From an uncultured Gemmatimonadaceae bacterium (lineage in GTDB: Bacteria; Gemmatimonadota; Gemmatimonadetes; Gemmatimonadales; Gemmatimonadaceae): a stretch of 64,000 bases of DNA. The notes below the pieces were generated by a model that saw only the letters and a program-made list of their open reading frames with translations, was not told the DNA's origin and made no database searches. This document shows positions 1 to 64,000 of this stretch, piece by piece. The translations under genes were made by a program, and so were the position numbers. The stretch is taken from positions 184,915 to 248,914 of the forward strand of contig CAWBOC010000002.1 of assembly GCA_963790305.1 (NCBI GenBank), in the 5' to 3' direction. The stretch's first letter is position 1. Every line of letters starts with the position of its first letter.

Positions 1-1472
1 GTGCGGATGACGACCGGGGCGGAGAACGCATTGTTCGAGCGCCAGCGCATCGTCGCGAGCTCATCGCGAATCTGCATGTACGCCGGCCAGATGTAGTCGA
101 AGAACTGAATCTCGACGACCGGCTTGAACCCACGAATCGCCAGACCGATCGCGCGCCCGACGATGTTCGCCTCGGCCAGCGGCGAGTTGTACACGCGAGT
201 GCCGCCGAACTCCTTCTGCAGCCCCCACGTCACTTTGAAGACGCCGCCCTTGCCCTTCACCTTGCCCATGTGCTGCTCGCGCGAGATGTCGGCGACATCT
301 TCGCCGAAGACGAGGATGCGCTCGTCGCGGCGCATCTCGTCCTTCATGCATGCGTTGAGCAGGTCGACCATGGTCGTCGGCTCGCCCGCGTACTGCGGGT
401 CGTCCTCCGTGTCGAACGCATCGCTCGCCGGATCGACGTCGGGCGAATACACGGCGAAGTACACCGTGTCGGCCGCCGGCTGCGGCTGGGCGAGCGCGTC
501 GTCGGTCGCTGCCAGCACCTCGGCGTCGGTCTCCTGACGGAGGCGCTCGAGCTCGTCCTCCGTCGCGATCCCTTCCGCGACCAGCCAGCGAGGAAAGGTG
601 ATGATGGGATCGCGCTGCGCCTCCGCCTCACGCTCCTCGGGCGGCTTGTACAGGATCTCGTCGTCGGAAAGCGAGTGCGAGTACGGACGAATGACGCGAG
701 CGTGGACGAAAGCCGGTCCCTTGCGTCGGCGCGCGTGGTCGACCGCCTTCTTCATCACGTCGTAGGAGGCGAGCAGATCGCACCCGTCCACTTCCTGGAT
801 GAAGAGATTCGGGAATCCGCTGACGAGCTTCGAGATCGAGCCGCCGGCGGTGTTCACCTCGACCGGGACGGAGATCGCGTAGCCGTTATCCTCGACGAGG
901 TACACGATCGGCAGCGACAGATTGCAGGCGGTGTTGAGCGACTCCCAGAACTCGCCCTCGCTGGTCGTGCCATCGCCGGTGGTGACGAGGACGATCTCGT
1001 CCTTCTGGAAACCTTCGGTGATGCCCAACGTCTTGGCGCGGACGATCGCCTCGGCCGACCCGACCGCCTGGAGAAACTGGGTTCCCGTGGGCGACGAGGT
1101 CGAGACGATGTTGAGCTCTTTCTTCCCCCAGTGGCTCGGCATCTGGCGTCCGCCCGAGTTGGGATCGATCGCGGCGCCCACGGCGGAGTAGAGCATCTCG
1201 GCGGCCGTCATGCCGAGCTGAAGGCAAAGGGCGCGGTCGCGGTAGTACATGTAGAACCAGTCGTGCGCCGGCCGCGTGACCATTCCGGCGGCGGTCAGAA
1301 TCGCTTCGTGCCCCGCGCCGGAGATCTGAAAGAAGATCTTGTTCTGCCGCTTGAGCTGGATCTCCTTGTCGTCGATCCGGCGCGAGAGATACATCGTGCG
1401 GTATGCCGCAACGAGTAGCGCGGGACTGAGTTCGGAGCCCGCCTTACGCTCCGAGCGCGTTTGAGTTGCCAT
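1..1472 (-). CDS. 2-oxoacid (likely branched-chain) dehydrogenase E1, fused alpha/beta subunits; runs off the left edge
   Basis: Manual translation from ATG 1472 (not in ORF track): MATQTRSE...[37 protein letters not shown]-binding [32 protein letters not shown], then beta-subunit motifs [35 protein letters not shown]. Confidence 0.92.
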
Positions 1473-1490
1473 GTCGATCAAGATAGTAGA

Positions 1491-1599
1491 CGGAATGCGG
1501 AATGCGGAATGCGGATTGCGAGTAGGACCTTCCGGGCGGTGAGGCTCATGACGCCTCGACGGTCTCATATACGAATCCGCATTCCGCATTCCGCATTCG
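1491..1599. repeat. Inverted tandem-heptamer palindrome, (GCGGAAT)n ... (ATTCCGC)n
   Basis: Left arm cggaatgcggaatgcggaatgcggattgcg; right arm cgaatccgcattccgcattccgcattcg; ~50-nt spacer; between divergent genes. Confidence 0.9.
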
Positions 1600-1612
1600 C
1601 TTTGGGGGCCCC

Positions 1613-2098
1613 ATGGCCACGCCGGCGGTCACGCACTGCATTTTCTGCGACATAATCAAAGGGGCCGCCGAGGTATCGGTGTGCTACGAGGACACCGAAT
1701 CGATCGCGTTCATGGACATCCAACCGGTGAACGCAGGCCACGTTCTTGTCGTCTCCCGGCAACACTTCGAGTCCTTCCTCGACCTGCCGAAGAGTCTCGG
1801 GACGCACCTGTTCCAGGTGGCGATGCAGCTCGCGCCGGCCATTCGCAAGGTATCGGGGGCGAATGGGATGAACGTCATCGTATCCAGTGGGGCCGCGGCG
1901 GGGCAGGACGTGTATCACTTCCACATCCATTTGATCCCGCGCCGGGAGGGGGACGGGTTCGACGTGCGTCTCCCCTTCGCGGAGTCCGAGGTGCCTGACC
2001 GGACGGTGCTGGACATGATGGCGGCGCGGATCATTGGGGCGTTACGGGACCCGACACGCGTGCGTCCGGCCCCTCGCCAGGCGGCGGCCGTTCCGTGA
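1613..2098 (+). CDS. HIT family nucleotide hydrolase
   Basis: N-terminal [19 protein letters not shown], histidine triad HFHIH. Confidence 0.93.
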
Positions 2099-2325
2099 CC
2101 TTTTCGGGGGTGCCACCGTCGAAAATATGAAAGGCGGACGCGCCGCGCCCTTGCGCCCCGACGTTCCGCTTCGCATTCGTAAGGCGCGCGGCGACCACGC
2201 CCCGTGGGCACCCGCGCCGATCAACGACTGGAGGCACATGAGCGTCGATCGACGACCCTCTTCCGACCCAGAACACCGTCGGCCAACCGTCGTCGCCACA
2301 CGCTGGTGCGCTCCACCCACCACGA

Positions 2326-2374
2326 CACCTCGCCCCGCCCGGGTTCCCCATCCGGCGCGGGGCGACGTGCTTTT
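2326..2374 (+). terminator. Terminator-like hairpin in the HNH gene leader (possible attenuator)
   Basis: CACCTCGCCCCG (2326-2337) pairs with CGGGGCGACGTG (2358-2369, one mismatch), inner stem CCGGG/TCCGG, followed by CTTTT. Confidence 0.5.
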
Positions 2375-2386
2375 CGGCGAGGTGCA

Positions 2387-2788
2387 ATGTCTCGGCACGG
2401 CATTCATCGCATCTGCCTCCCCCGCGCGCCGCGTGGACTTCTCCGGCGGCGTCGTTCCCACCTTCGCCACGTCGACTTCAAGCGAGCGCTCAAGCGCGCC
2501 GTAATGCGCGACTGCGGCCGGCGCTGCGTCTACTGCGGCGCCTGGCTCGAGCATGATCATGCGACTATCGATCACGTGCACCCGCGCGCGCGGGGAGGTA
2601 TCACCGCGTACGGCAACCTCGTTGCCGCCTGCGCCCCGTGCAACCGATTGAAGGGTGACATGCTGCCGCACGATTTCTTCGTGCGGTATCCGCTGGCGGG
2701 GATGAACTTCCTGTTATACGCTCGCGTCGTTCATCGCGCCTTGAAGCGGGGCGCGCGGAGAGCGGTGAGTCTCGCGTTGGCGGCTTGA
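2387..2788 (+). CDS. Small HNH endonuclease
   Basis: CVYC...TIDHVHPRARGG...NLVAACAPCNRLKG zinc-finger/HNH signature; start ATG 2387 chosen for upstream GAGGTG. Confidence 0.88.
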   Translation: MSRHGIHRICLPRAPRGLLRRRRSHLRHVDFKRALKRAVMRDCGRRCVYCGAWLEHDHATIDHVHPRARGGITAYGNLVAACAPCNRLKGDMLPHDFFVRYPLAGMNFLLYARVVHRALKRGARRAVSLALAA

Positions 2789-2791
2789 ACT

Positions 2792-2919
2792 AGGGGTCAG
2801 GAGTCAGGGGTCGGGGATCAGGGGGTGTCCGGGCAAAGGGTTCAGGAGTCGCGCGAGCCGTACTCCTCGAACCTTCGCCCTGACACCCCCTGATCCCTGA
2901 CCCCTGACTCCTGACCCCT
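2792..2919. repeat. Inverted tandem-heptamer palindrome, (CAGGGGT/CAGGAGT)n, ~128-nt hairpin
   Basis: Left aggggtcaggagtcaggggtcggggatcagggggtgtc vs right gacaccccctgatccctgacccctgactcctgacccct; the spacer also pairs (aggagt/actcct); between convergent HNH and nadE. Confidence 0.92.
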
Positions 2920-2926
2920 CGTCCGC

Positions 2927-4768
2927 TCAGTAGTCGACCGGGCGCAAATAGCTCTCCCCAATGGCATTCGGACTCACCATCGCGACCGTCGGAAGGCGGC
3001 GCTTCCAGTGCGTTCCCTCGAGGCGCTGCCTGACGAGCTCCACTTCCTTGGCCTCGAAGCCGCGCGCCACCAGCTCCGCGGGCGCGTAGCCGCTCAGCAG
3101 CCACTGCAGAATCCGATCGGCCTTCTCGTAGGTGATCCCGAAATCGCCCTCGTCGGTCTGGCCGTGTACGAGGTCGGCCGTCGCCGGCTTTTCGACGATC
3201 GTCTTCGGAACCCCGAGATGACGTGCCAGCTGCCACACCTGGGTCTTGAACAGGTCGCCGAGCGGGTTCACTGGCGGCGAATCGTCCGCGTGCCAGGTGA
3301 AATATCCGAACAGCCGCTCCGTCTTGTTCCCCGTGCCTAACGGAATGGCCTGGTGCTTCGACGACAGGTCGAACAGCGCGATCATCCGAACGCGCGCCAT
3401 CACGTTGCCGCGGCGACCCGGGGACGCGTCCGACTCGGCGGTGAGGTAGCCGTCCACCGCCGGTGAGATATCGAGCGTTCTCCCGGTGATGCCAAGCGCA
3501 TCGATGACGAGCTGCGCGTGCTCCAGGCTCTCCTTGCTCGACGTGCGGTACGGCAGTCGCACGCCAATGACGTTTTCCGGGCCAAGCGCGCGCGCCGCGA
3601 GATACGCGGTGACCGCCGAGTCGACGCCGCCGGAAATGCCGATGATCCCCTTCGTAAAGCCGCGACGCTTCACTTCCTCCTGGATGAAGTGGACCAACCA
3701 CTTCTCGGTGAGCTCACCGTCGATGTCGAGAGGCGGCGGCCCGCCCCCACCTTCCAGCGGAGTGGCCTGCACCACCCGCAGCGGTCCCCGCGCGGGCGGC
3801 TCCACATCGGGGTGCACCAACGCGTGATCGCCATTCTCGCTCGGCGGGTCGAACGCGAGTGGAGAGGCCTCACGAGTCTCCTTCGCCGTCAGGCTTTCCA
3901 TGAGATGCGGCATCGCGGTGCGCAGATCGGCCAGCAGCGGCATGTCCGCGCGCGCGCGAGTGAGGTCGGCGAGATCGAGGGGCAGCGTCACCAGCGCCTC
4001 GTCCCACAATGGAGCGCGGGTGCGGATGTCGCCCTTGGGGCCCGAGATGAGCGACGCGCCGGAGAAGATCTTTCCCCCTTCACTCCCGGCGAGATTCGCG
4101 AACGACACGAATACCCCGTGCTCCTCGGCGATATCGCGAATGAGCCGCTCCCATCGCGCGACGCTGGCAGGCCCCGGGATGGCATCGTCGCGAGGCCACG
4201 CGCCGCGCGCTGGCGCCGCACTCGACACGAAGATCACCTGCGCGCCGTCGAGCGCCGCCAGCGTGCCCGACAGCGAATGCCACGCATCCTCGCAGACGAG
4301 AATCGATGCCCGTCCCCATGGCGTGTCGAAGGCGTGGAACTCGTGACCGCGCTCGACGAATCGCTCCTCGTCGAACAGCCCGTACGTGGGCAGGAACACC
4401 TTGCGATGCACGTGCCGGACGTCAGGCCCCTCGGGCCCGAGCGTGACGTACATGGCGCTATTGAACAGTGTGTTCTGGAAGATCTCGTAAAAGCCGACGA
4501 CGACGTCGAGACTCGAAAGCCCATTGGTCGCACCGCGCCACGTCTCCTGGAGATCGCGCGCGAGGGTTCCTGCCGTCACCGCGAGATCGCGGACTCCCCC
4601 TTCCACGAAGTAGCCGGTGAGCGCGGTCTCGGGGAGATGAAGTACCTGCGGCCGTGGCCGCATCCCGTGCACCTGCGAGAACACCTCGCCGAGCCGCGTG
4701 AGGTTCGCGGCGTAGTCGCCCTTGGCGGGCTTGATCTGGGCGAGGGCTAGATGAACCAATGGCGCCAT
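2927..4768 (-). CDS. nadE: Glutamine-dependent NAD+ synthetase (nitrilase-fold glutaminase + synthetase)
   Basis: Nitrilase triad PE..RK..VCEDAW; synthetase GISGGVDSAV, GNVMARVRM, GTGNKTE, NPLGDLFKTQV, KPATADL..GQTDEGD. Confidence 0.95.
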   Translation of the reverse strand: MAPLVHLALAQIKPAKGDYAANLTRLGEVFSQVHGMRPRPQVLHLPETALTGYFVEGGVRDLAVTAGTLARDLQETWRGATNGLSSLDVVVGFYEIFQNTLFNSAMYVTLGPEGPDVRHVHRKVFLPTYGLFDEERFVERGHEFHAFDTPWGRASILVCEDAWHSLSGTLAALDGAQVIFVSSAAPARGAWPRDDAIPGPASVARWERLIRDIAEEHGVFVSFANLAGSEGGKIFSGASLISGPKGDIRTRAPLWDEALVTLPLDLADLTRARADMPLLADLRTAMPHLMESLTAKETREASPLAFDPPSENGDHALVHPDVEPPARGPLRVVQATPLEGGGGPPPLDIDGELTEKWLVHFIQEEVKRRGFTKGIIGISGGVDSAVTAYLAARALGPENVIGVRLPYRTSSKESLEHAQLVIDALGITGRTLDISPAVDGYLTAESDASPGRRGNVMARVRMIALFDLSSKHQAIPLGTGNKTERLFGYFTWHADDSPPVNPLGDLFKTQVWQLARHLGVPKTIVEKPATADLVHGQTDEGDFGITYEKADRILQWLLSGYAPAELVARGFEAKEVELVRQRLEGTHWKRRLPTVAMVSPNAIGESYLRPVDY

Positions 4769-4841
4769 CCCTCGAAAGATGGTCGTAACGCTGGGAACGG
4801 GCCAGTCCACTAGATGAACTTCCGCAGACGTCTGCGGAAGT

Positions 4842-6278
4842 TCATCTCGTGATAAATGCAGGTGGCCTGATCGCCGTCACGCACGAGGTATCGATCCCCT
4901 GTGTGGCACCGCGGCTGATAAACTGGGCAACGATCGTCTCTACACAGGGATCTGCTCCCGCGTGCGCCATCCCCGGCACGACGAGCACCGTTGCGTTAGG
5001 CAGCCCGCGGGCGACCGCCTCGGCGAATCGCGGAGGGGTCACCGGGTCGAGCGCGCCGACGACGAGCAGCACCGGCACCGGCGCGCCCGCGCTATTCCTT
5101 ACGTCCGGTCGTCTCGCGTGCGGCCAGACATCGCACGCGTCCCGGTACATGCGGAGCCGATAGTCACCGAGGAAAGCGCCGCTCGCATCGCGCGAAGGAC
5201 TCATGTCGTCCACGCAGGCCGCGCTCAGGTGTGCGCCGGCATCGATCTGGTCGAATACCACGCGGCTCAGCTCATAGGCGAGCGCCACGAACGGTGTCCA
5301 GTCGTTCTCGTGCGCCCGGTGGAGAGCCATCGGAATACGACGCGACAGGCGCGTCGAGTAGAGCATGATGCGCAGCCGATCGGCGAAGACGCCACGAGTC
5401 AGGCTGACGGTGATGCTGTCCTTCGACCGTGGATGCTCCACGCGCACGGACAGTGGTCCGCGGTCGAAGCGGGACAGCAGCGTGCTCAGCTCACGTCGCA
5501 GCGCAGGAAAGGAGGTGCGGCAGAACGGGTCGCCGGCGCAGTCCGCGAGGACGCGGTCGAGGGCGCCCTGTGCATCACGCGCGGCGGTGCGCGGGAGCGA
5601 AACGTCGTGAGGAATCGCCCCCTGTAACACGACCGAGCGTACGCGGTTGGAATACCGGGCCAGGTACTCGATGGCAACGCGGGTTCCGTAGGCGCTGGCG
5701 TCGATATCGATGAGCGGAACGCCAAGCCAGCCCCGCACCGCCTCGAGGTCATCGGCGGCGGCTGCGGTCGTGTACTGCGTGAGATCAGCCCGCCGCGCCA
5801 GACGTTGCGCGCACGCACGCACGGAATCCACGCGAAACTGGTCCCCGAGATACGTCGCAACATCCTCTCCGGTCCCGTACAGCTCACAGGCAAGGGCGTT
5901 CGAGCCACCAGTTCCACGCTGATCGATGAGCACGACGTCGTGCGTCGCGCGTGTGGTCGCGTGGGATCCCGCGACGAGATCGGCGAGCGTGGTGGCGGCC
6001 AGTCCCGGGCCGCCGACGAGGTAAAAGAGCGCGTGACGTGGCGCGCCCGCGGGAGCGCGCGATGGGAGGATCACGACGCGCAGCGAGATCGTGCGCCCAC
6101 CGCTCGTCGCGCGAGTCTCCGGCACTTCGACTGTCGCGCACCGCACTTGTTCGTCCAGGCCCGCCACGCGACATGGCGTTGTTGACGGCGTCGATTGGGC
6201 GAGGCCGACGGTTACCGCACAGGCCCCGATAGCGACCATCGCTACGAGCCAACCTGCGTGACGTCCCGACATGGTCAT
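4842..6278 (-). CDS. Exported alpha/beta hydrolase (TAP-like peptidase family)
   Basis: Signal peptide; LVGGPG, IDQRGTG, nucleophile ASAYG, C-terminal GALDPVTP and GMAH. Confidence 0.85.
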   Translation of the reverse strand: MTMSGRHAGWLVAMVAIGACAVTVGLAQSTPSTTPCRVAGLDEQVRCATVEVPETRATSGGRTISLRVVILPSRAPAGAPRHALFYLVGGPGLAATTLADLVAGSHATTRATHDVVLIDQRGTGGSNALACELYGTGEDVATYLGDQFRVDSVRACAQRLARRADLTQYTTAAAADDLEAVRGWLGVPLIDIDASAYGTRVAIEYLARYSNRVRSVVLQGAIPHDVSLPRTAARDAQGALDRVLADCAGDPFCRTSFPALRRELSTLLSRFDRGPLSVRVEHPRSKDSITVSLTRGVFADRLRIMLYSTRLSRRIPMALHRAHENDWTPFVALAYELSRVVFDQIDAGAHLSAACVDDMSPSRDASGAFLGDYRLRMYRDACDVWPHARRPDVRNSAGAPVPVLLVVGALDPVTPPRFAEAVARGLPNATVLVVPGMAHAGADPCVETIVAQFISRGATQGIDTSCVTAIRPPAFITR

Positions 6279-6372
6279 CACTCAATCCTGACCGAGCGTG
6301 TCGATCGTCACAAGGCATCGGCTGGGCGCAATGATACCATTCGGGTCCCTTCGGGGTATTTTTCCAGATCCA

Positions 6373-8409
6373 ATGACTCGCTCGACCGTGACTTCTTATC
6401 GCCCGCTCGTTCTGTGCGCGCTCCTGGCGCTTTCAGCGCCGTTGGCGCCTCGGCTCCTCGCGCAGGAAACGGAGAGCACCGAGCCATGGCGGCTCATCCA
6501 GCCGCCGCAGTCATCGCTCGTCGTGGCGCGCGACGGCTCGCTGATCGGCGAGATCGGCAAGGAATGGCGGACGTCGGTCCCGATCAAATCGCTGCCGAAG
6601 TATGTACCTCAGGCCTTCGTCGCCATCGAGGACCATCGCTTCTACGAGCACGGCGGCGTCGACGTGATCGGCATCGCCGGCGCAATCAAGGATGCCGTCA
6701 CCGGCTCGCCGCGCGGGGCGAGCACCATCACCCAGCAGCTCGTCGGCAACATGCATCCGGAGGAGATCGACCGGCGAGATCGGTCGCTCAGCCGAAAGGT
6801 GCGTGAGCAGCGGGCCGCGATCGAGATGGAGAAGCGATACTCCAAGGATGAGATCCTGGAGGCGTATCTCAACCAGATCGCGTTTGGGCATGGATGGTAC
6901 GGCATTGAAGCCGCCGCGCGTCATTACTTTGGCAAACCCGCCTCGCGACTGACGCTCGAAGAGGCCGCCACGCTCGCGGCGCTACCGAAGGGGCCCGCGA
7001 TCTATGATCCGATTCGCCACCCTGACCGCGCCAGGAGCCGTCGCGACGAAGTGCTGGGTCGAATGGCGGCGAATGGCTTCATCACGCGCGCGCAAGCGGA
7101 TGCGGCGAAGAAGCGTCCGCTGGTCGTCACGCCGAACATGGGGATGTCGGCGCCATCGCCCTATTTCGTCGACGTCGTTCGCTCGCAAGCGGAGCGTGCA
7201 GGCATACCGGTGATGAACGGAGGGTATCGCATCGTCACGACGCTCGATGCGCCGCTGCAAAGCGCGGCAGTCGAGGCGCTCACCGAGGGCACGCGCCGCG
7301 TCGAAGGCCTTCCGGGATACGGCCAGCCCACCTATGAGAAGCGCACTCGCGGTCAGACGGACTATTTGCAGGGCATGGTCGTGTCGCTCGATGCGCTCAC
7401 CGGTGAGGTGCGCGCGCTCGTCGGCGGTCGCGACTACGCGGAGTCCCCGTTCAACCGAGCCGTCAACGGCGTCCGACAGCCAGGGTCGGCGTTCAAGCCG
7501 ATCGTGTACGCCGCGGCCGTGACAGACAGCATTCCGGCGAACGCGATCGTGCCCGATACGGCGCTCGCGATTCCGCTTCCCGATGGCACGATGTACGAGC
7601 CGGGGAACGCCGACGACGAGTTCCTCGGTCCCATCACCGTGCGAGAGGCGCTGGTGCGGTCGCGCAATCCGGTCGCCGTGCAGCTGGGCCAGCTGGTGGG
7701 GATGGACTCTGTCGCGTCGTTCGCCCGGCGCATGGGTATCGAGTCAGCGGTTGTGCCGGTACCGTCATCGGCCATCGGCGCGTCGTCCCTCCGACCCATC
7801 GAGCTCGTTGCCGCGTATTCCGCGTTTGCGACGTTAGGCGTCGCGGTGGAGCCGCGCTACATCACGCGCATCGAAGACCGCACCGGTCGCACGGTCTGGA
7901 CGCCGGAACCGAAGCCGCCGGCGCTAGCGATCGATCCGCGCGTCGCGTTCATCGTGCGTGACATGATGCGCGAAGCAGTGGAGCGGGGAACGGGCTCGTG
8001 GGTGCGACGCCTCGTGGACCCGCGCGTTCCGGTGGCCGGGAAAACGGGGACGACCAACGACAACACCGATGTCTGGTTCGTCGGGATGACGCCGGAGCTG
8101 GTCGCGGGCGTGTGGCTCGGCTTCGATCGCCCGCGTCCGATCGCGCGCGGTGCCGGCGGCGGCACCTACGCCGCGCCGATCTTCGGGCAGATGATGGCGA
8201 AATACTACGAGGGCCGCGCGGTCGGCACCTGGGCGCCCCCCGCGGGGCTCGTCTCGGCGGAGCTCGACCGGCAGACGGGGCTGCTCGCCGACGCGTTCAC
8301 GCCGGTGGAGCGACGCTACGTCGAGTATTTTCTCGAGGGCACGGAGCCAATCGAGCTACGGCCGACGCCTTGGATGATATTTCAGTACGGACCATTGGGT
8401 GGCGATTGA
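6373..8409 (+). CDS. Class A penicillin-binding protein (PBP1A family transglycosylase/transpeptidase)
   Basis: GT51 motifs EDHRFYEHGGVD, GASTITQQL, RKVRE, KDEILEAYLN; transpeptidase SAFK, SRN, KTG. Confidence 0.94.
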   Translation: MTRSTVTSYRPLVLCALLALSAPLAPRLLAQETESTEPWRLIQPPQSSLVVARDGSLIGEIGKEWRTSVPIKSLPKYVPQAFVAIEDHRFYEHGGVDVIGIAGAIKDAVTGSPRGASTITQQLVGNMHPEEIDRRDRSLSRKVREQRAAIEMEKRYSKDEILEAYLNQIAFGHGWYGIEAAARHYFGKPASRLTLEEAATLAALPKGPAIYDPIRHPDRARSRRDEVLGRMAANGFITRAQADAAKKRPLVVTPNMGMSAPSPYFVDVVRSQAERAGIPVMNGGYRIVTTLDAPLQSAAVEALTEGTRRVEGLPGYGQPTYEKRTRGQTDYLQGMVVSLDALTGEVRALVGGRDYAESPFNRAVNGVRQPGSAFKPIVYAAAVTDSIPANAIVPDTALAIPLPDGTMYEPGNADDEFLGPITVREALVRSRNPVAVQLGQLVGMDSVASFARRMGIESAVVPVPSSAIGASSLRPIELVAAYSAFATLGVAVEPRYITRIEDRTGRTVWTPEPKPPALAIDPRVAFIVRDMMREAVERGTGSWVRRLVDPRVPVAGKTGTTNDNTDVWFVGMTPELVAGVWLGFDRPRPIARGAGGGTYAAPIFGQMMAKYYEGRAVGTWAPPAGLVSAELDRQTGLLADAFTPVERRYVEYFLEGTEPIELRPTPWMIFQYGPLGGD

Positions 8410-8429
8410 GACAGATCTCTGAACGGCGA

Positions 8430-8534
8430 AGATGTCAGATGTCAGAGTACAGAATTCAGAATTCGGAATGCGCCGGTCCAGGACCCGAGCAGTCTGAATT
8501 CTGAATTCTGTACTCTGACATTCTGACATTTCTG
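8430..8534. repeat. Inverted tandem-heptamer palindrome, (CAGAATT/CAGATGT)n
   Basis: atgtcagatgtcagagtacagaattcagaattcgga ... tctgaattctgaattctgtactctgacattctgacat; the gtac variant unit is mirrored in both arms. Confidence 0.9.
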
Positions 8535-8554
8535 CGGTTCCCAACCACACGCGC

Positions 8555-9307
8555 ATGCGCACTCTCCTTCTAGTCATGTTGGCGGCGCTGGCCTGCGCCC
8601 GTCAGCCCACGCCGGCTCCCACGCCTTCGGCTCCGTCGATCACGACCGCGGAGCAGCTCGTCACGGCCATGCACGATCGATATGCGGGCAAGTGGTATTC
8701 GACGCTCGCTTTCGTGCAAAAGAACACGCGCTATCTGGGCGATGGGCGGACCGATACGTCGACGTGGAGCGAGGTGCTGAGCTTGCCGGGGAAGCTGCGC
8801 ATCGACGTGGAGCCCCGCGCGAATGGCAACGGCAACATCTATCGCAACGATACGGTGTACGTCTTCAACAACCGCCGGCTCGTCAGGCAGGCGCGTTCGC
8901 CGCACCCGCTGCTCCTGCTCGGATTCGACGTCTACTTCATTCCCGTCGAGCGGTCGATCTCCGGGCTCCGCGAGATCGGCTTCGATTTGGCGCGCATGCA
9001 CGAGGCAACCTGGCAAGGACGTCCCGCCTACGTGGTTGGCGCGTCGGCGGGCGATGGTCGTACCCGTCAGTTCTGGATCGATCGCGAGCGACTCGTCTTC
9101 GTGAGAATGATCGAGCCGTCGCGACGCGACACGACGAAGACCGCCGAGATCCGGTTCAACCGGTATTATCAGGTCGGAGACGCCTGGCTTTCCCCCGAGG
9201 TCGAGTTCCTGATCGACGGGGCTCGCGACTTTCTCGAGGAGTACACCGAGATCCGGACGGGGGTGCCGGTCGCGGATTCCGTGTTTGATCCCGCGCGGTG
9301 GAGATGA
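8555..9307 (+). CDS. Hypothetical lipoprotein (possibly LolA-like fold)
   Basis: Lipobox LAALAC; beta-rich sequence with QFWIDRERLVFVR and terminal DSVFDP. Confidence 0.75.
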   Translation: MRTLLLVMLAALACARQPTPAPTPSAPSITTAEQLVTAMHDRYAGKWYSTLAFVQKNTRYLGDGRTDTSTWSEVLSLPGKLRIDVEPRANGNGNIYRNDTVYVFNNRRLVRQARSPHPLLLLGFDVYFIPVERSISGLREIGFDLARMHEATWQGRPAYVVGASAGDGRTRQFWIDRERLVFVRMIEPSRRDTTKTAEIRFNRYYQVGDAWLSPEVEFLIDGARDFLEEYTEIRTGVPVADSVFDPARWR

Positions 9308-9316
9308 GGTAGACCC

Positions 9317-9432
9317 AGGTAATCAAGGGGTGTCGAGGTAATCGAGGTAATCGAGGTAATCGAGGTAATCGAGGTATTCGAGTAGGCGAGGGGAACGTCA
9401 CCTCGATCACCTCGATCACCTCGACAACCTCT
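9317..9432. repeat. Inverted tandem-nonamer palindrome, (GAGGTAATC)n ... (GATCACCTC)n
   Basis: Four gaggtaatc units plus variants, loop gaggggaac, then cacctcgat repeats; between convergent genes. Confidence 0.9.
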
Positions 9433-9434
9433 CC

Positions 9435-9791
9435 CTACTTCGCGTACTTCCCAGCCCCCAGGAAATGCAACGACACGTACACCTCGTCCCCCTCGACCCA
9501 GCTGTCGTGCGGGTCGGACGGGACGTGGAAGAGCGTGCCGGGCAGGAGGTGGTGCACCTTCCCGTCCGCGAACTCCACCGTCGCGTGACCGGACACGACG
9601 AGACCCACGTGCTCGACGCTGCAGCGCTTCGCGCCGACACCGGGACCAACGTGGACCGACCACCGCCAACCCGGCTCGTACGTCGCGCGGCCGACGGTCA
9701 TCCCGCCCAATGTGACGAGCTCGAAGCGGCCCTTCTCGAAGTGGCGGACCTCGTCGGGGGTCTCGAAGCGCTTGAGGATGAGGTCGTACAT
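9435..9791 (-). CDS. Cupin domain protein
   Basis: MYDLILKRFETPDEVR..., YEPGWRWSVHV, CSVEHVG, PHDSWVEG. Confidence 0.85.
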   Translation of the reverse strand: MYDLILKRFETPDEVRHFEKGRFELVTLGGMTVGRATYEPGWRWSVHVGPGVGAKRCSVEHVGLVVSGHATVEFADGKVHHLLPGTLFHVPSDPHDSWVEGDEVYVSLHFLGAGKYAK

Positions 9792-9907
9792 GGCGGGCTG
9801 AATGGGGTTGAGGGGTCGCGGACTACATTTGGCGCCCAGAGCACGGGACTTGCCTTTCTGAGGGCAGGAACTCGAGAATACTGCCGTTAGAGAGAGAGGA
9901 TGTGACG

Positions 9908-10672
9908 ATGCGCCGGTCTCCCTTCCTTGGATTGCTGTCCGTCGCACTGATCGCGGCCCTCCCCCTTGGCTGCGGCGACGACGGCCCCACCGCCCTCGAT
10001 GATAGCACGGACGGCCCGACGAGCCCGCAGGGGCCGCAGGCGGTGCCTCCGAATCTGGCGCCCACCGCTGTCGCCGGACCAGATCAGGCTGCGGAGTGCG
10101 CGTCGCACGCGGGCTCGAGCGTCACCCTCACCAGCGCCGGCTCGGGCGACAGCGACGGTCAAATTGCGCTGTACGAGTGGTTCGAGAACGGGAAGCGCAT
10201 CGCGACCGGTCCCACGCCGACAGTCACGCTCGCGTTCGGCGAGCACACGATTCTGCTTCGCACGACCGACGACGACGGCGGGACGAACGACGACGTCGTG
10301 GTCGTCGCCATCCGGGACACGCAGGCCCCGACGGTCTCCATGGTGGTGAGCCCCACGAGCCTCTGGCCGCCTAACCACACCATGCACGTCGTGGCGCGCG
10401 GCGCCTCCGCGAGCGATGTCTGCGACCCCGCACCGGCGCTGCACTTCGCCATCACCAGCGATGAGGCTGCCAATGGGCTTGGCGACGGGGACACCGCGCC
10501 CGATTGGGCGGTTCAGGCCGCTGGAGCGTCGGTAGCGGACGTGCTCGTGCGCGCGGAGCGTAGCGGCCTGGGGGACGGCCGCCTCTACACGATCAGCGCG
10601 AGCGCGACCGATCGCGCAGGCAACAGCTCGGCCGCGGCAGTTGGCACGGTGACGGTGCCGCACAACCAGTAG
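9908..10672 (+). CDS. Lipoprotein with PKD-like/Ig-like domains
   Basis: Lipobox LPLGC; APTAVAGPDQ..SGDSDGQIALYEW (PKD-like); LWPPNH..RAERSG..DGRLYTI module. Confidence 0.8.
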   Translation: MRRSPFLGLLSVALIAALPLGCGDDGPTALDDSTDGPTSPQGPQAVPPNLAPTAVAGPDQAAECASHAGSSVTLTSAGSGDSDGQIALYEWFENGKRIATGPTPTVTLAFGEHTILLRTTDDDGGTNDDVVVVAIRDTQAPTVSMVVSPTSLWPPNHTMHVVARGASASDVCDPAPALHFAITSDEAANGLGDGDTAPDWAVQAAGASVADVLVRAERSGLGDGRLYTISASATDRAGNSSAAAVGTVTVPHNQ

Positions 10673-10675
10673 CCG

Positions 10676-11479
10676 TCACGGCACCGAGTCGAGCACGCGC
10701 CGCTTTCCCATCGCATCAATGTCGAACGCGACGGCCTGGCGCCGTCGCGCTTCGGCGCCGCGAACCGTCGCCAGGGCTGTGTAGTACTCCAGGTACGCGA
10801 ACGACGAGATTCCCCCTCGCACGAACTCGTAGCTCGTCACCAGCTCGCGCCACTTGGCGAGCTGATCGCTGACGTCGACGTACAGGTACGCCTGAAACTG
10901 CTCGGCGTCTTCCCAGTTTTCCGCATACCAGAGACGCGTGCCACAATGCGCGGGCTCACCCTTCGAGCCCGCCTGGATCGCCGCCAGCAGCACCGCGTCG
11001 ACCACGATGGCGTGCGCGGCCGCGTGATCGCGGTGAATGCTCTCCCGCCAATGCGTGATGATGAGCGTCGGCTTCACCTGACGGATGACGTCGGCGACGT
11101 AGCGCCTGGCCTCGTCGGTGTTGGGCACTTCGCCATCGCGATACGGGGCGAAGATGACCTCCCCGCCTAACTGGCTCGCGGCTGCCTCCGCTTCCTTACG
11201 CTTCTGCGCGCCGTAGGCGGCGGCGGCGAGCTTGGGATTCCCGCGCTCGCCGAGGCTCAGGTGGAGAATGACGACGCGGTCGCCGAGCTGCCGCTGCTTG
11301 AGGAGCACCGCACCGGCAGTGAGCTCCATGTCGCCGGCGTGCGCGCCGACCGCCAGGATCGTTCGTGGGGCCTGCTGCGCAACCGCCGACGGCGCAAGCA
11401 GGCCGAGCACAAAGAGGGGAGCGAGGAACGAGGACGCAGCAATGCGCTTCCTTCCCCGTTCCTCACTCCTCGTTCTCAT
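10676..11479 (-). CDS. PIG-L/LmbE family deacetylase, exported
   Basis: ILAVGAHAGDME, LSLGERG, RKEAEAAA, IITHW..HRDH; hydrophobic segment ending AVA-QQ; start uncertain. Confidence 0.85.
   Translation of the reverse strand: MRTRSEERGRKRIAASSFLAPLFVLGLLAPSAVAQQAPRTILAVGAHAGDMELTAGAVLLKQRQLGDRVVILHLSLGERGNPKLAAAAYGAQKRKEAEAAASQLGGEVIFAPYRDGEVPNTDEARRYVADVIRQVKPTLIITHWRESIHRDHAAAHAIVVDAVLLAAIQAGSKGEPAHCGTRLWYAENWEDAEQFQAYLYVDVSDQLAKWRELVTSYEFVRGGISSFAYLEYYTALATVRGAEARRRQAVAFDIDAMGKRRVLDSVP
11414..11477. repeat. Degenerate inverted tandem-heptamer palindrome (GAGGAAC)n within the 5' end of the PIG-L gene
   Basis: gaggggagcgaggaacgaggacg ... cttccccgttcctcactcctcgttctc. Confidence 0.6.
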
Positions 11480-11556
11480 GAGAACAGGACCTCGCATCCC
11501 GCGGCGTTCGTGCACATCGGCACCAGCTCGATTCCGCGATAGGCTCACGGAGATGC

Positions 11557-11976
11557 TCAGAAACCTTCGGGCTCGAAGTTGGCCACGAGATATGCGATGA
11601 CCGCTACGGGCACCATCGCGAACAACGTCGCCTTCCCGTCGAGGCGTCGACGATGCACACGATCGGGTGCATCCGGGAGATAGCTGGTGCGACCCCGGAG
11701 TGCGTGCTCTCCGTGCGGCCGTTCGGCAGAGACGAGGTAGCTCTCACCCAGCACGAGTGTATCGCCGCGAAGAGCTACGACGCGTCCCATCACCGCGCTG
11801 ACACTCCGATATGTTGCCGGGCCGCTGTCCGTCACGATCGATAGAGGGGTAGTCGTGGGAACGTCGATCCGAACTCGCGATCCTGGTGAGAGGTCACCGG
11901 CGGTGGCGGGGACGTAATGATGGCAGCCGGTGAACAGTGCCATCATGACGACGGCGGTTAGCCAACGTCGAGGCAT
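11557..11976 (-). CDS. Hypothetical lipoprotein with C-terminal hydrophobic helix
   Basis: RBS GGAGGT, lipobox FTGC, C-terminal LFAMVPVAVIAYLV. Confidence 0.7.
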   Translation of the reverse strand: MPRRWLTAVVMMALFTGCHHYVPATAGDLSPGSRVRIDVPTTTPLSIVTDSGPATYRSVSAVMGRVVALRGDTLVLGESYLVSAERPHGEHALRGRTSYLPDAPDRVHRRRLDGKATLFAMVPVAVIAYLVANFEPEGF

Positions 11977-12021
11977 CGATACCTCCCGTTAGGGTTACAG
12001 TGCCAATGTACAGACCCCGCG

Positions 12022-13410
12022 TCACCGTACCCAGTCATTCACGCGCAGGTCCGGCATGGTCCCCACCGTGGCGAGAAGCGTGTCGAGATCCTTTCGCTGG
12101 AACAGCCTGCCGCGCAAGAGGACCGCGGCGATGCGCCGGGTGTTGGTGATGTCGTCGAGAGGATTGGCGTCCAGCAGGACGAGATCCGCGACCTTGCCCG
12201 CCGCGATCGTCCCCACCGAGTCGGCGAGGCCCAGCCACTCGGCCGGCTTCCGCGTCGCGCTCTGGAGCGCTTCGAGCGGACTCATCCCGACCGAGTCGAC
12301 GAACAGGCGGAGCTCCTCGTGCAGCGACAGGCCCGGGAAAATGTTCAGCACTGCGACATCGGATCCGGCCATGATCCGTACCCCGGCCTCGCGCATCTCG
12401 CGCATGTGCTTGAGCGCGATGGGCCATGCGCGGTCGAAGTATTCCCGTCGCTGCGGTGTGATTTCCTCGACCTGCTCGCGCCAGTCGAGAATCATGAAGC
12501 GGGAGAGGTACGGCCGCAGCGGGTGCGTGCCCCGGGTCGTGTCGGACACGAGCGCGCGAAAGTAATCCAGTGGACGGAACACCGACTCGGTGGCGACGAC
12601 CATCGTCGGCACCACGCCGACATCGCGAGCGGAGAGCTGCCGCCAAAAAGCCATTCGCTCCTCACGCGGCAGCGAGTCGAGCGCGATCGGGAAACCATGC
12701 TCGGCGCCATCCTGGCCCGCCTCGAGGAACTCCGCGGGAGAGGTGGTCACCACGTGTCCCACCAACCGCTTCCCATGCGCGTGTGCGGCGGCAGCCAACG
12801 CCAGGTACGTCGCACGGTCCTGCACCGTGCGGATCTTGAAGTGATCGATCTCGAGCGCGGCCAGCGAGTCGATGACCCGACGGGCGTCGTTAGGTGATGC
12901 GACGGGAACGCGGGCGCGCTCGAACGGCTCGACGCGCTCTTCGGGCGGGTCGCGACGCATGCGCTCGATGTTCCGGAGCGATTCGAGATACGGTCCCGCG
13001 ATCAGCATCCGCGGCCCGACGCGCCCACCGGTCCGGATCTCCCGTCGCCAGCGCAGCACTTCGGCGTGCTCGCTCCCCTGGTCGCGTATGGTCGTCACGC
13101 CGTGCACGACGAACAGTCCCAGCGCCGAGGCGCGGCTCTTCGAGGTGTGGGCATGCATCTCGAAGAGACCCGGGATCAGGAATTTGCCAGTGCCATCCAC
13201 GACGACCGCGTCCGACGGAGCGCTCACATCCGCCGCCGAGCCGATCTCGGCGATTCGGCCGTCGCGCACCACTACGGTCTGGCCCGCAGCCACGCCCGCT
13301 CCGGTCATGGGGATAACCGTCACGTTGCGAATGGCGAGAGACGTCTGCCGTGCGGCACACCCCGACAGACCAGCGAGCGCGATGGTGAAGACCACGACGT
13401 GTCGGATCAC
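12022..13410 (-). CDS. Amidohydrolase family lipoprotein
   Basis: DGTGKFLIPGLFEMHAH, GVTTIRD, MAGSD, GTIAAGKVADLVLLDANPL. Confidence 0.92.
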   Translation of the reverse strand: MIRHVVVFTIALAGLSGCAARQTSLAIRNVTVIPMTGAGVAAGQTVVVRDGRIAEIGSAADVSAPSDAVVVDGTGKFLIPGLFEMHAHTSKSRASALGLFVVHGVTTIRDQGSEHAEVLRWRREIRTGGRVGPRMLIAGPYLESLRNIERMRRDPPEERVEPFERARVPVASPNDARRVIDSLAALEIDHFKIRTVQDRATYLALAAAAHAHGKRLVGHVVTTSPAEFLEAGQDGAEHGFPIALDSLPREERMAFWRQLSARDVGVVPTMVVATESVFRPLDYFRALVSDTTRGTHPLRPYLSRFMILDWREQVEEITPQRREYFDRAWPIALKHMREMREAGVRIMAGSDVAVLNIFPGLSLHEELRLFVDSVGMSPLEALQSATRKPAEWLGLADSVGTIAAGKVADLVLLDANPLDDITNTRRIAAVLLRGRLFQRKDLDTLLATVGTMPDLRVNDWVR

Positions 13411-14261
13411 AACGCTCCCCCTTCGAGGGTCTTACTCGCGATCACCAGCAGGTGTGCGCTACAGCCGATCACCGATTGCTCCGTCTCCAGGAGTCGCGCC
13501 ACGTGCAGAAGGGCGGCGCGCTGATCTGCATTTGCCCAGCGGTCAACGAAATCAGGCAGAATCCAGCCCGGCCCCTCAACACCATAGACTCCATGCACCG
13601 CGAGGCCCGCTTGCTCCGCTTCCGCACGCAAGTCTTCGGGCGGATGGAAGTAGGCGGTCGTGAAGTAGTCGATGCGCTCAGTGGCATTGCGGTGTTGTCC
13701 GTCTCGAACATCGCGCTCGACGATGCTCGCAAAGCGGGCATCGGCGAAGAGGTTGCGTGAGAGACCGTCGAGCGCTGACGCCCATCTCGAGATGCCGGCC
13801 GCGATGAGCACGCCACCGGGCTGAAGCACGCGGGCCGCCTCTCGTAGCGCCGCGTGCCGGTCGGTCGCGTCGACAAGATGGTAAAGCGGGCCGAGCAGGA
13901 GCACGAGTGCGGCGGTGGCGTCGGCGAATGGCAGCCCGCGTGCATCGCCCACGCGGCACGAGGCGAGTGGGGGATTCGCGTGTGCGTTGCGACGGCGTGC
14001 TTCGTCCACCAGGCGCGGGACAGCGTCGATGAGATGGACCGTGTACCCACGCTCGGCCATCCAAAAGGCGTAGGGGCCCGCCGCGCCGCCAATGTCGAGC
14101 ACTGTCGCGGGCGCGGGCGGGGCGTGGCGCTCGATCAGCTCACGCGTCCGCGCTTCTTCGAGCTGGAAGGGCCCCTGCGCGAGGCGGGATTCTTCGGGCG
14201 TGCGGTCATAGAAGGCGGCAATGGCGGGATCGAGGCCCGCAGGCGGTTGCTCGGCCATCAC
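13407..14261 (-). CDS. Class I SAM-dependent methyltransferase
   Basis: VLDIGGAAG, GDARGL, LLLGPLYHL, RVLQPGG. Confidence 0.9.
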   Translation of the reverse strand: MMAEQPPAGLDPAIAAFYDRTPEESRLAQGPFQLEEARTRELIERHAPPAPATVLDIGGAAGPYAFWMAERGYTVHLIDAVPRLVDEARRRNAHANPPLASCRVGDARGLPFADATAALVLLLGPLYHLVDATDRHAALREAARVLQPGGVLIAAGISRWASALDGLSRNLFADARFASIVERDVRDGQHRNATERIDYFTTAYFHPPEDLRAEAEQAGLAVHGVYGVEGPGWILPDFVDRWANADQRAALLHVARLLETEQSVIGCSAHLLVIASKTLEGGAL

Positions 14262-15058
14262 AGTGGAGGGTGGCGATCGATGCCCACTTCTCGGCGGGCG
14301 AGTAGGGCTCCGTTCTCCCGATGGAAAAGGAGAAGTCGACGCGATCGGGTCGATCCGGACGATCCGGACGATGCGAAGGCGACGGTATCACCCCGTATTG
14401 CGATCGAGTCTATCACGTTGAAATGACCGGACTGATAATCGTAGAGATCGCGCACGCTCCAATCATAGACGCCGGTCTCGAGATTCACCCGACCAACAAA
14501 TCCCATTGCCGACACGTAGGCGGCGTTGCCGTCGATGAGGGGTGGGCCGATGTTGAAGCTCGGTATGTGCGCGTGCCACCGTTGTCGAAGCGTCCGCCTC
14601 TCGAGGCGTGTAACCGTGGCGGCTCCGCTCTCGCCGTCGGTGATCTGGAAGGCGAGAAGCACATCGCCCGCGAGTGTGCGCACCAGAAGTAGTTCCATCG
14701 CCATGCTCGCCGTGTCCTGCCAATCGAGCTTGAACGGTTGTGCCGCGTCTGCATTCACGCGAAGGCCCCTGCCATCGCGCTCGAGTTGGTAAATCCCGTC
14801 GGAGAGAGCGAAGCAAAACCGTTCGGGCTCCACCTGCGGATCGGTCCCACGGCCAATCGCTGCGTGAAAGGCGAGCGTGTCGCCTGGTGGAAGCGAATCA
14901 ATGGTCGGGCAGTCGAGTGCGCTCGTCGACTGAGGGGTTTCGCTCGCGACAGCCGTGGTGACTGGCGTGTCGGGCCGGTCCGCAGATTTGGATGAATCGC
15001 TGCGGGGGCAGCCGATCAGGAATGCCAATATTGCGACGAGGCGCGTGACCAAGGGCAC
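14258..15058 (-). CDS. Hypothetical lipoprotein (C-terminal beta-propeller-like repeats)
   Basis: Lipobox LIGC; GRVNLETGVYDW; 4-nt overlap with the downstream gene. Confidence 0.65.
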   Translation of the reverse strand: MPLVTRLVAILAFLIGCPRSDSSKSADRPDTPVTTAVASETPQSTSALDCPTIDSLPPGDTLAFHAAIGRGTDPQVEPERFCFALSDGIYQLERDGRGLRVNADAAQPFKLDWQDTASMAMELLLVRTLAGDVLLAFQITDGESGAATVTRLERRTLRQRWHAHIPSFNIGPPLIDGNAAYVSAMGFVGRVNLETGVYDWSVRDLYDYQSGHFNVIDSIAIRGDTVAFASSGSSGSTRSRRLLLFHRENGALLARREVGIDRHPPL

Positions 15059-15130
15059 CCTGCTTCGGAGCGGGGGTCGGGAAGCCTGATCGTCGTCACC
15101 TTAACGGCCCCTCGCTCTCAATGCCACCCT

Positions 15131-17335
15131 TCAGTAGCGATAGTAGTCCACCGCTATCCTGAGTCCGCCGGCGGGGTCGCGACGCCAGATCACGAGAAAC
15201 TCCACCACCGACGTGCGATCGCCGTTCGGCCCGGTCGTCACGAGCGTCGACCGCCCGATCTGATACGGATTGTCGGGGTGTCCGCCGACGTCGATCACGT
15301 CGAGCTTCCAGGACTTGGCGTTGCGGATGCCGGTCCAATACTTGTCCACCGCTGCACGCCCCTGGACGAGCTCGCCACGTTCGCCGTCGATGCGCGCGTC
15401 GTCGGTATAGAAGCGAGCGACGGCGAGCATGTCGCCCGAGTTGAATGCGGCGACCATGGAGTCGTTGACAGCCTGGATCTCGGCGCGCAGGGCCGGATTC
15501 TGCACCGGCGCACGCACGACAGGTGAGGTCGCGGTAGGCGGACGCTCGCCGCGCTCCGCATGCGAAAACTCCCAGAGCACGTTCACGATCTTCCATTCCC
15601 CGTTCACGCGCGCGAGGTGCATGAGGTCGATCCAGTCCGTCATCCGTGCGCGCACACTCGCTGCGTTGCCGAAGATCTCGAGTATTTCGATTTCACGTCG
15701 ACGCAGCGCCTCTGGCGTCTCCTTGCCCCAGCCGCGCCGAGTTCCCTGAACCAGAGTCATCGCCGTCTGGTTCTCCATGCGGTTCGCACCGCGCTCGGGG
15801 TCGGGCCGCCAGATGCGCTTGGCCAGGTCGGCATGAACGGCGCGCTCCATCCGCGCGGCGTCGCCGGTGTACCAGCCATCCACGTAGTCCAGCGCGGCGG
15901 CTCTGATCGCCGCACTATCGACCGACGCGCCCGTCATGGGAACGCGCTCCAGCACCTGCCAGGAGCCCCACGTCAGGTGCGTGATGCGTCCGAGTGAGTC
16001 CTCGCGAAATCCGAACCGTCGCGCGCCATCCTCACTCGTGAAGAGGCGTGGACTGACCTCCACGAACTTGGCGCCGAATGCCGACAGCGTTCCGTCCTGG
16101 TTGGCGAGGACGTCAGTCTCGAACACCGGCCGGGGACTGGCGCAGGTATGACAGACGATGTTGCCACGATAGTGGCCCGCATAACGAGCGACCGCGCGGG
16201 CCGCGGCTTCCCGCGACGGGTGCATCGAGACCGGGCGCGTGCCAGCGCCTGGATTCCGCACCGGCGCAACGCGATCGAGCACCGCACGCGTGACCGTGTG
16301 GCGGAGATTGCTCCCCTCACGGTGGCCGGCGACGAACACGCCGAGCTTCCGCGCTGGCAACAGCGTAAGGAGCGAGGAGAAGCCGGCAACGTCGCCGCCG
16401 TGCTGTACACCCCGCTCGTCGTTTCCTCGCTGGATCTGCTGCCACCCGAGCCCATAACCGGGGAGCATCGGATGCATCGTGACCTGCTCGCGCTGCATCT
16501 CGCGAGTCATCCGCTCACTCAAGATCGCGCTGCGTCCCCCGAGCTGTGCGACCATGAAGCGCGCCATGTCCAACGCCGTGCTGTTGACCGATGACGCTGG
16601 CGTCGTGTGATACCATTCCCACGGCGCACGTACGGCGCTGTCCCCTTCGACGTCGTAAGGTATTGCCGTCTGCGAGCGAAAGGCCTCCGCGACCGTGATC
16701 GACGTCCGCGTCATGGCGAGCGGGCGCCAGATGCTGTCGACGAGATAGCGCTCGAAAGGGAGTCCCGAGACATCCTCGACGATGACGCCGGCCAGCGCGA
16801 TTCCGTACGTCGAGTACGCCGTCGCCGCGCCCGGTGGCGCGTACTGCACGAGCCGCGGGCGGAGATATTCCCGTAACGGCTGGAGGCTCGCCTCTCCGTC
16901 CGCGAGCGGACCCGGGCGGATCTCGTCCAGGGCCGCCGTGTGCGTCAGCAGATGCCGAACGGTCGTCGGCGTGCGATAGCGCGACCGGATCCGCAGGTCG
17001 CGCAGATAGGTGTTGACGCCGGAGTCGAAGTGGATGCGTCCGCGATCGGCCAGCTGCGCGACCGCAACGGCGGTCATGACCTTGCTGATCGATCCGATGC
17101 GGACAATCGTCGAGTCGGTCATCGGGCGCCGGCTCTCGATGTCGGCGAGGCCGTAGCCTTTCGAGAAGATCACTCGCCCACCATTCACCACCGTCACCAC
17201 CGCGCCCGGAATCCGCTCGGCGGCCATCGCCGCTGGCACAACCGAATCCAGCAGCGATCCCAAACCGGATGGGCTCTGCGCCGACGCGGCCCGCGTCAGG
17301 CAGCAGACGAGAAGAGCAGCGCTAAGCTTTGTCAT
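15131..17335 (-). CDS. Serine hydrolase (beta-lactamase/AmpC-like family) fused to two C-terminal NTF2-like domains
   Basis: SISK, HLLTHTA, YST, HGGD motifs; then AAIRAAALDYVDGWYTGD (lumazine-binding-like) and a DUF4440/SnoaL-like domain. Confidence 0.88.
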   Translation of the reverse strand: MTKLSAALLVCCLTRAASAQSPSGLGSLLDSVVPAAMAAERIPGAVVTVVNGGRVIFSKGYGLADIESRRPMTDSTIVRIGSISKVMTAVAVAQLADRGRIHFDSGVNTYLRDLRIRSRYRTPTTVRHLLTHTAALDEIRPGPLADGEASLQPLREYLRPRLVQYAPPGAATAYSTYGIALAGVIVEDVSGLPFERYLVDSIWRPLAMTRTSITVAEAFRSQTAIPYDVEGDSAVRAPWEWYHTTPASSVNSTALDMARFMVAQLGGRSAILSERMTREMQREQVTMHPMLPGYGLGWQQIQRGNDERGVQHGGDVAGFSSLLTLLPARKLGVFVAGHREGSNLRHTVTRAVLDRVAPVRNPGAGTRPVSMHPSREAAARAVARYAGHYRGNIVCHTCASPRPVFETDVLANQDGTLSAFGAKFVEVSPRLFTSEDGARRFGFREDSLGRITHLTWGSWQVLERVPMTGASVDSAAIRAAALDYVDGWYTGDAARMERAVHADLAKRIWRPDPERGANRMENQTAMTLVQGTRRGWGKETPEALRRREIEILEIFGNAASVRARMTDWIDLMHLARVNGEWKIVNVLWEFSHAERGERPPTATSPVVRAPVQNPALRAEIQAVNDSMVAAFNSGDMLAVARFYTDDARIDGERGELVQGRAAVDKYWTGIRNAKSWKLDVIDVGGHPDNPYQIGRSTLVTTGPNGDRTSVVEFLVIWRRDPAGGLRIAVDYYRY

Positions 17336-17427
17336 GCCACAACTTCAGCGGCGGCTCACCTACGCAACAGATGGAATGGGATGAACTGGCCTCGCCGTGG
17401 AGCAAGCAGCAAAGCAACGGCTTCTTG

Positions 17428-17497
17428 AACGCAGAGGACGCAGAGGCGCAGAGGACGCAGAGGGAACAACCTCCGCGTCCTCCGCGTCCTCTGCGTT
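17428..17497. repeat. Inverted tandem-nonamer palindrome, (GAGGACGCA)n
   Basis: aacgcagaggacgcagaggcgcagaggacgcagagg-gaacaa-cctccgcgtcctccgcgtcctctgcgtt. Confidence 0.9.
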
Positions 17498-17511
17498 AAA
17501 AAAAAGGCTCC

Positions 17512-18228
17512 TCACTTTGCCTTCAGAAGCATCCGGAGCTTGGAGCTGTGCGTCCGACTCGAGGTGATTCGGGAACCATCCTTCATCGTCAGCACGTACT
17601 GGCCGTGCACATGCGGCTCGAGGGTCGCGACGCAATCCACGTTGACGATCGCGGAACGATGCACGCGGACGAACCTGCTCGGATCGAGCCTCGCCTCCAC
17701 GGATTTCAGCGTCTCCCGGACGAGATGCCGCCGCCCGCCGCTATGCAGGCGTGCGTAGTTCCCTTCGCCGGCGATCCACTCCACATCGGCAGCGCGCACG
17801 AGCGTCACCTTCGACGCCGAGCGCACGACGAATCGCGCCTCGGGTCGCGGACGCTCGCTGACGCGGGCGCGCGCGCGCGCCAGCGCTGCGCGGAACCGCG
17901 CGCGATCGAATGGCTTGAGGAGGTAGTCGACCGCGCTCACGTCGAACGCGCGGAGCGCGTACCCATCGTAGGCCGTCACCACGACGATGAAGGGCCGCTC
18001 CTCGGGAGTGAGCCGGGATTCGAGCAGCTGCACGAGACTGAACCCGTCCATCTCGGGCATCTGGACGTCGAGGAAGAGCACCTGCGGCGCCGATTCGAGG
18101 ATTCCCGTCAGCGCTTCCTCGCCTGTGCAGTACTCGCCGACGAGCGTGACGTCGGCCTCGTCGGCCACCAGCGCACGGATTCGTTCGCGTCCCAGGGGCT
18201 CGTCGTCGACCAGTGCGACGCGCAGCAT
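17512..18228 (-). CDS. LytTR-family response regulator
   Basis: LVDDE, FLDVQMP, DYLLKP receiver; FVRVHRSAIVN LytTR domain. Confidence 0.95.
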   Translation of the reverse strand: MLRVALVDDEPLGRERIRALVADEADVTLVGEYCTGEEALTGILESAPQVLFLDVQMPEMDGFSLVQLLESRLTPEERPFIVVVTAYDGYALRAFDVSAVDYLLKPFDRARFRAALARARARVSERPRPEARFVVRSASKVTLVRAADVEWIAGEGNYARLHSGGRRHLVRETLKSVEARLDPSRFVRVHRSAIVNVDCVATLEPHVHGQYVLTMKDGSRITSSRTHSSKLRMLLKAK

Positions 18229-18229
18229 C

Positions 18230-19318
18230 TCAGGCGGCGGCTGTGCGGAAGGGGATGTCGACGGCGACGAGCAACCCGCCCTCCTCGCCATTGGTGAGCT
18301 GGAGCGAGTGATCCGCGCCGTACCGCTCGCGCAGCCGCTCCCGCGTATTCGTTAGGCCGATCCCCTCGCGCGGAAAGCCGTTGCCCTGAAGGGCGGCGCC
18401 AGGACCGTCGTCCGAGACTGACAGGTGGAGACGCTCGCCGTCTCGCCTGGCCTGAATCGTCACGCGGCCACACCCCTGACGGGATCCGATGCCGTGCTGC
18501 AGCGCGTTCTCGACCAGCGGCTGGAGCACGAACCGCGGCACGAGCGCGCCATTTGTCTCGGTCGCGATCCGCACGTCGAGCGTGAGACGGTCCTCGAATC
18601 GCACCCGCGCGATGTCGAGGTACGCGTCCAGCAGCTCCAGTTCCTCGGCCAGCGGAACCTCGGGGCGGTCGCGACCGTCCAGCGTACGGCGCAGCAGATC
18701 GCCGAGGCGCGCGAGCATGGTGTCGGCCGCTTCGACGTCGCGGTGCATGAGCGTCGAGATGGCGTGCAGCGTATTGAACAGGAAGTGCGGCTGTAGCTGC
18801 GCCGTCAGTGTCTCGAGGCGCGCTTCGGCCAGCCGGGTCTCGAGGCGTGCGGCGCGCGCGGTGTCCTCCATGGCGCGGTGGTTGAACTCGACGGCATGGA
18901 TGACCGCGAACATGGCGGCGAATGCCATGAACTCGGTGACGATGTTGCCGACGATCAGGTTGCCGACGACGGCGCTGCGGTAGTCGGGGATGAGCCACCC
19001 GACGATCGCCGCGTACATGAAGTACTTGATCGGGACACACGCGAGCGCGACGACCATCTGCACGCCCACCGAGCGCCACCAGCGAGCGCGCTCCCACGGG
19101 ATCGCGCGCACGACCCAGAAGAACAACGGGGTAAAGATCGCGCACGTGTACCAGTCGGCGAGGCGGTCGATCACCACCTGCGACCACGGTACGGGACGAC
19201 CGTCGCGCATGAAGTAGATGGACGTCTGGGCCGCCGAGAGCAGCCCGAGCACGGTCCAGATGGCGAAGCCGAGTAGCCACCGGAGCGAGCGGCGGCCCGG
19301 TGCGGCAGGAGGAGACAT
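18230..19318 (-). CDS. LytS-like membrane sensor histidine kinase
   Basis: N-terminal TM helices; AQLQPHFLFNTL, LQPLVENALQHG, DDGPG, GIGLTNTRERL. Confidence 0.94.
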   Translation of the reverse strand: MSPPAAPGRRSLRWLLGFAIWTVLGLLSAAQTSIYFMRDGRPVPWSQVVIDRLADWYTCAIFTPLFFWVVRAIPWERARWWRSVGVQMVVALACVPIKYFMYAAIVGWLIPDYRSAVVGNLIVGNIVTEFMAFAAMFAVIHAVEFNHRAMEDTARAARLETRLAEARLETLTAQLQPHFLFNTLHAISTLMHRDVEAADTMLARLGDLLRRTLDGRDRPEVPLAEELELLDAYLDIARVRFEDRLTLDVRIATETNGALVPRFVLQPLVENALQHGIGSRQGCGRVTIQARRDGERLHLSVSDDGPGAALQGNGFPREGIGLTNTRERLRERYGADHSLQLTNGEEGGLLVAVDIPFRTAAA

Positions 19319-19401
19319 CCCGAAAGAATCTGACCGGCGAGCGGGGCGAGGCAAGCACTGCTCATCCCGTCGGACGGCCACTTCGTCTCAGGCGCGCCGG
19401 C

Positions 19402-20148
19402 TTACCTCCAGATGGAAGCGGCGGCGAGGCTGGCGCGCTCCCTCCACCGTTGCTCGTTCACGCCGGCGATGAGAAGCCAGAGGATAGTGGCTATCGCGCC
19501 CAGGAAGCCAACTCCGGCAACGACAGGGAACAGTCGCATGCCCAGCGGGGGCGACAGAAACGTCAGCCAACCCACGCTTCCGATCAACGTCAGGACACCG
19601 AGGAAGCGAGGCAGAAAGGTCGATTTGAAGACGAGGTATCCCTTCACGATTCCATAGAATCCGAAAAACGCGAGCGCCATTCCGGCGGCCTGATCGTTCA
19701 CCCGCAGGAATACGAGCGCGAGGGCATTCAGCTGGTCGGCATTGAATGCGCTCAGGGCCTGTGAGTTACCGCCGAGGACGAGCAGCGGCGCGAAGTAGAA
19801 AAGCCGACTGAGCGTCTTGATCGTGCAACCGACGAGACTGAAGACCGCCGCGAGGAGGGAAGCGCTTCTGCTGACCGGCTTGAGCAGGTAGTAGAAGAGC
19901 ACCGTCATTGCGATCTGGGCGGCCATCTCGACGAGGTAGATGGTGAACCCGAGCTGGAAGAGCGGCCTCTGCGTCGTGATGTTGGCCGCGGTGGCGGCGG
20001 CGTCGCCCGCTACCACGAGCCGTTCGCTGATGAACAACTGGGCGACGATGCCTCCCACGATCGTGAGCAGGTAGAACACGCCCGTGATTCGGGCCATGGT
20101 TCGGGGCGAGAGCTCGGCAATCCCTTTCATCGCAACGGGTGCACTCAT
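19402..20148 (-). CDS. DUF4386-family membrane protein
   Basis: ARITGVFYLLTI, GDAAATAANI, LFYYLLKPVSR, KSTFLPRFLG, LWLLIAGVN. Confidence 0.82.
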   Translation of the reverse strand: MSAPVAMKGIAELSPRTMARITGVFYLLTIVGGIVAQLFISERLVVAGDAAATAANITTQRPLFQLGFTIYLVEMAAQIAMTVLFYYLLKPVSRSASLLAAVFSLVGCTIKTLSRLFYFAPLLVLGGNSQALSAFNADQLNALALVFLRVNDQAAGMALAFFGFYGIVKGYLVFKSTFLPRFLGVLTLIGSVGWLTFLSPPLGMRLFPVVAGVGFLGAIATILWLLIAGVNEQRWRERASLAAASIWR

Positions 20149-20813
20149 GCTGGCATCCTCCCCGCAACGCCCTTCGTGAGCAGCCAAAGCGCGAGCGCAA
20201 CCTCGAACACCAGCATCGGCAGCCACATCAGCATCGCGATCGGGCCGTGGAGGAATCCGGCGTAGATGACCGGCAGACAAACCACCAGCAGCACCAATGC
20301 GCCAACGCCGAGCCATGCGAGAGGGATTGGGATCATTCGTCCCCGCAGAAGAAGCCACGAGAACAGCGTGCTCCCCACGGCGAAGAAAGTCGCGGGGAGG
20401 GCGACATCGTCCCTCAGCAGGTAGCCAGCAAGGGTGTGCGCTGCCGCCGTCGCGGATGCGTCCGCTCCCGTCGACGTCGCCAGCGAGAACACGGTGAGGA
20501 TGCCGGGGATGGAAAGGCCGCCAATGATCCCCTCGCCGACGCGACAGGTGAGACCAAGCATTGCCAGGTCGTTGTCCTCGTCACGCGTGATCGCCCACAG
20601 CGTGACGCCCAGCACGAGTGCCGAGAAAGCCTGAACGAATCCGAGCAGGACCACGATGCCCACGGTGGTCTCGTGTCCCCCGATGCTCGCGAGCTTTTCT
20701 GCGATGGCATCTCCGCGGGTCGCCTGGCGAAACAGCACCATGCTGGTGATGCCAGCCGCGATGTAGACGAGAAACGTCGAACCGGCGATTCGGGCGTTCG
20801 TGGTGCGCGTCAT
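20145..20813 (-). CDS. DUF4386-family membrane protein (second copy)
   Basis: ARIAGSTFLVYI, RGRMIPIPLAWLG, PMLVFEVALALWLLTKG; 4-nt overlap with the next gene. Confidence 0.8.
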   Translation of the reverse strand: MTRTTNARIAGSTFLVYIAAGITSMVLFRQATRGDAIAEKLASIGGHETTVGIVVLLGFVQAFSALVLGVTLWAITRDEDNDLAMLGLTCRVGEGIIGGLSIPGILTVFSLATSTGADASATAAAHTLAGYLLRDDVALPATFFAVGSTLFSWLLLRGRMIPIPLAWLGVGALVLLVVCLPVIYAGFLHGPIAMLMWLPMLVFEVALALWLLTKGVAGRMPA

Positions 20814-21090
20814 GGTCCCCTCGAGGCTGCGCGGAGGCCGCCACGCCAATGAAGCCGTTCACCGACGCGGCAGGCTTGAAGTCGGCCCTATGGGAAGGCC
20901 ATACGAGGGCGTCCGCGCAAAGTTTCGAGAGGTCTGTGGGTGCCGGTGATCGCGGGAGTCTGCGTGGGTGATGCGTTCGGCAGAACTCAGCGGGGCGCGC
21001 GGGCTCGGATCGAACCGTCAATGCCACCGGGGGCGTGATCGCCGGGAGAGAGCTCTCCCTCCTGGCCACTTCGAGCATATAAGGCACCCG

Positions 21091-21109
21091 GGGACTTGCG
21101 GCAAGGCCC
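21091..21109. promoter_or_regulatory. RAE (rifamycin-[17 protein letters not shown])-like 19-bp inverted repeat
   Basis: GGGACTTGC-G-GCAAGGCCC, 8 of 9 positions self-complementary, 67 nt upstream of the monooxygenase ATG; matches the CTTGCGGCAAG core of the actinobacterial RAE as recalled. Confidence 0.75.
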
Positions 21110-21176
21110 AGGTCGTGTCGCAGAATCGTCGGCCGAAACAATCGGCCGAAGCCAGAACCTACGGAGAGGGGTGGCG

Positions 21177-22676
21177 ATGATCGAGCATGCAGTGGTGATC
21201 GCCGGCGGAGGTCCGACAGGGCTGATGCTGGCAGGCGAGCTGGCGTTGGCGCGGGTCGACGTCGCGATTGTCGAGCGGCGCCCAAGCCAGCACCTCGCCG
21301 GCTCGCGCGCGGGCGGCCTGCACTCACGCACCATCGAGGTCCTCGATCAACGCGGCATCGCGGATCGGTTCCTCTCGGAGGGACAGGTGGCTCAGGTTGC
21401 GGGGTTCGCCAGCGTCCGTTTGGACATCAGCGACTTCCCCACCCGACACAATTACGGGCTCGGGCTGTGGCAGAACCACATCGAGCGCATCCTGGCCGGC
21501 TGGGTCGGCGAGCTGGCGGTGCCGATCTATTACGCCAGTGAAGTCACAGGCTTCACGCAGGACGACACCGGCGTCAATGTCCAGCGGTCCGACGGCCGGT
21601 CGCTACGAGCGCAGTATCTCGTCGGGTGCGACGGAGGACGCAGTCTGATCCGGAAGGCAGCCGGCATCGACTTCCCGGGGTGGGATCCGACGACCAGCAG
21701 CCTGATCGCCCAGGTCGAGATGACGGAGGAGCCGGAATTGGGCATCCGCCGCACTCCCTCGGGCATGCACGCCCTCGGCAAGGTCGAGTACGAGATCAAA
21801 GACGGCCAGGTGGTCTACAAGCCAGGGGGGACGGTTGGCGTCATGCTGACCGAGTCGCACGTCGGACGCACGAGCGAGCCCACCCTGCGCGATCTCAGCG
21901 AGGGTCTCATCGCGGTTTACGGCACTGATTACGGGATCCACAGTCCCACCTTCATCTCCCGGTTCACCGACATGACTCGTCAGGCAGCGACCTACCGCCA
22001 GGGACGGGTGCTGCTGGCCGGCGACGCGGCGCACGTGCATTCCCCGGTCGGTGGACAGGGCCTCAACACGGGCGTGCAGGATGCGGTGAACCTGGGATGG
22101 AAGCTGGCGCAGGTCGTCAAAGGAATATCGCCCGAACGCCTCCTGGATACCTACCACGCCGAGCGCCATCCGATCGCTGCACGCGTGCTGCGCAACACGA
22201 TGGCGCAAGTCGCGCTCATGCGCGTCGACGATCGCGTCGAGGCGTTGCGCGACACCGTGTCCGAGCTGCTGAGCATGGACGAGCCGCGTAAGCGATTCGC
22301 CGCGATGATGTCCGGTCTGGACATTCGGTACGAGCTCGGCGAGGGACACCCGCTGCTGGGCCGACGCATGCCCGACCTCGACCTCGGCACGCCTAACGGG
22401 CCGCGGCGGGTCTTCACCCTGCTGCACGATGCCCGACCGGTGCTGCTCAACCTCGGTGCGCCAGGCGTCTTCGACATCACTCCGTGGCGTGATCGCGTTC
22501 AAATGGTCGACGCGAAATACGATGGGCCGTGGGAGCTTCCGGCCCTCGGGGCGGTCACGCCTCCCACCGCCGTGTTGGTTCGACCCGACGGATACGTGGC
22601 CTGGGTGGGAGACCTGGCCCAGGTGGGGCTCGTCGACGCGCTCACCACCTGGTTCGGACCGCCTGCTGCGCCGTAG
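21177..22676 (+). CDS. Group A FAD-dependent monooxygenase, rifampin monooxygenase (Rox)-like
   Basis: GGGPTGLMLAGEL, YLVGCDGGRS, GTDYGIHSP..SRF, LAGDAAHVHSPVGGQGLN, ERHPIAARVL, LVRPDGYVAWVG..WFG. Confidence 0.9.
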   Translation: MIEHAVVIAGGGPTGLMLAGELALARVDVAIVERRPSQHLAGSRAGGLHSRTIEVLDQRGIADRFLSEGQVAQVAGFASVRLDISDFPTRHNYGLGLWQNHIERILAGWVGELAVPIYYASEVTGFTQDDTGVNVQRSDGRSLRAQYLVGCDGGRSLIRKAAGIDFPGWDPTTSSLIAQVEMTEEPELGIRRTPSGMHALGKVEYEIKDGQVVYKPGGTVGVMLTESHVGRTSEPTLRDLSEGLIAVYGTDYGIHSPTFISRFTDMTRQAATYRQGRVLLAGDAAHVHSPVGGQGLNTGVQDAVNLGWKLAQVVKGISPERLLDTYHAERHPIAARVLRNTMAQVALMRVDDRVEALRDTVSELLSMDEPRKRFAAMMSGLDIRYELGEGHPLLGRRMPDLDLGTPNGPRRVFTLLHDARPVLLNLGAPGVFDITPWRDRVQMVDAKYDGPWELPALGAVTPPTAVLVRPDGYVAWVGDLAQVGLVDALTTWFGPPAAP

Positions 22677-22685
22677 CGGGCCGAG

Positions 22686-23153
22686 CTACCGCGGCCGAAG
22701 CTCCCAGAGCACGTTGACGATGACCCACCGGTCGTTCCACCGGGCGACGTGCAGGTAATCGACCCAGCTGTCGGCGTCGACCCGCACGCTGGCCGTGTTG
22801 CCGAAGATGTCGAGGATGCGAACGTCCTTGCGTTGCTCGGCGACCGGCGTGTCCTTCCCACCGCCGCCACGCGTATTGACGACGAGCGTCATCGCGCTCT
22901 GGTGCCCGAGCACGCGGCGTCCGCGCTGGTCGGTATTCATGATTCGCTTCGCCAGATCCGGGTGAACCGCGCGCTCCATGCGCTCGGCGTTCCCGGTGTA
23001 CCAGCCCTCGATGTAATCGAGCGCAGGGGCTCGGATCGCCGCGCTGTCGGCCGCGGACTGTGCGGGCACCATGGTGGGGAGTGCGAGCGTTGCGATCCAG
23101 GCGATCGTGATCGAGATGCGCCTGCTGCGTGGGATGGCGTTGCTTGCTGGCAT
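22686..23153 (-). CDS. Exported NTF2-like (lumazine-binding-like) protein
   Basis: DSAAIRAPALDYIEGWYTGNAERMERAVHPDLAKR...WVDYLHVARWNDRWVIVNVLWE. Confidence 0.82.
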   Translation of the reverse strand: MPASNAIPRSRRISITIAWIATLALPTMVPAQSAADSAAIRAPALDYIEGWYTGNAERMERAVHPDLAKRIMNTDQRGRRVLGHQSAMTLVVNTRGGGGKDTPVAEQRKDVRILDIFGNTASVRVDADSWVDYLHVARWNDRWVIVNVLWELRPR

Positions 23154-23190
23154 GTTGGCGCCCGAAGTGATGGGTTGGTGTGAGGTGTGG

Positions 23191-23883
23191 CTATCGAAGC
23201 CAAAGGTATCGGCGCGCGTTGCTCGGAGGCAGCGGCGGGACCGGGGGGACGGGAGCAGTCGCGGGGCTCAATTCCCAGAGGGGTCGGTCAGCATCGGATG
23301 GGTCTCCTCTCTCGATCACGCCCCCGTGCTCGATCGATTGCGTGACGCGCGCATCGCCCCAATACGTGATGTTCCCACCCTCCACGACGCTGGCGACCAA
23401 CGCGGTGAACGGCCTCACGAAAATCCTGCCGCCACTCAGCACCGAGGCGGTGACGCTCCCTACCGACATCGACCGGATGTCGACACCGCCGCCATTGTCG
23501 ACGTCGACGCGAATCTCCGCCTGACGCGGGAAGCCGCCCCGGCTCTGGATCATTCCTCCTTGAGCGACGGAGACGCGCGCGACCTCCGGAGTGAGAATCT
23601 CGATCTCAATGTCGTACCCTCGGCCGCACTTGCTCTTGCATTTGTCGATCACCAGCTCGCCTCCCGACGCGACGGTGACCTGCGTGTGCTCGGGGCTGCC
23701 TCTGAGGAAGGTCACGCGCTGGGTCGACCCATACCGAAGGAACACCTTGCCGCCGTGCCGCAGCTCGACGGAGCGGAACGGCGCAACTGCCACCGACATG
23801 GGTTCCGACTGGGCCGCCGCCTGACCGGAGGGGATTCCGGAAAGCACCAGCACCCCGCAGACCCGCGCAACGATGGATGTCAT
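23191..23883 (-). CDS. DUF2807/GIN-domain-like exported beta-helix protein
   Basis: RBS CAGGAG; signal peptide; FRSVELRHGG, repeated xxGGxI units, GGNITYWGD. Confidence 0.72.
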   Translation of the reverse strand: MTSIVARVCGVLVLSGIPSGQAAAQSEPMSVAVAPFRSVELRHGGKVFLRYGSTQRVTFLRGSPEHTQVTVASGGELVIDKCKSKCGRGYDIEIEILTPEVARVSVAQGGMIQSRGGFPRQAEIRVDVDNGGGVDIRSMSVGSVTASVLSGGRIFVRPFTALVASVVEGGNITYWGDARVTQSIEHGGVIERGDPSDADRPLWELSPATAPVPPVPPLPPSNARRYLWLR

Positions 23884-23908
23884 GATCTTCTCCTGTGGTC
23901 GCCGCTCG

Positions 23909-23961
23909 CGATACCTTGTCATTCGACAATACGGCGGCTGTTGTCGAACGTCAAGGTATCG
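23909..23961. promoter_or_regulatory. 53-bp imperfect palindrome upstream of the DUF2807-like gene
   Basis: CGATACCTTG-tca-TTCGACAA-N11-TTGTCGAA-cgt-CAAGGTATCG. Confidence 0.55.
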
Positions 23962-23982
23962 GCCACAACGAGTACTACGCGC

Positions 23983-24381
23983 TTACCGGCGGTCGAATTC
24001 CCACACGTTGTCCTGGTCGCGTCCGGCTCCGCGAATCCGCTCCGTAGCCCGTAGTCGGCGCCCCCCGTCGGTGAGCTGGTAGCGCCACGTCATGACCACG
24101 GCGGCCTCCGGCGAACCCATCCGGTTCTCGGTGACGAGCGCCTCTTGCTCCCAGTAGCAGCGGGAACTGTCGTGCGCGCTCACCACGCTCTCATGGCCAT
24201 CCGTGAGGCGCTCGAAGCTGAACTCGACCGCGTCAGCGGCGCTGGCGAACCTTGCCGAGCAGCGAAATCGCGGCTCATCGTGCTCGATGCGGAGCACGGC
24301 GGTCTCGATCGCCGCAGCGCTGGCGCTGAGCGCGCTCGCTTGTCGGTTCAGGACGTAGTCGCCCGAATAGTTGGGCTTCAC
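23983..24381 (-). CDS. Hypothetical protein (lipocalin-like beta-barrel possible)
   Basis: RBS GGAGGG before GTG; PNYSGDYVLNRQAS start; alternating beta-strand pattern. Confidence 0.7.
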   Translation of the reverse strand: MKPNYSGDYVLNRQASALSASAAAIETAVLRIEHDEPRFRCSARFASAADAVEFSFERLTDGHESVVSAHDSSRCYWEQEALVTENRMGSPEAAVVMTWRYQLTDGGRRLRATERIRGAGRDQDNVWEFDRR

Positions 24382-24517
24382 GGTGTCCCTCCGAGTTACA
24401 AGGGTGTAGCTGACGTCACCTGGGTGTCAGCAGATTATTCCCTGTGTGATGACTTGCCCTAGGAGAGTGCCCCTGGATTTCCCGCTCTTCACCTTTGGAA
24501 ACGACTAAGAGGAGCCC

Positions 24518-24904
24518 GTGAGAAACGCGATCGTGACGGAGAAAGCCCCAAAGCCGGTTGGTCCGTATTCGCAGGCCGTCGTCGAGGGAGATTTCATTTT
24601 CGTTGCCGGGCAGGGATGCATCAATCCAAAGACCGGGATGCTGGAGCTTGGTGACGTGCGGTCGGAGACGAAGCGGACCTTTGAGAATTTGCAGGCGATT
24701 CTCCAGGCTGCAGGCTCCTCACTCGATCACGTCGTGAAGTGCAACGTGTATCTTCGCGACATCAACGATTTCGCCGCGATGAACGAAGTGTACGCGACGT
24801 TCTTCTCGGCGCCGTTTCCGGCGCGCACCACGATCCAGGCTGGCGCGCTTCCGGGTGGGATCGCCGTGGAGATCGAGTGCATTGCGAAGAAGGGCGCTCG
24901 ATAG
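24518..24904 (+). CDS. ridA: RidA/YjgF family enamine/imine deaminase
   Basis: APKPVGPYSQAV, FAAMNEVYATFF, FPARTT (catalytic Arg), VEIECIA. Confidence 0.92.
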   Translation: MRNAIVTEKAPKPVGPYSQAVVEGDFIFVAGQGCINPKTGMLELGDVRSETKRTFENLQAILQAAGSSLDHVVKCNVYLRDINDFAAMNEVYATFFSAPFPARTTIQAGALPGGIAVEIECIAKKGAR

Positions 24905-24972
24905 GCGGGCCCGGCCGCGTTACGCCACGGCGATGAACTCGCGTCGCATCAACAGTGACATGGCGGGCTTGG

Positions 24973-25845
24973 CTACGGGAGGCGGCGGACCGAGACCGGG
25001 TCCTTCCGCTTCACGCCGAACCTCGAGGCGAAATTGCCCTGGTTGACGGAGAACGAGAGCACGCCTCGTGAGTGCATCACGGCAAGGGCCTGACCACGCG
25101 GCACGTCGCTGAACGTGCTGCGCCAGGGCAGCCGCACGGCGCGAGAGCCGACGCGCACTTCCAGCGAGTCTCCGAGGTGTGCCTGGAGCGAATCGAGCAA
25201 TGCCGGTCGAATGTCGGTCACCACGTTGCCGTACGGGTCCTCGACGTACCGGACCGTCCCCTCAATGCGCCCTCCGCCGAGCCGCGCGGGCCGCACGTCG
25301 AGCATCACCGGCGTGATCGGAGGCCCGAGGGAATCGAGCGGTGTGCCGGCGGCGAGGTGCGCCGCGACCGGCGCGAAGATGTCTCGGCCATGGAAGGTGA
25401 ACGACGTCTGCTCGGCACGGAAATACCGCGTGTCGCGCAGCTCGACGGCCCGCTCGACTCCTTCCGTCTGCATAACGAGCGTGAACAGGCCGTTATCGGG
25501 GCCAACGAGCAGGTGCCCGCGCCTGGTCAGGACCGCGATGGGCTTGCGCTCGCTGCCGACGCCCGGGTCGACGACCGCGACGGCCACCGTGCCCGGCGGG
25601 TAGAAGGGGAGCGCCTGCTCGAGCACTTCGCCCGCGATCTCGATGTCGTAGGGCGGAACGTCGTGCGTGAGGTCGACCACCGGAGCGCCGGGAGCGATGC
25701 TCAGCATCACCCCTTTGCACGCCGCTACGGCGCCGTCTCTGATCCCGAAATCACTGAGGAAGAGAATGGAGGCCGATGCGCGGCGCGCACTGTCGGCTGA
25801 ACACCCTGTCGCGGCGACGATCGCGAGGATCGCCACCGCGCGCAT
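24973..25845 (-). CDS. DUF62-family SAM hydroxide adenosyltransferase (SAM hydrolase), with putative lipoprotein signal
   Basis: FLSDFG, VDLTHDV, VVDPGVGSER, VGPDNG, TFHGRDIFAP, PYGNVVT; N-terminal AIVAATGC. Confidence 0.9.
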   Translation of the reverse strand: MRAVAILAIVAATGCSADSARRASASILFLSDFGIRDGAVAACKGVMLSIAPGAPVVDLTHDVPPYDIEIAGEVLEQALPFYPPGTVAVAVVDPGVGSERKPIAVLTRRGHLLVGPDNGLFTLVMQTEGVERAVELRDTRYFRAEQTSFTFHGRDIFAPVAAHLAAGTPLDSLGPPITPVMLDVRPARLGGGRIEGTVRYVEDPYGNVVTDIRPALLDSLQAHLGDSLEVRVGSRAVRLPWRSTFSDVPRGQALAVMHSRGVLSFSVNQGNFASRFGVKRKDPVSVRRLP

Positions 25846-25853
25846 CCTTCCGC

Positions 25854-26249
25854 TCAAGGCGTGCCCGCGCGCATCTCCTCGAGCGCGAGCTGCATGTACA
25901 TGAACGCGGCTGCCTCGTCGGTCATCGGCTGCTGGCGAAATGAATCGAGCCATGCCGTGATTCGAGTATCGGCGGGAGCGATCGCGCGCTCCAGCTCGGC
26001 GCGTTCGGCCGGGGTCGCGCGATCTACGGCCGCGTTCCGGTCGACATCATCGCCAATGCCCCAGCGCTCGGCGAGCGGCACCAAATGCCGGAGATCCTCG
26101 GGGACGTTGTTGACGTTGAGCTCGGCCGTCGTCGCTCCACCTGGAGAGCTCTGTGAGGACGTGTCATCCGCGGCCGTTCCACAGGCGACCACAGCCGCGA
26201 GAAGAAACGTTAGGCGGAGGGCGGAGCGAGCGAAGCTGGGGAGCGTCAT
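25854..26249 (-). CDS. Hypothetical lipoprotein
   Basis: Lipobox VVAC; VPEDLRHLVPLAERWGIGDDVDR; fits operon spacing. Confidence 0.72.
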   Translation of the reverse strand: MTLPSFARSALRLTFLLAAVVACGTAADDTSSQSSPGGATTAELNVNNVPEDLRHLVPLAERWGIGDDVDRNAAVDRATPAERAELERAIAPADTRITAWLDSFRQQPMTDEAAAFMYMQLALEEMRAGTP

Positions 26250-26257
26250 CCTGCCTC

Positions 26258-27652
26258 CTAGGAGCCGGGCTCGGGTGGACCGCGCGGACGCGGAGGCGGC
26301 CAGTGCGGCATCGCCAGCTCGGTCGTCCACCGCGTCCAATCGGCCGCGAGCTCCCTGACCTTGTCCGGGTACCTGCCCGCAAGGTCCGTGGCCTCAGCAA
26401 TGTCGTCCTTCAGATTGAAGAGGGCCGCTCCGGTCAGGTCAGTCACGACGGCGGAATCGGTCTGTGCGCTGCGCGCACCGACCTTCACCAGCTTCCAGTC
26501 TCCTTTGCGAATCGCCATCGACCCACCGTAGCGCCAGTAGAGTGCATCGTGGGGCGATCCGGCACGGTCGCCGGTGAGGAAGGGAAGAAGGTTTACGCCA
26601 TCCAGCCGTCGCTCCGGCAATGGTTTCACGCCGGCTGCCGCCAGCGCCGTCGGCAACACATCGATCTGCATGACCGGCCGAGCGTCCGTTGTCCCCTCGT
26701 TCAAACGACCCTTCCATCGAACGATGAACGGAACGCGGATCCCGCCCTCCAACGTCTCCCCTTTCGAGCCCCTGAGGGGTGTGTTGCGCGAGCCGTTGAT
26801 GCCTCCCGCGGTCGTCGGGCCGCCGTTGTCACTGAAGAAAAAGATCATCGTGTGATCGTCGAGCTGCTCCTTCTGAAGCGCGCCAAGTGTGCGACCGATG
26901 CCCTCGTCCATGGCTGACAGCATTGCGGCGTACGTGCGCCGCTGCGGGTCGGTGATCCCGGCGAAGCGCGCGACGTACTTCTCCGTGACCTCGAGCGGCA
27001 CGTGCACGGCATTGAATGCCAGGTAAAGCAGGAAGGGTTGTGCGCGGTTCCGATGAATGAACTCCACGGCGCGGGTGGCGAGCTCGTCCGTCAGATACTG
27101 CATCTCCGACGCGCGCGCGCGTCCATCGTACACCGGGTTGGGACCCGCCGCCTGCGGACTCATGTATGAATGCGCGCCGGCGAGAAAGCCAAAGAACTCG
27201 TCGAATCCTCTCTCCATGGGGTGGAGCCGCGGGGCGAACCCGAGATGCCACTTCCCGAACAGCGCGGTGCGATATCCCGCGCCCTTGAGATAGTCCGCGA
27301 TCGTGCGCTCCTCGAGACTCAAGCCCAGGTCACTGCCGATCGCGCTGAGGCCGACGTTGAATTCGTGGCCGAAGCGCTGCTGGTATCGCCCGGTCATGAG
27401 CCCCGCGCGGGTTGGACTGCACACCGGTGCGCTTACGTACGCATCGGTGAAGCGGACCCCGCCTCGTGCGAGCGCGTCAATGTTGGGGGTCGGGATGTCG
27501 ATTCCGCCGTAGGCACCGACGTCACCGTACCCCATGTCGTCCGCGACGATAATGACGATGTTCGGCGGCCGGCGCTGGGCGCGCGCGTCCGCGCAGAGCG
27601 TCATCATCCCCACGGCCGCCACGGCCGCCAGCGCAAGTCCAGGGATTCTCAT
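26258..27652 (-). CDS. Arylsulfatase-family sulfatase (Cys-type, formylglycine-dependent)
   Basis: PNIVIIVADDMG, CSPTRAGLMTG, GKWHLG, SDNG, EGGIRVP. Confidence 0.95.
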   Translation of the reverse strand: MRIPGLALAAVAAVGMMTLCADARAQRRPPNIVIIVADDMGYGDVGAYGGIDIPTPNIDALARGGVRFTDAYVSAPVCSPTRAGLMTGRYQQRFGHEFNVGLSAIGSDLGLSLEERTIADYLKGAGYRTALFGKWHLGFAPRLHPMERGFDEFFGFLAGAHSYMSPQAAGPNPVYDGRARASEMQYLTDELATRAVEFIHRNRAQPFLLYLAFNAVHVPLEVTEKYVARFAGITDPQRRTYAAMLSAMDEGIGRTLGALQKEQLDDHTMIFFFSDNGGPTTAGGINGSRNTPLRGSKGETLEGGIRVPFIVRWKGRLNEGTTDARPVMQIDVLPTALAAAGVKPLPERRLDGVNLLPFLTGDRAGSPHDALYWRYGGSMAIRKGDWKLVKVGARSAQTDSAVVTDLTGAALFNLKDDIAEATDLAGRYPDKVRELAADWTRWTTELAMPHWPPPRPRGPPEPGS

Positions 27653-27690
27653 GACATGCCGTCCTGCCGAAGCTGCGCGAGAGCGCCTCG

Positions 27691-28347
27691 TTAGGGACCA
27701 GCCCGCTCGCGCGCGGTCGGGAAGGGAGCCGCGGGGTAGGGGCCAATTTTCTCCACCGTGTACTCGCTCGCCCAGAAGTCTGGCGGCCCTTCGCTGTCGG
27801 CCACGCGGTTGCTCACCGGTTTCACGCCGCGTTTGAGATATGCGGCGATGTCACGCAGCTCCTGGTCGGACATGTGCCGAAACGCCGGCCACGGCATGGG
27901 GATGGCGAGGTACTTTGGATGCGCCGGGAAGTTGCCCTGACCTGGCGTCGTCGACGTGATCGTGACGTCCGGCGTCTCACCAGGGCGCAAGCCGTAGCGC
28001 AGTGCGTTGAAGATCTGGCGCTCACTGAACCGCCCGAGACCCGTCATGTTGTCGGGTGTCAGATTGCGCGGCCGTGTCTTGAATGGCCCGATCTTGAACT
28101 CCTGCGCGGTGTCTCGCACTCCGACAAGCCAGCCATCCGTATTCGGATTCGAGAAGCCGCCATGGCAATCTCCGCACGCGTGGCCGATCACCAGGGCCCG
28201 GCCACGGAGGACCTGCTCGTCGGCCGCCAGGGTTGCTGACGCATCGTCGGCTCCAAAGCTCGCGAATACAGAGCCAACGAGGGCGGCGACGACGACGAGA
28301 CCCAGCAATAGCGGTGCTGACCTGCTCAGTGAGCGTAGCGATCCCAC
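27691..28347 (-). CDS. c-type cytochrome (single CxxCH)
   Basis: Signal/TM segment, CGDCH, RNLTPD..TGLG, PMPW. Confidence 0.85.
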   Translation of the reverse strand: MGSLRSLSRSAPLLLGLVVVAALVGSVFASFGADDASATLAADEQVLRGRALVIGHACGDCHGGFSNPNTDGWLVGVRDTAQEFKIGPFKTRPRNLTPDNMTGLGRFSERQIFNALRYGLRPGETPDVTITSTTPGQGNFPAHPKYLAIPMPWPAFRHMSDQELRDIAAYLKRGVKPVSNRVADSEGPPDFWASEYTVEKIGPYPAAPFPTARERAGP

Positions 28348-28384
28348 GGGATCCTCCTTGCGTCAGTGATGAGGCATCTCCCCT

Positions 28385-29791
28385 TCATTTCGGGCGCTTC
28401 GTGCTCCTGGCGTCGGCGTTTCGCTCTTCGGTCACTTCGAGAATCCCCATCATGCCGTGATCCTCGTGGTCCAGGATGTGGCAGTGGAACATCCACTTGC
28501 CCGGGAAGTTCGCGTAGCGGACGATGAAGCGCGCCGAGCCGTGCTTGGGCACGTTCACCACATCCTTCCACGCACGGAACGGCTCGGGCGCGCCATTGCG
28601 ATCGAGGACCTGGAACTGGAATCCGTGCAGGTGAAACGGATGGTCCATGCCGACGAGATTCTCGATCTCCCAGATCTCGGTGGCGCCCAGCTTTGCGGCC
28701 ACGTCCACGCGACTGTGGTCCATCATCTGACCGTTGATCATCCCCTGCGTGAGCACCATGAGACGCGTAGCGCTCGACTGCGTGGTGTCCAGCGCCGGAA
28801 CGGGACGTAGCACGTCCGGCAGCGGTGCGACGGTGATCGGTCGCCGTTTCGTGTACTGCACGGTGAGCAGCTCGCGCGTGCGATTCCACGTGTGCGGGCG
28901 CGTCTGCGGGATGTAGCGATCGTAGGGGAGCGCCTGGAGCGCAGTCCGCTCGCCCGGCGCTCCCATTCCCCTCACGAGGAGCTCCACCCGCTCGGCGTTC
29001 GCGACCACGATCTCATCGACTTCCACCGCCCGCTCGAAGAGCCCGCCATCGCTGCCAACGTGCAGCAGCTTGTGGCCGGGAAGTGAAAGCCTGTACACGC
29101 GTGCGGCCGACGCGTTGATCACCCGCCACCGCTGCACCTCTCCCGCGCGAATGCTGATCGTCGGCATCACCTTGCCGTTCACGAAGACAATGTCGCCCTC
29201 GCGCCCATTTTCGCGGTCGACGATTCCCGCTGGCGAGAGCGACGCGGGCAGATCGATCGAGTTGTCGGCCCCGAACCGGTTGTCGGAGATGACGATCAGC
29301 TTTTCGGGAATCCCCCGCAGCGGATCATCGGATGCCCGGACGATGACGGCACCGTAGAGTCCCTTCGCTATCTGATAGCCGGTCCGATGGTGCGGGTGTG
29401 GATGATACCAGTACGTCCCTGCGGTTCCGGGCCGGATGGTGAAGACGTAGTCGTACGTCTCCCCGGGCGCGACTGGGTGGAACGGGCTGCCATCGGACGT
29501 GAACGGGAGGTGCAGCCCGTGCCAATGAATGGTGGTCGGTTCCGGGAGGGCGTTTCGGAAGTGCACCGTCACCCGGTCACCTTCCCGAAACTCCAGCGTG
29601 GGCCCGGGAAATTGCCCGTTGTAGGCAAAGATTTCCGTCGGCGCGCCCGGCACGAGCGACAGCCGGGTGGGCGCGGCGGTGAGCGTCACCTCGACCCGCC
29701 TCTGCGCCAGAGCGGGCCACGGACACATCGACGTCAGACCAACGAGCACCAACCCGCGGCAGAGCGTCGTCGCTCGGCGGTTGAGCGCCAT
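28385..29791 (-). CDS. Multicopper oxidase (three-domain, laccase/CueO-like)
   Basis: HWHG, WYHPH, HPFHLHG, HCHILDHEDHGMM. Confidence 0.95.
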   Translation of the reverse strand: MALNRRATTLCRGLVLVGLTSMCPWPALAQRRVEVTLTAAPTRLSLVPGAPTEIFAYNGQFPGPTLEFREGDRVTVHFRNALPEPTTIHWHGLHLPFTSDGSPFHPVAPGETYDYVFTIRPGTAGTYWYHPHPHHRTGYQIAKGLYGAVIVRASDDPLRGIPEKLIVISDNRFGADNSIDLPASLSPAGIVDRENGREGDIVFVNGKVMPTISIRAGEVQRWRVINASAARVYRLSLPGHKLLHVGSDGGLFERAVEVDEIVVANAERVELLVRGMGAPGERTALQALPYDRYIPQTRPHTWNRTRELLTVQYTKRRPITVAPLPDVLRPVPALDTTQSSATRLMVLTQGMINGQMMDHSRVDVAAKLGATEIWEIENLVGMDHPFHLHGFQFQVLDRNGAPEPFRAWKDVVNVPKHGSARFIVRYANFPGKWMFHCHILDHEDHGMMGILEVTEERNADARSTKRPK

Positions 29792-30120
29792 GGTGGGAAT
29801 CTCGGCGGGGAGCCGTCGGGCGAGCGGAATGCCCGTGCGACTCGTCAGGCAGCTTCAGCGAACGGAGGGCGCACCGTTGCGCCCGGCGCAAGAAAATGCG
29901 TGATCCGGTGGATTTCGGAAAGGCCCAACCTACCCGGAAGCGGCGCTCGCCCGCTCCCCGCGGGTCCCGGCCGACGGAGAGTTGCGGCCCACGCGCCAGC
30001 CCGTAGCTTAGCAGCACCGGCGCGCTCATCCGCGCAGGTCTCCCGGAAGGCCTCCCGACGGTGCGATTCCCCGTCAGTGGAGGCGTACAGCAGCTCGCCC
30101 GTTCTCGCCACGAGGTGCTC

Positions 30121-33100
30121 ATGAGTACGCGCAGTCTGATTCGCGCGGTCGGGTTGACCGCATCGTTGGGGATGTTCGCCAGCGGCATCGCTGGCGCCCA
30201 GGAACAGCAGGGGACCATCACCGGCCGCGTCACTGACGCGTCGACGAGCGAGCCTATCGCGGCCGCGCAGATCAGCGTGGTCGGAACGGCGATTGGTGCC
30301 GGAACCAACAGCGAGGGGCGCTACACCATCCGCGGTGTTCGCCCCGGCATCGTCGAGTTGCGTGTGCTGCGGGTGGGCTACGCCGAGCGGAAACAGTCAG
30401 TGACCGTTGCCGCGGGACAACCGACCACCGCGGACTTCGTGATGACCGTTGCCCCGATCTCGCTGGCTCCGGTCGTCACGACGGCCACCGGCGAGCAGCG
30501 GCGCGTCGAGCTCGGTAACTCGATTGGAAACGTCGACGCGGCGAAGCTCACGGAGGAGAAGCCCATCACGAACATCGGCGATCTCCTCGCCTCACGCGTC
30601 TCCGGAGTCACCGTGACTCCCGGCGTACAGACGGGCGCGGGCATCCGCATCCGGATCCGCGGGACGAGCTCGCTCTCGCTCACCAACAATCCGATCTACG
30701 TCATCGACGGAATCCGCGTCGAAGGCACCACCGGCGCCTCGTCGGTGAGCGTGGGCGGGACGACGGTGAGTCGCGTCGGCGACATCAACCCGGAAGAGAT
30801 CGAATCGATCGAGATCGTCAAAGGTCCCTCGGCGGCAACGCTCTACGGCACCGACGCCGCGAACGGCGTCGTGGTGATTCGCACCAAGCGTGGGGTCGCG
30901 GGTCGCCCGCAGTGGACGTACTACACCGAGCAGACGGCCATTACCGATCGCAACGATTACCCCACGGCCTATCGCGCGTGGCGTACCGGTACGACTGGCA
31001 CGACGAACTCGACGCCCGCGAACACGGTTCAGTGCTTCCTGAGCCAGGTGCTGACGGCGGCGTGCACGCAGGACAGCGTCACCAGCTTCAACCTGCACGA
31101 GGACGACGAGACGACGCCGTACGGAGTCGGCTATCGCCAGCAACACGGCTTGCAGCTGGCCGGCGGCTCCGAGGCCGTCCGTTACTTCGTGCACGGCGAG
31201 TGGGAGGATGAGGATGGTGTGACCAAGCTGCCGAAGTTCGAGGAGCGGTATCTGGCCGCGCGCGGACTGTCGCTCCGGGACGAGCAACAGGATCCCAACC
31301 ATTTGCGGCGCATCACGGGTCGCGCCAACATCAGCTTCGCCCCCCGCGACAACCTCGACCTTGCCGTGCACGCCGGATACACGTCGCTCGACATCCGGTT
31401 GCCGATGAGCGATGACTCGGGCACCCCCGGCATTGCGGCGAACACGTACGGAGGACCGGGCTTCAAGTACAACGTGAACGCCGCGGGGGACACCCTCTAT
31501 GGCTGGCGCGAGTTTACCCCGCGCGACGTCTACGAGGCCGTGACCGAGCAGAACATCGAGCGCCTCATCAGCTCCGTCTCGGCGAACTGGCGCCCGCGCG
31601 AGTGGTTGGCCGTGCGCAGCAATTTCGGCGTCGACTACATCAATCGCGTTGATCTGCAACTGTGTCGCTTCAGCGAGTGCACGAACACCACCGACCGCGC
31701 GGGCTTCAAGGAAGACAATCGGACCAACTACTTCCTGTACACGCTGGACGCGGGCGCAACGGCCACTCGCCAGCTGACCACCGCCCTCGAATCCCAGACG
31801 ACGGCCGGCCTTCAGGTCACCCGAAACGCGTTCAATCGCAATGGCGCGCGCGGCGAACAGCTGCCACCTGGCGCCACGACGGTGGGCACGGGAAGCGTCA
31901 TCCGCGCCGATGAAGCCACCACCGAGAGCCGGACGGTCGGAGCCTTTATCGAGCAGCGCATGGCATTCCGCGACCGCCTGTTCGTGACCGGCGCGATCCG
32001 CTCGGATCGCAACAGCGCCTTCGGTGCCGACTTCAAGACGGTGTTCTACCCCAAGTTCTCGGTGTCGTGGATCCTGTCGGACGAGCCGTTTTTCCCGGCG
32101 ATCGGGTGGCTCGACCAGTTCCGGTTCCGCACCGCGTACGGGGCGTCGGGCGTGCAGCCCGGGACCACCGACGCGGTGCAGTTCTACACCAGCACCCGCA
32201 CGATCGGCGAGAGCGGCGAAGTCACGGGTGTCGCCTACAGCACGTTAGGCAACCGCGACCTCAAACCGGAACGATCCAATGAGTGGGAGGGCGGGTTCGA
32301 CGCCAGCTTCTTCAACAGCCGGTTGAACACGGAGATCACCTACTACCGAAAGATTTCCAAGGATGCGCTCGTCAGCCGTACGCTTCCGCCGTCCATCGGG
32401 ACGGGCGCCACGACACGCTTCGAAAACCTGGGAGAAGTACGCAACTCCGGGTGGGAGGCGATGATCGACGCCCAGATTCTCGATCTCGATCAGTTCGGGT
32501 GGAACCTGACGGTCACGGGGTCGACGAACAGCAACAAGCTCGTCAGCCTCGGCGGCGTGCCACCGGTCATTACCAGCAGCACCCTCCGGCAGGTCGAGGG
32601 GTATCCGCTCAATGGATGGTGGTCGCGGCGCCTGGTCAGCTATAACGACGCCAACCGCGATGGCATCATTGCGGCCAGCGAGATCCAGGTGAGTGCCGAC
32701 GTCCAATTCCACGGCTACTCATCCCCCCGTCGCGAAGCCGCCTTCACCAATTCACTCAGCTTCCTGAACCGTCGGCTGCGGCTCTCCGCGATGATGGATT
32801 ACAAGGGTGGGCACCTGGTCTACAACAACAGCGAGCGCATCCGCTGCGCCAGCCGGTTCAACTGCGCGGGCCTCGTCTCTCGCAATGCCTCGCTGTTCGA
32901 GCAGGCGCGGACGGTGATGGTGCGAGAGGACCCGAGCCGGTCGGTCGCGGGATTCTTCGAGAAGGGCGACTTCCTCCGCTTCCGCGAGCTCGCGCTCACG
33001 TTCACTCCCTCAGAGCAATTGGCCTCCCGCCTGTTCCGCGGCAGGAGCATCAGCGCCACGGTCGCGGCCCGCAACCTGGGAATGCTCTGGACCGAGTACA

Positions 33101-33207
33101 CGGGCGTCGATCCGGAAGCGTTCGGAACCACCGGCGATGCCCCGTCCTCGTTCCAGGCATTCGGCCCGCCCACGTACCTGTCGTTCCGCCTCAACCTCGG
33201 CTTCTAG
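30121..33207 (+). CDS. SusC/RagA-family TonB-linked outer membrane protein
   Basis: Carboxypeptidase-regulatory-like N-domain; plug IRIRG..NPIYVIDG..DINPEEIESIEIVKGPSAATLYGTDAANGVVVIRTKRG; LKPERS; terminal Phe. Confidence 0.95.
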   Translation: MSTRSLIRAVGLTASLGMFASGIAGAQEQQGTITGRVTDASTSEPIAAAQISVVGTAIGAGTNSEGRYTIRGVRPGIVELRVLRVGYAERKQSVTVAAGQPTTADFVMTVAPISLAPVVTTATGEQRRVELGNSIGNVDAAKLTEEKPITNIGDLLASRVSGVTVTPGVQTGAGIRIRIRGTSSLSLTNNPIYVIDGIRVEGTTGASSVSVGGTTVSRVGDINPEEIESIEIVKGPSAATLYGTDAANGVVVIRTKRGVAGRPQWTYYTEQTAITDRNDYPTAYRAWRTGTTGTTNSTPANTVQCFLSQVLTAACTQDSVTSFNLHEDDETTPYGVGYRQQHGLQLAGGSEAVRYFVHGEWEDEDGVTKLPKFEERYLAARGLSLRDEQQDPNHLRRITGRANISFAPRDNLDLAVHAGYTSLDIRLPMSDDSGTPGIAANTYGGPGFKYNVNAAGDTLYGWREFTPRDVYEAVTEQNIERLISSVSANWRPREWLAVRSNFGVDYINRVDLQLCRFSECTNTTDRAGFKEDNRTNYFLYTLDAGATATRQLTTALESQTTAGLQVTRNAFNRNGARGEQLPPGATTVGTGSVIRADEATTESRTVGAFIEQRMAFRDRLFVTGAIRSDRNSAFGADFKTVFYPKFSVSWILSDEPFFPAIGWLDQFRFRTAYGASGVQPGTTDAVQFYTSTRTIGESGEVTGVAYSTLGNRDLKPERSNEWEGGFDASFFNSRLNTEITYYRKISKDALVSRTLPPSIGTGATTRFENLGEVRNSGWEAMIDAQILDLDQFGWNLTVTGSTNSNKLVSLGGVPPVITSSTLRQVEGYPLNGWWSRRLVSYNDANRDGIIAASEIQVSADVQFHGYSSPRREAAFTNSLSFLNRRLRLSAMMDYKGGHLVYNNSERIRCASRFNCAGLVSRNASLFEQARTVMVREDPSRSVAGFFEKGDFLRFRELALTFTPSEQLASRLFRGRSISATVAARNLGMLWTEYTGVDPEAFGTTGDAPSSFQAFGPPTYLSFRLNLGF

Positions 33208-33219
33208 GACACCGATCCG

Positions 33220-34617
33220 ATGATTTCATACACGAGGACACGTTCGATTCTCACGCGACTGCGTCGCTCGGCGGCGGTGGCGTCATTCACGGTCGTCGCC
33301 GCGGGGGCCCTCCCACTGGCGAGCTGCTCGCCGGATGACTTTCTGACGATCACGGACCCGGACATCATCAATCCGGACGACGTGCAGTCGGCGGCGGGAG
33401 CCAACGCGGTACGACTCGGCGCAATATCTCGATTCAAGATGGCCACCAGTGGAGCACCGCCCACCGGAGCCGATACGTCGAGCCTGTTTCTGCTCGGTGG
33501 ATTGTTCGCTGATGAATGGATCAATGGCGACTCGTTCATTGCGCGTCAGGAGATCGACCAGCGTGTCATTACCCCGGAAAACACCTTTCTGACGGTCGCC
33601 AACCGCATCCTCCACCGTGCACGGTTCAACGCCGAGCTCGCGGTCGAGCTGCTCGCGGAATGGGTTCCCAACGCTCCCGCATGGCAGGTTGGCGAGATGC
33701 ATCTCATTCAGGCGTACGTGGCGAACATCCTGGCCGAGCATTATTGCGACGGTCTGGTGTTCAGCGATGTCGTCGACGGTCGGGAGGTGTACGGATCCCC
33801 AATCACGGTGGTGGAAACGTTCGAGCGCGCCCTCGAGCACGCGAACGACGGGCTCGCGTTGACCTTTGGAACGGACACGACATCGCTGCGCGTGCAGCGG
33901 TCGCTGCAAGTGATCAAGGGGCGCATCCTGCTGAACCTGAATCGTCCGGCCGAGGCGGCGACCGCGGTGGCGGGTGTCCCTGCGAACTTCGCGCACAACA
34001 ACGTCCACAGCGCGACGACGAGCATCAATGGTGTCTGGCAATACAACAACCTGGCGCGCCGTTACAGTGTCGGGAGTGCCGAGGGTGGCAACGGCATCAA
34101 CTTCGCCACCGCCGGGGATCCACGACTTCCGGTGTGCGTCGGTGGTACGACCGGGTGCATCACGCAGGCGATAAAGGACGACCTGTCGTCGCCCATACAC
34201 GTCCAGAGAAAATGGCCGAACATCGACAGTCCCGTGGCCATTATCACTGGCGTTGAGGCACGGATGATTCGCGCCGAGGCGTCGCTCCGCGCTGGGAACT
34301 TCGCGGCGGCGTTGGACACGCTCAACGCCGCGCGGACGACGGTCACGGGCCTCGCAGCGCTGACTGACCCCGGCACTGATTCGGCCCGGGTGAGCTTGCT
34401 CTTCCGCGAGCGTGCCTTCTGGATGTTCGGAACCGGAACCCGTGTCGGTGATCTTCGCCGACTCATCCGCCAATACGGCCGCGCGCAGAACACCGTCTTT
34501 CCGACCGGCATCTGGCACAAGGGCGGAAATTACGGCAGCGATGTCAACATGCCCGTTCCGCAGGCCGAGCTGAACAACCCGAACGTGGAGCAGTTCTGCA
34601 TGAACCGGAATGCGTAG
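33220..34617 (+). CDS. SusD/RagB-like lipoprotein
   Basis: Follows SusC; lipobox LASC; MIRAEA, ERAFWMFG..RVGDLRR, PVPQAELNNPN. Confidence 0.88.
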   Translation: MISYTRTRSILTRLRRSAAVASFTVVAAGALPLASCSPDDFLTITDPDIINPDDVQSAAGANAVRLGAISRFKMATSGAPPTGADTSSLFLLGGLFADEWINGDSFIARQEIDQRVITPENTFLTVANRILHRARFNAELAVELLAEWVPNAPAWQVGEMHLIQAYVANILAEHYCDGLVFSDVVDGREVYGSPITVVETFERALEHANDGLALTFGTDTTSLRVQRSLQVIKGRILLNLNRPAEAATAVAGVPANFAHNNVHSATTSINGVWQYNNLARRYSVGSAEGGNGINFATAGDPRLPVCVGGTTGCITQAIKDDLSSPIHVQRKWPNIDSPVAIITGVEARMIRAEASLRAGNFAAALDTLNAARTTVTGLAALTDPGTDSARVSLLFRERAFWMFGTGTRVGDLRRLIRQYGRAQNTVFPTGIWHKGGNYGSDVNMPVPQAELNNPNVEQFCMNRNA

Positions 34618-36754
34618 CTGGCTGTTGGCGGCCACGCTCGTGGCCGCCGCGGTCCCCGCCGCGCCAGCTCAGGTACCTGACGATGTCCCTGAGCTGGCGC
34701 GACGCGTAGAGGTTCGGCGCACGACATTCGGCGTTCCCCACATCAAGGCCGAGGATCTTCGCGCCGCCGCCTATGCGCTTGCGTACGTCCAGCTCGAGGA
34801 CCACGGCGCACGGGTCGCGATCGGGCTTCTCCGGGCGCGCGGCGAGATGGGTCGTTGGTTCGGGCGCGACAGCATCGAGAGCGACTACACGGCCAAGCGA
34901 GACTACGCGCTGGCGGTCGAGCGGTACGCGCAAATCGATCAACCGACGCGCGACGTGTACGAGGGATTTGCGGCGGGTGTCAACAGATACGTCGCGCTGC
35001 ATCCCGATGAGTTTCCATCCGGGTTCGCGCCCAACTTCACCGGCTACGACGTCGCTGCGCGTGACGTGAGCTCGGCGTCGCCGGCGCAGGCGCGGCGGTT
35101 TCTCGCCCGATTCGAGCCGCCCCGGCAACGCGGACCAGGCGACGTCGCGCCGCCGTCCGATGAAGGCGTCGATGCCATCGAGGAGGGATCGAACGCATGG
35201 GCGTTCGCGCCCAGCCGCACGAAATCGGGGCGCGCGATTCTTCTTCGCAACCCGCACCTCTCGTGGACCGCGGGATACTACGAGGCGCACGTCACCGTGC
35301 CGGGCGTGCTCGATTTCTACGGTGATTTCCGGATCGGCGGGCCCTTTGGTGTCATCGGTGGCTTCAATCGCCACCTCGGTTGGGCGACGACGAACAACGC
35401 GCCGGACCTCGATGAGATCTACGCGCTCGAGGTCGATCCGACGCTCCCGGACCATTTCGTGTTCAATGGGACGTCGCTTCCCGTGCAGCGGGAGCTCGTC
35501 ACCGTCGCGTTCCGGAATGGCCCCGGCGTGTCCACCGAGACTCGTGAGGTGTGGCGAACGCCGCTCGGGCCGGTCATTCACCGCGACAGCGGCAAAGTGT
35601 TCGTGCTTCGTGCCGCCGCCGAAGGCGAACACCGCGCGGGCGAGCAGTTCCTGCGGATGATGCGAGCGCAATCGCTCGCCGAGTGGAAGGACGCGATGCG
35701 CGTTCGGGCGCGCGTGAACTCCAATTTCACCTACGCCGATCGCGCCGGAAACATCTTCTACGTGTGGAACGCGTCGATTCCGGCGCTGCCGCACCCCAGC
35801 GGGGGCGACACGACCGCGGTGCCGGCGCGCGGGATGGACGAGGTGTGGACTCGTTATGTGCCGTTCGACTCGCTGCCGCAGCTGCTCAATCCGCGAGGTG
35901 GCTACGTCCGGAACGAGAACGACCCGCCCTATCACACCAATCTCCGACAGGTGCTCGACCGCTCCCGGTATCCGGCGAACTTTCCGGAGCCACTGCTGCG
36001 TCTGCGCAGCCAGCTCAGCCTCGCCCTCGTCGACCCGCCGCGGAAGCTGAGCCTCGAAGACGTCGTCGCGCTCAAGCATTCGTACCGGATGCTGCTTGCC
36101 GATCGCGTGAAGAACGACCTCGTCGCGGCGGTCCGCGCTTCGTCGCCCACACCGCCGGTGAGCGAGGCGATTGCGCTCCTTGCCCAGTGGGACAACACCG
36201 CGGGCCACACGAGCCGCGGCGGCGTGCTCTTCGAGGTCTGGTGGCGCAAGTACGTCGAAGGAGCCGACCCCGACACGATGTACGCACAGCCGTGGTCCGT
36301 CGACGCGCCGGCCACCACGCCGCGGGGACTCAAGCATCCCGCGCGCGCCATTGAGGCGTTCACGTGGGCGGTCGAGGAAACGACGCGTCGTCACGCGCGG
36401 TACGACGTCGCCTGGGGCGATGTTCACCGCGTCCGCATCGGGACCGTCGACGTGCCCGTCGGCGGCTGCGGCGGAGCGCTCGGCTGCTTCCGCGTGCTCA
36501 ACTTCAGAACCGATCCTGACGGAAAACGCTCGGTCGTGGGCGGCGACGGCTGGGTCATCGCCGTCGAGTTCACCGATACGCCGCGCGCGTACTCGGTGCT
36601 GGCGTACGGCGAGAGCGCACGCGAGGACTCGCCGCACCACGCCGATCAGGCCGAGATGTTCGCCCGCGGCGAGATGAAGCGCGTCGCGTTTACCGAGCGT
36701 GACATCGAGGCGCAGACGATACGCCGCTACCGGCCGGGCGCGATCGCTCCCTGA
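34610..36754 (+). CDS. Penicillin acylase-family Ntn hydrolase (PvdQ/aculeacin acylase-like)
   Basis: FGVPHIKA, autoprocessing GSNAWAFAPSRT..ILLRNPH, GWATTNN, NFTYAD, LAYGES...HHADQA. Confidence 0.93.
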   Translation: MRSWLLAATLVAAAVPAAPAQVPDDVPELARRVEVRRTTFGVPHIKAEDLRAAAYALAYVQLEDHGARVAIGLLRARGEMGRWFGRDSIESDYTAKRDYALAVERYAQIDQPTRDVYEGFAAGVNRYVALHPDEFPSGFAPNFTGYDVAARDVSSASPAQARRFLARFEPPRQRGPGDVAPPSDEGVDAIEEGSNAWAFAPSRTKSGRAILLRNPHLSWTAGYYEAHVTVPGVLDFYGDFRIGGPFGVIGGFNRHLGWATTNNAPDLDEIYALEVDPTLPDHFVFNGTSLPVQRELVTVAFRNGPGVSTETREVWRTPLGPVIHRDSGKVFVLRAAAEGEHRAGEQFLRMMRAQSLAEWKDAMRVRARVNSNFTYADRAGNIFYVWNASIPALPHPSGGDTTAVPARGMDEVWTRYVPFDSLPQLLNPRGGYVRNENDPPYHTNLRQVLDRSRYPANFPEPLLRLRSQLSLALVDPPRKLSLEDVVALKHSYRMLLADRVKNDLVAAVRASSPTPPVSEAIALLAQWDNTAGHTSRGGVLFEVWWRKYVEGADPDTMYAQPWSVDAPATTPRGLKHPARAIEAFTWAVEETTRRHARYDVAWGDVHRVRIGTVDVPVGGCGGALGCFRVLNFRTDPDGKRSVVGGDGWVIAVEFTDTPRAYSVLAYGESAREDSPHHADQAEMFARGEMKRVAFTERDIEAQTIRRYRPGAIAP

Positions 36755-36777
36755 ATGGGAGCCAGCGAAGCGCCCGC

Positions 36778-37293
36778 TCAGAACGCGATTCGCCCTCCGA
36801 TCGATAGCGACCCTTCGCTCATCGGCACGACGGAGAGGCGCATCGGCACCGCCGCGTCGCCCCAGCGCTCGAAGCTGCCGACCAGGAGTCCGATGACGCT
36901 ACCGCCCACCACGCCAGTGACGGCGCCAAGCACGGCGGCCCCCCGCTTGTCGACCCAGTAGCCATTGTCGTTGCCCGCCGCGTATCCGACCACGCCGCCG
37001 ATCGCCAGACCAAGGAGAGCGCCCCATCCCGCATTTGCGCCGCGACGGGTGCCACGGCTGACCTCGAGGCGCTGAACGAGCGAGCGCGAGATCGTGATGT
37101 CACCTCCGCCGCGCTGACGGCGGACCATCAATGCCGAGTCGCTCACCGCGATCAGTTGCCCGACTATCACCGGCGATGGGTCCGCGGGCGTGATCCTTAC
37201 TCGTGCACCCCGGGGAAGGTCCTGGGCTGTCTGCGCCGACGCCACTTCGACAACCGCCAGCAGCGCGAGCAGGACCATTGATATCGCTCTCAT
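36778..37293 (-). CDS. Hypothetical exported protein with glycine-zipper-like segments
   Basis: RBS GGAGGT; signal peptide; GALLGLAIGGVVG and GAVTGVVGGSVIG. Confidence 0.72.
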   Translation of the reverse strand: MRAISMVLLALLAVVEVASAQTAQDLPRGARVRITPADPSPVIVGQLIAVSDSALMVRRQRGGGDITISRSLVQRLEVSRGTRRGANAGWGALLGLAIGGVVGYAAGNDNGYWVDKRGAAVLGAVTGVVGGSVIGLLVGSFERWGDAAVPMRLSVVPMSEGSLSIGGRIAF

Positions 37294-37409
37294 GGTGACC
37301 TCCGCATGAGGACGCCGACAACCTAGAAGGCTGGCGACCCCGGCGGTCTACGTCATTGTACGTAGCAGTCATTGCGTCCCAGCGCCGGCCGTGTGCAGTA
37401 TTGCCCGCC

Positions 37410-37535
37410 ATGAGCAACGATCCACGCGTGCCGCGGTCGCGCAGCTGGGTGAGCCTGGTCCTTCGCGACATTCAGTTCTGGATCCCGGTCGCGGTGCTGA
37501 TCGGCGGACTGTTCGTCCTGCGCTGGATTCATTGA
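37410..37535 (+). CDS. 41-aa single-pass membrane protein (not in ORF track)
   Basis: MSNDPRVPRSRSWVSLVLRDIQFWIPVAVLIGGLFVLRWIH*; stop TGA overlaps the TTG start of the next gene. Confidence 0.65.
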   Translation: MSNDPRVPRSRSWVSLVLRDIQFWIPVAVLIGGLFVLRWIH

Positions 37536-38821
37536 CCCACCCCGCGGCGTCGACGGTCGACCCATCCCGCCTCCGCCGTTTGCAGGGGCTCGGGATGATC
37601 TGCGGTCTGACCGCCGGAGCGTGGTTAGGCGCCGCGGAGGCGCCAACCAAGCTCGTGACGACCGGCGTGTCTCCCTTCGTCGTCTCGCTCGCCATGGTGG
37701 TCGGCGTGTTCCTCGCCCGGTGGAGCGTGCCCGCCCTCATTCACGGCACCTCGTACATCGGCGCCGATCTTCGTCAGGCGCCGCACCTCATCGTGTGGGG
37801 CGTGCTCGCCGGGTGCCTGTGGGCGGTCGCGAATACGCTCACGATCTTCGCCGTGCGCGACGTCGGGCTCAGCATCGCGTTCCCGCTCTGGAACAGCAAC
37901 AGCCTGCTCGGGATCCTGTGGGGGGTCGTACTGTTCAAGGAGCTGCGGGGGGCAGACTGGCGGCGGTGGGCCGGCGTGCTCGGCGGCGCGCTGCTGATGT
38001 TCGCCGGTGCAACGGCGCTCGCCGTCGCGTCATCGAGCCAGGTCGCGGGGCGCGATGCGTTGCGAGGGATGATCGCCGCGCTCGCCGCCGGTGTGCTCTG
38101 GGGCACGATGTACATCCCCTATCGCAAGGCGTACCTGACGGGCATGAGCCCGCTCTCATTCATCACCTTCTTCACCCTGGGCGAGCTCGGGATGATGGGA
38201 ACGCTCGCCGTGGTGTACACCGGCGGCGTCACTCCACTCTGGCAGGAGCTCGCCGCGACTCGGCAAGTGCTGTTCTGGTTCCTCCTCGGCGGATTCGTCT
38301 GGGTCATTGGCGACCTGTTTCAGCAGTATGCCGTGAAGTACGCGGGAATCACGCGCGGCATTCCGCTGTCGAACACGAATCAGCTCTGGGGTTTGCTCTG
38401 GGGAGTGCTCGTCTTCGGGGAGCTGCTTGGCGGAACGCGCGCGCTGTACACGCAGGTGATCGGGGGGTCGCTGGTGATGGCGATAGGCGCGGGCGTAATC
38501 GCCCTCTCGTCGGTGCGCGAGGGCGAGCATCGGCGGTGGCAGGAGGCTGCCGCTCGCGAGAGCGATCGCTACGGTGTCGATCCAGCCTACACGCGCGCGC
38601 GAGCCGCCGGCGAAGAGGTCAGCACGGCGAGACACAAGCGAACGTGGGTGGATTGGCTGGTCGTCGCCCTCGCCACCGCCGTCCTCATCGCGTTTGCCGC
38701 GATCGCCGAGGCCCCGCGCATTGCGCTGCGATGGGAGTGGGCGGCCGCGCTCACCGGAGTGATGCTCGCGATCCTCGTCGGGTCCGGGCTCACCCTCTGG
38801 CGGACGACGCGATTCAGCTAG
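37532..38821 (+). CDS. GRP/DMT-family sugar transporter
   Basis: Two EamA-like halves: GLSIAFPLWNSNSLLGILWGVVLFKE and GITRGIPLSNTNQLWGLLWGVLVFGE; two extra C-terminal TMs. Confidence 0.85.
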   Translation: MTHPAASTVDPSRLRRLQGLGMICGLTAGAWLGAAEAPTKLVTTGVSPFVVSLAMVVGVFLARWSVPALIHGTSYIGADLRQAPHLIVWGVLAGCLWAVANTLTIFAVRDVGLSIAFPLWNSNSLLGILWGVVLFKELRGADWRRWAGVLGGALLMFAGATALAVASSSQVAGRDALRGMIAALAAGVLWGTMYIPYRKAYLTGMSPLSFITFFTLGELGMMGTLAVVYTGGVTPLWQELAATRQVLFWFLLGGFVWVIGDLFQQYAVKYAGITRGIPLSNTNQLWGLLWGVLVFGELLGGTRALYTQVIGGSLVMAIGAGVIALSSVREGEHRRWQEAAARESDRYGVDPAYTRARAAGEEVSTARHKRTWVDWLVVALATAVLIAFAAIAEAPRIALRWEWAAALTGVMLAILVGSGLTLWRTTRFS

Positions 38822-38826
38822 TAGCA

Positions 38827-38930
38827 GAGGGTGTCGAGGGTGTCGAGGGTGTCGAGGTCGTCGAGGTGATCGAGGGAACGTCGTTGCCTCTCCTCGATCA
38901 CCTCGACGACCTCGACACCCTCGACACCCT
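38827..38930. repeat. Inverted tandem-nonamer palindrome, (GAGGGTGTC)n
   Basis: Left gagggtgtc x3, gaggtcgtc, gaggtgatc, loop gagggaac; right arm repeats the variants in mirror order; between convergent genes. Confidence 0.93.
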
Positions 38931-39854
38931 TTAGCCTCTCACCGGCGTCAGCACGATGTTGCGATACTCGACGACGCCGTGGTCGCCCTGGAGCATGAGC
39001 GGCCCGGGCGCACCTTCATCGCTGTCGAGCGCCCCACCGGTGATGCCGGGAATTTCCTGATTGGAGATCACCGTCTTTCCGTTCAGCACGATGGTGACCA
39101 TCCGACCGAGCAGCGTGATGTCATACGACTGCCACTCGTCAGGCTTCCGGTTGGCGATCTCGCTTGGCGAGAGGAATCCGTAGACAGAGCCAAGCAGATC
39201 GTTCACCGGTTCCGCCGGAACGCTGTCGGCAATCTGGACCTCGTATCGCCCGCGCAGGTAGATGCCGCTGTTGCTGCCCTTGGGATAGCGGAATTCGACG
39301 TGCAGCTTGAAGTCGCCGAAGGATCGGTCGGTGACGAGGTTGCCGCCTGACCCGCCGTTCCGAAGCACTCCGTTGACGCCCTGCCAGCGATTCTCACCGC
39401 CGATCACACGCCAACCCGAGATGTCGGTCCCGTTGAACAGGCGGACAGCCGGGCCCCACTGCGGCGGCGATGTACGTCGCAGCGCAGGCGCGCGCCTCGC
39501 GGTCCAGCTGAATTGCTTGCCATCCGGGTAGGTGACCGAACCGGACAGCTGATTGCCCTGCAGCGTGCCTGTGAACGAAAGGTCGCCTTCGCCTTGCTCC
39601 CACTGCGGAGGAATGGCGAAGCGGATGGCGCCGTTGTTGAAGTCGATGCGCGCGATTGGCCGCGAGCTTCCAACCTCTCCGACCATGCGTCCGACGAGCA
39701 TCGCGCGCCCCGACGGCCGGATCTCGAGCCAGGACGGCACGGTCGACGTGCCCTTTTGAATTGTGATGTCCCACCGCCCGACGACGGCTTCGCGAGCCCG
39801 CGACTGACCGTTAGGCAGTGCGAGAGCGATGAGAAGGATAGCGGGTCGCCACAT
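38931..39854 (-). CDS. DUF1080 (3-keto-disaccharide hydrolase-like) exported protein
   Basis: LFNGTDISGW, FGDFKLHVEF, SNSGIYLRGRYEVQI, LQGDHG..YRNI. Confidence 0.9.
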   Translation of the reverse strand: MWRPAILLIALALPNGQSRAREAVVGRWDITIQKGTSTVPSWLEIRPSGRAMLVGRMVGEVGSSRPIARIDFNNGAIRFAIPPQWEQGEGDLSFTGTLQGNQLSGSVTYPDGKQFSWTARRAPALRRTSPPQWGPAVRLFNGTDISGWRVIGGENRWQGVNGVLRNGGSGGNLVTDRSFGDFKLHVEFRYPKGSNSGIYLRGRYEVQIADSVPAEPVNDLLGSVYGFLSPSEIANRKPDEWQSYDITLLGRMVTIVLNGKTVISNQEIPGITGGALDSDEGAPGPLMLQGDHGVVEYRNIVLTPVRG

Positions 39855-39903
39855 TTGCTATTACTCCACGGTTTATGGATTTCCTTGCAAGGGCCTTAGT
39901 GCG

Positions 39904-40003
39904 GAACCACAGAGGCACCGAGGACACAGAGGACAACAACTGCAAATGCTTTGAAGAAACCGCCCAGTGGCAGTTCTCGGTGTCCTCGGTGCCTCTGTGG
40001 TTC
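39904..40003. repeat. Inverted tandem-repeat palindrome, (GAGGACACA/GAGGCACC)n
   Basis: gaaccacagaggcaccgaggacacagag ... ctcggtgtcctcggtgcctctgtggttc. Confidence 0.9.
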
Positions 40004-40028
40004 TGCCGTTCGGCTCGTAGCGCGACAG

Positions 40029-40319
40029 TTAGTGAGGCGTGATGATCCGCCCCGGGGGCTCAACGCGCGATGGGTCGGGCACTGAACGCTCACCCAACGC
40101 GCGCGTGAGAAACCGCTGTCCCTCCCCAATCCGCTCGACCTCGAGCGCCGTCACGTCGACCGCCCGCTCAATGCGCTCCAGACGCTCGATGACTTCGGGA
40201 GGGAGCGCCGGCGTGCCGCGAGGCCGACGTAGCCACGTGAGCACGATCCTGGTCCCGGCGATCATCGTCGCCATCGTGCCGATGAACGTGAGGAAGAACT
40301 TGAATTCTTCGGTGCTCAT
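40029..40319 (-). CDS. Small membrane-anchored coiled-coil hypothetical protein
   Basis: N-terminal TM, ERLERIERAVDVTALEVERIGEGQRFLTRAL, terminal ITPH. Confidence 0.78.
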   Translation of the reverse strand: MSTEEFKFFLTFIGTMATMIAGTRIVLTWLRRPRGTPALPPEVIERLERIERAVDVTALEVERIGEGQRFLTRALGERSVPDPSRVEPPGRIITPH

Positions 40320-40335
40320 GAGCCCTCGCGTGAAT

Positions 40336-41103
40336 CTATCTGGCCGCCTCCGACGCCCGCGCCACGAACGCCCGCACACGGGCCTCGTCGGTCTCCTCCC
40401 ACGCACCTTCGTCGTCAGGAAGAAGCTTTCGAAGCAGTATCGCATCGTTCGCGGGCGACAGCGTCGTATGCCGCAGCTTCGTTCCGCGAACGTGAATCTC
40501 GCGCACGCCGCTTCGGCGCACGACCTCAGCTACATTCTCCTCTCGAATCCCGCCGCCCGCAACCACGATCAGGCGAGATCCCGCCGCCTCGACGATCGAG
40601 CCGATTTCATCGGCGCCCAGGAGTGCGGTCCGTGATCCTCCTGAGGTCAGCACACGGGTGACGCCGGCGCCCGCCAAGGCGTCGAGCGCCTCGTATCGGT
40701 CGCGGACGAGATCGAACGCGCGGTGAAAGGTCACCGGCAGACCCCCGGATGCGTCGATCAGCGCCCGCGTTCGAGGCAGATCGACACGGGCGTCCGGCTG
40801 CAGCGCACCCACCACGACACCATCGGCGCCGAGCGTCACCGCCACCTCGGCATCGCGTCGCATGACATCCGCCTCGGCGTCGGAGTACACGAACCCGCCG
40901 CCGCGAGGACGAAGGATGACGAACACGGGGATGCGCACGGCCGCCTTGACGGCGGCGATCATCCCCGCGCTCGGCGTCGTGCCACCGTCGAACAGTGCGT
41001 CACACAGCTCCAGGCGGTGTGCGCCCCCGCGTTCGGCGGCGATCGCCGACTCGACTGAATCGACGCAGGCCTCGACAAGAATGGCTGATGACGCTGCGTT
41101 CAT
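40336..41103 (-). CDS. cutC: CutC family protein
   Basis: EACVDS, GAHRLELC..GGTTPS, RPRGGGFVY, TFHRAFD, RVLTSGG, AGGGI. Confidence 0.95.
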   Translation of the reverse strand: MNAASSAILVEACVDSVESAIAAERGGAHRLELCDALFDGGTTPSAGMIAAVKAAVRIPVFVILRPRGGGFVYSDAEADVMRRDAEVAVTLGADGVVVGALQPDARVDLPRTRALIDASGGLPVTFHRAFDLVRDRYEALDALAGAGVTRVLTSGGSRTALLGADEIGSIVEAAGSRLIVVAGGGIREENVAEVVRRSGVREIHVRGTKLRHTTLSPANDAILLRKLLPDDEGAWEETDEARVRAFVARASEAAR

Positions 41104-41117
41104 GAGGGGTTTGGCAG

Positions 41118-41156
41118 AAAAGAAAGGCCCTCGCGTATGCGCGCGAGGGCCCTTCG
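41118..41156 (-). terminator. Rho-independent terminator
   Basis: Minus strand AAGGGCCCTCGCG-loop-CGCGAGGGCCTTTCTTTT, just after the 41177 stop. Confidence 0.75.
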
Positions 41157-41176
41157 TTCCGAGCTGCTGAAATCGG

Positions 41177-41818
41177 TCAGGGCGTAGCGGTCGCCTTGAG
41201 CCTCGCGCCCGCGTATGCGTCCCACGTCATAAGACCGACGAAATACGTTCCGGCCGCGGGATTGGCGAAGTTGCAGACTTCGGTGTTTCCGGCGTTCTCG
41301 GATGCGCAGATGTTCGTTCCCGTTGTCGGAACCCCATTGCGGTTGATAAACATGTCGACGTCACCGCTGCCTCCGCTGATCGTGATCGTGAGATTCGTCT
41401 TCCCAGCGGGAACAACGATCTTGCGATACGCGAAGGTGAAGCGAGGGGTGCTCGCGGCGATTGTGACCGAGTCGCCGAGCGCCAACGCCGGCACGGCGAC
41501 GACCGTGATGCTCGAGGAGCGTTTGGCGCCGCTGGGGCCGGTGGCGGTAATGGCCGCGAATCCGGGGGCGAGGGCGGACACCAGCCCCTGCGCGTTGACA
41601 CTTGCCACGGTCGGGGCTGAGCTCTCCCATGTGACTGCTACGGGATCACCGTTGAACGTCGCGACGAGGCGAAGCGTATCGGTCTCTGGCACGCCTCTGA
41701 AGGGCGGATTTACCTCGAGACCAGGCGGCTCGAGTGCCGTCGGGTCCTCATCATCACAGCCAACGAGAATGCCGGCGAGCAGCGCGCAGGTCAGAGCGAA
41801 GGCAGAACGAGGCATCAT
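41177..41818 (-). CDS. Lipoprotein with Ig-like (Big_2) and PPC domains
   Basis: Lipobox LVGC; VTWESSAPTVASVNAQGLV; ISGGSGDVDMF..C..AGNTEVC..PAAGTYFV. Confidence 0.85.
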   Translation of the reverse strand: MMPRSAFALTCALLAGILVGCDDEDPTALEPPGLEVNPPFRGVPETDTLRLVATFNGDPVAVTWESSAPTVASVNAQGLVSALAPGFAAITATGPSGAKRSSSITVVAVPALALGDSVTIAASTPRFTFAYRKIVVPAGKTNLTITISGGSGDVDMFINRNGVPTTGTNICASENAGNTEVCNFANPAAGTYFVGLMTWDAYAGARLKATATP

Positions 41819-41964
41819 CAGGAAGGCTCCAGTGAAGTAGTTGCCCCGGGGCGCGTCGTCCGACCGGCGTCGGGGCGCCGAGAGGTGAGGGTGCCCAAAG
41901 TATGTTTTTTGTCAACGAAGGGCAACCCAATTGTTAGGGGGAAGTTGGCTCGCCGGGTCTGACC

Positions 41965-42765
41965 TCAGGAAGCCGGGCCCTCCCCCAGGGCCTCAGGGTC
42001 GGCTGCGATCTCCCGGACGGCGCACTCGTGGATCACCGTCGCCGGCCAGTCGGGGTCGTATCGCTCGGCGCTCAGCATCCGCTCGAGCGTTAGCCGCTTC
42101 CCCGGGCTCCAGACGATCATGATCGCTTCCTTCGCCGAGGCGATCGTCGCGATACCCACGCTTACCCCGTGGCGCGGCACTGCCGCCAACGTCCCGAAGG
42201 CTGGGAAAGTCAGGAGGTTGTCCCGACGAGTCTCCTCCGAGAGCGGGATGACCCTGGTGCGGCTCTCCCGCGGACTGCCGGGCGGATTGAAGGCCACGTG
42301 CCCATCGCTGGCGCCGGACGCCAGCAGGAAGAGGTCGACTCCGCCGGCGTCGGCGATCCGTGTGTCGTACGCCTGAGGCTCGGCGGGATCGGGAAACCAG
42401 ATCGACTCCTCGCCCACTCGATGCGCAGGCGGCAATCCGGCGTTCAATCGCTCCGCGATCTCGACGCGGGCGAAGTAGTGGCAGCTCCAGGGATGGGACG
42501 CTGATGCGTACGTCAACGTTCCCTCACCGGGTACGAGGTACTCGTCCATCATCAGGAGCACGAGATGGCTGAGGTCCTGCTTCGTTTCGGCGACCCGGCG
42601 AGCCATTGCCGCGAACACCGGCCGCGGGGTGCGCCCGGTGGGACACCCGAGGAGAAAGCGGGACTTCGTTAGGCGCGCCTGCTCGATTCGCGCGAGCAGC
42701 CGTTCGGCGACCGCATCGCCGAGCGCGGTCGGCGACGGGAAGACGCGCAGCGGTGTCCGGGCCAT
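41965..42765 (-). CDS. NagB/6-phosphogluconolactonase-fold sugar-phosphate isomerase/deaminase-like protein
   Basis: GCPTGRTP, MDEY, GASDGHVAFNPPG, TRRDN, VSVGIATI. Confidence 0.85.
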   Translation of the reverse strand: MARTPLRVFPSPTALGDAVAERLLARIEQARLTKSRFLLGCPTGRTPRPVFAAMARRVAETKQDLSHLVLLMMDEYLVPGEGTLTYASASHPWSCHYFARVEIAERLNAGLPPAHRVGEESIWFPDPAEPQAYDTRIADAGGVDLFLLASGASDGHVAFNPPGSPRESRTRVIPLSEETRRDNLLTFPAFGTLAAVPRHGVSVGIATIASAKEAIMIVWSPGKRLTLERMLSAERYDPDWPATVIHECAVREIAADPEALGEGPAS

Positions 42766-42778
42766 GGGGGCGTTCGTA

Positions 42779-43681
42779 TCAGGCCACGGGGTGAAGGAAG
42801 AGAGCGGCCGCACCGACCGTTCCCTCCCACCCGTGGAATGAGGATCCGACGATGCGGACTCGGTGCCGGTGGTCGGGCGCGGCATGCTCCTGATAGCTCG
42901 CGCGCGCCGGCTCGAGCAGCAGGGGCCCCGCCGCGGCCAATCCTCCGCCAACGACGATCGTCTCAGGCGCGAACAGCGGCGAAAGCGACGCCAGCCCGAG
43001 CCCCAGCCACCACCCCGTCTCGGCCAGCGCGGTGACGGCGTCCTTGTCCCCCGACTGAGCGCTGGCAATCACATCGCGAACGGGGCGCCCGCGCGCGCGT
43101 GCTGATAGGGCGCCGGACGAGACCAACGCTTCCAGGCAGCCGCGCGCGCCACAGGAGCAGGGTGGACCCTTCGGATCGAGGATGATGTGCCCGATGTCCC
43201 CGGCGCATTCGCCCGTGTGTCGCACGAGCGCCCCGTCGATGATGACGCCACCCCCGAAACCGGTCCCGAGCGTCACGCCTAACAGCCGCCCCACTCCCTG
43301 ACCGGCGCCGTAGCGGTACTCGGCGACGACCGCCGCGTTCGAGTCGACCTCGAGGCGGCAGTCCATCGCGAACCGCTCCTCGAGAGCGCGGCGGAGAGGA
43401 AAGCCGCATAATGCGCGGAGGTTCGCGTTCTCGACCATCGCCGAGCGATCAGGGTCGAGAAAGCCCGCCACTGACACGCCGATGCCTAACGGCGTGGATC
43501 GCTTGGCCTCGAGGGCGTGGAGCATTGGCCCAAGGGCCGACGCGATCGCGGACACGAGGGGCAGGGGATCTCCGGCCGGGCCAGTGGAAACGGTCGCGCG
43601 CTCCCTGATGTGACCGCCGTCGCCGACGATCCCGATCTTGGTCCTCGTCCCGCCAATGTCGACCGCCGCCGCCAGCCGCAT
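42779..43681 (-). CDS. ROK-family sugar kinase
   Basis: VDIGGT, DSNAA, TLGTGFGGG, GDIGH, CSCGARGCLE. Confidence 0.93.
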   Translation of the reverse strand: MRLAAAVDIGGTRTKIGIVGDGGHIRERATVSTGPAGDPLPLVSAIASALGPMLHALEAKRSTPLGIGVSVAGFLDPDRSAMVENANLRALCGFPLRRALEERFAMDCRLEVDSNAAVVAEYRYGAGQGVGRLLGVTLGTGFGGGVIIDGALVRHTGECAGDIGHIILDPKGPPCSCGARGCLEALVSSGALSARARGRPVRDVIASAQSGDKDAVTALAETGWWLGLGLASLSPLFAPETIVVGGGLAAAGPLLLEPARASYQEHAAPDHRHRVRIVGSSFHGWEGTVGAAALFLHPVA

Positions 43682-44788
43682 TCAGAGCGCTGCCTCCGCC
43701 AATGCCGGCTGCTTCCACAGGTCGATGGGCTTGGCAATTCCCGTCGGGCGGAATGGCAGCGTGATCTTCCGCCCCAGTCCTGCCGATGCGTAGGCGGCGT
43801 AAAGGACCTCCTGCACGACGCGTCCCGTCTCCCCGTCCGAGATGGGCGTCTCCGTGCCCCGAACGCAGCGCGCGAAGTGCCGCATCTCCTGCGGAAACCC
43901 GTAGTTCCAATGCTCCTCGAACACTGGATAGGTCCAGCCTCTCGTCGAGGACGCCTTCTCCACCGCATACCCGAATCCCACCTCTGAATAGGTGGGGAGC
44001 GCGTTGCCCATCAGCATGTCGGCATACGTCTGTCCTTTGGCGCCGAACACCTCGATGGAGTCGTCCATTCCGCCGGGCCGGTTCCAGCTGTTCTCGACCA
44101 CGCCGACCGCGCCACCGTCGAACTCGATGATCGTGACCGCCTCGTCGTCGCCTGACGTGCGCCCGCTGTGCACCTGCGTAGAGAGCTGCGCGTACACGCT
44201 TCTCACCTTGGGTTTGCCGAGAAACCACCAGCAGAAGGCGATGCCGTGGCAGCCGAGGTCCATGAGCGCACCGCCGCCGGACTGCTCGACGTCCCAGAAC
44301 CAGTCGGAGTGAGGTCCGGAGTGCTTCTCGCTCTGCTTCACCAGGTGGATTCGCCCGAATGCGCCCTCGTCCGCCATCTGCTTCGCCTTCACGTATTTCG
44401 GGGCGAAGAAGAGCTCCTCGGCGTAGAGGAGCAGCACCCCGGCCTTCGCGCACGCATCGATCATCGCGTCGGCTTCCTCGAGCGTGATGCAGAGCGGCTT
44501 CTCGCAGATGACGTGCTTCCCGGCGCGTGCGGCGTCGATCGTTATGCGGGCGTGCAGGCGATTCGGCGCGGTGATCGAGACCATCTCGACTACGGGGTCG
44601 CGCACCATCTCTCGATAGTCGCCGTACGCCTTCGGGATGCCGTGGCGGCGTGCGAACGCTTCGGCGTTCCCCGGCGTGGGTGACGCGACCGCGATGACTT
44701 CCGCTTCCTCCGGCATGGCGCGCACCGAGGCGGCAATGCACTCCGCCTGAAACCGGGAGCCGACGATTCCAATTCTTACCTTGGACAC
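43682..44788 (-). CDS. Gfo/Idh/MocA-family oxidoreductase
   Basis: IGIVGS, PNRLH, GKHVICEKP, GGGALMDLGCH; start GTG estimated. Confidence 0.92.
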   Translation of the reverse strand: MSKVRIGIVGSRFQAECIAASVRAMPEEAEVIAVASPTPGNAEAFARRHGIPKAYGDYREMVRDPVVEMVSITAPNRLHARITIDAARAGKHVICEKPLCITLEEADAMIDACAKAGVLLLYAEELFFAPKYVKAKQMADEGAFGRIHLVKQSEKHSGPHSDWFWDVEQSGGGALMDLGCHGIAFCWWFLGKPKVRSVYAQLSTQVHSGRTSGDDEAVTIIEFDGGAVGVVENSWNRPGGMDDSIEVFGAKGQTYADMLMGNALPTYSEVGFGYAVEKASSTRGWTYPVFEEHWNYGFPQEMRHFARCVRGTETPISDGETGRVVQEVLYAAYASAGLGRKITLPFRPTGIAKPIDLWKQPALAEAAL

Positions 44789-44804
44789 GACGCGTGGGCG
44801 CGGG

Positions 44805-45416
<612 letters not shown>

Positions 45417-45526
45417 GACGGCCCGAAAGGTGGAGGCCCATCGCGCTACCGGCTAGAGTTGAGGATGCCTGGCAGCGAGGGATCCGATCCCTGATTCCTG
45501 CTCCCGCGCTCCGACGACAAGACCGC

Positions 45527-46378
45527 ATGCTCATTCATCTCCTCGACGGCACGTACGAGCTGTTCCGCCACTTCTACGGTCTTCGCCGCTTCACCAAGGA
45601 AGACCGTCCCTTCGGCGCCGTCGTCGGCGTGCTCAACACCGTGCTTCAGATGATCGAGGGTGGCGGAACTCACTTCGGTGTCGCGACCGATCATGTCATC
45701 GAGTCCTTCCGCAACGCCCTTTGGGCCGACTACAAGACTGGCGAAGGCATCGAGCCCAACCTGCTCGCGCAGTTCCACCCGCTCGAGGAAGCGCTCGCGC
45801 TGATGGGAGTAGCGGTGTGGCCGATGATCGAGCTCGAGGCGGATGACGGGCTCGCGTCAGCGGCGTACATCGCTGCCGGGGATCCGAACGTTCAGAAAGT
45901 GTGCATCTGGACGCCGGACAAGGATCTGTCGCAGTGCGTGGTTGGGGACCGGGTGGTGCAGGTGGATCAGAAGGGAAAGCGGATTCGCGACGAGGCCGCC
46001 GTGCGTGAGAAGTTCGGCGTGCAGCCGACGCAGATCCCCGACTACCTCGCACTCGTCGGCGACTCGGCCGACGGGTATCCGGGAATTCCCGGGATCGGGC
46101 CCACCACGGCCGCGCAGCTCCTCAACCGCCACGGCTCGATCGAAAACTTCCCGCCTACCGTCCTCGGCGACCGTCACGAGCTTGCGCTGCTGTTCAAGCA
46201 GCTCGCGACGCTCAGGACCGATGCGCCGCTCTTCGACAGTGTGGAGGAGCTACGGTGGCGCGGGCCGACGAGCGGATTCGCGGAGTTTGCCCAGCGCATC
46301 GGGAACGAACGCCTGCTGGAGCGATGTCTTCGCGCGGCCGCGATGGATTCTTCGTTGCCTTCGCCAGGTCCCGTATGA
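45527..46378 (+). CDS. Stand-alone 5'-3' exonuclease / flap endonuclease
   Basis: LLDG, FRNALWADYK, EADD, DKDL, YLALVGDSADGYPGIPGIGPTTA (H3TH). Confidence 0.93.
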   Translation: MLIHLLDGTYELFRHFYGLRRFTKEDRPFGAVVGVLNTVLQMIEGGGTHFGVATDHVIESFRNALWADYKTGEGIEPNLLAQFHPLEEALALMGVAVWPMIELEADDGLASAAYIAAGDPNVQKVCIWTPDKDLSQCVVGDRVVQVDQKGKRIRDEAAVREKFGVQPTQIPDYLALVGDSADGYPGIPGIGPTTAAQLLNRHGSIENFPPTVLGDRHELALLFKQLATLRTDAPLFDSVEELRWRGPTSGFAEFAQRIGNERLLERCLRAAAMDSSLPSPGPV

Positions 46379-46405
46379 CACCCCCGCGAGGCGGGGAGGA
46401 CAAAA

Positions 46406-46440
46406 GCAACGGCATTGACCTCTGCGGTAAATGCCGTTGC
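46406..46440. terminator. Hairpin between convergent genes, followed by degenerate TTGCGG repeats
   Basis: GCAACGGCATT ... AATGCCGTTGC 11-bp stem; downstream gttgcggctacttgcggcgattggcgg to ~46490. Confidence 0.5.
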
Positions 46441-46514
46441 CGTTGCAGTCTATTGCAGGCGTTGCGGCTACTTGCGGCGATTGGCGGTTCCCAAGCCACT
46501 TACAAGAACCAGGC

Positions 46515-47972
46515 TTACCCTCGCGAAATATCGACCGCAATCCCGCGCCACTTGCCCTGCCGGAACCTCGCCACGCTCAGGGCACAACGAGTCGCGTGAC
46601 CGATGAGGATCGCGATCCAGATGTGCAGCGGCTGCAACGTGCCGGTCCGCTGAATGACGAAGCAGATGCCTAACGGCACTATGATCTGCGAGATGATCGA
46701 GATGTACAGCGGACTCTTGGTGTCCCCCGTGCCCTGGAGCCCGCCGGTGTACGTGAGCGCGACGGCGATGAAGATGCCCGAGAGGCTCAGGATGCGAAGC
46801 AACTGGGATCCGATCTCGACGACCACCGGCTCGTTCATGCCGAACACGGCCAGGAGCTGACCCGGCGCAAAGAGAAAGAACACGCCAATGAACCCGGCGC
46901 CCGCGATCGCGATGTGCGCCGCCACGTGGACGGCGTGATCCGCCCGATCGGGCTTGCCTGCGCCGAGATTCTGGCCGGCGACCGCGGCCGCGGCGCCCAT
47001 CAGTCCGATGGACGTCCAGGTGATGAGCGAGAACAGCTGGCCATATCCCACGGCGAACGCCGCCTGGGCGGCGGCGCTCTGCGCGAGCGATCCGATGAAC
47101 GCGAGCATCAGCACTCCGCCGATGTTCATCGCGATCCCCTGAATGCCGGTCGGAAGGCCAAAGCGGAACAACGCTCGGATGATCGACCAGTCGGGGCCGA
47201 AGCGGTGGCCTCGAGGAAACGACACCACCCATCCACCGCGCCACAGCTTTACCATCGCGTACAGCGCGACGAGGCCGGACGCGATGCAGGTCCCGATGGC
47301 CGACCCCGCGGTTCCGAAGGCGGGAATCGGTCCCAGCCCGCGGATGAACACGATGTTGAGCACGAGATTGAGCACCGTCATCACCACGCCGAGGACCATC
47401 GGGGTCCGGGCGTCGCCAGCGGCGCGCAGTGCTCCGCTCAACATGTAGAACACCATCATGCCGCTGCTGAACAGGAACATGATGCGGAGAAACGGGAGCG
47501 CCTCCGCCTTCACTGCGGGGGTGGCGTTCACGAGGTCCAGCAGCGATGGGGCGAAGGCATACCCGAGCGGCGCCATGACGAGGAGCGACAGCCCGATCGC
47601 CGTCAGGAACGCCTGGTAGACGGTCTTGTCTACCTTGGCCTCCTCGCCCGCTCCGGCGAACCGGGCCACGAGGACGCTCATTCCTGTAAAGAGCGAGTTA
47701 ATAAAGACGATAACGACGATAAAAATCTGTAGAGCCACCCCGATCGCCGCATTTCCGGTGTACCCTACCAGATGCCCGACGAGGGCGTGATCGACGATGC
47801 CCTGGAGCCCGCCGATGATGTTCGTCAGCATCGTCGGCCAGGCGAGCTTCCATACGACTGGCCGCAGCGGCCCCTCGATGATCGAACGGTCGTACCGCCG
47901 GCCCCCCGGCGGGGCTGGCGGCAGCGGCGCGCCGACCGGGGCGGGGGTTGGAGTCGTCGAGGCTGAGCTCAA
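46515..47972 (-). CDS. MATE-family efflux transporter
   Basis: KLAWP, LRAAGDARTPM, GTAGSAIGT, GQNLGAG, GLQGTGDTKSP; ~12 TMs. Confidence 0.94.
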   Translation of the reverse strand: MSSASTTPTPAPVGAPLPPAPPGGRRYDRSIIEGPLRPVVWKLAWPTMLTNIIGGLQGIVDHALVGHLVGYTGNAAIGVALQIFIVVIVFINSLFTGMSVLVARFAGAGEEAKVDKTVYQAFLTAIGLSLLVMAPLGYAFAPSLLDLVNATPAVKAEALPFLRIMFLFSSGMMVFYMLSGALRAAGDARTPMVLGVVMTVLNLVLNIVFIRGLGPIPAFGTAGSAIGTCIASGLVALYAMVKLWRGGWVVSFPRGHRFGPDWSIIRALFRFGLPTGIQGIAMNIGGVLMLAFIGSLAQSAAAQAAFAVGYGQLFSLITWTSIGLMGAAAAVAGQNLGAGKPDRADHAVHVAAHIAIAGAGFIGVFFLFAPGQLLAVFGMNEPVVVEIGSQLLRILSLSGIFIAVALTYTGGLQGTGDTKSPLYISIISQIIVPLGICFVIQRTGTLQPLHIWIAILIGHATRCALSVARFRQGKWRGIAVDISRG

Positions 47973-48137
47973 TGGACCTGGGCGTGTCTACCGTGGTACA
48001 ACGCGGGGGCGTAAACCGGCACTAAGGTAACCTCGGATTTGGTCAGCCGGGCAGCACCCACACAAAGCTCTGGCAAAACTGCAGGTTCCAGGAGAACTTA
48101 GGACGCGGCCCCGCCGCTCCCCAATAGCACTCATCGA

Positions 48138-48803
48138 ATGACACCATCACACTGTCGCGCGGTCATCGCCGTCATTGTCGCCGTCGCGACGTCGGCTTGC
48201 GCCACAACCACTCAGTCCGCGGGTGCCGTCCCGTCGCCCGCGCGCGATAGCGCAGCGATCGCGCAGGCGAGAGCCGATAGCGCGCGAAAGCCGTACACGG
48301 CGGCGGACATTCATTTCATGTCGGCCATGATCGCGCACCACGCCCAGGCCATCGACATTGCCCGCTGGGCGCCGACGCACGGTGCGAGCCGTCCGCTCCA
48401 GATCCTCTCCGAGCGGGTGATCAACGCGCAGCGCGATGAGATCGCCCTCATGCAGCAGTGGCTTCGCGAGCGTCGACTCCCGGTGCCGGAGGCGAGCGCG
48501 ACGATGACGATGGGTGGCGCAGGGCATCTCCACCACCAGATGCCGGGCATGCTCACTCCAGAGCAGCTGCAGCAGCTGGATCAGGCGCGGGACAAAGAGT
48601 TCGACCGGCTCTTTCTGACCTTCATGATCCAGCATCACCAGGGCGCCGTCACCATGGTGAAAGAGCTCGCCAGCTCCCAGGGTGCCGGCCTCGACGATAC
48701 CGTATTCAAGCTCGCGTCCGATATCAGCGCTGACCAAACGAGCGAGATCGACCGCATGCAGCAGATGCTCGCCGAGCTGATGTTCGGACCTCAATCCCCC
48801 TGA
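48138..48803 (+). CDS. DUF305 (ferritin-like) lipoprotein
   Basis: DIHFMSAMIAHHAQA, Q..EI..M, FLTFMIQHHQGA. Confidence 0.92.
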   Translation: MTPSHCRAVIAVIVAVATSACATTTQSAGAVPSPARDSAAIAQARADSARKPYTAADIHFMSAMIAHHAQAIDIARWAPTHGASRPLQILSERVINAQRDEIALMQQWLRERRLPVPEASATMTMGGAGHLHHQMPGMLTPEQLQQLDQARDKEFDRLFLTFMIQHHQGAVTMVKELASSQGAGLDDTVFKLASDISADQTSEIDRMQQMLAELMFGPQSP

Positions 48804-48820
48804 CCCACGAGGAGTCGATC

Positions 48821-50779
48821 ATGACGCTGAAGAAGTTGTCGCTCACCATTGGAGTGTTCGCTGCCGCGGCATGCGCGCCGGCGACCACCTCATCGCGCTC
48901 AGGCGCTCTGGATGTTCCGGCGCCGACCGTCGATCCGCGCGTCGGGCTTCGCGCCGGAGCCATGGATGCGGCCGAGGCCACGTGGAACCTCAAAGTCGTG
49001 GCGAAGGCTCCACCGACAGGACAGTTCGTCGGAAGCACCAACTCCGATCTCGCCTTCACCGGCAACTACGCGATTCAGGGCAACTACAACGGCTTCCAGG
49101 TGTGGGACGTCTCGAATCCGAGCAGTCCCGTCCTGAAGACGTCGTATTACTGCCCGGCGTCGCAGAGCGACGTGTCCGTCTACAAGAACCTGCTCTTCGT
49201 CTCGGGTGAGGGATTCGGCGGTCGTCTCGATTGCGGCGGGCAGGGCGTGAAGGACACGGTGAGCACGGAGCGCCTGCGCGGCCTTCGGATCTTCGACATC
49301 AGCGACATCACGAGTCCCAAGTACGTTGGCAACGTGCAGACGTGCCGTGGCTCGCACACGCACACGGTGCTCGTCGATCCCAAGGACGCGGAAAACGTCT
49401 ACGTCTACATCTCCGGCTCGGCGCCGGTGAGGTCGCCGAGCGAGATGCCGGGCTGCGTGCGTGAGGCCCCGGACAAGAACCCCGAGTCGGCGCTCTTCCG
49501 CATCGAGGTCATCAAGGTTCCGCTCGCCAATCCCGCCGCGGCGGCGATCGTGAGCAGGCCCCGCATCTTCAATGATCTCGCGAAGCCGCCCGAGCATGGC
49601 GAGGCGCCCGAGGACATCGCGGCCGCCACGCAGCGGGCCGCCGCGGCGCGTGCCGCGGGTGGATACACCGCGAAGGTCAACAACATGGAGTACGTGCTCG
49701 GCCCGAATTTCATCAAGCCGCAGCTCGACAGCATCGTGAAGGCGCGCGGGGGAACGGGTGCGCCGACGGCTGCCGATAGCGCGACGCTGCGCGCGAACAT
49801 TCAGGTGATCGTCGACAAGATGGTTGGCGCCAACAACGAGGGTCCTCAACCGGGCCCATCGCAGTGCCATGACATCACGGTGTACCCGGCGCTTGGGCTG
49901 GCCGGCGGTGCCTGCGGTGGCTATGGGCTGCTGCTCGACATCAAAGACCCGACGAATCCTGTTCGCATCGGCGCCGTCGCCGACTCCAACTTCGCCTACT
50001 GGCACTCGGCGACGTTCAACAACGACGGCACGGCGATCCTCTTCTCCGACGAGTGGGGCGGAGGCGGCGCGCCGAAGTGCCGCGCGACGGACAAGAAGGA
50101 GTGGGGCGCCAACGCGATCTACGCGCTCGAGAACGGGAAGATGGTGTTCAAGAGCTATTACAAGCTTCCCGCGCCCCAGACCGACAAAGAGAACTGTGTC
50201 GCGCACAACGGATCGCTGATCCCGATTCCGGGACGCGACGTGATGGTGCAGGCGTGGTACCAGGGCGGCATCTCGATTTTCGACTGGACCGATCCGGCGA
50301 ACCCGAAGGAGATCGCATATCACGATCGTGGACCGGTGGACTCGACGCGGATGGGAAGCGGCGGGTCGTGGTCGGCCTACTGGTACAACGGCGCCATCGT
50401 GAGCTCCGAGATTTCACGCGGCCTCGATGTCGCCGAGCTCACGCCAAGCGAGTTCATCTCGCAGAACGAGCTCGATGCGGCGAAGACGGTCCACTTCGAC
50501 TACTTCAACGCCCAGGGCCAGCCGAAGTTCGTCTGGCCGCCCAGCTTCGCGCTGGCGCGCGCCTACGTCGACCAGCTCGAGCGGTCGGGGTGCCTGGCCG
50601 CAGCCCGCATCGCCAGCGTTAGGCAGGGGCTGTCGAGCGCGGAGCGGGCGTCGGGAGCGCAGCGTCGTGATGCACTGGCGCAGGTCGGTGCGCAGCTGGC
50701 GAGCGCGCCAGGCTGCAATGCGTCGAAAGTGCAGAAGCTGCAGGTTGCGGTCAAAGATCTCGCTGCTGTGATGCCGTAA
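48821..50779 (+). CDS. LVIVD-repeat beta-propeller lipoprotein
   Basis: NSDLAF, GFQVWDVSNP, GLRIFDISD, CRGSHTH, CHDITV, WHSATF, CVAHNG, WSAYWYNG. Confidence 0.88.
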   Translation: MTLKKLSLTIGVFAAAACAPATTSSRSGALDVPAPTVDPRVGLRAGAMDAAEATWNLKVVAKAPPTGQFVGSTNSDLAFTGNYAIQGNYNGFQVWDVSNPSSPVLKTSYYCPASQSDVSVYKNLLFVSGEGFGGRLDCGGQGVKDTVSTERLRGLRIFDISDITSPKYVGNVQTCRGSHTHTVLVDPKDAENVYVYISGSAPVRSPSEMPGCVREAPDKNPESALFRIEVIKVPLANPAAAAIVSRPRIFNDLAKPPEHGEAPEDIAAATQRAAAARAAGGYTAKVNNMEYVLGPNFIKPQLDSIVKARGGTGAPTAADSATLRANIQVIVDKMVGANNEGPQPGPSQCHDITVYPALGLAGGACGGYGLLLDIKDPTNPVRIGAVADSNFAYWHSATFNNDGTAILFSDEWGGGGAPKCRATDKKEWGANAIYALENGKMVFKSYYKLPAPQTDKENCVAHNGSLIPIPGRDVMVQAWYQGGISIFDWTDPANPKEIAYHDRGPVDSTRMGSGGSWSAYWYNGAIVSSEISRGLDVAELTPSEFISQNELDAAKTVHFDYFNAQGQPKFVWPPSFALARAYVDQLERSGCLAAARIASVRQGLSSAERASGAQRRDALAQVGAQLASAPGCNASKVQKLQVAVKDLAAVMP

Positions 50780-50783
50780 ACAC

Positions 50784-50861
50784 CGAGGTGCTCGAGGTGC
50801 TCGATGTGCTCGAGGTGCTCAAGGGGAAACCCTCGAGCACCTCGAGCACATTGAGCACCTC
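50784..50861. repeat. Inverted tandem-nonamer palindrome, (GAGGTGCTC)n
   Basis: gaggtgctc repeats, loop aaggggaaacc, gagcacctc repeats; the atgtgctc variant is mirrored by gagcacat; between convergent genes. Confidence 0.92.
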
Positions 50862-51415
50862 TACTTCGCTCGTCTTCTGTCGCGCCGGGCGAGTCTGGGC
50901 CTCAGTGCCTCGTTGCCGAAGAACGTGGTCGGCGTTCCCGCGGCGATTCCCGCCTCCCGAACCAGCCGCTCGAGCCCATCGACGAGTGTCCTGCGCTCGG
51001 CGCGCGAGAGTCTTTCGAAGCTGGCCACCAGGCGGGCTTGCAGAGTCTCCGGCGCCTTTTGGAGTAGCGCGCGTCCCCGTGGGGTGAGGGCAAGCGTCAC
51101 GCGACGGGCGTCGTCGGGAACCGCGGTCCGCGCGACGAGGCCACGCGCGACCAGCCGAGTGACGACGACGGAGACGGAGCTTTGGTGGGTGAACGTCAGC
51201 GCGGCGAGCTCGTTGAGCGAGCCGACGGGCCCGTCCGCCAGCTTCTGTAACACGAAGAGCTGCGCGCCGCTGATACCGAGATGCCGTTCGATGCTTCGCG
51301 ACCCGACACGGAGCGCGTCGACGAGCGCATTGAGCGCGGCCAGCGCGGCGGCGAGATCGCGGTCGGGGCTCGCGGCTCTGGGAGAGCCGACGGGTCTGTG
51401 AGTTGGGACGCTCAT
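50861..51415 (-). CDS. MarR-family transcriptional regulator
   Basis: GISGAQLFVL, SLNELA..HQSSVSVVVTRLVARGLV, DARRV..LTPRG. Confidence 0.92.
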   Translation of the reverse strand: MSVPTHRPVGSPRAASPDRDLAAALAALNALVDALRVGSRSIERHLGISGAQLFVLQKLADGPVGSLNELAALTFTHQSSVSVVVTRLVARGLVARTAVPDDARRVTLALTPRGRALLQKAPETLQARLVASFERLSRAERRTLVDGLERLVREAGIAAGTPTTFFGNEALRPRLARRDRRRAK

Positions 51416-51591
51416 CGGTGTGGGATCGAAGGAGTGACCGCGGCCAGGCCCCGAAAGCATAACGAACGGTCCGGCGTGCCACAACGGCGCGGGGACCATT
51501 GCGGTCCCAACAGAAACATATGGGACTTCAATGTAATTATGTGGGACTCCAATATAATATCACCGCTGGAGCTTGCATCGCGACTCCCCGT

Positions 51592-51607
51592 CGGCATGTC
51601 GATTGCA
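51592..51607 (+). promoter_or_regulatory. Putative sigma54 (-24/-12) promoter, copy 1
   Basis: CGGCATGTCGATTGCA has GG-N10-GC spacing resembling TGGCAC-N5-TTGCW; identical in copy 2. Confidence 0.6.
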
Positions 51608-51645
51608 CCGTTGCAGCGGCTTTCCCGACGCCTGAGGAGACTGCC

Positions 51646-52254
51646 ATGCTCTCGAAACAACGAACCACCCTCGCGGTTCTCTGTGCTGCCGCGCTCGTGG
51701 GGTGCGATGCGGGCGATTCGATCAGCGGGCCCAGCACGGAGCCCACCCTGTCCGGAAGTCTCATTCCGCCGATCGAAATTCCGGGAGAGTTCCTGCCGGG
51801 CGTGCCGGTGCTCGACCCGTTCGCGGCGGTTTGGAACGATGACGCGGGAGTCGTCGAGTCGGCGCGAGGCGGGGGCCATTGGCACGTCACTCCCACCGCG
51901 CTGCGGACCTTCGCGTTCACGGCCAAGACCCGAGCGGACGGCACTGTCCAGGGTCAGTATCAGGTCAACAACCGCGACGTCGCTGGTTCGAAGGAACATG
52001 GTACGGTGATTTGTCTCCACGTCGATGGCGACCAGGCTTGGATCGGCGGCGTCATCACCCACAGCAGCGTACCTGGTCGGGAAGGCATCCGGCGGGTGTT
52101 TCAGGTCGTCGATCGGGGCGAGGGATCGGGGGATCGTCCGGACCAGGCAAGCAATCTCCTCATGGTACTCACCACAGCGGAGTGCCACACGAGGCCGTAT
52201 CTGGCGCCCCAGGATCTCGAGGGGGGCAACATTCAGGTCCGGGACGGCGCGTAG
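51646..52254 (+). CDS. Hypothetical lipoprotein, paralog A
   Basis: RBS GAGGAG; lipobox LVGC; ESARGGGHW..LRTFAF..GTVIC..DGDQAWIGG..GNIQVR. Confidence 0.82.
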   Translation: MLSKQRTTLAVLCAAALVGCDAGDSISGPSTEPTLSGSLIPPIEIPGEFLPGVPVLDPFAAVWNDDAGVVESARGGGHWHVTPTALRTFAFTAKTRADGTVQGQYQVNNRDVAGSKEHGTVICLHVDGDQAWIGGVITHSSVPGREGIRRVFQVVDRGEGSGDRPDQASNLLMVLTTAECHTRPYLAPQDLEGGNIQVRDGA

Positions 52255-52260
52255 TTCCAC

Positions 52261-52306
52261 GTGCTCGAGGTGTCGAGGGCAGCCAGCCGCCCTCGACATC
52301 CTCGAC
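52261..52306. repeat. Short inverted nonamer-type palindrome
   Basis: tcgaggtgtcgagggc ... gccctcgacatcctcga. Confidence 0.7.
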
Positions 52307-52433
52307 GATCCCGCCCTCCCCAGCTCCTCCCAGCGAACGATCGTTTGGACTCCCATATAAACACATGGGACACAAATACAATTGTATGGGATGGCAATAT
52401 GTCACCGCGGAAGCTGGCGTCGTGACACACCCT

Positions 52434-52449
52434 CGGCATGTCGATTGCA
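52434..52449 (+). promoter_or_regulatory. Putative sigma54 (-24/-12) promoter, copy 2
   Basis: CGGCATGTCGATTGCA, identical to 51592-51607. Confidence 0.6.
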
Positions 52450-52488
52450 CCGACCCCGGAGCCTCCCCCGACGCCCTTGGAGGCTCCA

Positions 52489-53121
52489 ATGCTCTGGAAA
52501 CGACTCCCCCTCGCGGTCCTCTGTGCTGCCGCGCTCGTGGCGTGCAATGCGGCCGATTCCATCACTGGACCGACGACCGGGCCCAACCTGTTGGGCGGTA
52601 CCGTTCCGCCGATCGAACCGCCGCCGGTCGACAAGCCGCCGATCGAGTTCCTCCCGGGCGTGCCCGTCCTCGACCCGTTCGCGGACGACGACGCGGGAGC
52701 GGTCGAGTCCGCACGCGGGCGCGGCGAGTGGCACGTGACCCCCACTGCGCTGCGCACCTTCGCGTTCGTTGCCAGAAACAATGCGGACGGGACCACCACC
52801 GGGCAGTATCAGGTCGACAACCAGGACGTCAGCGGGTCCCGGGAAAACGGGACGGTGACCTGTCTCGCCGTCGATGGCGACCAAGCGTGGATAGGCGGAG
52901 TCATTACCCACAGCAGCATTCCCGGAAGGGAAGGCACCCCGAGACTCTTTCGCGTAATCGAAAGAGGCCACGGCGCCCCTCCGGACCAGGCGAGCGTTCT
53001 CATCGTCACGGCGGAATCCCGTGTGGAGTGCCAGACGCGGCCGTTGCTCCCGGTTCAAGACCTCGAAGAGGGCAAGATCCTCGTCCGGGACGGGGGGACC
53101 ACGTCCGGTCTGTTGCCGTAA
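52489..53121 (+). CDS. Hypothetical lipoprotein, paralog B
   Basis: RBS GGAGG; lipobox LVAC; shares LAVLCAAALV, EFLPGVPVLDPFA, WHVTPTALRTFAF, DGDQAWIGGVITHSS with paralog A. Confidence 0.82.
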   Translation: MLWKRLPLAVLCAAALVACNAADSITGPTTGPNLLGGTVPPIEPPPVDKPPIEFLPGVPVLDPFADDDAGAVESARGRGEWHVTPTALRTFAFVARNNADGTTTGQYQVDNQDVSGSRENGTVTCLAVDGDQAWIGGVITHSSIPGREGTPRLFRVIERGHGAPPDQASVLIVTAESRVECQTRPLLPVQDLEEGKILVRDGGTTSGLLP

Positions 53122-53145
53122 AGCCGACGGCAACGACGACACAGC

Positions 53146-53229
53146 TCAGAAATTCGGATTCAGAATTCAGATAAACCAACGGGGAGCCAGCTTGGCTCCC
53201 CGTTTTCTTTCCGTGTATTCTGAACTCTG
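53146..53229. repeat. Degenerate (CAGAATT)n inverted element enclosing a terminator hairpin
   Basis: tcagaaattcggattcagaattcag ... tattctgaactctg. Confidence 0.65.
53178..53210 (+). terminator. Rho-independent terminator
   Basis: AACGGGGAGCCA-gct-TGGCTCCCCGTT followed by TTCTTT. Confidence 0.8.
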
Positions 53230-53248
53230 CGATCGTTGCCGTTCGGCC

Positions 53249-54475
53249 TTACAGGTAGCTAAGCCACGCGTCGGATCTCCGCTGCTTCACCCCCGCAAAC
53301 CACCTGCATAACGGGTACATCGCCACCACCACGCCAATCCAGATCAGGTACACGACCGGAAGGCCGGAAGGCCATCCGGGCGGCTGCGTGATCGGGAATT
53401 GGCCAAGCGTTGGCGACTCGAACATCCAGTGCGCATCGCCGTAGCGGACGTAGCAGATGATCACCGCCAGCAGGTGGATCACGAAGAAATGCACGATGAA
53501 AAAGAAGAGTGGCACCTTCCCGATGACGTGCGCCGGCGTCAGAAACCTCGGGGTCCGTGCATCGACCCAGCGCAAGAGAAGGAGCGCCGGCCCCAACGTC
53601 ATCAACAGAAACAGCAGCGACGGCGGGTACTTGTTCGTGTTGAGGAACGAAAGCACGGTGAAGAGCGGGGATTTCTGCCCGCTCCATGGCACCGGATCGC
53701 CGTACAGGTTCATCGCCCGCAGTATGATGAACCCTGCCACGAGCCCAATGCCGAGGCGAAGCAGGAAGCTCCGTCGGCGGCTGGCGTCCCAGTCATAGAT
53801 CGCTCCCAGCCCGTAGCCCGCCGCTACGACTCCGATCCACGGAATCAACGGATACGCCTCGAACACGACACGCTCGGGACCGGGCACGATCATCCCCGGC
53901 GCATGCAGGATGGACCAGAGCGGCCCGAGCGATCCAAGCGATGCGGCGGTAATCGGATCGAGCAGATTGTGCGTGGCGATCATGACCACGCCGATCGCCG
54001 TCACGACGCGCGTCGGCAGGTAGACGAGCGCCGACAGAACCACCATCGACCAGCCAAGCGCCCACAGAACCGTAAGAACCGTGACGCGATAATCGAAGTT
54101 GAACTGCATCACGAATCGAACGACGACGATCTCGAGAACGATCAACCACAGCCCCCGCGTCAGCAGGAACCGCGACAGCTCGGCACGCGTCCGCCGACGA
54201 AGGCCGAGGTAGGCACCCGTACCGGTGAGCAGGAAGAACACCGGCGCGCAGATGTGCGTGATCCAGCGCGTGAAGAAGAGCGGCGCGGTCGTCGTCGCCA
54301 GGTCCGTCGGGTTGACCGCCAGCGAGCCGAAGTAATCACGGACGTGATCGAGCGCCATGATGATCATGATGATTCCGCGGACGACATCCACGGATTCCAC
54401 GCGCGGGCGTGCGCCGACGATATCCAGCGTCGGTGCGCGATCGGCGGCCGGAATGGCCGATGTCACGTCGCGCAC
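53249..54475 (-). CDS. DUF1624 membrane protein (HGSNAT-like acyltransferase domain)
   Basis: RVESVDVVRG..MALDH, TRWITHICAPVF, YPLIPW, KYPPSL. Confidence 0.9.
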   Translation of the reverse strand: MRDVTSAIPAADRAPTLDIVGARPRVESVDVVRGIIMIIMALDHVRDYFGSLAVNPTDLATTTAPLFFTRWITHICAPVFFLLTGTGAYLGLRRRTRAELSRFLLTRGLWLIVLEIVVVRFVMQFNFDYRVTVLTVLWALGWSMVVLSALVYLPTRVVTAIGVVMIATHNLLDPITAASLGSLGPLWSILHAPGMIVPGPERVVFEAYPLIPWIGVVAAGYGLGAIYDWDASRRRSFLLRLGIGLVAGFIILRAMNLYGDPVPWSGQKSPLFTVLSFLNTNKYPPSLLFLLMTLGPALLLLRWVDARTPRFLTPAHVIGKVPLFFFIVHFFVIHLLAVIICYVRYGDAHWMFESPTLGQFPITQPPGWPSGLPVVYLIWIGVVVAMYPLCRWFAGVKQRRSDAWLSYL

Positions 54476-55722
54476 TCCGCCGCGCGATCGAGGAGCAGCG
54501 CGCGCTCCCGCTCGTTGCGCGTCATCGACGCCGCCCGCTCGAACTCCGAGCGCGCCTCATCCATGCGCCCAAGCTTCTTCAGAAAGTCCCCGCGTACACT
54601 CGGCAGGAGATGATACGCCTTGAGCGCTGGCTCGGATGTCAGCTTGTCGACCAGCTCCAGACCCCGAGCGGGCCCGAACGCCATCGCGACGGCAACCGCC
54701 CGATTGAGCTCGACCACCGGCGAGGGCATCGTTTGTCTGAGCGCGTCATAGAGCGCGACGATACGAGCCCAGTCCGTCTCGTCGTTCGCGCGGGCGCGTG
54801 CGTGACATGCCGCGATCGCCGCCTGGAGCGCATAGGGACCTAACGACCCGAGCTGCTCGGCGCGCTGGAGCGCCGCGAGGCCGCGCCGGATGAGCAACTG
54901 ATCCCAGCGCGCGCGATTCTGATCGAGCAGCAGAATCGGCTCTCCCTGTGGGCCGACACGGGCACGGGCGCGCGATGCCTGAAGCTCCATCAGCGCGACC
55001 AGCCCATGAACCTCCGATTGCGTCGGGGCAAGCTCGGCGAGGATGCGGCCGAGCCGGAGGGCGTCGTCGCAGAGCGCGGGTCGTAGCCAGTCGTCACCCG
55101 CGGTCGCGGTGTAGCCCTCGTTGAAGATGAGGTAGATGACGTTGAGCACCGACGACAGTCGTTCGTCGAGCTCTTCGCGCCGGGGCACCTCGAAGGGCAC
55201 GCGCGCCTCGGACAGCGTGCGCTTGGCTCGAACGATTCGCTGCGCGACCGTGGGCTCGGGGACGAGAAAGGCGCGGGCGATCTCGTCCGTCGTCAGCCCT
55301 CCCAGCAGGCGCAGCGTGAGGGCGACCTGTGCCTCGGTCGACAACACCGGGTGACAGGACATGAACATCAGCCGCAGGAGGTCGTCGCCTACGTGATCGT
55401 CGAGGGCGGCGTCGAGATCCGGCACCGCCATCTCCTGCTGCGCCTCGAGCTCGTAGCCCAGCTCCTCGTGCTTGCGCTCGAGCATGGTGCGGCGGCGCAA
55501 CTGGTCGATCGCGCGATGCTTGGCGGTGGCCATGAGCCACGCCCCCGGGTTATCGGGAACGCCCGACTCGGGCCACCGTTCGAGGGCGGCCACGAGCGCA
55601 TCCTGCGCGAGATCCTCGGCAAGACCGACGTCGCCGACGATGCGTGTGAGCCCCGCGATGAGCTTCGCGGACTCGATCCTCCAGACCGCGTCGATCGCGG
55701 CATGCGTGCTGGTAGCCGTCAC
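54463..55722 (-). CDS. ECF sigma factor with C-terminal TPR extension (ECF42-like)
   Basis: AEDLAQDA, WLMATAKHRAID, DDLLRLMFMSCHP, LTLR..GLTTDEIARAF, YLIFNEGY, GPYALQAAIAACH; YciI genes upstream. Confidence 0.92.
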   Translation of the reverse strand: MTATSTHAAIDAVWRIESAKLIAGLTRIVGDVGLAEDLAQDALVAALERWPESGVPDNPGAWLMATAKHRAIDQLRRRTMLERKHEELGYELEAQQEMAVPDLDAALDDHVGDDLLRLMFMSCHPVLSTEAQVALTLRLLGGLTTDEIARAFLVPEPTVAQRIVRAKRTLSEARVPFEVPRREELDERLSSVLNVIYLIFNEGYTATAGDDWLRPALCDDALRLGRILAELAPTQSEVHGLVALMELQASRARARVGPQGEPILLLDQNRARWDQLLIRRGLAALQRAEQLGSLGPYALQAAIAACHARARANDETDWARIVALYDALRQTMPSPVVELNRAVAVAMAFGPARGLELVDKLTSEPALKAYHLLPSVRGDFLKKLGRMDEARSEFERAASMTRNERERALLLDRAAECAT

Positions 55723-55783
55723 GGCTACCAAATCAGTTCACCTGCACCCTCCCGTGCAAGTCTCCGAACGGGAAGCCTTTCTT

Positions 55784-56920
55784 CTATTCGTGTCGCGGAA
55801 GGTGAACGGTGAACGTGGTGCCACGCTGTTTTCTGGACTCCACATCGATTCGCCCCTTGTGCGCGTTCACAATGCGCTCGGCGATGTAGAGCCCAAGTCC
55901 GAGGTTGCCCGAGGGTCCGGTCGAGGCGGCCCTTCCCATCCTTTGCTGTGCTCTCATCGGGTTGAAAATGCCGTTGAGGCGATCAGCCGGAATGGGGGTG
56001 CCCTCATTGTGGATCGCGATCGCCACTTCCTTCTCATCGCCGCGGACGTCGACCGTAACCTCTTCTTGCGCCGCTCCATGCTCGAGTGCATTGCCGATCA
56101 GGTTGGTCAAGACCTGGCTGATGCGCGCACAATCCCAATGTCCCTCCAGGCCACCTCGCGCGTCGATGCGAATGGTGCGGTTGGGATTCGCCGCCGCGAT
56201 CTCGTTGACGACATCATGCACGACCTTCCCCATGCTCATGGTGTCCCGCGCGATGGGGATGCTACCGCCGAGCCGGCTTCGAGTGAAATCCAGGAGCGCA
56301 CCAACCATGTGGTTCATTCGCACCGAGCTGCTGACGATGCGAGACGTCAGCGTCGAGTAGGGCTCCTCCAGCTCGTGCGTCTCGAGCATGAACTTCGCCG
56401 ACGTGATCACTGCGCCCAGGGGTGTGCGAAGATCATGACCGAGGATGGCGAGGAACATCTCCTTCGATTGATCCAGATCCTGCGTGTAGCGGGTAATCGA
56501 TTCGGCAAGTGACTGGTCGATGGCTTCGTTGAAGCGGGTGAGATCCTCGACATCGGACGGGGCGAGCTCTCCCTGGACCTTCGTCCAGAGGCGAATCACG
56601 CTCGCACGCAGCGCACGGTACTCGGAGATCATCTGCTCGACCGTAAAGCCGCTCTCGGCCCGGCCAGATCCGTGCTCCTCGGCCGCCGTCCTCTCGTCGG
56701 GATCGACACCCGGCGCTCTTCCCTTGGATTTCTCGGCCTGCGCATGCCCCGCCTGCGGCGTTGCGAGGTCGGCCGCTATCACTGTGAGCATTTCGTTCGC
56801 GTGATCTCGGAGCGCGACGATGTCCATCGACCCGCTGGCCGGGGCGCAGGTGCGCGCGAACGCCTCCCACTCCACCAGGATTGGCTCCCGGTTCGCCAGA
56901 ATGAACTCTGCTAGTCGCAT
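55784..56920 (-). CDS. Cytoplasmic sensor histidine kinase with RsbRD-N-like input domain
   Basis: MRLAEFILANREPILVEW, HG..R..GF..EYRALR; ILGHDLRTPL, NLIGNA, GLGLYI. Confidence 0.9.
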   Translation of the reverse strand: MRLAEFILANREPILVEWEAFARTCAPASGSMDIVALRDHANEMLTVIAADLATPQAGHAQAEKSKGRAPGVDPDERTAAEEHGSGRAESGFTVEQMISEYRALRASVIRLWTKVQGELAPSDVEDLTRFNEAIDQSLAESITRYTQDLDQSKEMFLAILGHDLRTPLGAVITSAKFMLETHELEEPYSTLTSRIVSSSVRMNHMVGALLDFTRSRLGGSIPIARDTMSMGKVVHDVVNEIAAANPNRTIRIDARGGLEGHWDCARISQVLTNLIGNALEHGAAQEEVTVDVRGDEKEVAIAIHNEGTPIPADRLNGIFNPMRAQQRMGRAASTGPSGNLGLGLYIAERIVNAHKGRIDVESRKQRGTTFTVHLPRHE

Positions 56921-57038
56921 TTCGCTCCGCCTGAGGACACCACGTGGCTTGATAGGCATTTCCATGGCCAACTCGAAGGCCGCCCCCGCGATTCGATCGC
57001 ATGGGCGGCCGCAAGAGCCTGTGCTGTCAGAGATTGCC

Positions 57039-57380
57039 TCAATCCATGATCTGCCGAATCTCGCTCTCCCCATCGCCCGCCAGCCTCACGAAGCGCTTGG
57101 CGCTCTCGATCGCGTCCTCCTTCGACTTCGCCTGAAGAATCGCGAAGCCTGCGATGAGCTCCTTCGACTCAGTGAACGGCCCGTCGACCACCGTGATCTT
57201 GCCGTTGGTGGACCGCACGCGCGCGCCGCCCTTCGAGGCGGGAAGCAGTCCGCCGGTCAGAAGCACCTCACCGGACTTCATCGCGTTTTCCACCAGCTTC
57301 CCCATCTCGGCCATGAACTCCGGGGTCGGCGGGACATTCGCGGTCTTCGGATCGGGGGTCCAAATCGACAGGAATTTCAT
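57039..57380 (-). CDS. YciI/DGPF-family protein
   Basis: GGLLP, VVDGPFTESKELIAGF, EIRQI. Confidence 0.92.
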   Translation of the reverse strand: MKFLSIWTPDPKTANVPPTPEFMAEMGKLVENAMKSGEVLLTGGLLPASKGGARVRSTNGKITVVDGPFTESKELIAGFAILQAKSKEDAIESAKRFVRLAGDGESEIRQIMD

Positions 57381-57443
57381 CGTCTTCTCCGTACGTGATT
57401 GGTAGTTTGCGTGCGTTCGAGGTTGGACGAGGAGGGAGCGAGA

Positions 57444-57869
57444 TTACTGGCGCTCTCGTTCCGATGCGGCGCCGAGCTCGCGGAAACGTTCGACCGCTTC
57501 GCCAGGGGCAAAGTCCTCTAGCTCGAACAGCTGGCGAATCTCGATCTCACTCTCCTGGTCATGGCCGAAGGGGGCGGGGAAGCGTTTCGCCCATTCGACG
57601 CCCTCCTCCCTCGACTTCACCTGGATGAGCGTATAGCCGGCGACGATCTCCTTCGCTTCGGTGAAGGGTCCGTCGACCCACGTCCGTCGCCCACGCGAGA
57701 ATCTGATGCGTGCGCCTTTCGACGTCGGCTGGAGGCCCGATGCGTCGAGGAGAACGCCGGCCTTCGCCAGTTCCTCGTGGTAGTCAGCCATGGCGGACAT
57801 GAGCTCCGGGTCCGGCGGAGTGCCGGCCTCGGAGTCGCGATTGCCCTTCACAATGATCATGAATCGCAA
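57444..57869 (-). CDS. YciI/DGPF-family protein
   Basis: MRFMIIVK, GLQPTSKG, VDGPFTEAKEIVAGY, IEIRQLFE. Confidence 0.93.
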   Translation of the reverse strand: MRFMIIVKGNRDSEAGTPPDPELMSAMADYHEELAKAGVLLDASGLQPTSKGARIRFSRGRRTWVDGPFTEAKEIVAGYTLIQVKSREEGVEWAKRFPAPFGHDQESEIEIRQLFELEDFAPGEAVERFRELGAASERERQ

Positions 57870-57921
57870 TGTCCCCCTCCGTGAGCGTGTCCGACCGCGG
57901 GATCGCGGCCTTCATTCCTTC

Positions 57922-57948
57922 GTCGAACGAGGGGGGCATGAATCGACA
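57922..57948 (-). promoter_or_regulatory. Putative ECF42-type promoter
   Basis: Minus strand TGTCGA-N17-CGAC, ~50 nt upstream of the first DGPF gene; matches the ECF42 consensus as recalled. Confidence 0.65.
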
Positions 57949-57990
57949 ACCCGCCGGCGCAGGCTCGGCGGCTGGGGGTACCGTGCTGTC

Positions 57991-58398
57991 TTAGCGAGTC
58001 GGGCGAGCCCGGCTGGCCTCCCGCACGGCGCGCACGACCTCGGCGATGTCCTTGTCCTCGCCGACGATCTCGTAGACCGATTCGTCGCCCTTCACGACCT
58101 CCTCGGCGTTTCGAACGTTCACCGAGGTCAACACGAACTGACGATCCCTGAAGTCGGTCGCCGTTCGCAGGTGGTCGAGGAAGCGCCAGTTCACGTCGTA
58201 CGGTGGAGCCAGGTCGTACACGATGACTTTCGGATTGTGCTGGCTCAGAAACGAGTCGACGTCAGCCGCTCCCAGCTTGATGTCTTCGATGAAGATCTCG
58301 AACACGATGAATCCGGCCCTCTCGAGGGCCATGCGAAGCATCCGGACGAGGTCGGGATTGGTGTTGACGATGGCGACGACAGCGGGCGTATTGGCCAT
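57991..58398 (-). CDS. Atypical single-domain receiver protein
   Basis: IVNTNPDLVRMLRMALERAGF, PKVIVYDL, FVLTS. Confidence 0.72.
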   Translation of the reverse strand: MANTPAVVAIVNTNPDLVRMLRMALERAGFIVFEIFIEDIKLGAADVDSFLSQHNPKVIVYDLAPPYDVNWRFLDHLRTATDFRDRQFVLTSVNVRNAEEVVKGDESVYEIVGEDKDIAEVVRAVREASRARPTR

Positions 58399-58531
58399 AG
58401 GTGACCTCGGTGATTCAAGCTCCGCGCCGCGCGCTGGCGCCGAGTCCGATTCCCCGTCGCGCGGTCGCGCGTGCGGCGAATTATCATCAAGCATTGCAGG
58501 ATTTTCACGCCAACCGTCGCCACCCACTGCC

Positions 58532-59485
58532 GTGAACGATCAACTGTCGCGAAGAGACATGCTCCGGGCCGCCGCGGCGTCGCTCGCGGCGCTGTCGCTG
58601 CCCGCACCGCTTTCCGCGTGCGTCCCCGAGCGTCGCCCCGCGGCGCAGCCCGCCTCCGCGTCGTCGCCCCCCGATGAGGATCGCGCCCGCCTAACCAGCT
58701 GGGCCGCGCGGCTCCGCACCGAGCAGCTCGCGCGTGGCGACGTGCCCGCCGGCCGCGCCGCGACCCGAGTCGGCGAGCTGGCCGTCGGCACTCCGTACGT
58801 GGCGTTCACGCTCGAGGAATACATTCGGGCGGGAGGCGACCCGTCCGGGCCCGAGCCGCTCGCCCTTTCTCTGACGCGATTCGACTGCGTCTCGCTGGTG
58901 GAATCCTGTCTCGCCGTCACGCGGGTCGCTGACGACCCGTCCGACCCGACGTGGGAGCGCTTTAGCCGCGAGATGGAGCGAATGCGCTACCGTGGCGGCG
59001 AGCGGCGCGACTACACGTCGCGGCTGCACTACTTCAGCGAATGGATCACCGACGGGGCGCGTCGCGGCCTGCTTCGCGATCTAGGCCGCGATCTGGGGGG
59101 CGTGGAAGACGCGCGGCCATTGCGATTCATGACCGAGCATCGTGCGAGCTATCCTGCGCTGGTGAACGATGCCGTGTTCGAGGGAATCGCCGCCATGGAG
59201 CGCAGCCTCGACGACCAACCGCGCCGGGTGATTCCGACGAATCGAATTCCCGAGGTGAGCGACCGCATCGAAACGGGAGACGTCCTCGCCTTCGCCACCG
59301 CGATTCCCGGGTTGGATGTCACCCACTCCGCGTTCGCCTATCGGGATGGGCAGGGAGTGCTTCGCGTGCTGCACGCGCCCCTGTCCGGTGGCGCGGTCGA
59401 GATCACGACGACGACGCTCCCGGAGTACGTCGCCGCGATCCGCCGCTCGACGGGGATTCTCGTCGCGCGCCCGTTGCGCGCGTAG
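58532..59485 (+). CDS. DUF1460 (NlpC/P60-like) N-acetylmuramoyl-L-alanine amidase-like protein, Tat lipoprotein
   Basis: SRRDML Tat-like motif, LSAC lipobox; GTPYVAFTL, FDCVSLVE, RLHYFSEW, GLDVTH, LHA. Confidence 0.88.
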   Translation: MNDQLSRRDMLRAAAASLAALSLPAPLSACVPERRPAAQPASASSPPDEDRARLTSWAARLRTEQLARGDVPAGRAATRVGELAVGTPYVAFTLEEYIRAGGDPSGPEPLALSLTRFDCVSLVESCLAVTRVADDPSDPTWERFSREMERMRYRGGERRDYTSRLHYFSEWITDGARRGLLRDLGRDLGGVEDARPLRFMTEHRASYPALVNDAVFEGIAAMERSLDDQPRRVIPTNRIPEVSDRIETGDVLAFATAIPGLDVTHSAFAYRDGQGVLRVLHAPLSGGAVEITTTTLPEYVAAIRRSTGILVARPLRA

Positions 59486-59494
59486 AGAACATGA

Positions 59495-59581
59495 AGGCGC
59501 TAGAGGCGCTAGAGAAAGGCGCTAAAGGCGCTGAAGCGCTGGAGGTTTCCCCTCTAGCGCCTCTAGCGCCTCTAGCGCCTC
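59495..59581. repeat. Inverted tandem-nonamer palindrome, (GAGGCGCTA)n
   Basis: aggcgctagaggcgctag.. loop ggtttcccct, then (ctctagcgc)x3; between convergent genes. Confidence 0.9.
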
Positions 59582-59584
59582 AGC

Positions 59585-61141
59585 TTAATTCGCCCCGTCC
59601 GTCTGCGCGAACTGCAGCGTATAAGAGCCGATCTGCCGGCCATGCTCCTTGCCACTCTCGATGTCGCTGCGGTAGTGAATCCCGCCGTAGAGGCGTGAGA
59701 TCGCCGCTTCATCGCGCATCGCGTCGAAGCGCGATGCCGCGGTCGGGAACAGGTACGAGAGCACGGACGCAGCCGCCGCGGAGAACGTCGAGTGCCCGGA
59801 GCTGTACGAGGGGAAATTGGGGAGCCCGATCGGCGTCTTGATGCTCGGGTCGAGCTGGCTCGGTCTCGGGTTGAAGTAGGCGAACTTCGTCTCCCAGCAG
59901 CCCACCGCGGCATCGTGCATGGCTGCGTTGAGCAGGGCGAACGCCCGCGCGCTGCGGACTTCGCTCATTCGCGCGTCGCGAACGTATTCGGCCGCGATGT
60001 CGTTCCAGTGCCCGGGTGGAGTGTACGTTCCGGCGCCGTCGTTCCAGCGCAGGGCAATCGCGAGCTGCTCGCGCGTCAGATGGTCGACGGTATGCTTCAC
60101 CTCGTCGAGCTCCTGGCGCATTTGCTCGGACGACGTCGACGGGGGCGGTCCCGGACGCGCCGCCAGGACCTGGGCAGGCGTCATCATCCAGGCACGGACG
60201 AGGCCGAAGTTAGGCAGCATCGGCGGCCGCGCCGGCGACTCCTGGCTCCTCCAGGGAACCTCGCCATGGGCGATCGCCGAGTCCGCCAGCGCCTGCCAGA
60301 GCGCCGGGCTCCCACCGGCCGTCCGCATCCCATCGTTCGCCGCGCGGGCGAGGAACACTGCGGCCACCGCCTTGCCTAACGCCAGCCCCGCCGCAATGTC
60401 GCTCGCGGATGCCTTTCCCGACCACAGCGCCGCGTTGCGCTGCTCGGCGGCCTTGAGCGTGATCTCGTCCACGGCGGCGGGGAACAATGCCTTGAGCAGC
60501 TCGACCGTGACGCCGGACAGCACGGCGTCCTCGGAGGGATACGCAGGCAGATCCGTCATCGGAACCAGTGCCTGGACCGCGTTGTCGACTCTCGCTGGCG
60601 ACGCGCGGTTGAACTGGTACTTCCAGTGCCATGCGGCCTTGAGCGCGTCGTACTGCGCGGCGCTCACGTAGCTGTAGGCTCGCGCCGCGTAGGCAGGATT
60701 GGCGAAGGGGAAGTTCGGGTCAGCGAACGGGTTCTCGGCGTCGGGCACCGGATAGGTCCCGTCGGGTGCCGGAGCGGGGGGCAGGTTGAATTGCGCCACC
60801 AGCTCGCGAACAATCTGGTTCCAGCGGAGCACGCCACCGCCGCTCCAGTAGGCGATGGACTGCCGCTGTGCGCCGGTGAGCTTCGCTTGCGTCGCCTTGA
60901 TCGCGTTGAGCTCCGCGACGTACGCCGGCGACGTGACCGCCGCCGGGGCCGCGACCGCGAACTGATCCGGGCCCGTGAGCACCAGCATGCGCCAGGTGGC
61001 GGCGTTCGCGTCGAGCGCGGCCGGATTGAGCGGCGGCAGCGCCTCAGTGGGACTGATGGTGTTGTCGCAGCCGAAGCCGGACAACGTCAACGCGCACGCA
61101 GTGGCAGTCGCTACGAGAGTTTGGCGGCCGGACGGTCTCAT
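59585..61141 (-). CDS. PAP2/vanadium haloperoxidase-like lipoprotein with duplicated domain
   Basis: C-domain K..YFNPRP, FPSYSSGH, SRLYGGIHYRSD; N-domain K..FNRASP, PAYPSED. Confidence 0.88.
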   Translation of the reverse strand: MRPSGRQTLVATATACALTLSGFGCDNTISPTEALPPLNPAALDANAATWRMLVLTGPDQFAVAAPAAVTSPAYVAELNAIKATQAKLTGAQRQSIAYWSGGGVLRWNQIVRELVAQFNLPPAPAPDGTYPVPDAENPFADPNFPFANPAYAARAYSYVSAAQYDALKAAWHWKYQFNRASPARVDNAVQALVPMTDLPAYPSEDAVLSGVTVELLKALFPAAVDEITLKAAEQRNAALWSGKASASDIAAGLALGKAVAAVFLARAANDGMRTAGGSPALWQALADSAIAHGEVPWRSQESPARPPMLPNFGLVRAWMMTPAQVLAARPGPPPSTSSEQMRQELDEVKHTVDHLTREQLAIALRWNDGAGTYTPPGHWNDIAAEYVRDARMSEVRSARAFALLNAAMHDAAVGCWETKFAYFNPRPSQLDPSIKTPIGLPNFPSYSSGHSTFSAAAASVLSYLFPTAASRFDAMRDEAAISRLYGGIHYRSDIESGKEHGRQIGSYTLQFAQTDGAN

Positions 61142-61149
61142 GCGGGCGG

Positions 61150-62058
61150 CTAGAAGTTGAAGGTGTAGAAGAAGCCCCCCGTCACCGTCGTGGACTGACC
61201 GACGTTGCGGCCGCTCAGCGTGCGAGTCGCTCCGAGTCGCATCGCCGGCACTTTGGGGATGTTGAGCGCGTACATGACGAAGGCGTCGACTTTGGTGAAG
61301 TTCATGCGATTCGACACGAACGGCATGTCCTGGCGGCGAATGTCACCGCCGCCTAACGTGCGCTGCTCGATGAACGAGATCGGGACGTACAACCGACCCT
61401 TTCGGTAGCCCGCGCTCAGTCGGTAATCGAACACGCGCGGCATCCGCACCTCGTCGGTGAGGTAGAGCTGCCCGTCGGTGTAGTACGCAGCGCGATCCAA
61501 CGTGACCTTGTTGCGCCACGTGTGGGCCGCCGAGCCGCTGACGAACCAGGCGTCGGGCGTCTCGAAGGCGAGCGTGAAGCGACCCGAGAAGCGCCGGCTT
61601 GCCGAGCCGATCGAGAGGGGCTGGAAGTCCGGGGTGTAATCGGAGAGCGGGACACCGACGGCAGCGCCCACGAAAGCTGCGAGCGTTCCGCGGCTGGTAA
61701 AGGGCGTTGCCAGGAGCCGGTACTTGGCGGCGACGGTGAGATCCTGAAAGCCCTCCAGCCCGTGCAGCGTACCCTGGCTCGAGCGTGTCCACACGTACGG
61801 CAGCATCGCGACGAGGGTGAGCTGATCGGTGAGTCCGTAGTGGCTGGCGAGCATCGCCGTCCGCGTCGTCAGCGTGCCAATGTTCTCGTTGTCGCGTTTG
61901 CGGCTGCCTTCCCAGTACTCATCCCAGCTGTCATAGGAGTACATGACGCCGGTCGTCAGGACGGTTTTCGACATCAGGAAGCCGTCGTCGATCGTCTGGG
62001 CGGCCAGCCGTGAGGCAGCCAGCGCGGTGACGGCAAAGAGGACTCTGGCTCGATGCAT
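61150..62058 (-). CDS. Putative outer-membrane beta-barrel (MetA-pathway/phenol degradation 'transporter'-like)
   Basis: Signal peptide; HYGLTD..LPYV, GFQDL..KYR, amphipathic strands, terminal YTFNF. Confidence 0.72.
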   Translation of the reverse strand: MHRARVLFAVTALAASRLAAQTIDDGFLMSKTVLTTGVMYSYDSWDEYWEGSRKRDNENIGTLTTRTAMLASHYGLTDQLTLVAMLPYVWTRSSQGTLHGLEGFQDLTVAAKYRLLATPFTSRGTLAAFVGAAVGVPLSDYTPDFQPLSIGSASRRFSGRFTLAFETPDAWFVSGSAAHTWRNKVTLDRAAYYTDGQLYLTDEVRMPRVFDYRLSAGYRKGRLYVPISFIEQRTLGGGDIRRQDMPFVSNRMNFTKVDAFVMYALNIPKVPAMRLGATRTLSGRNVGQSTTVTGGFFYTFNF

Positions 62059-62239
62059 GAGACCTCGTCGAGGCATGCGTAGAGAGGTGCACGCGCAGAA
62101 CTTCAAGGCGTGCGGTCGGACGGGAAGGACGGCGGCCAAGCGGGGCGAATAATAGGGCTGGGGCGGGCTCGTGAAAAGCCCGAAATCAACCCCGTAGCGG
62201 TTCAGGACCGCAGGGCAGCGGCCGGCCTCGAGGCAGTGA

Positions 62240-62280
62240 TGCGAAACGGCGGGGCTCCGTGGGAGCCCCGCCGTTTCGCA
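62240..62280. terminator. Strong hairpin/terminator after the TonB receptor gene
   Basis: TGCGAAACGGCGGGGCTCC-gtg-GGAGCCCCGCCGTTTCGCA perfect 19-bp stem. Confidence 0.75.
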
Positions 62281-62284
62281 CTGC

Positions 62285-64000
62285 TCACTGAAATGGTGTG
62301 CTGCTCGGTGGCTGCTGCTCCGGAGGACGCTCCCTGATCTTCGGAGCCTGACCGTAGTTGAACTGGAACGTCAGCCATGCCGAGCGCACGCCGAACTTGC
62401 GCACGGTCAGCTGCTGGACGTTGTCATCGCCCACGGTGACGCGGAACCGGTTGGTATTAAAGGGATCGTTGACGCGCAACCCAACGACCGCCTTGTCGCC
62501 GTTCAGCTTCTTTCGTACCGAGAACTGCATGCCCTGAAACGCCTCGAAGCGGCCGCGCTCGATGTTCATCGGCGCACGGTAGAAGTAGCTCGCCTGAACG
62601 GTGAACGTCTGCGTTAGCTGCGATGTGGCATTGAAGCGCGCCGACCACGTCACCGCGCTCGATCCGATGGCGGACTCGGATCCCCCATCGGTGACCTGCT
62701 TGAAGACATTGAAGCTCGTGAGCCCGTTGAACTTCGGCCCGAAGCGCAGGGAGCCGTTCAGGTCCGCGCCCCACGAGTTGCTGGTGGCGAGGTTCTCGAA
62801 CGAGATCGACGTCACTTCGCGAGAATTGATCGTGTCGGCCGTGTTGATGTTGACGCGGATGATGTCGCTGGTGTGGCGGAAGAACGGCGAGAACTGGATC
62901 GACCCGAGCTTGCCCGTGCGGCTCAGCCCAAGCTCGATCGCGTCGGTGTACTCGGGGTTCAGCTCGGGATTGCCAAGGAAGACGTTCTGGAGATCGAAGA
63001 ATGACGGGAACGGATTCAGCTCCTGCGTGCCCGGGCGGCGAATACGGCGCGAGTAGCTCATCTTGAGCTGCGTCGCCTCGCTCGGGTTGTACATAATGAC
63101 ACCGCTGGGGAAGAGACTGGCGTAGTCGTACGGAAACTCCTCCGCATCCAGCTGGAAGTTGCGGCTCGCGTGCTCGGCGCGCAGTCCAGCCTGGACCTGC
63201 ACCTTGCCCGCGTTCCGGCTCAGCACACCATACGCGGCGTGCACCGTCTCGTCGAACTCGAAGTCGTTGCTCATGTCGCTGCGCGTCCAGTCGCCTTCCC
63301 CTAACGAGTCCGTCTCGACGAGGAAGTCGCGATCGAGCAAGCGGGCGTTGCCCTTGTACCCCGTCTCGAGCTTGTAGGCGGTGCCGAACGAGCGGGTGTA
63401 GTCGGCCTGCGCCGTGAACTGCTTGGTGATGGCGTCGGTGAAGTTGTTCTCCCCTTCGACCGGGAAGCTCGTCGGGCTGCCCGAGCTGTTGAGCGGCTGC
63501 TTCCAGAACACCGAGCCGTCTTCGTCGTGTGAGCGGTTGAAGCGCACCTCGGTGGCCAGCTCGTGCTTGCGCGGCTCCATGACCCGCTTCAGCGCGATGG
63601 TGTAGTCGACCATGAACCCGCGCGTGTCGCTGTTGCGGGGACGGCTGTAGTAGTCGATCGGGGAACGCTCCTCATCGAGCTCGGTGTACCGGCTCGTCTG
63701 CGTGTCACCGCCATGACGGCGATTGATCGACAGCGCGTTCGACAGGGTGGTCTTCTGCGACAGCCTGTAATCGACGGTAGTGTTCAGGTTCTGGCCCTTA
63801 CCGCCCGTGCGACCGCCAATGTCCTGGTTGGTGACGCTCAGGAGCGACCGCACCGCATCGAAGCGCTCTCGATCGTTGATGCCCTCGATCTCACGATCGT
63901 CCGAGTAGACGCCGAGGTTCGACATGAGCGACAGTGGACCGCTCTGGTAGCCGACGTTGCCGGAGGCATTGTAGCGATCGGTTTCCGCGATGCTGCTGCT
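62285..64000 (-). CDS. TonB-dependent receptor / outer membrane beta-barrel family; 5' part beyond the window
   Basis: QAGLRAEH, LFPS, SYSRRIRRP..LNPF, GNPELNPEYT, LRVNDPFNT, FQFNYG. Confidence 0.9.
   Translation of the reverse strand, partial: SSSIAETDRYNASGNVGYQSGPLSLMSNLGVYSDDREIEGINDRERFDAVRSLLSVTNQDIGGRTGGKGQNLNTTVDYRLSQKTTLSNALSINRRHGGDTQTSRYTELDEERSPIDYYSRPRNSDTRGFMVDYTIALKRVMEPRKHELATEVRFNRSHDEDGSVFWKQPLNSSGSPTSFPVEGENNFTDAITKQFTAQADYTRSFGTAYKLETGYKGNARLLDRDFLVETDSLGEGDWTRSDMSNDFEFDETVHAAYGVLSRNAGKVQVQAGLRAEHASRNFQLDAEEFPYDYASLFPSGVIMYNPSEATQLKMSYSRRIRRPGTQELNPFPSFFDLQNVFLGNPELNPEYTDAIELGLSRTGKLGSIQFSPFFRHTSDIIRVNINTADTINSREVTSISFENLATSNSWGADLNGSLRFGPKFNGLTSFNVFKQVTDGGSESAIGSSAVTWSARFNATSQLTQTFTVQASYFYRAPMNIERGRFEAFQGMQFSVRKKLNGDKAVVGLRVNDPFNTNRFRVTVGDDNVQQLTVRKFGVRSAWLTFQFNYGQAPKIRERPPEQQPPSSTPFQ

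Follow-up and report, generated by a model that had tools for sequence, protein, structure and literature searches.

Closest described systems

The nearest described counterpart of the locus reported here is the rifamycin-inducible RAE-rox system of Streptomyces venezuelae and other Streptomyces, in which the RAE, a 19-bp inverted repeat, lies in the promoter of a single gene for a group A monooxygenase. Our locus shares this layout, along with a homologous promoter module of about 130 nt and a protein that is alike in fold and domain set. However, the protein is 44% identical to bona fide Rox and scores below the curated cutoff for that family, and its host belongs to the Gemmatimonadaceae. 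A second counterpart is RAE-rgt, the system where the RAE was first found. One cassette homologous to ours (locus L083) runs directly into a glycosyltransferase gene whose best family is Rgt, and Rgt-like remnants occur in 14 monooxygenase loci. At our locus, in contrast, the leader abuts the monooxygenase ATG directly, with no recognizable Rgt codons.

On the protein side, aromatic polyketide hydroxylases of the OxyS, PgaE, CabE, and MtmOIV type are located in biosynthetic clusters. Such oxygenases are the best or near-best solved relatives of our protein (326 to 387 bits), but the gene described here is solitary and has a resistance-type promoter. The protein also scores well above the cutoff of the family NF005303 (PRK06834, "hypothetical protein"), whose description gives no function and no link to the RAE or to rifamycins.

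Published RAE descriptions and surveys, in the literature examined, place the element in Actinobacteria only, with Firmicutes added for HelD. Sources from 2021 to 2022 still regarded the mechanism of rifamycin sensing by the RAE as unknown, and searches for it have presumed an actinobacterial factor; RAE loci outside the Actinobacteria are natural test cases for sensing. We also searched the literature for rifamycin monooxygenases from Gemmatimonadota or Chloroflexota and obtained nothing relevant.

An RAE-monooxygenase unit in a Gemmatimonadaceae genome

We analyzed a 64-kb stretch of DNA (the window) from an uncultured Gemmatimonadaceae bacterium. Positions 21048 to 22676 (about 1.63 kb) probably represent, judging from sequence comparison, a horizontally acquired, self-contained RAE-monooxygenase unit that inactivates rifamycins. 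Its features are as follows.

21048 to 21090, forward strand: upstream conserved block (..CTCC..CCACTT..A..TATA..GCACC..), from the start of blastn homology and invariant columns
21091 to 21109, no strand assigned: RAE, 19-bp inverted repeat GGGACTTGCGGCAAGGCCC, from position weight matrix (PWM) score, match to the published query, and invariant core
21121 to 21126, forward strand: -10-like hexamer CAGAAT, 11 nt 3' of the RAE (family consensus, CATAAT)
21127 to 21176, forward strand: putative 5' leader, from alignments A2 and A3
21177 to 22676, forward strand: FAD-dependent monooxygenase of 499 amino acids (P0001), PRK06834 clade, from open reading frame (ORF), Pfam, and NCBIfam

In the explanation we favor, the unit consists of two parts. 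The first is an actinobacterial rifamycin-resistance promoter module made up of the upstream block, an RAE that spans the -35 position, a putative -10 element (CAnAAT), and a leader with a ribosome-binding site. The second is a PRK06834-clade flavin monooxygenase of group A, sister of Rox, which would oxygenate, and hence inactivate, rifamycins or closely related ansamycins as Rox does. When a rifamycin is present, transcription would rise through a reader of the RAE. As the unit brings no regulator along, the reader would have to be something that many phyla share, perhaps RNA polymerase itself; otherwise it would be missing from this host and leave the promoter at its basal activity.

The preliminary description had suggested a host outside the Actinobacteria, and this is borne out. 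The NadE protein of the window is 95% identical to NCBI Gemmatimonadaceae proteins, and other genes there specify TonB-dependent receptors and an outer-membrane beta-barrel protein. The RAE host is thus a Gemmatimonadaceae bacterium, unlike the hosts in the described actinobacterial distribution.

The palindrome and its promoter module

The palindrome lies where the preliminary description had placed it, 67 nt 5' of the ATG at 21177, and its bases are complementary in 8 of 9 pairs, the exception being pair 4/16 (A/G). It is identical at 18 of 19 positions to the RAE query GGGGCTTGCGGCAAGGCCC, given in the methods portion of bioRxiv preprint 10.1101/2025.08.06.668190, and exactly the same 19-mer stands upstream of an ortholog in an Actinomycetota metagenome-assembled genome (L076). 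Scoring with a PWM, which the preliminary description had proposed, gave 25.6 bits at 21091 to 21109 and 10.3 bits at the next best position in the window. These scores come from a matrix that we built from 26 actinobacterial sites, themselves picked by a rule of at most two mismatches, in place of the published nhmmer RAE model, for which a hit must span 15 bp or more and score 10 bits or more. Left out one at a time, the training sites scored 19.1 to 31.0 bits, while the maxima of 30 shuffled windows averaged 10.5 bits and reached 17.2 bits at most. The site also has the position that Surette et al. ask of an RAE, at most 500 bp 5' of a coding sequence and on its strand. Across cassettes, the RAE core CTTG..AAG.CC was invariant (33 of 33).

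Conservation extends beyond the repeat. About 130 nt around the RAE align with the promoters of bona fide Streptomyces rox and of an Rgt-like glycosyltransferase gene, with invariant columns across the whole length (alignment A3). Used as a query, the 136-nt cassette of the window matched 40 plasmid or secondary-replicon records, all 40 of them actinobacterial. The 120-nt cassette of locus L064 matched 43 records, including 5 at genes flagged as S. venezuelae-type rox. At locus L082, the cassette lies 5' of a rox gene whose product scores 911.4 bits on the curated Rox model rif_monoox (NF033145, cutoff 800) and served as the positive control for that model. These alignments establish that the promoter element is homologous by descent to those of true rox and Rgt-like genes. 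The match to the published query and the homologous flanks uphold the earlier identification of the palindrome as an RAE, and by this comparison it is an RAE by descent rather than a look-alike. The description of the element as a 19-bp repeat stands in part: the RAE is present, but the conserved element is the module of about 130 nt marked out by the invariant columns.

Upstream of the RAE, blastn homology to the ortholog loci that share the cassette starts at 21048 to 21066, and the invariant columns of this block are common to rox, Rgt-like, and Nocardia farcinica promoter regions (alignments A2 and A3). The block may be an upstream promoter or a factor site. Downstream of the RAE, A 21122, A 21124, A 21125, and T 21126 of the putative -10 element CAGAAT are kept in at least 90% of 33 cassettes. 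With this hexamer 11 nt past the RAE, the -35 position would be covered by the RAE itself, where the -35 match is TTG only. The same RAE/promoter geometry has been described for promoter P2 of Mycobacterium smegmatis helD (PMC10719064). A scan for sigma-70 and terminator consensus sequences over 20800 to 21250 found no match, so the promoter is assigned from conservation only. The putative leader contains a conserved CCAGAACCTACGG block and a ribosome-binding site, GGAGAGGGG, at 21163 to 21171.

Orthologs across phyla and the fate of the module

We compared orthologs of the PRK06834 clade (73 to 88% protein identity) from 80 genomes whose labels, mostly derived from metagenome bins, span seven phyla. 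DNA homology to all 80 loci was limited to positions 21048 to 22704 of the window, with 75 to 89% identity across phyla in the shared segment. In the ortholog tree, phyla are intermixed, with at least 17 label changes, and the most frequent flanking gene family was found at no more than 8 of the 80 loci. The unit stands alone in unrelated genomic contexts of several phyla. No neighboring gene is common to the loci and thus no shared regulator, in agreement with the earlier remark that no regulator adjoins the gene: none lies beside it, and none is conserved at the ortholog loci. Of the origins that had been considered, an imported cassette is favored, because homology stops at the unit and phyla are intermixed in the tree. 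An inverted-repeat search did not list the RAE and detected no terminal repeats flanking the unit and no transposon-like ends. We also considered a common insertion site with the Gemmatimonadota locus L021, where a DUF4386 gene lies upstream as well, and rejected it; the two DUF4386 proteins are unrelated (BLASTP E value of 0.41).

A scan of these relatives for the motif, suggested in the preliminary description, located an RAE with at most two mismatches within 600 nt upstream of the gene at 32 of the 80 loci and nowhere else in 681,694 nt. It is possible, if somewhat unlikely, that the imported module is a silent relic in its new host, where no factor would read it, with constitutive expression from the -10 element and no effect of rifamycins on expression. 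Consistent with this, published reports place the RAE in actinobacteria, no regulator accompanies the unit, and the CAGAAT hexamer of the window is weaker than the family consensus. Moreover, 48 of the 80 orthologs lack an RAE, including the nearest relatives of P0001 (Chloroflexia loci L001, L003, and L030). The ortholog on pSymA of Sinorhizobium meliloti has no RAE within three mismatches and follows a LysR-type gene. A relic, however, fits poorly with retention of the palindrome at 5 of 6 Gemmatimonadota and 3 of 3 Pseudomonadota loci. It also fits poorly with loci L005 and L021, where the palindrome core was kept despite replacement of the -10 region and leader, which suggests selection on the palindrome.

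At least three other phyla have retained the module in front of a nearly identical gene, and no regulator accompanies it, which narrows the options to a reader conserved across many bacteria or a mechanism that needs no factor. A bolder version of the explanation we favor, which we regard as doubtful, is that the RAE module acts as a rifamycin switch that is portable and does not depend on its host, and that PRK06834 monooxygenases are a widespread rifamycin-inactivating family overlooked by current resistance-gene models. Such a switch would need no dedicated regulator; the drug would be sensed through a universal component, most simply RNA polymerase held at the promoter. If true, this would explain how the module could accompany individual resistance genes into Gemmatimonadota, Pseudomonadota, and Chloroflexota.

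The monooxygenase and its substrate

The ORF finder's longer reading of the gene opens at a TTG at 21096, within the palindrome; homologues align from the ATG at 21177. P0001 contains FAD_binding_3 (PF01494, 3e-81) and Rng_hyd_C (PF21274, 1e-27) domains and so belongs to the group A flavin monooxygenases, in line with the preliminary description. The further claim of a Rox-like enzyme is true of the domain set but not of family membership. On the curated Rox model NF033145, P0001 scores 468.8 bits, under the 800-bit equivalog cutoff. On the PRK06834 subfamily model NF005303, in contrast, it scores 918.2 bits against a cutoff of 625, with residues 1 to 497 matching positions 1 to 486 of the 488-position profile; the representative P0121 scores 859 bits. 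The resistance gene classes that an RAE precedes are arr, rox, rph, rgt, and helR; by these profile scores, the gene 3' of the RAE here is a sister of rox rather than rox proper. Because its clade does not reach the curated Rox cutoff, resistome surveys based on such models would probably leave it uncounted.

An unlikely alternative is that the substrate of the PRK06834 enzymes is another aromatic compound (for example, another polyketide, a quinone, or a xenobiotic) and that the RAE module is only a captured promoter or responds to a wider set of ligands. The score below the Rox cutoff is compatible with this, as is the best solved relative of P0001, the tetracycline-pathway hydroxylase OxyS (4k2x, 387 bits; Rox structures, 358 bits). 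These near relatives all have one fold, so structure prediction would not tell Rox from OxyS. Of the 14 rifampicin-contact residues listed for RIFMO (PMC11375879), 6 are identical in P0001, 4 are conservative replacements, and 4 differ (R43→G, F69→A, V93→G, and T284→V), as read by hand from a phmmer alignment with indels near R201. The identical and conservative residues fit the reading we favor, but both solved Rox enzymes retain the RIFMO residue at two of the differing positions, V93 and T284. The many orthologs that lack an RAE, among them the one adjoining a LysR gene, also favor another substrate.

The promoters and the history of the loci speak against it. The cassette is the same as in true rox and Rgt-like genes, and RAE-linked genes studied to date all act on rifamycins. 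In addition, remnants of Rgt lie between cassette and monooxygenase gene in those 14 RAE-bearing loci where RAE and gene are 95 nt or more apart. The cassette ATG opens a short ORF of 14 to 112 amino acids in 12 of these loci; in the other 2, the stub is fused in frame. Most of the short ORFs start with an Rgt-like N terminus, and each terminates in an ATGA at the start of the monooxygenase. The 112-amino-acid stub of locus L063 matches NF000354, the rifamycin-inactivating glycosyltransferase Rgt (E value of 1.4e-27). Together, a rox/Rgt-type cassette and Rgt remnants point to an earlier rgt-monooxygenase operon dedicated to rifamycins. Rifamycin inactivation is the function we favor, and the comparisons flag the highly conserved, cross-phylum PRK06834 clade as a probable rifamycin-inactivating family.

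Alternative readings of the palindrome

It is very improbable that the palindrome works as an RNA hairpin instead of a DNA site, serving in attenuation or processing of a transcript that starts at a promoter farther upstream. A review places the M. smegmatis helD RAE 3' of the first transcription start (PMC10719064), and a conserved, TATA-containing block lies immediately 5' of our palindrome, as such a reading would have it. However, complementarity at pair 4/16 is limited to 13 of 33 cassettes, and most of the variation at the central pairs disrupts base pairing; the remaining positions are invariant, so there is no covariation. Furthermore, no U-tract lies 3' of the palindrome. The putative leader has no stable fold either, folding no better than shuffled sequences (z = 0.36), and a riboswitch-like leader was dropped for the same reason. 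Scans of the window with Rfam (gathering thresholds) and for tRNAs gave no matches.

By itself, the 11-nt core lacks significance (1 match; 1.78 expected with at most one mismatch). In contrast, for GGGNCTTGCGGCAAGNCCC with at most two mismatches the expectation per window is 0.04, and the pattern occurred solely at the RAE site, once per strand; no other RAE site with at most three mismatches occurs in the window. A chance palindrome, or a misassembled or misbinned contig that is truly actinobacterial, is extremely improbable: nothing specific favors it beyond the weakness of the core, chance is already refuted by the full pattern and by flanking homology of about 130 nt, and Gemmatimonadaceae-type and outer-membrane genes flank the unit on both sides (2.9 to 4.8, 30 to 33, and 62 to 64 kb) in a window of uniform GC content.

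The RAE and its promoter module

The preliminary description had called a palindrome in the window RAE-like, placed it 67 nt before a Rox-like monooxygenase gene, and proposed weight-matrix scoring and a search of relatives for the motif. The features of this unit are as follows:

21091-21109: palindrome, GGGACTTGCGGCAAGGCCC
21121-21126: -10-like element, CAGAAT (consensus CATAAT), recognized by its conservation in alignment A2
21177-22676 (+): monooxygenase P0001, 499 residues, from the ATG at 21177 (which confirms the 67-nt spacing) to 22676

Our definition of the RAE comes from papers later than the one that defined it in 2014. Surette et al. and Hurst-Hess et al. (bioRxiv 10.1101/2021.05.10.443488; 10.1101/2021.05.10.443476) describe a palindromic element of 19 bp that precedes arr, rox, rph, rgt, and helR "within the Actinobacteria phylum" and is required for induction, by a mechanism that they give as unknown. 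The window 19-mer differs at a single base from one of four 19-mers printed as RAE queries in the methods of bioRxiv 10.1101/2025.08.06.668190. The 11-nt core alone is compatible with chance (1.78 matches expected in the 64-kb window at ≤1 mismatch); the full pattern of 17 specified bases is expected 0.04 times per window at ≤2 mismatches, and the 64 kb held no second site within 3 mismatches of it. On a weight matrix built from 26 sites (23 from ortholog loci and 3 from plasmids, all actinobacterial), the window site scored 25.6 bits, inside the leave-one-out range of the training sites (19.1 to 31.0). Because the ≤2-mismatch criterion had also served to choose the training sites, the matrix lacks full independence. 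Elsewhere in the window the highest score was 10.3 bits, and across 30 shuffled windows it was 17.2.

Homology extends into the flanks. Searched with its 136-nt cassette, the window matched 40 plasmid or secondary-replicon records, all of them actinobacterial. The 120-nt cassette of ortholog locus L064 matched 43 such records (Streptomyces, 36; Streptantibioticus, 2; Embleya, 2; Nocardia, 1; Nonomuraea, 1; Pseudooceanicola, 1), with genes flagged as S. venezuelae-type rox at five. The Pseudooceanicola match, to an alphaproteobacterium, stands outside the listed rows and has no counterpart with the window's cassette. At L082 the cassette lies upstream of an annotated rox (911 bits on NCBIfam rif_monoox; cutoff, 800). 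At L083 it adjoins a glycosyltransferase whose sole strong family is Rgt and which we call only Rgt-like because its 548 bits fall under the 800-bit cutoff. Given these matches to rox and Rgt-like promoters, and a seven-way alignment (A3) in which invariant columns are scattered over ~130 nt, the window element is a RAE by descent. The flank homology and the single-base difference thus bear out the proposed identity: the palindrome is a genuine RAE, set within a promoter module of ~130 nt.

The conserved element therefore exceeds 19 bp. Across the window and 32 palindrome-bearing ortholog loci (A2), the core CTTG..AAG.CC is invariant and xAxAAT, 11 nt downstream of the RAE, is nearly so; an upstream block, CTCC..CCACTTCCAA..TATA..GCACC, and a leader, CGCCGGCCGA..CCAGAACCTACGG..GGGAGG, are also conserved. 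With the -10 element at 21121-21126, the palindrome would cover the -35 position, an assignment drawn from conservation because a simple sigma-70 scan called no promoter at the RAE region. Promoter 2 of M. smegmatis helD is described with the same geometry in a review (PMC10719064). Two loci (L005 and L021) keep the palindrome core though their -10 region and leader depart from consensus. Three others (L024, L032, and L054) keep the -10 block GTGC(C/T)GCA(G/T)AATC with no recognizable RAE, and may have lost the palindrome while retaining the promoter.

Palindrome positions 4 and 16 are complementary in 13 of 33 cassettes. At the central pairs, changes mostly disrupt pairing; the remaining pairs vary little or not at all and show no covariation. 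This pattern lends no support to an RNA hairpin and fits a sequence-specific DNA site, short of proof. The inferred leader folded no better than shuffles. A second dyad, GGGAGAG-AG-CTCTCCC, lies at 21044-21059, ~32 nt upstream of the RAE, and other cassettes have GGAG-N6-10-CTCC at that position.

Association with a monooxygenase related to Rox

P0001 carries the Pfam domains FAD_binding_3 and Rng_hyd_C and scores 918 bits on NCBIfam PRK06834 (cutoff, 625) but 469 on rif_monoox, where 800 are needed. Its identity to the L082 rox is 44%, and among solved structures it matches OxyS (4k2x; 387 bits) and two Rox enzymes (5vqb and 5kow; 358). A profile scan of 57 full-length proteins among the 150 representatives listed found one near-Rox protein (P0152; 783 bits) and two above the PRK06834 cutoff (P0121 and P0122). 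A FastTree phylogeny covered 98 rows: 77 loci and 20 representatives in addition to the window. L016 was excluded because of an internal stop, and L043 and L079 as short segments. In this tree the window groups tightly with the loci and P0121 in a single clade (support, 99 to 100) apart from the near-Rox row; many inner forks are weak. When the 14 rifampicin contacts listed for RIFMO in PMC11375879 were placed by hand on a phmmer alignment, six were identical in P0001, four conservative, and four different (R43→G46, F69→A72, V93→G94, and T284→V291). The S. venezuelae enzyme also differs at R43 and F69 and retains V93 and T284. P0001 probably inactivates rifamycins, and the RAE may act as a switch in this host.

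The search of relatives recovered the motif. Among 80 ortholog loci, the exact core occurs in 24, always immediately upstream of the monooxygenase, and a RAE with ≤2 mismatches in 32, all ≤600 nt upstream, with none elsewhere in 681,694 nt. By group, the RAE is present in Actinomycetota (23/46), Gemmatimonadota (5/6), Pseudomonadota (3/3), and Chloroflexota (1/20), and in none of five others. The contigs that carry the proteobacterial cases are 903, 920, and 317 kb long, and neighbors of L055 (an OmpA-family protein) and L058 (TctC) are consistent with their taxon labels. Counting against the association, 48 of the 80 orthologs lack a RAE, including P0001's nearest relatives (L001, L003, and L030). 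So does the ortholog on the conjugative megaplasmid pSymA of S. meliloti (L081; CP140942.1, 419873-421372; 73% DNA identity), which a LysR-type gene precedes; the clade is thus under different regulation in some hosts. That ortholog lies near an MFS transporter gene and wrbA.

A solitary unit moved among phyla

The window's host is non-actinobacterial, as initially supposed. The NAD synthase encoded at 2927-4810 shares 95% identity with NCBI-named Gemmatimonadaceae proteins; of the 11 organism-named matches listed, 10 belong to Gemmatimonadaceae or Gemmatimonadota, and the other bears an Anaerolineae as well as a Gemmatimonadaceae name. The window also encodes outer-membrane proteins, namely a TonB-dependent receptor with a CarboxypepD_reg domain (30061-33207) and a beta-barrel protein (62285-63925). 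GC content is 0.65 to 0.67 across the whole window, and the contig bearing P0001 spans 248,914 bp. Other genes of the window are as follows:

15131-17335 (-): 734-aa protein with serine beta-lactamase, lumazine-binding-like, and SnoaL-like domains
17512-20849 (-), upstream of the unit: LytTR response regulator, LytS-type histidine kinase, and two tandem DUF4386 membrane-protein genes
22686-23153 (-), directly downstream of the monooxygenase: lumazine-binding-like gene

Neither the genes of the upstream block nor the downstream gene recur beside the orthologs at the 80 loci. The claim that no dedicated regulator is adjacent held, and no regulator is conserved beside the monooxygenase gene.

Close homologs of P0001 (85 to 90% identity) are abundant in metagenome collections; among those with a name are a Gemmatimonadaceae MAG and Marilutibacter alkalisoli. 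A genome scan found at least 579 relatives, of which the best 80 (73 to 88% identity) were kept. By record title, these comprise Actinomycetota (46), Chloroflexota (20), Gemmatimonadota (6), Pseudomonadota (3), Methylomirabilota (1), Myxococcota (1), Acidobacteriota (1), and unclassified (2) records. Several lie on contigs of 0.3 to 2.8 Mb. Four are cultured Arthrobacter strains; the other labels are those of metagenome bins. When window positions 19500-24500 were compared with all loci by blastn, matches were confined to 21048-22704 (75 to 89% DNA identity). Clustering of 1,418 flanking ORFs gave no family in more than 8 of the 80 loci, with synteny shared only among three related Arthrobacter loci. 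Over the 76 labeled rows of the tree there are at least 17 changes of phylum label, and RAE presence likewise changes at least 17 times. The host's NadE, by contrast, falls from ~90% to ~73% identity inside its own family. The limited homology, the lack of common flanking genes, and the mixing of phyla favor the imported cassette that had been raised as an alternative: the RAE and its PRK06834-clade monooxygenase stand alone as a unit that has passed between phyla and is now carried on a Gemmatimonadaceae chromosome.

Published RAE surveys, in their accessible text, cover Actinobacteria and Firmicutes (bioRxiv 10.1101/2021.05.10.443488) or Actinomycetota only (including bioRxiv 10.1101/2025.08.06.668190). 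Among the accessible papers that name the RAE, no text consulted reports one in another phylum, a negative that applies to this literature only.

Probable remnants of rgt

In 14 of the 32 RAE-bearing loci, at least 95 nt separate the palindrome from the monooxygenase gene. At 12 of these (L002, L007, L014, L034, L040, L045, L052, L053, L055, L057, L063, and L066), an ORF of 14 to 112 aa begins at the start codon of the cassette, and its stop and the monooxygenase start overlap in the sequence ATGA. The majority of these short ORFs have an Rgt-like N terminus of the MRV(S/L)LSTYGSRGDVEP type, and the longest (L063) matches positions 1 to 107 of the NCBIfam profile "rifamycin-inactivating glycosyltransferase Rgt" (E = 1.4e-27). 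The simplest reading is that an ancestral RAE-rgt-monooxygenase operon would have had rgt deleted to varying extents; the stubs may today act as coupled leader ORFs. L071 and L080 have an in-frame fusion of the stub to the monooxygenase, and in the window the leader runs straight into the monooxygenase ATG.
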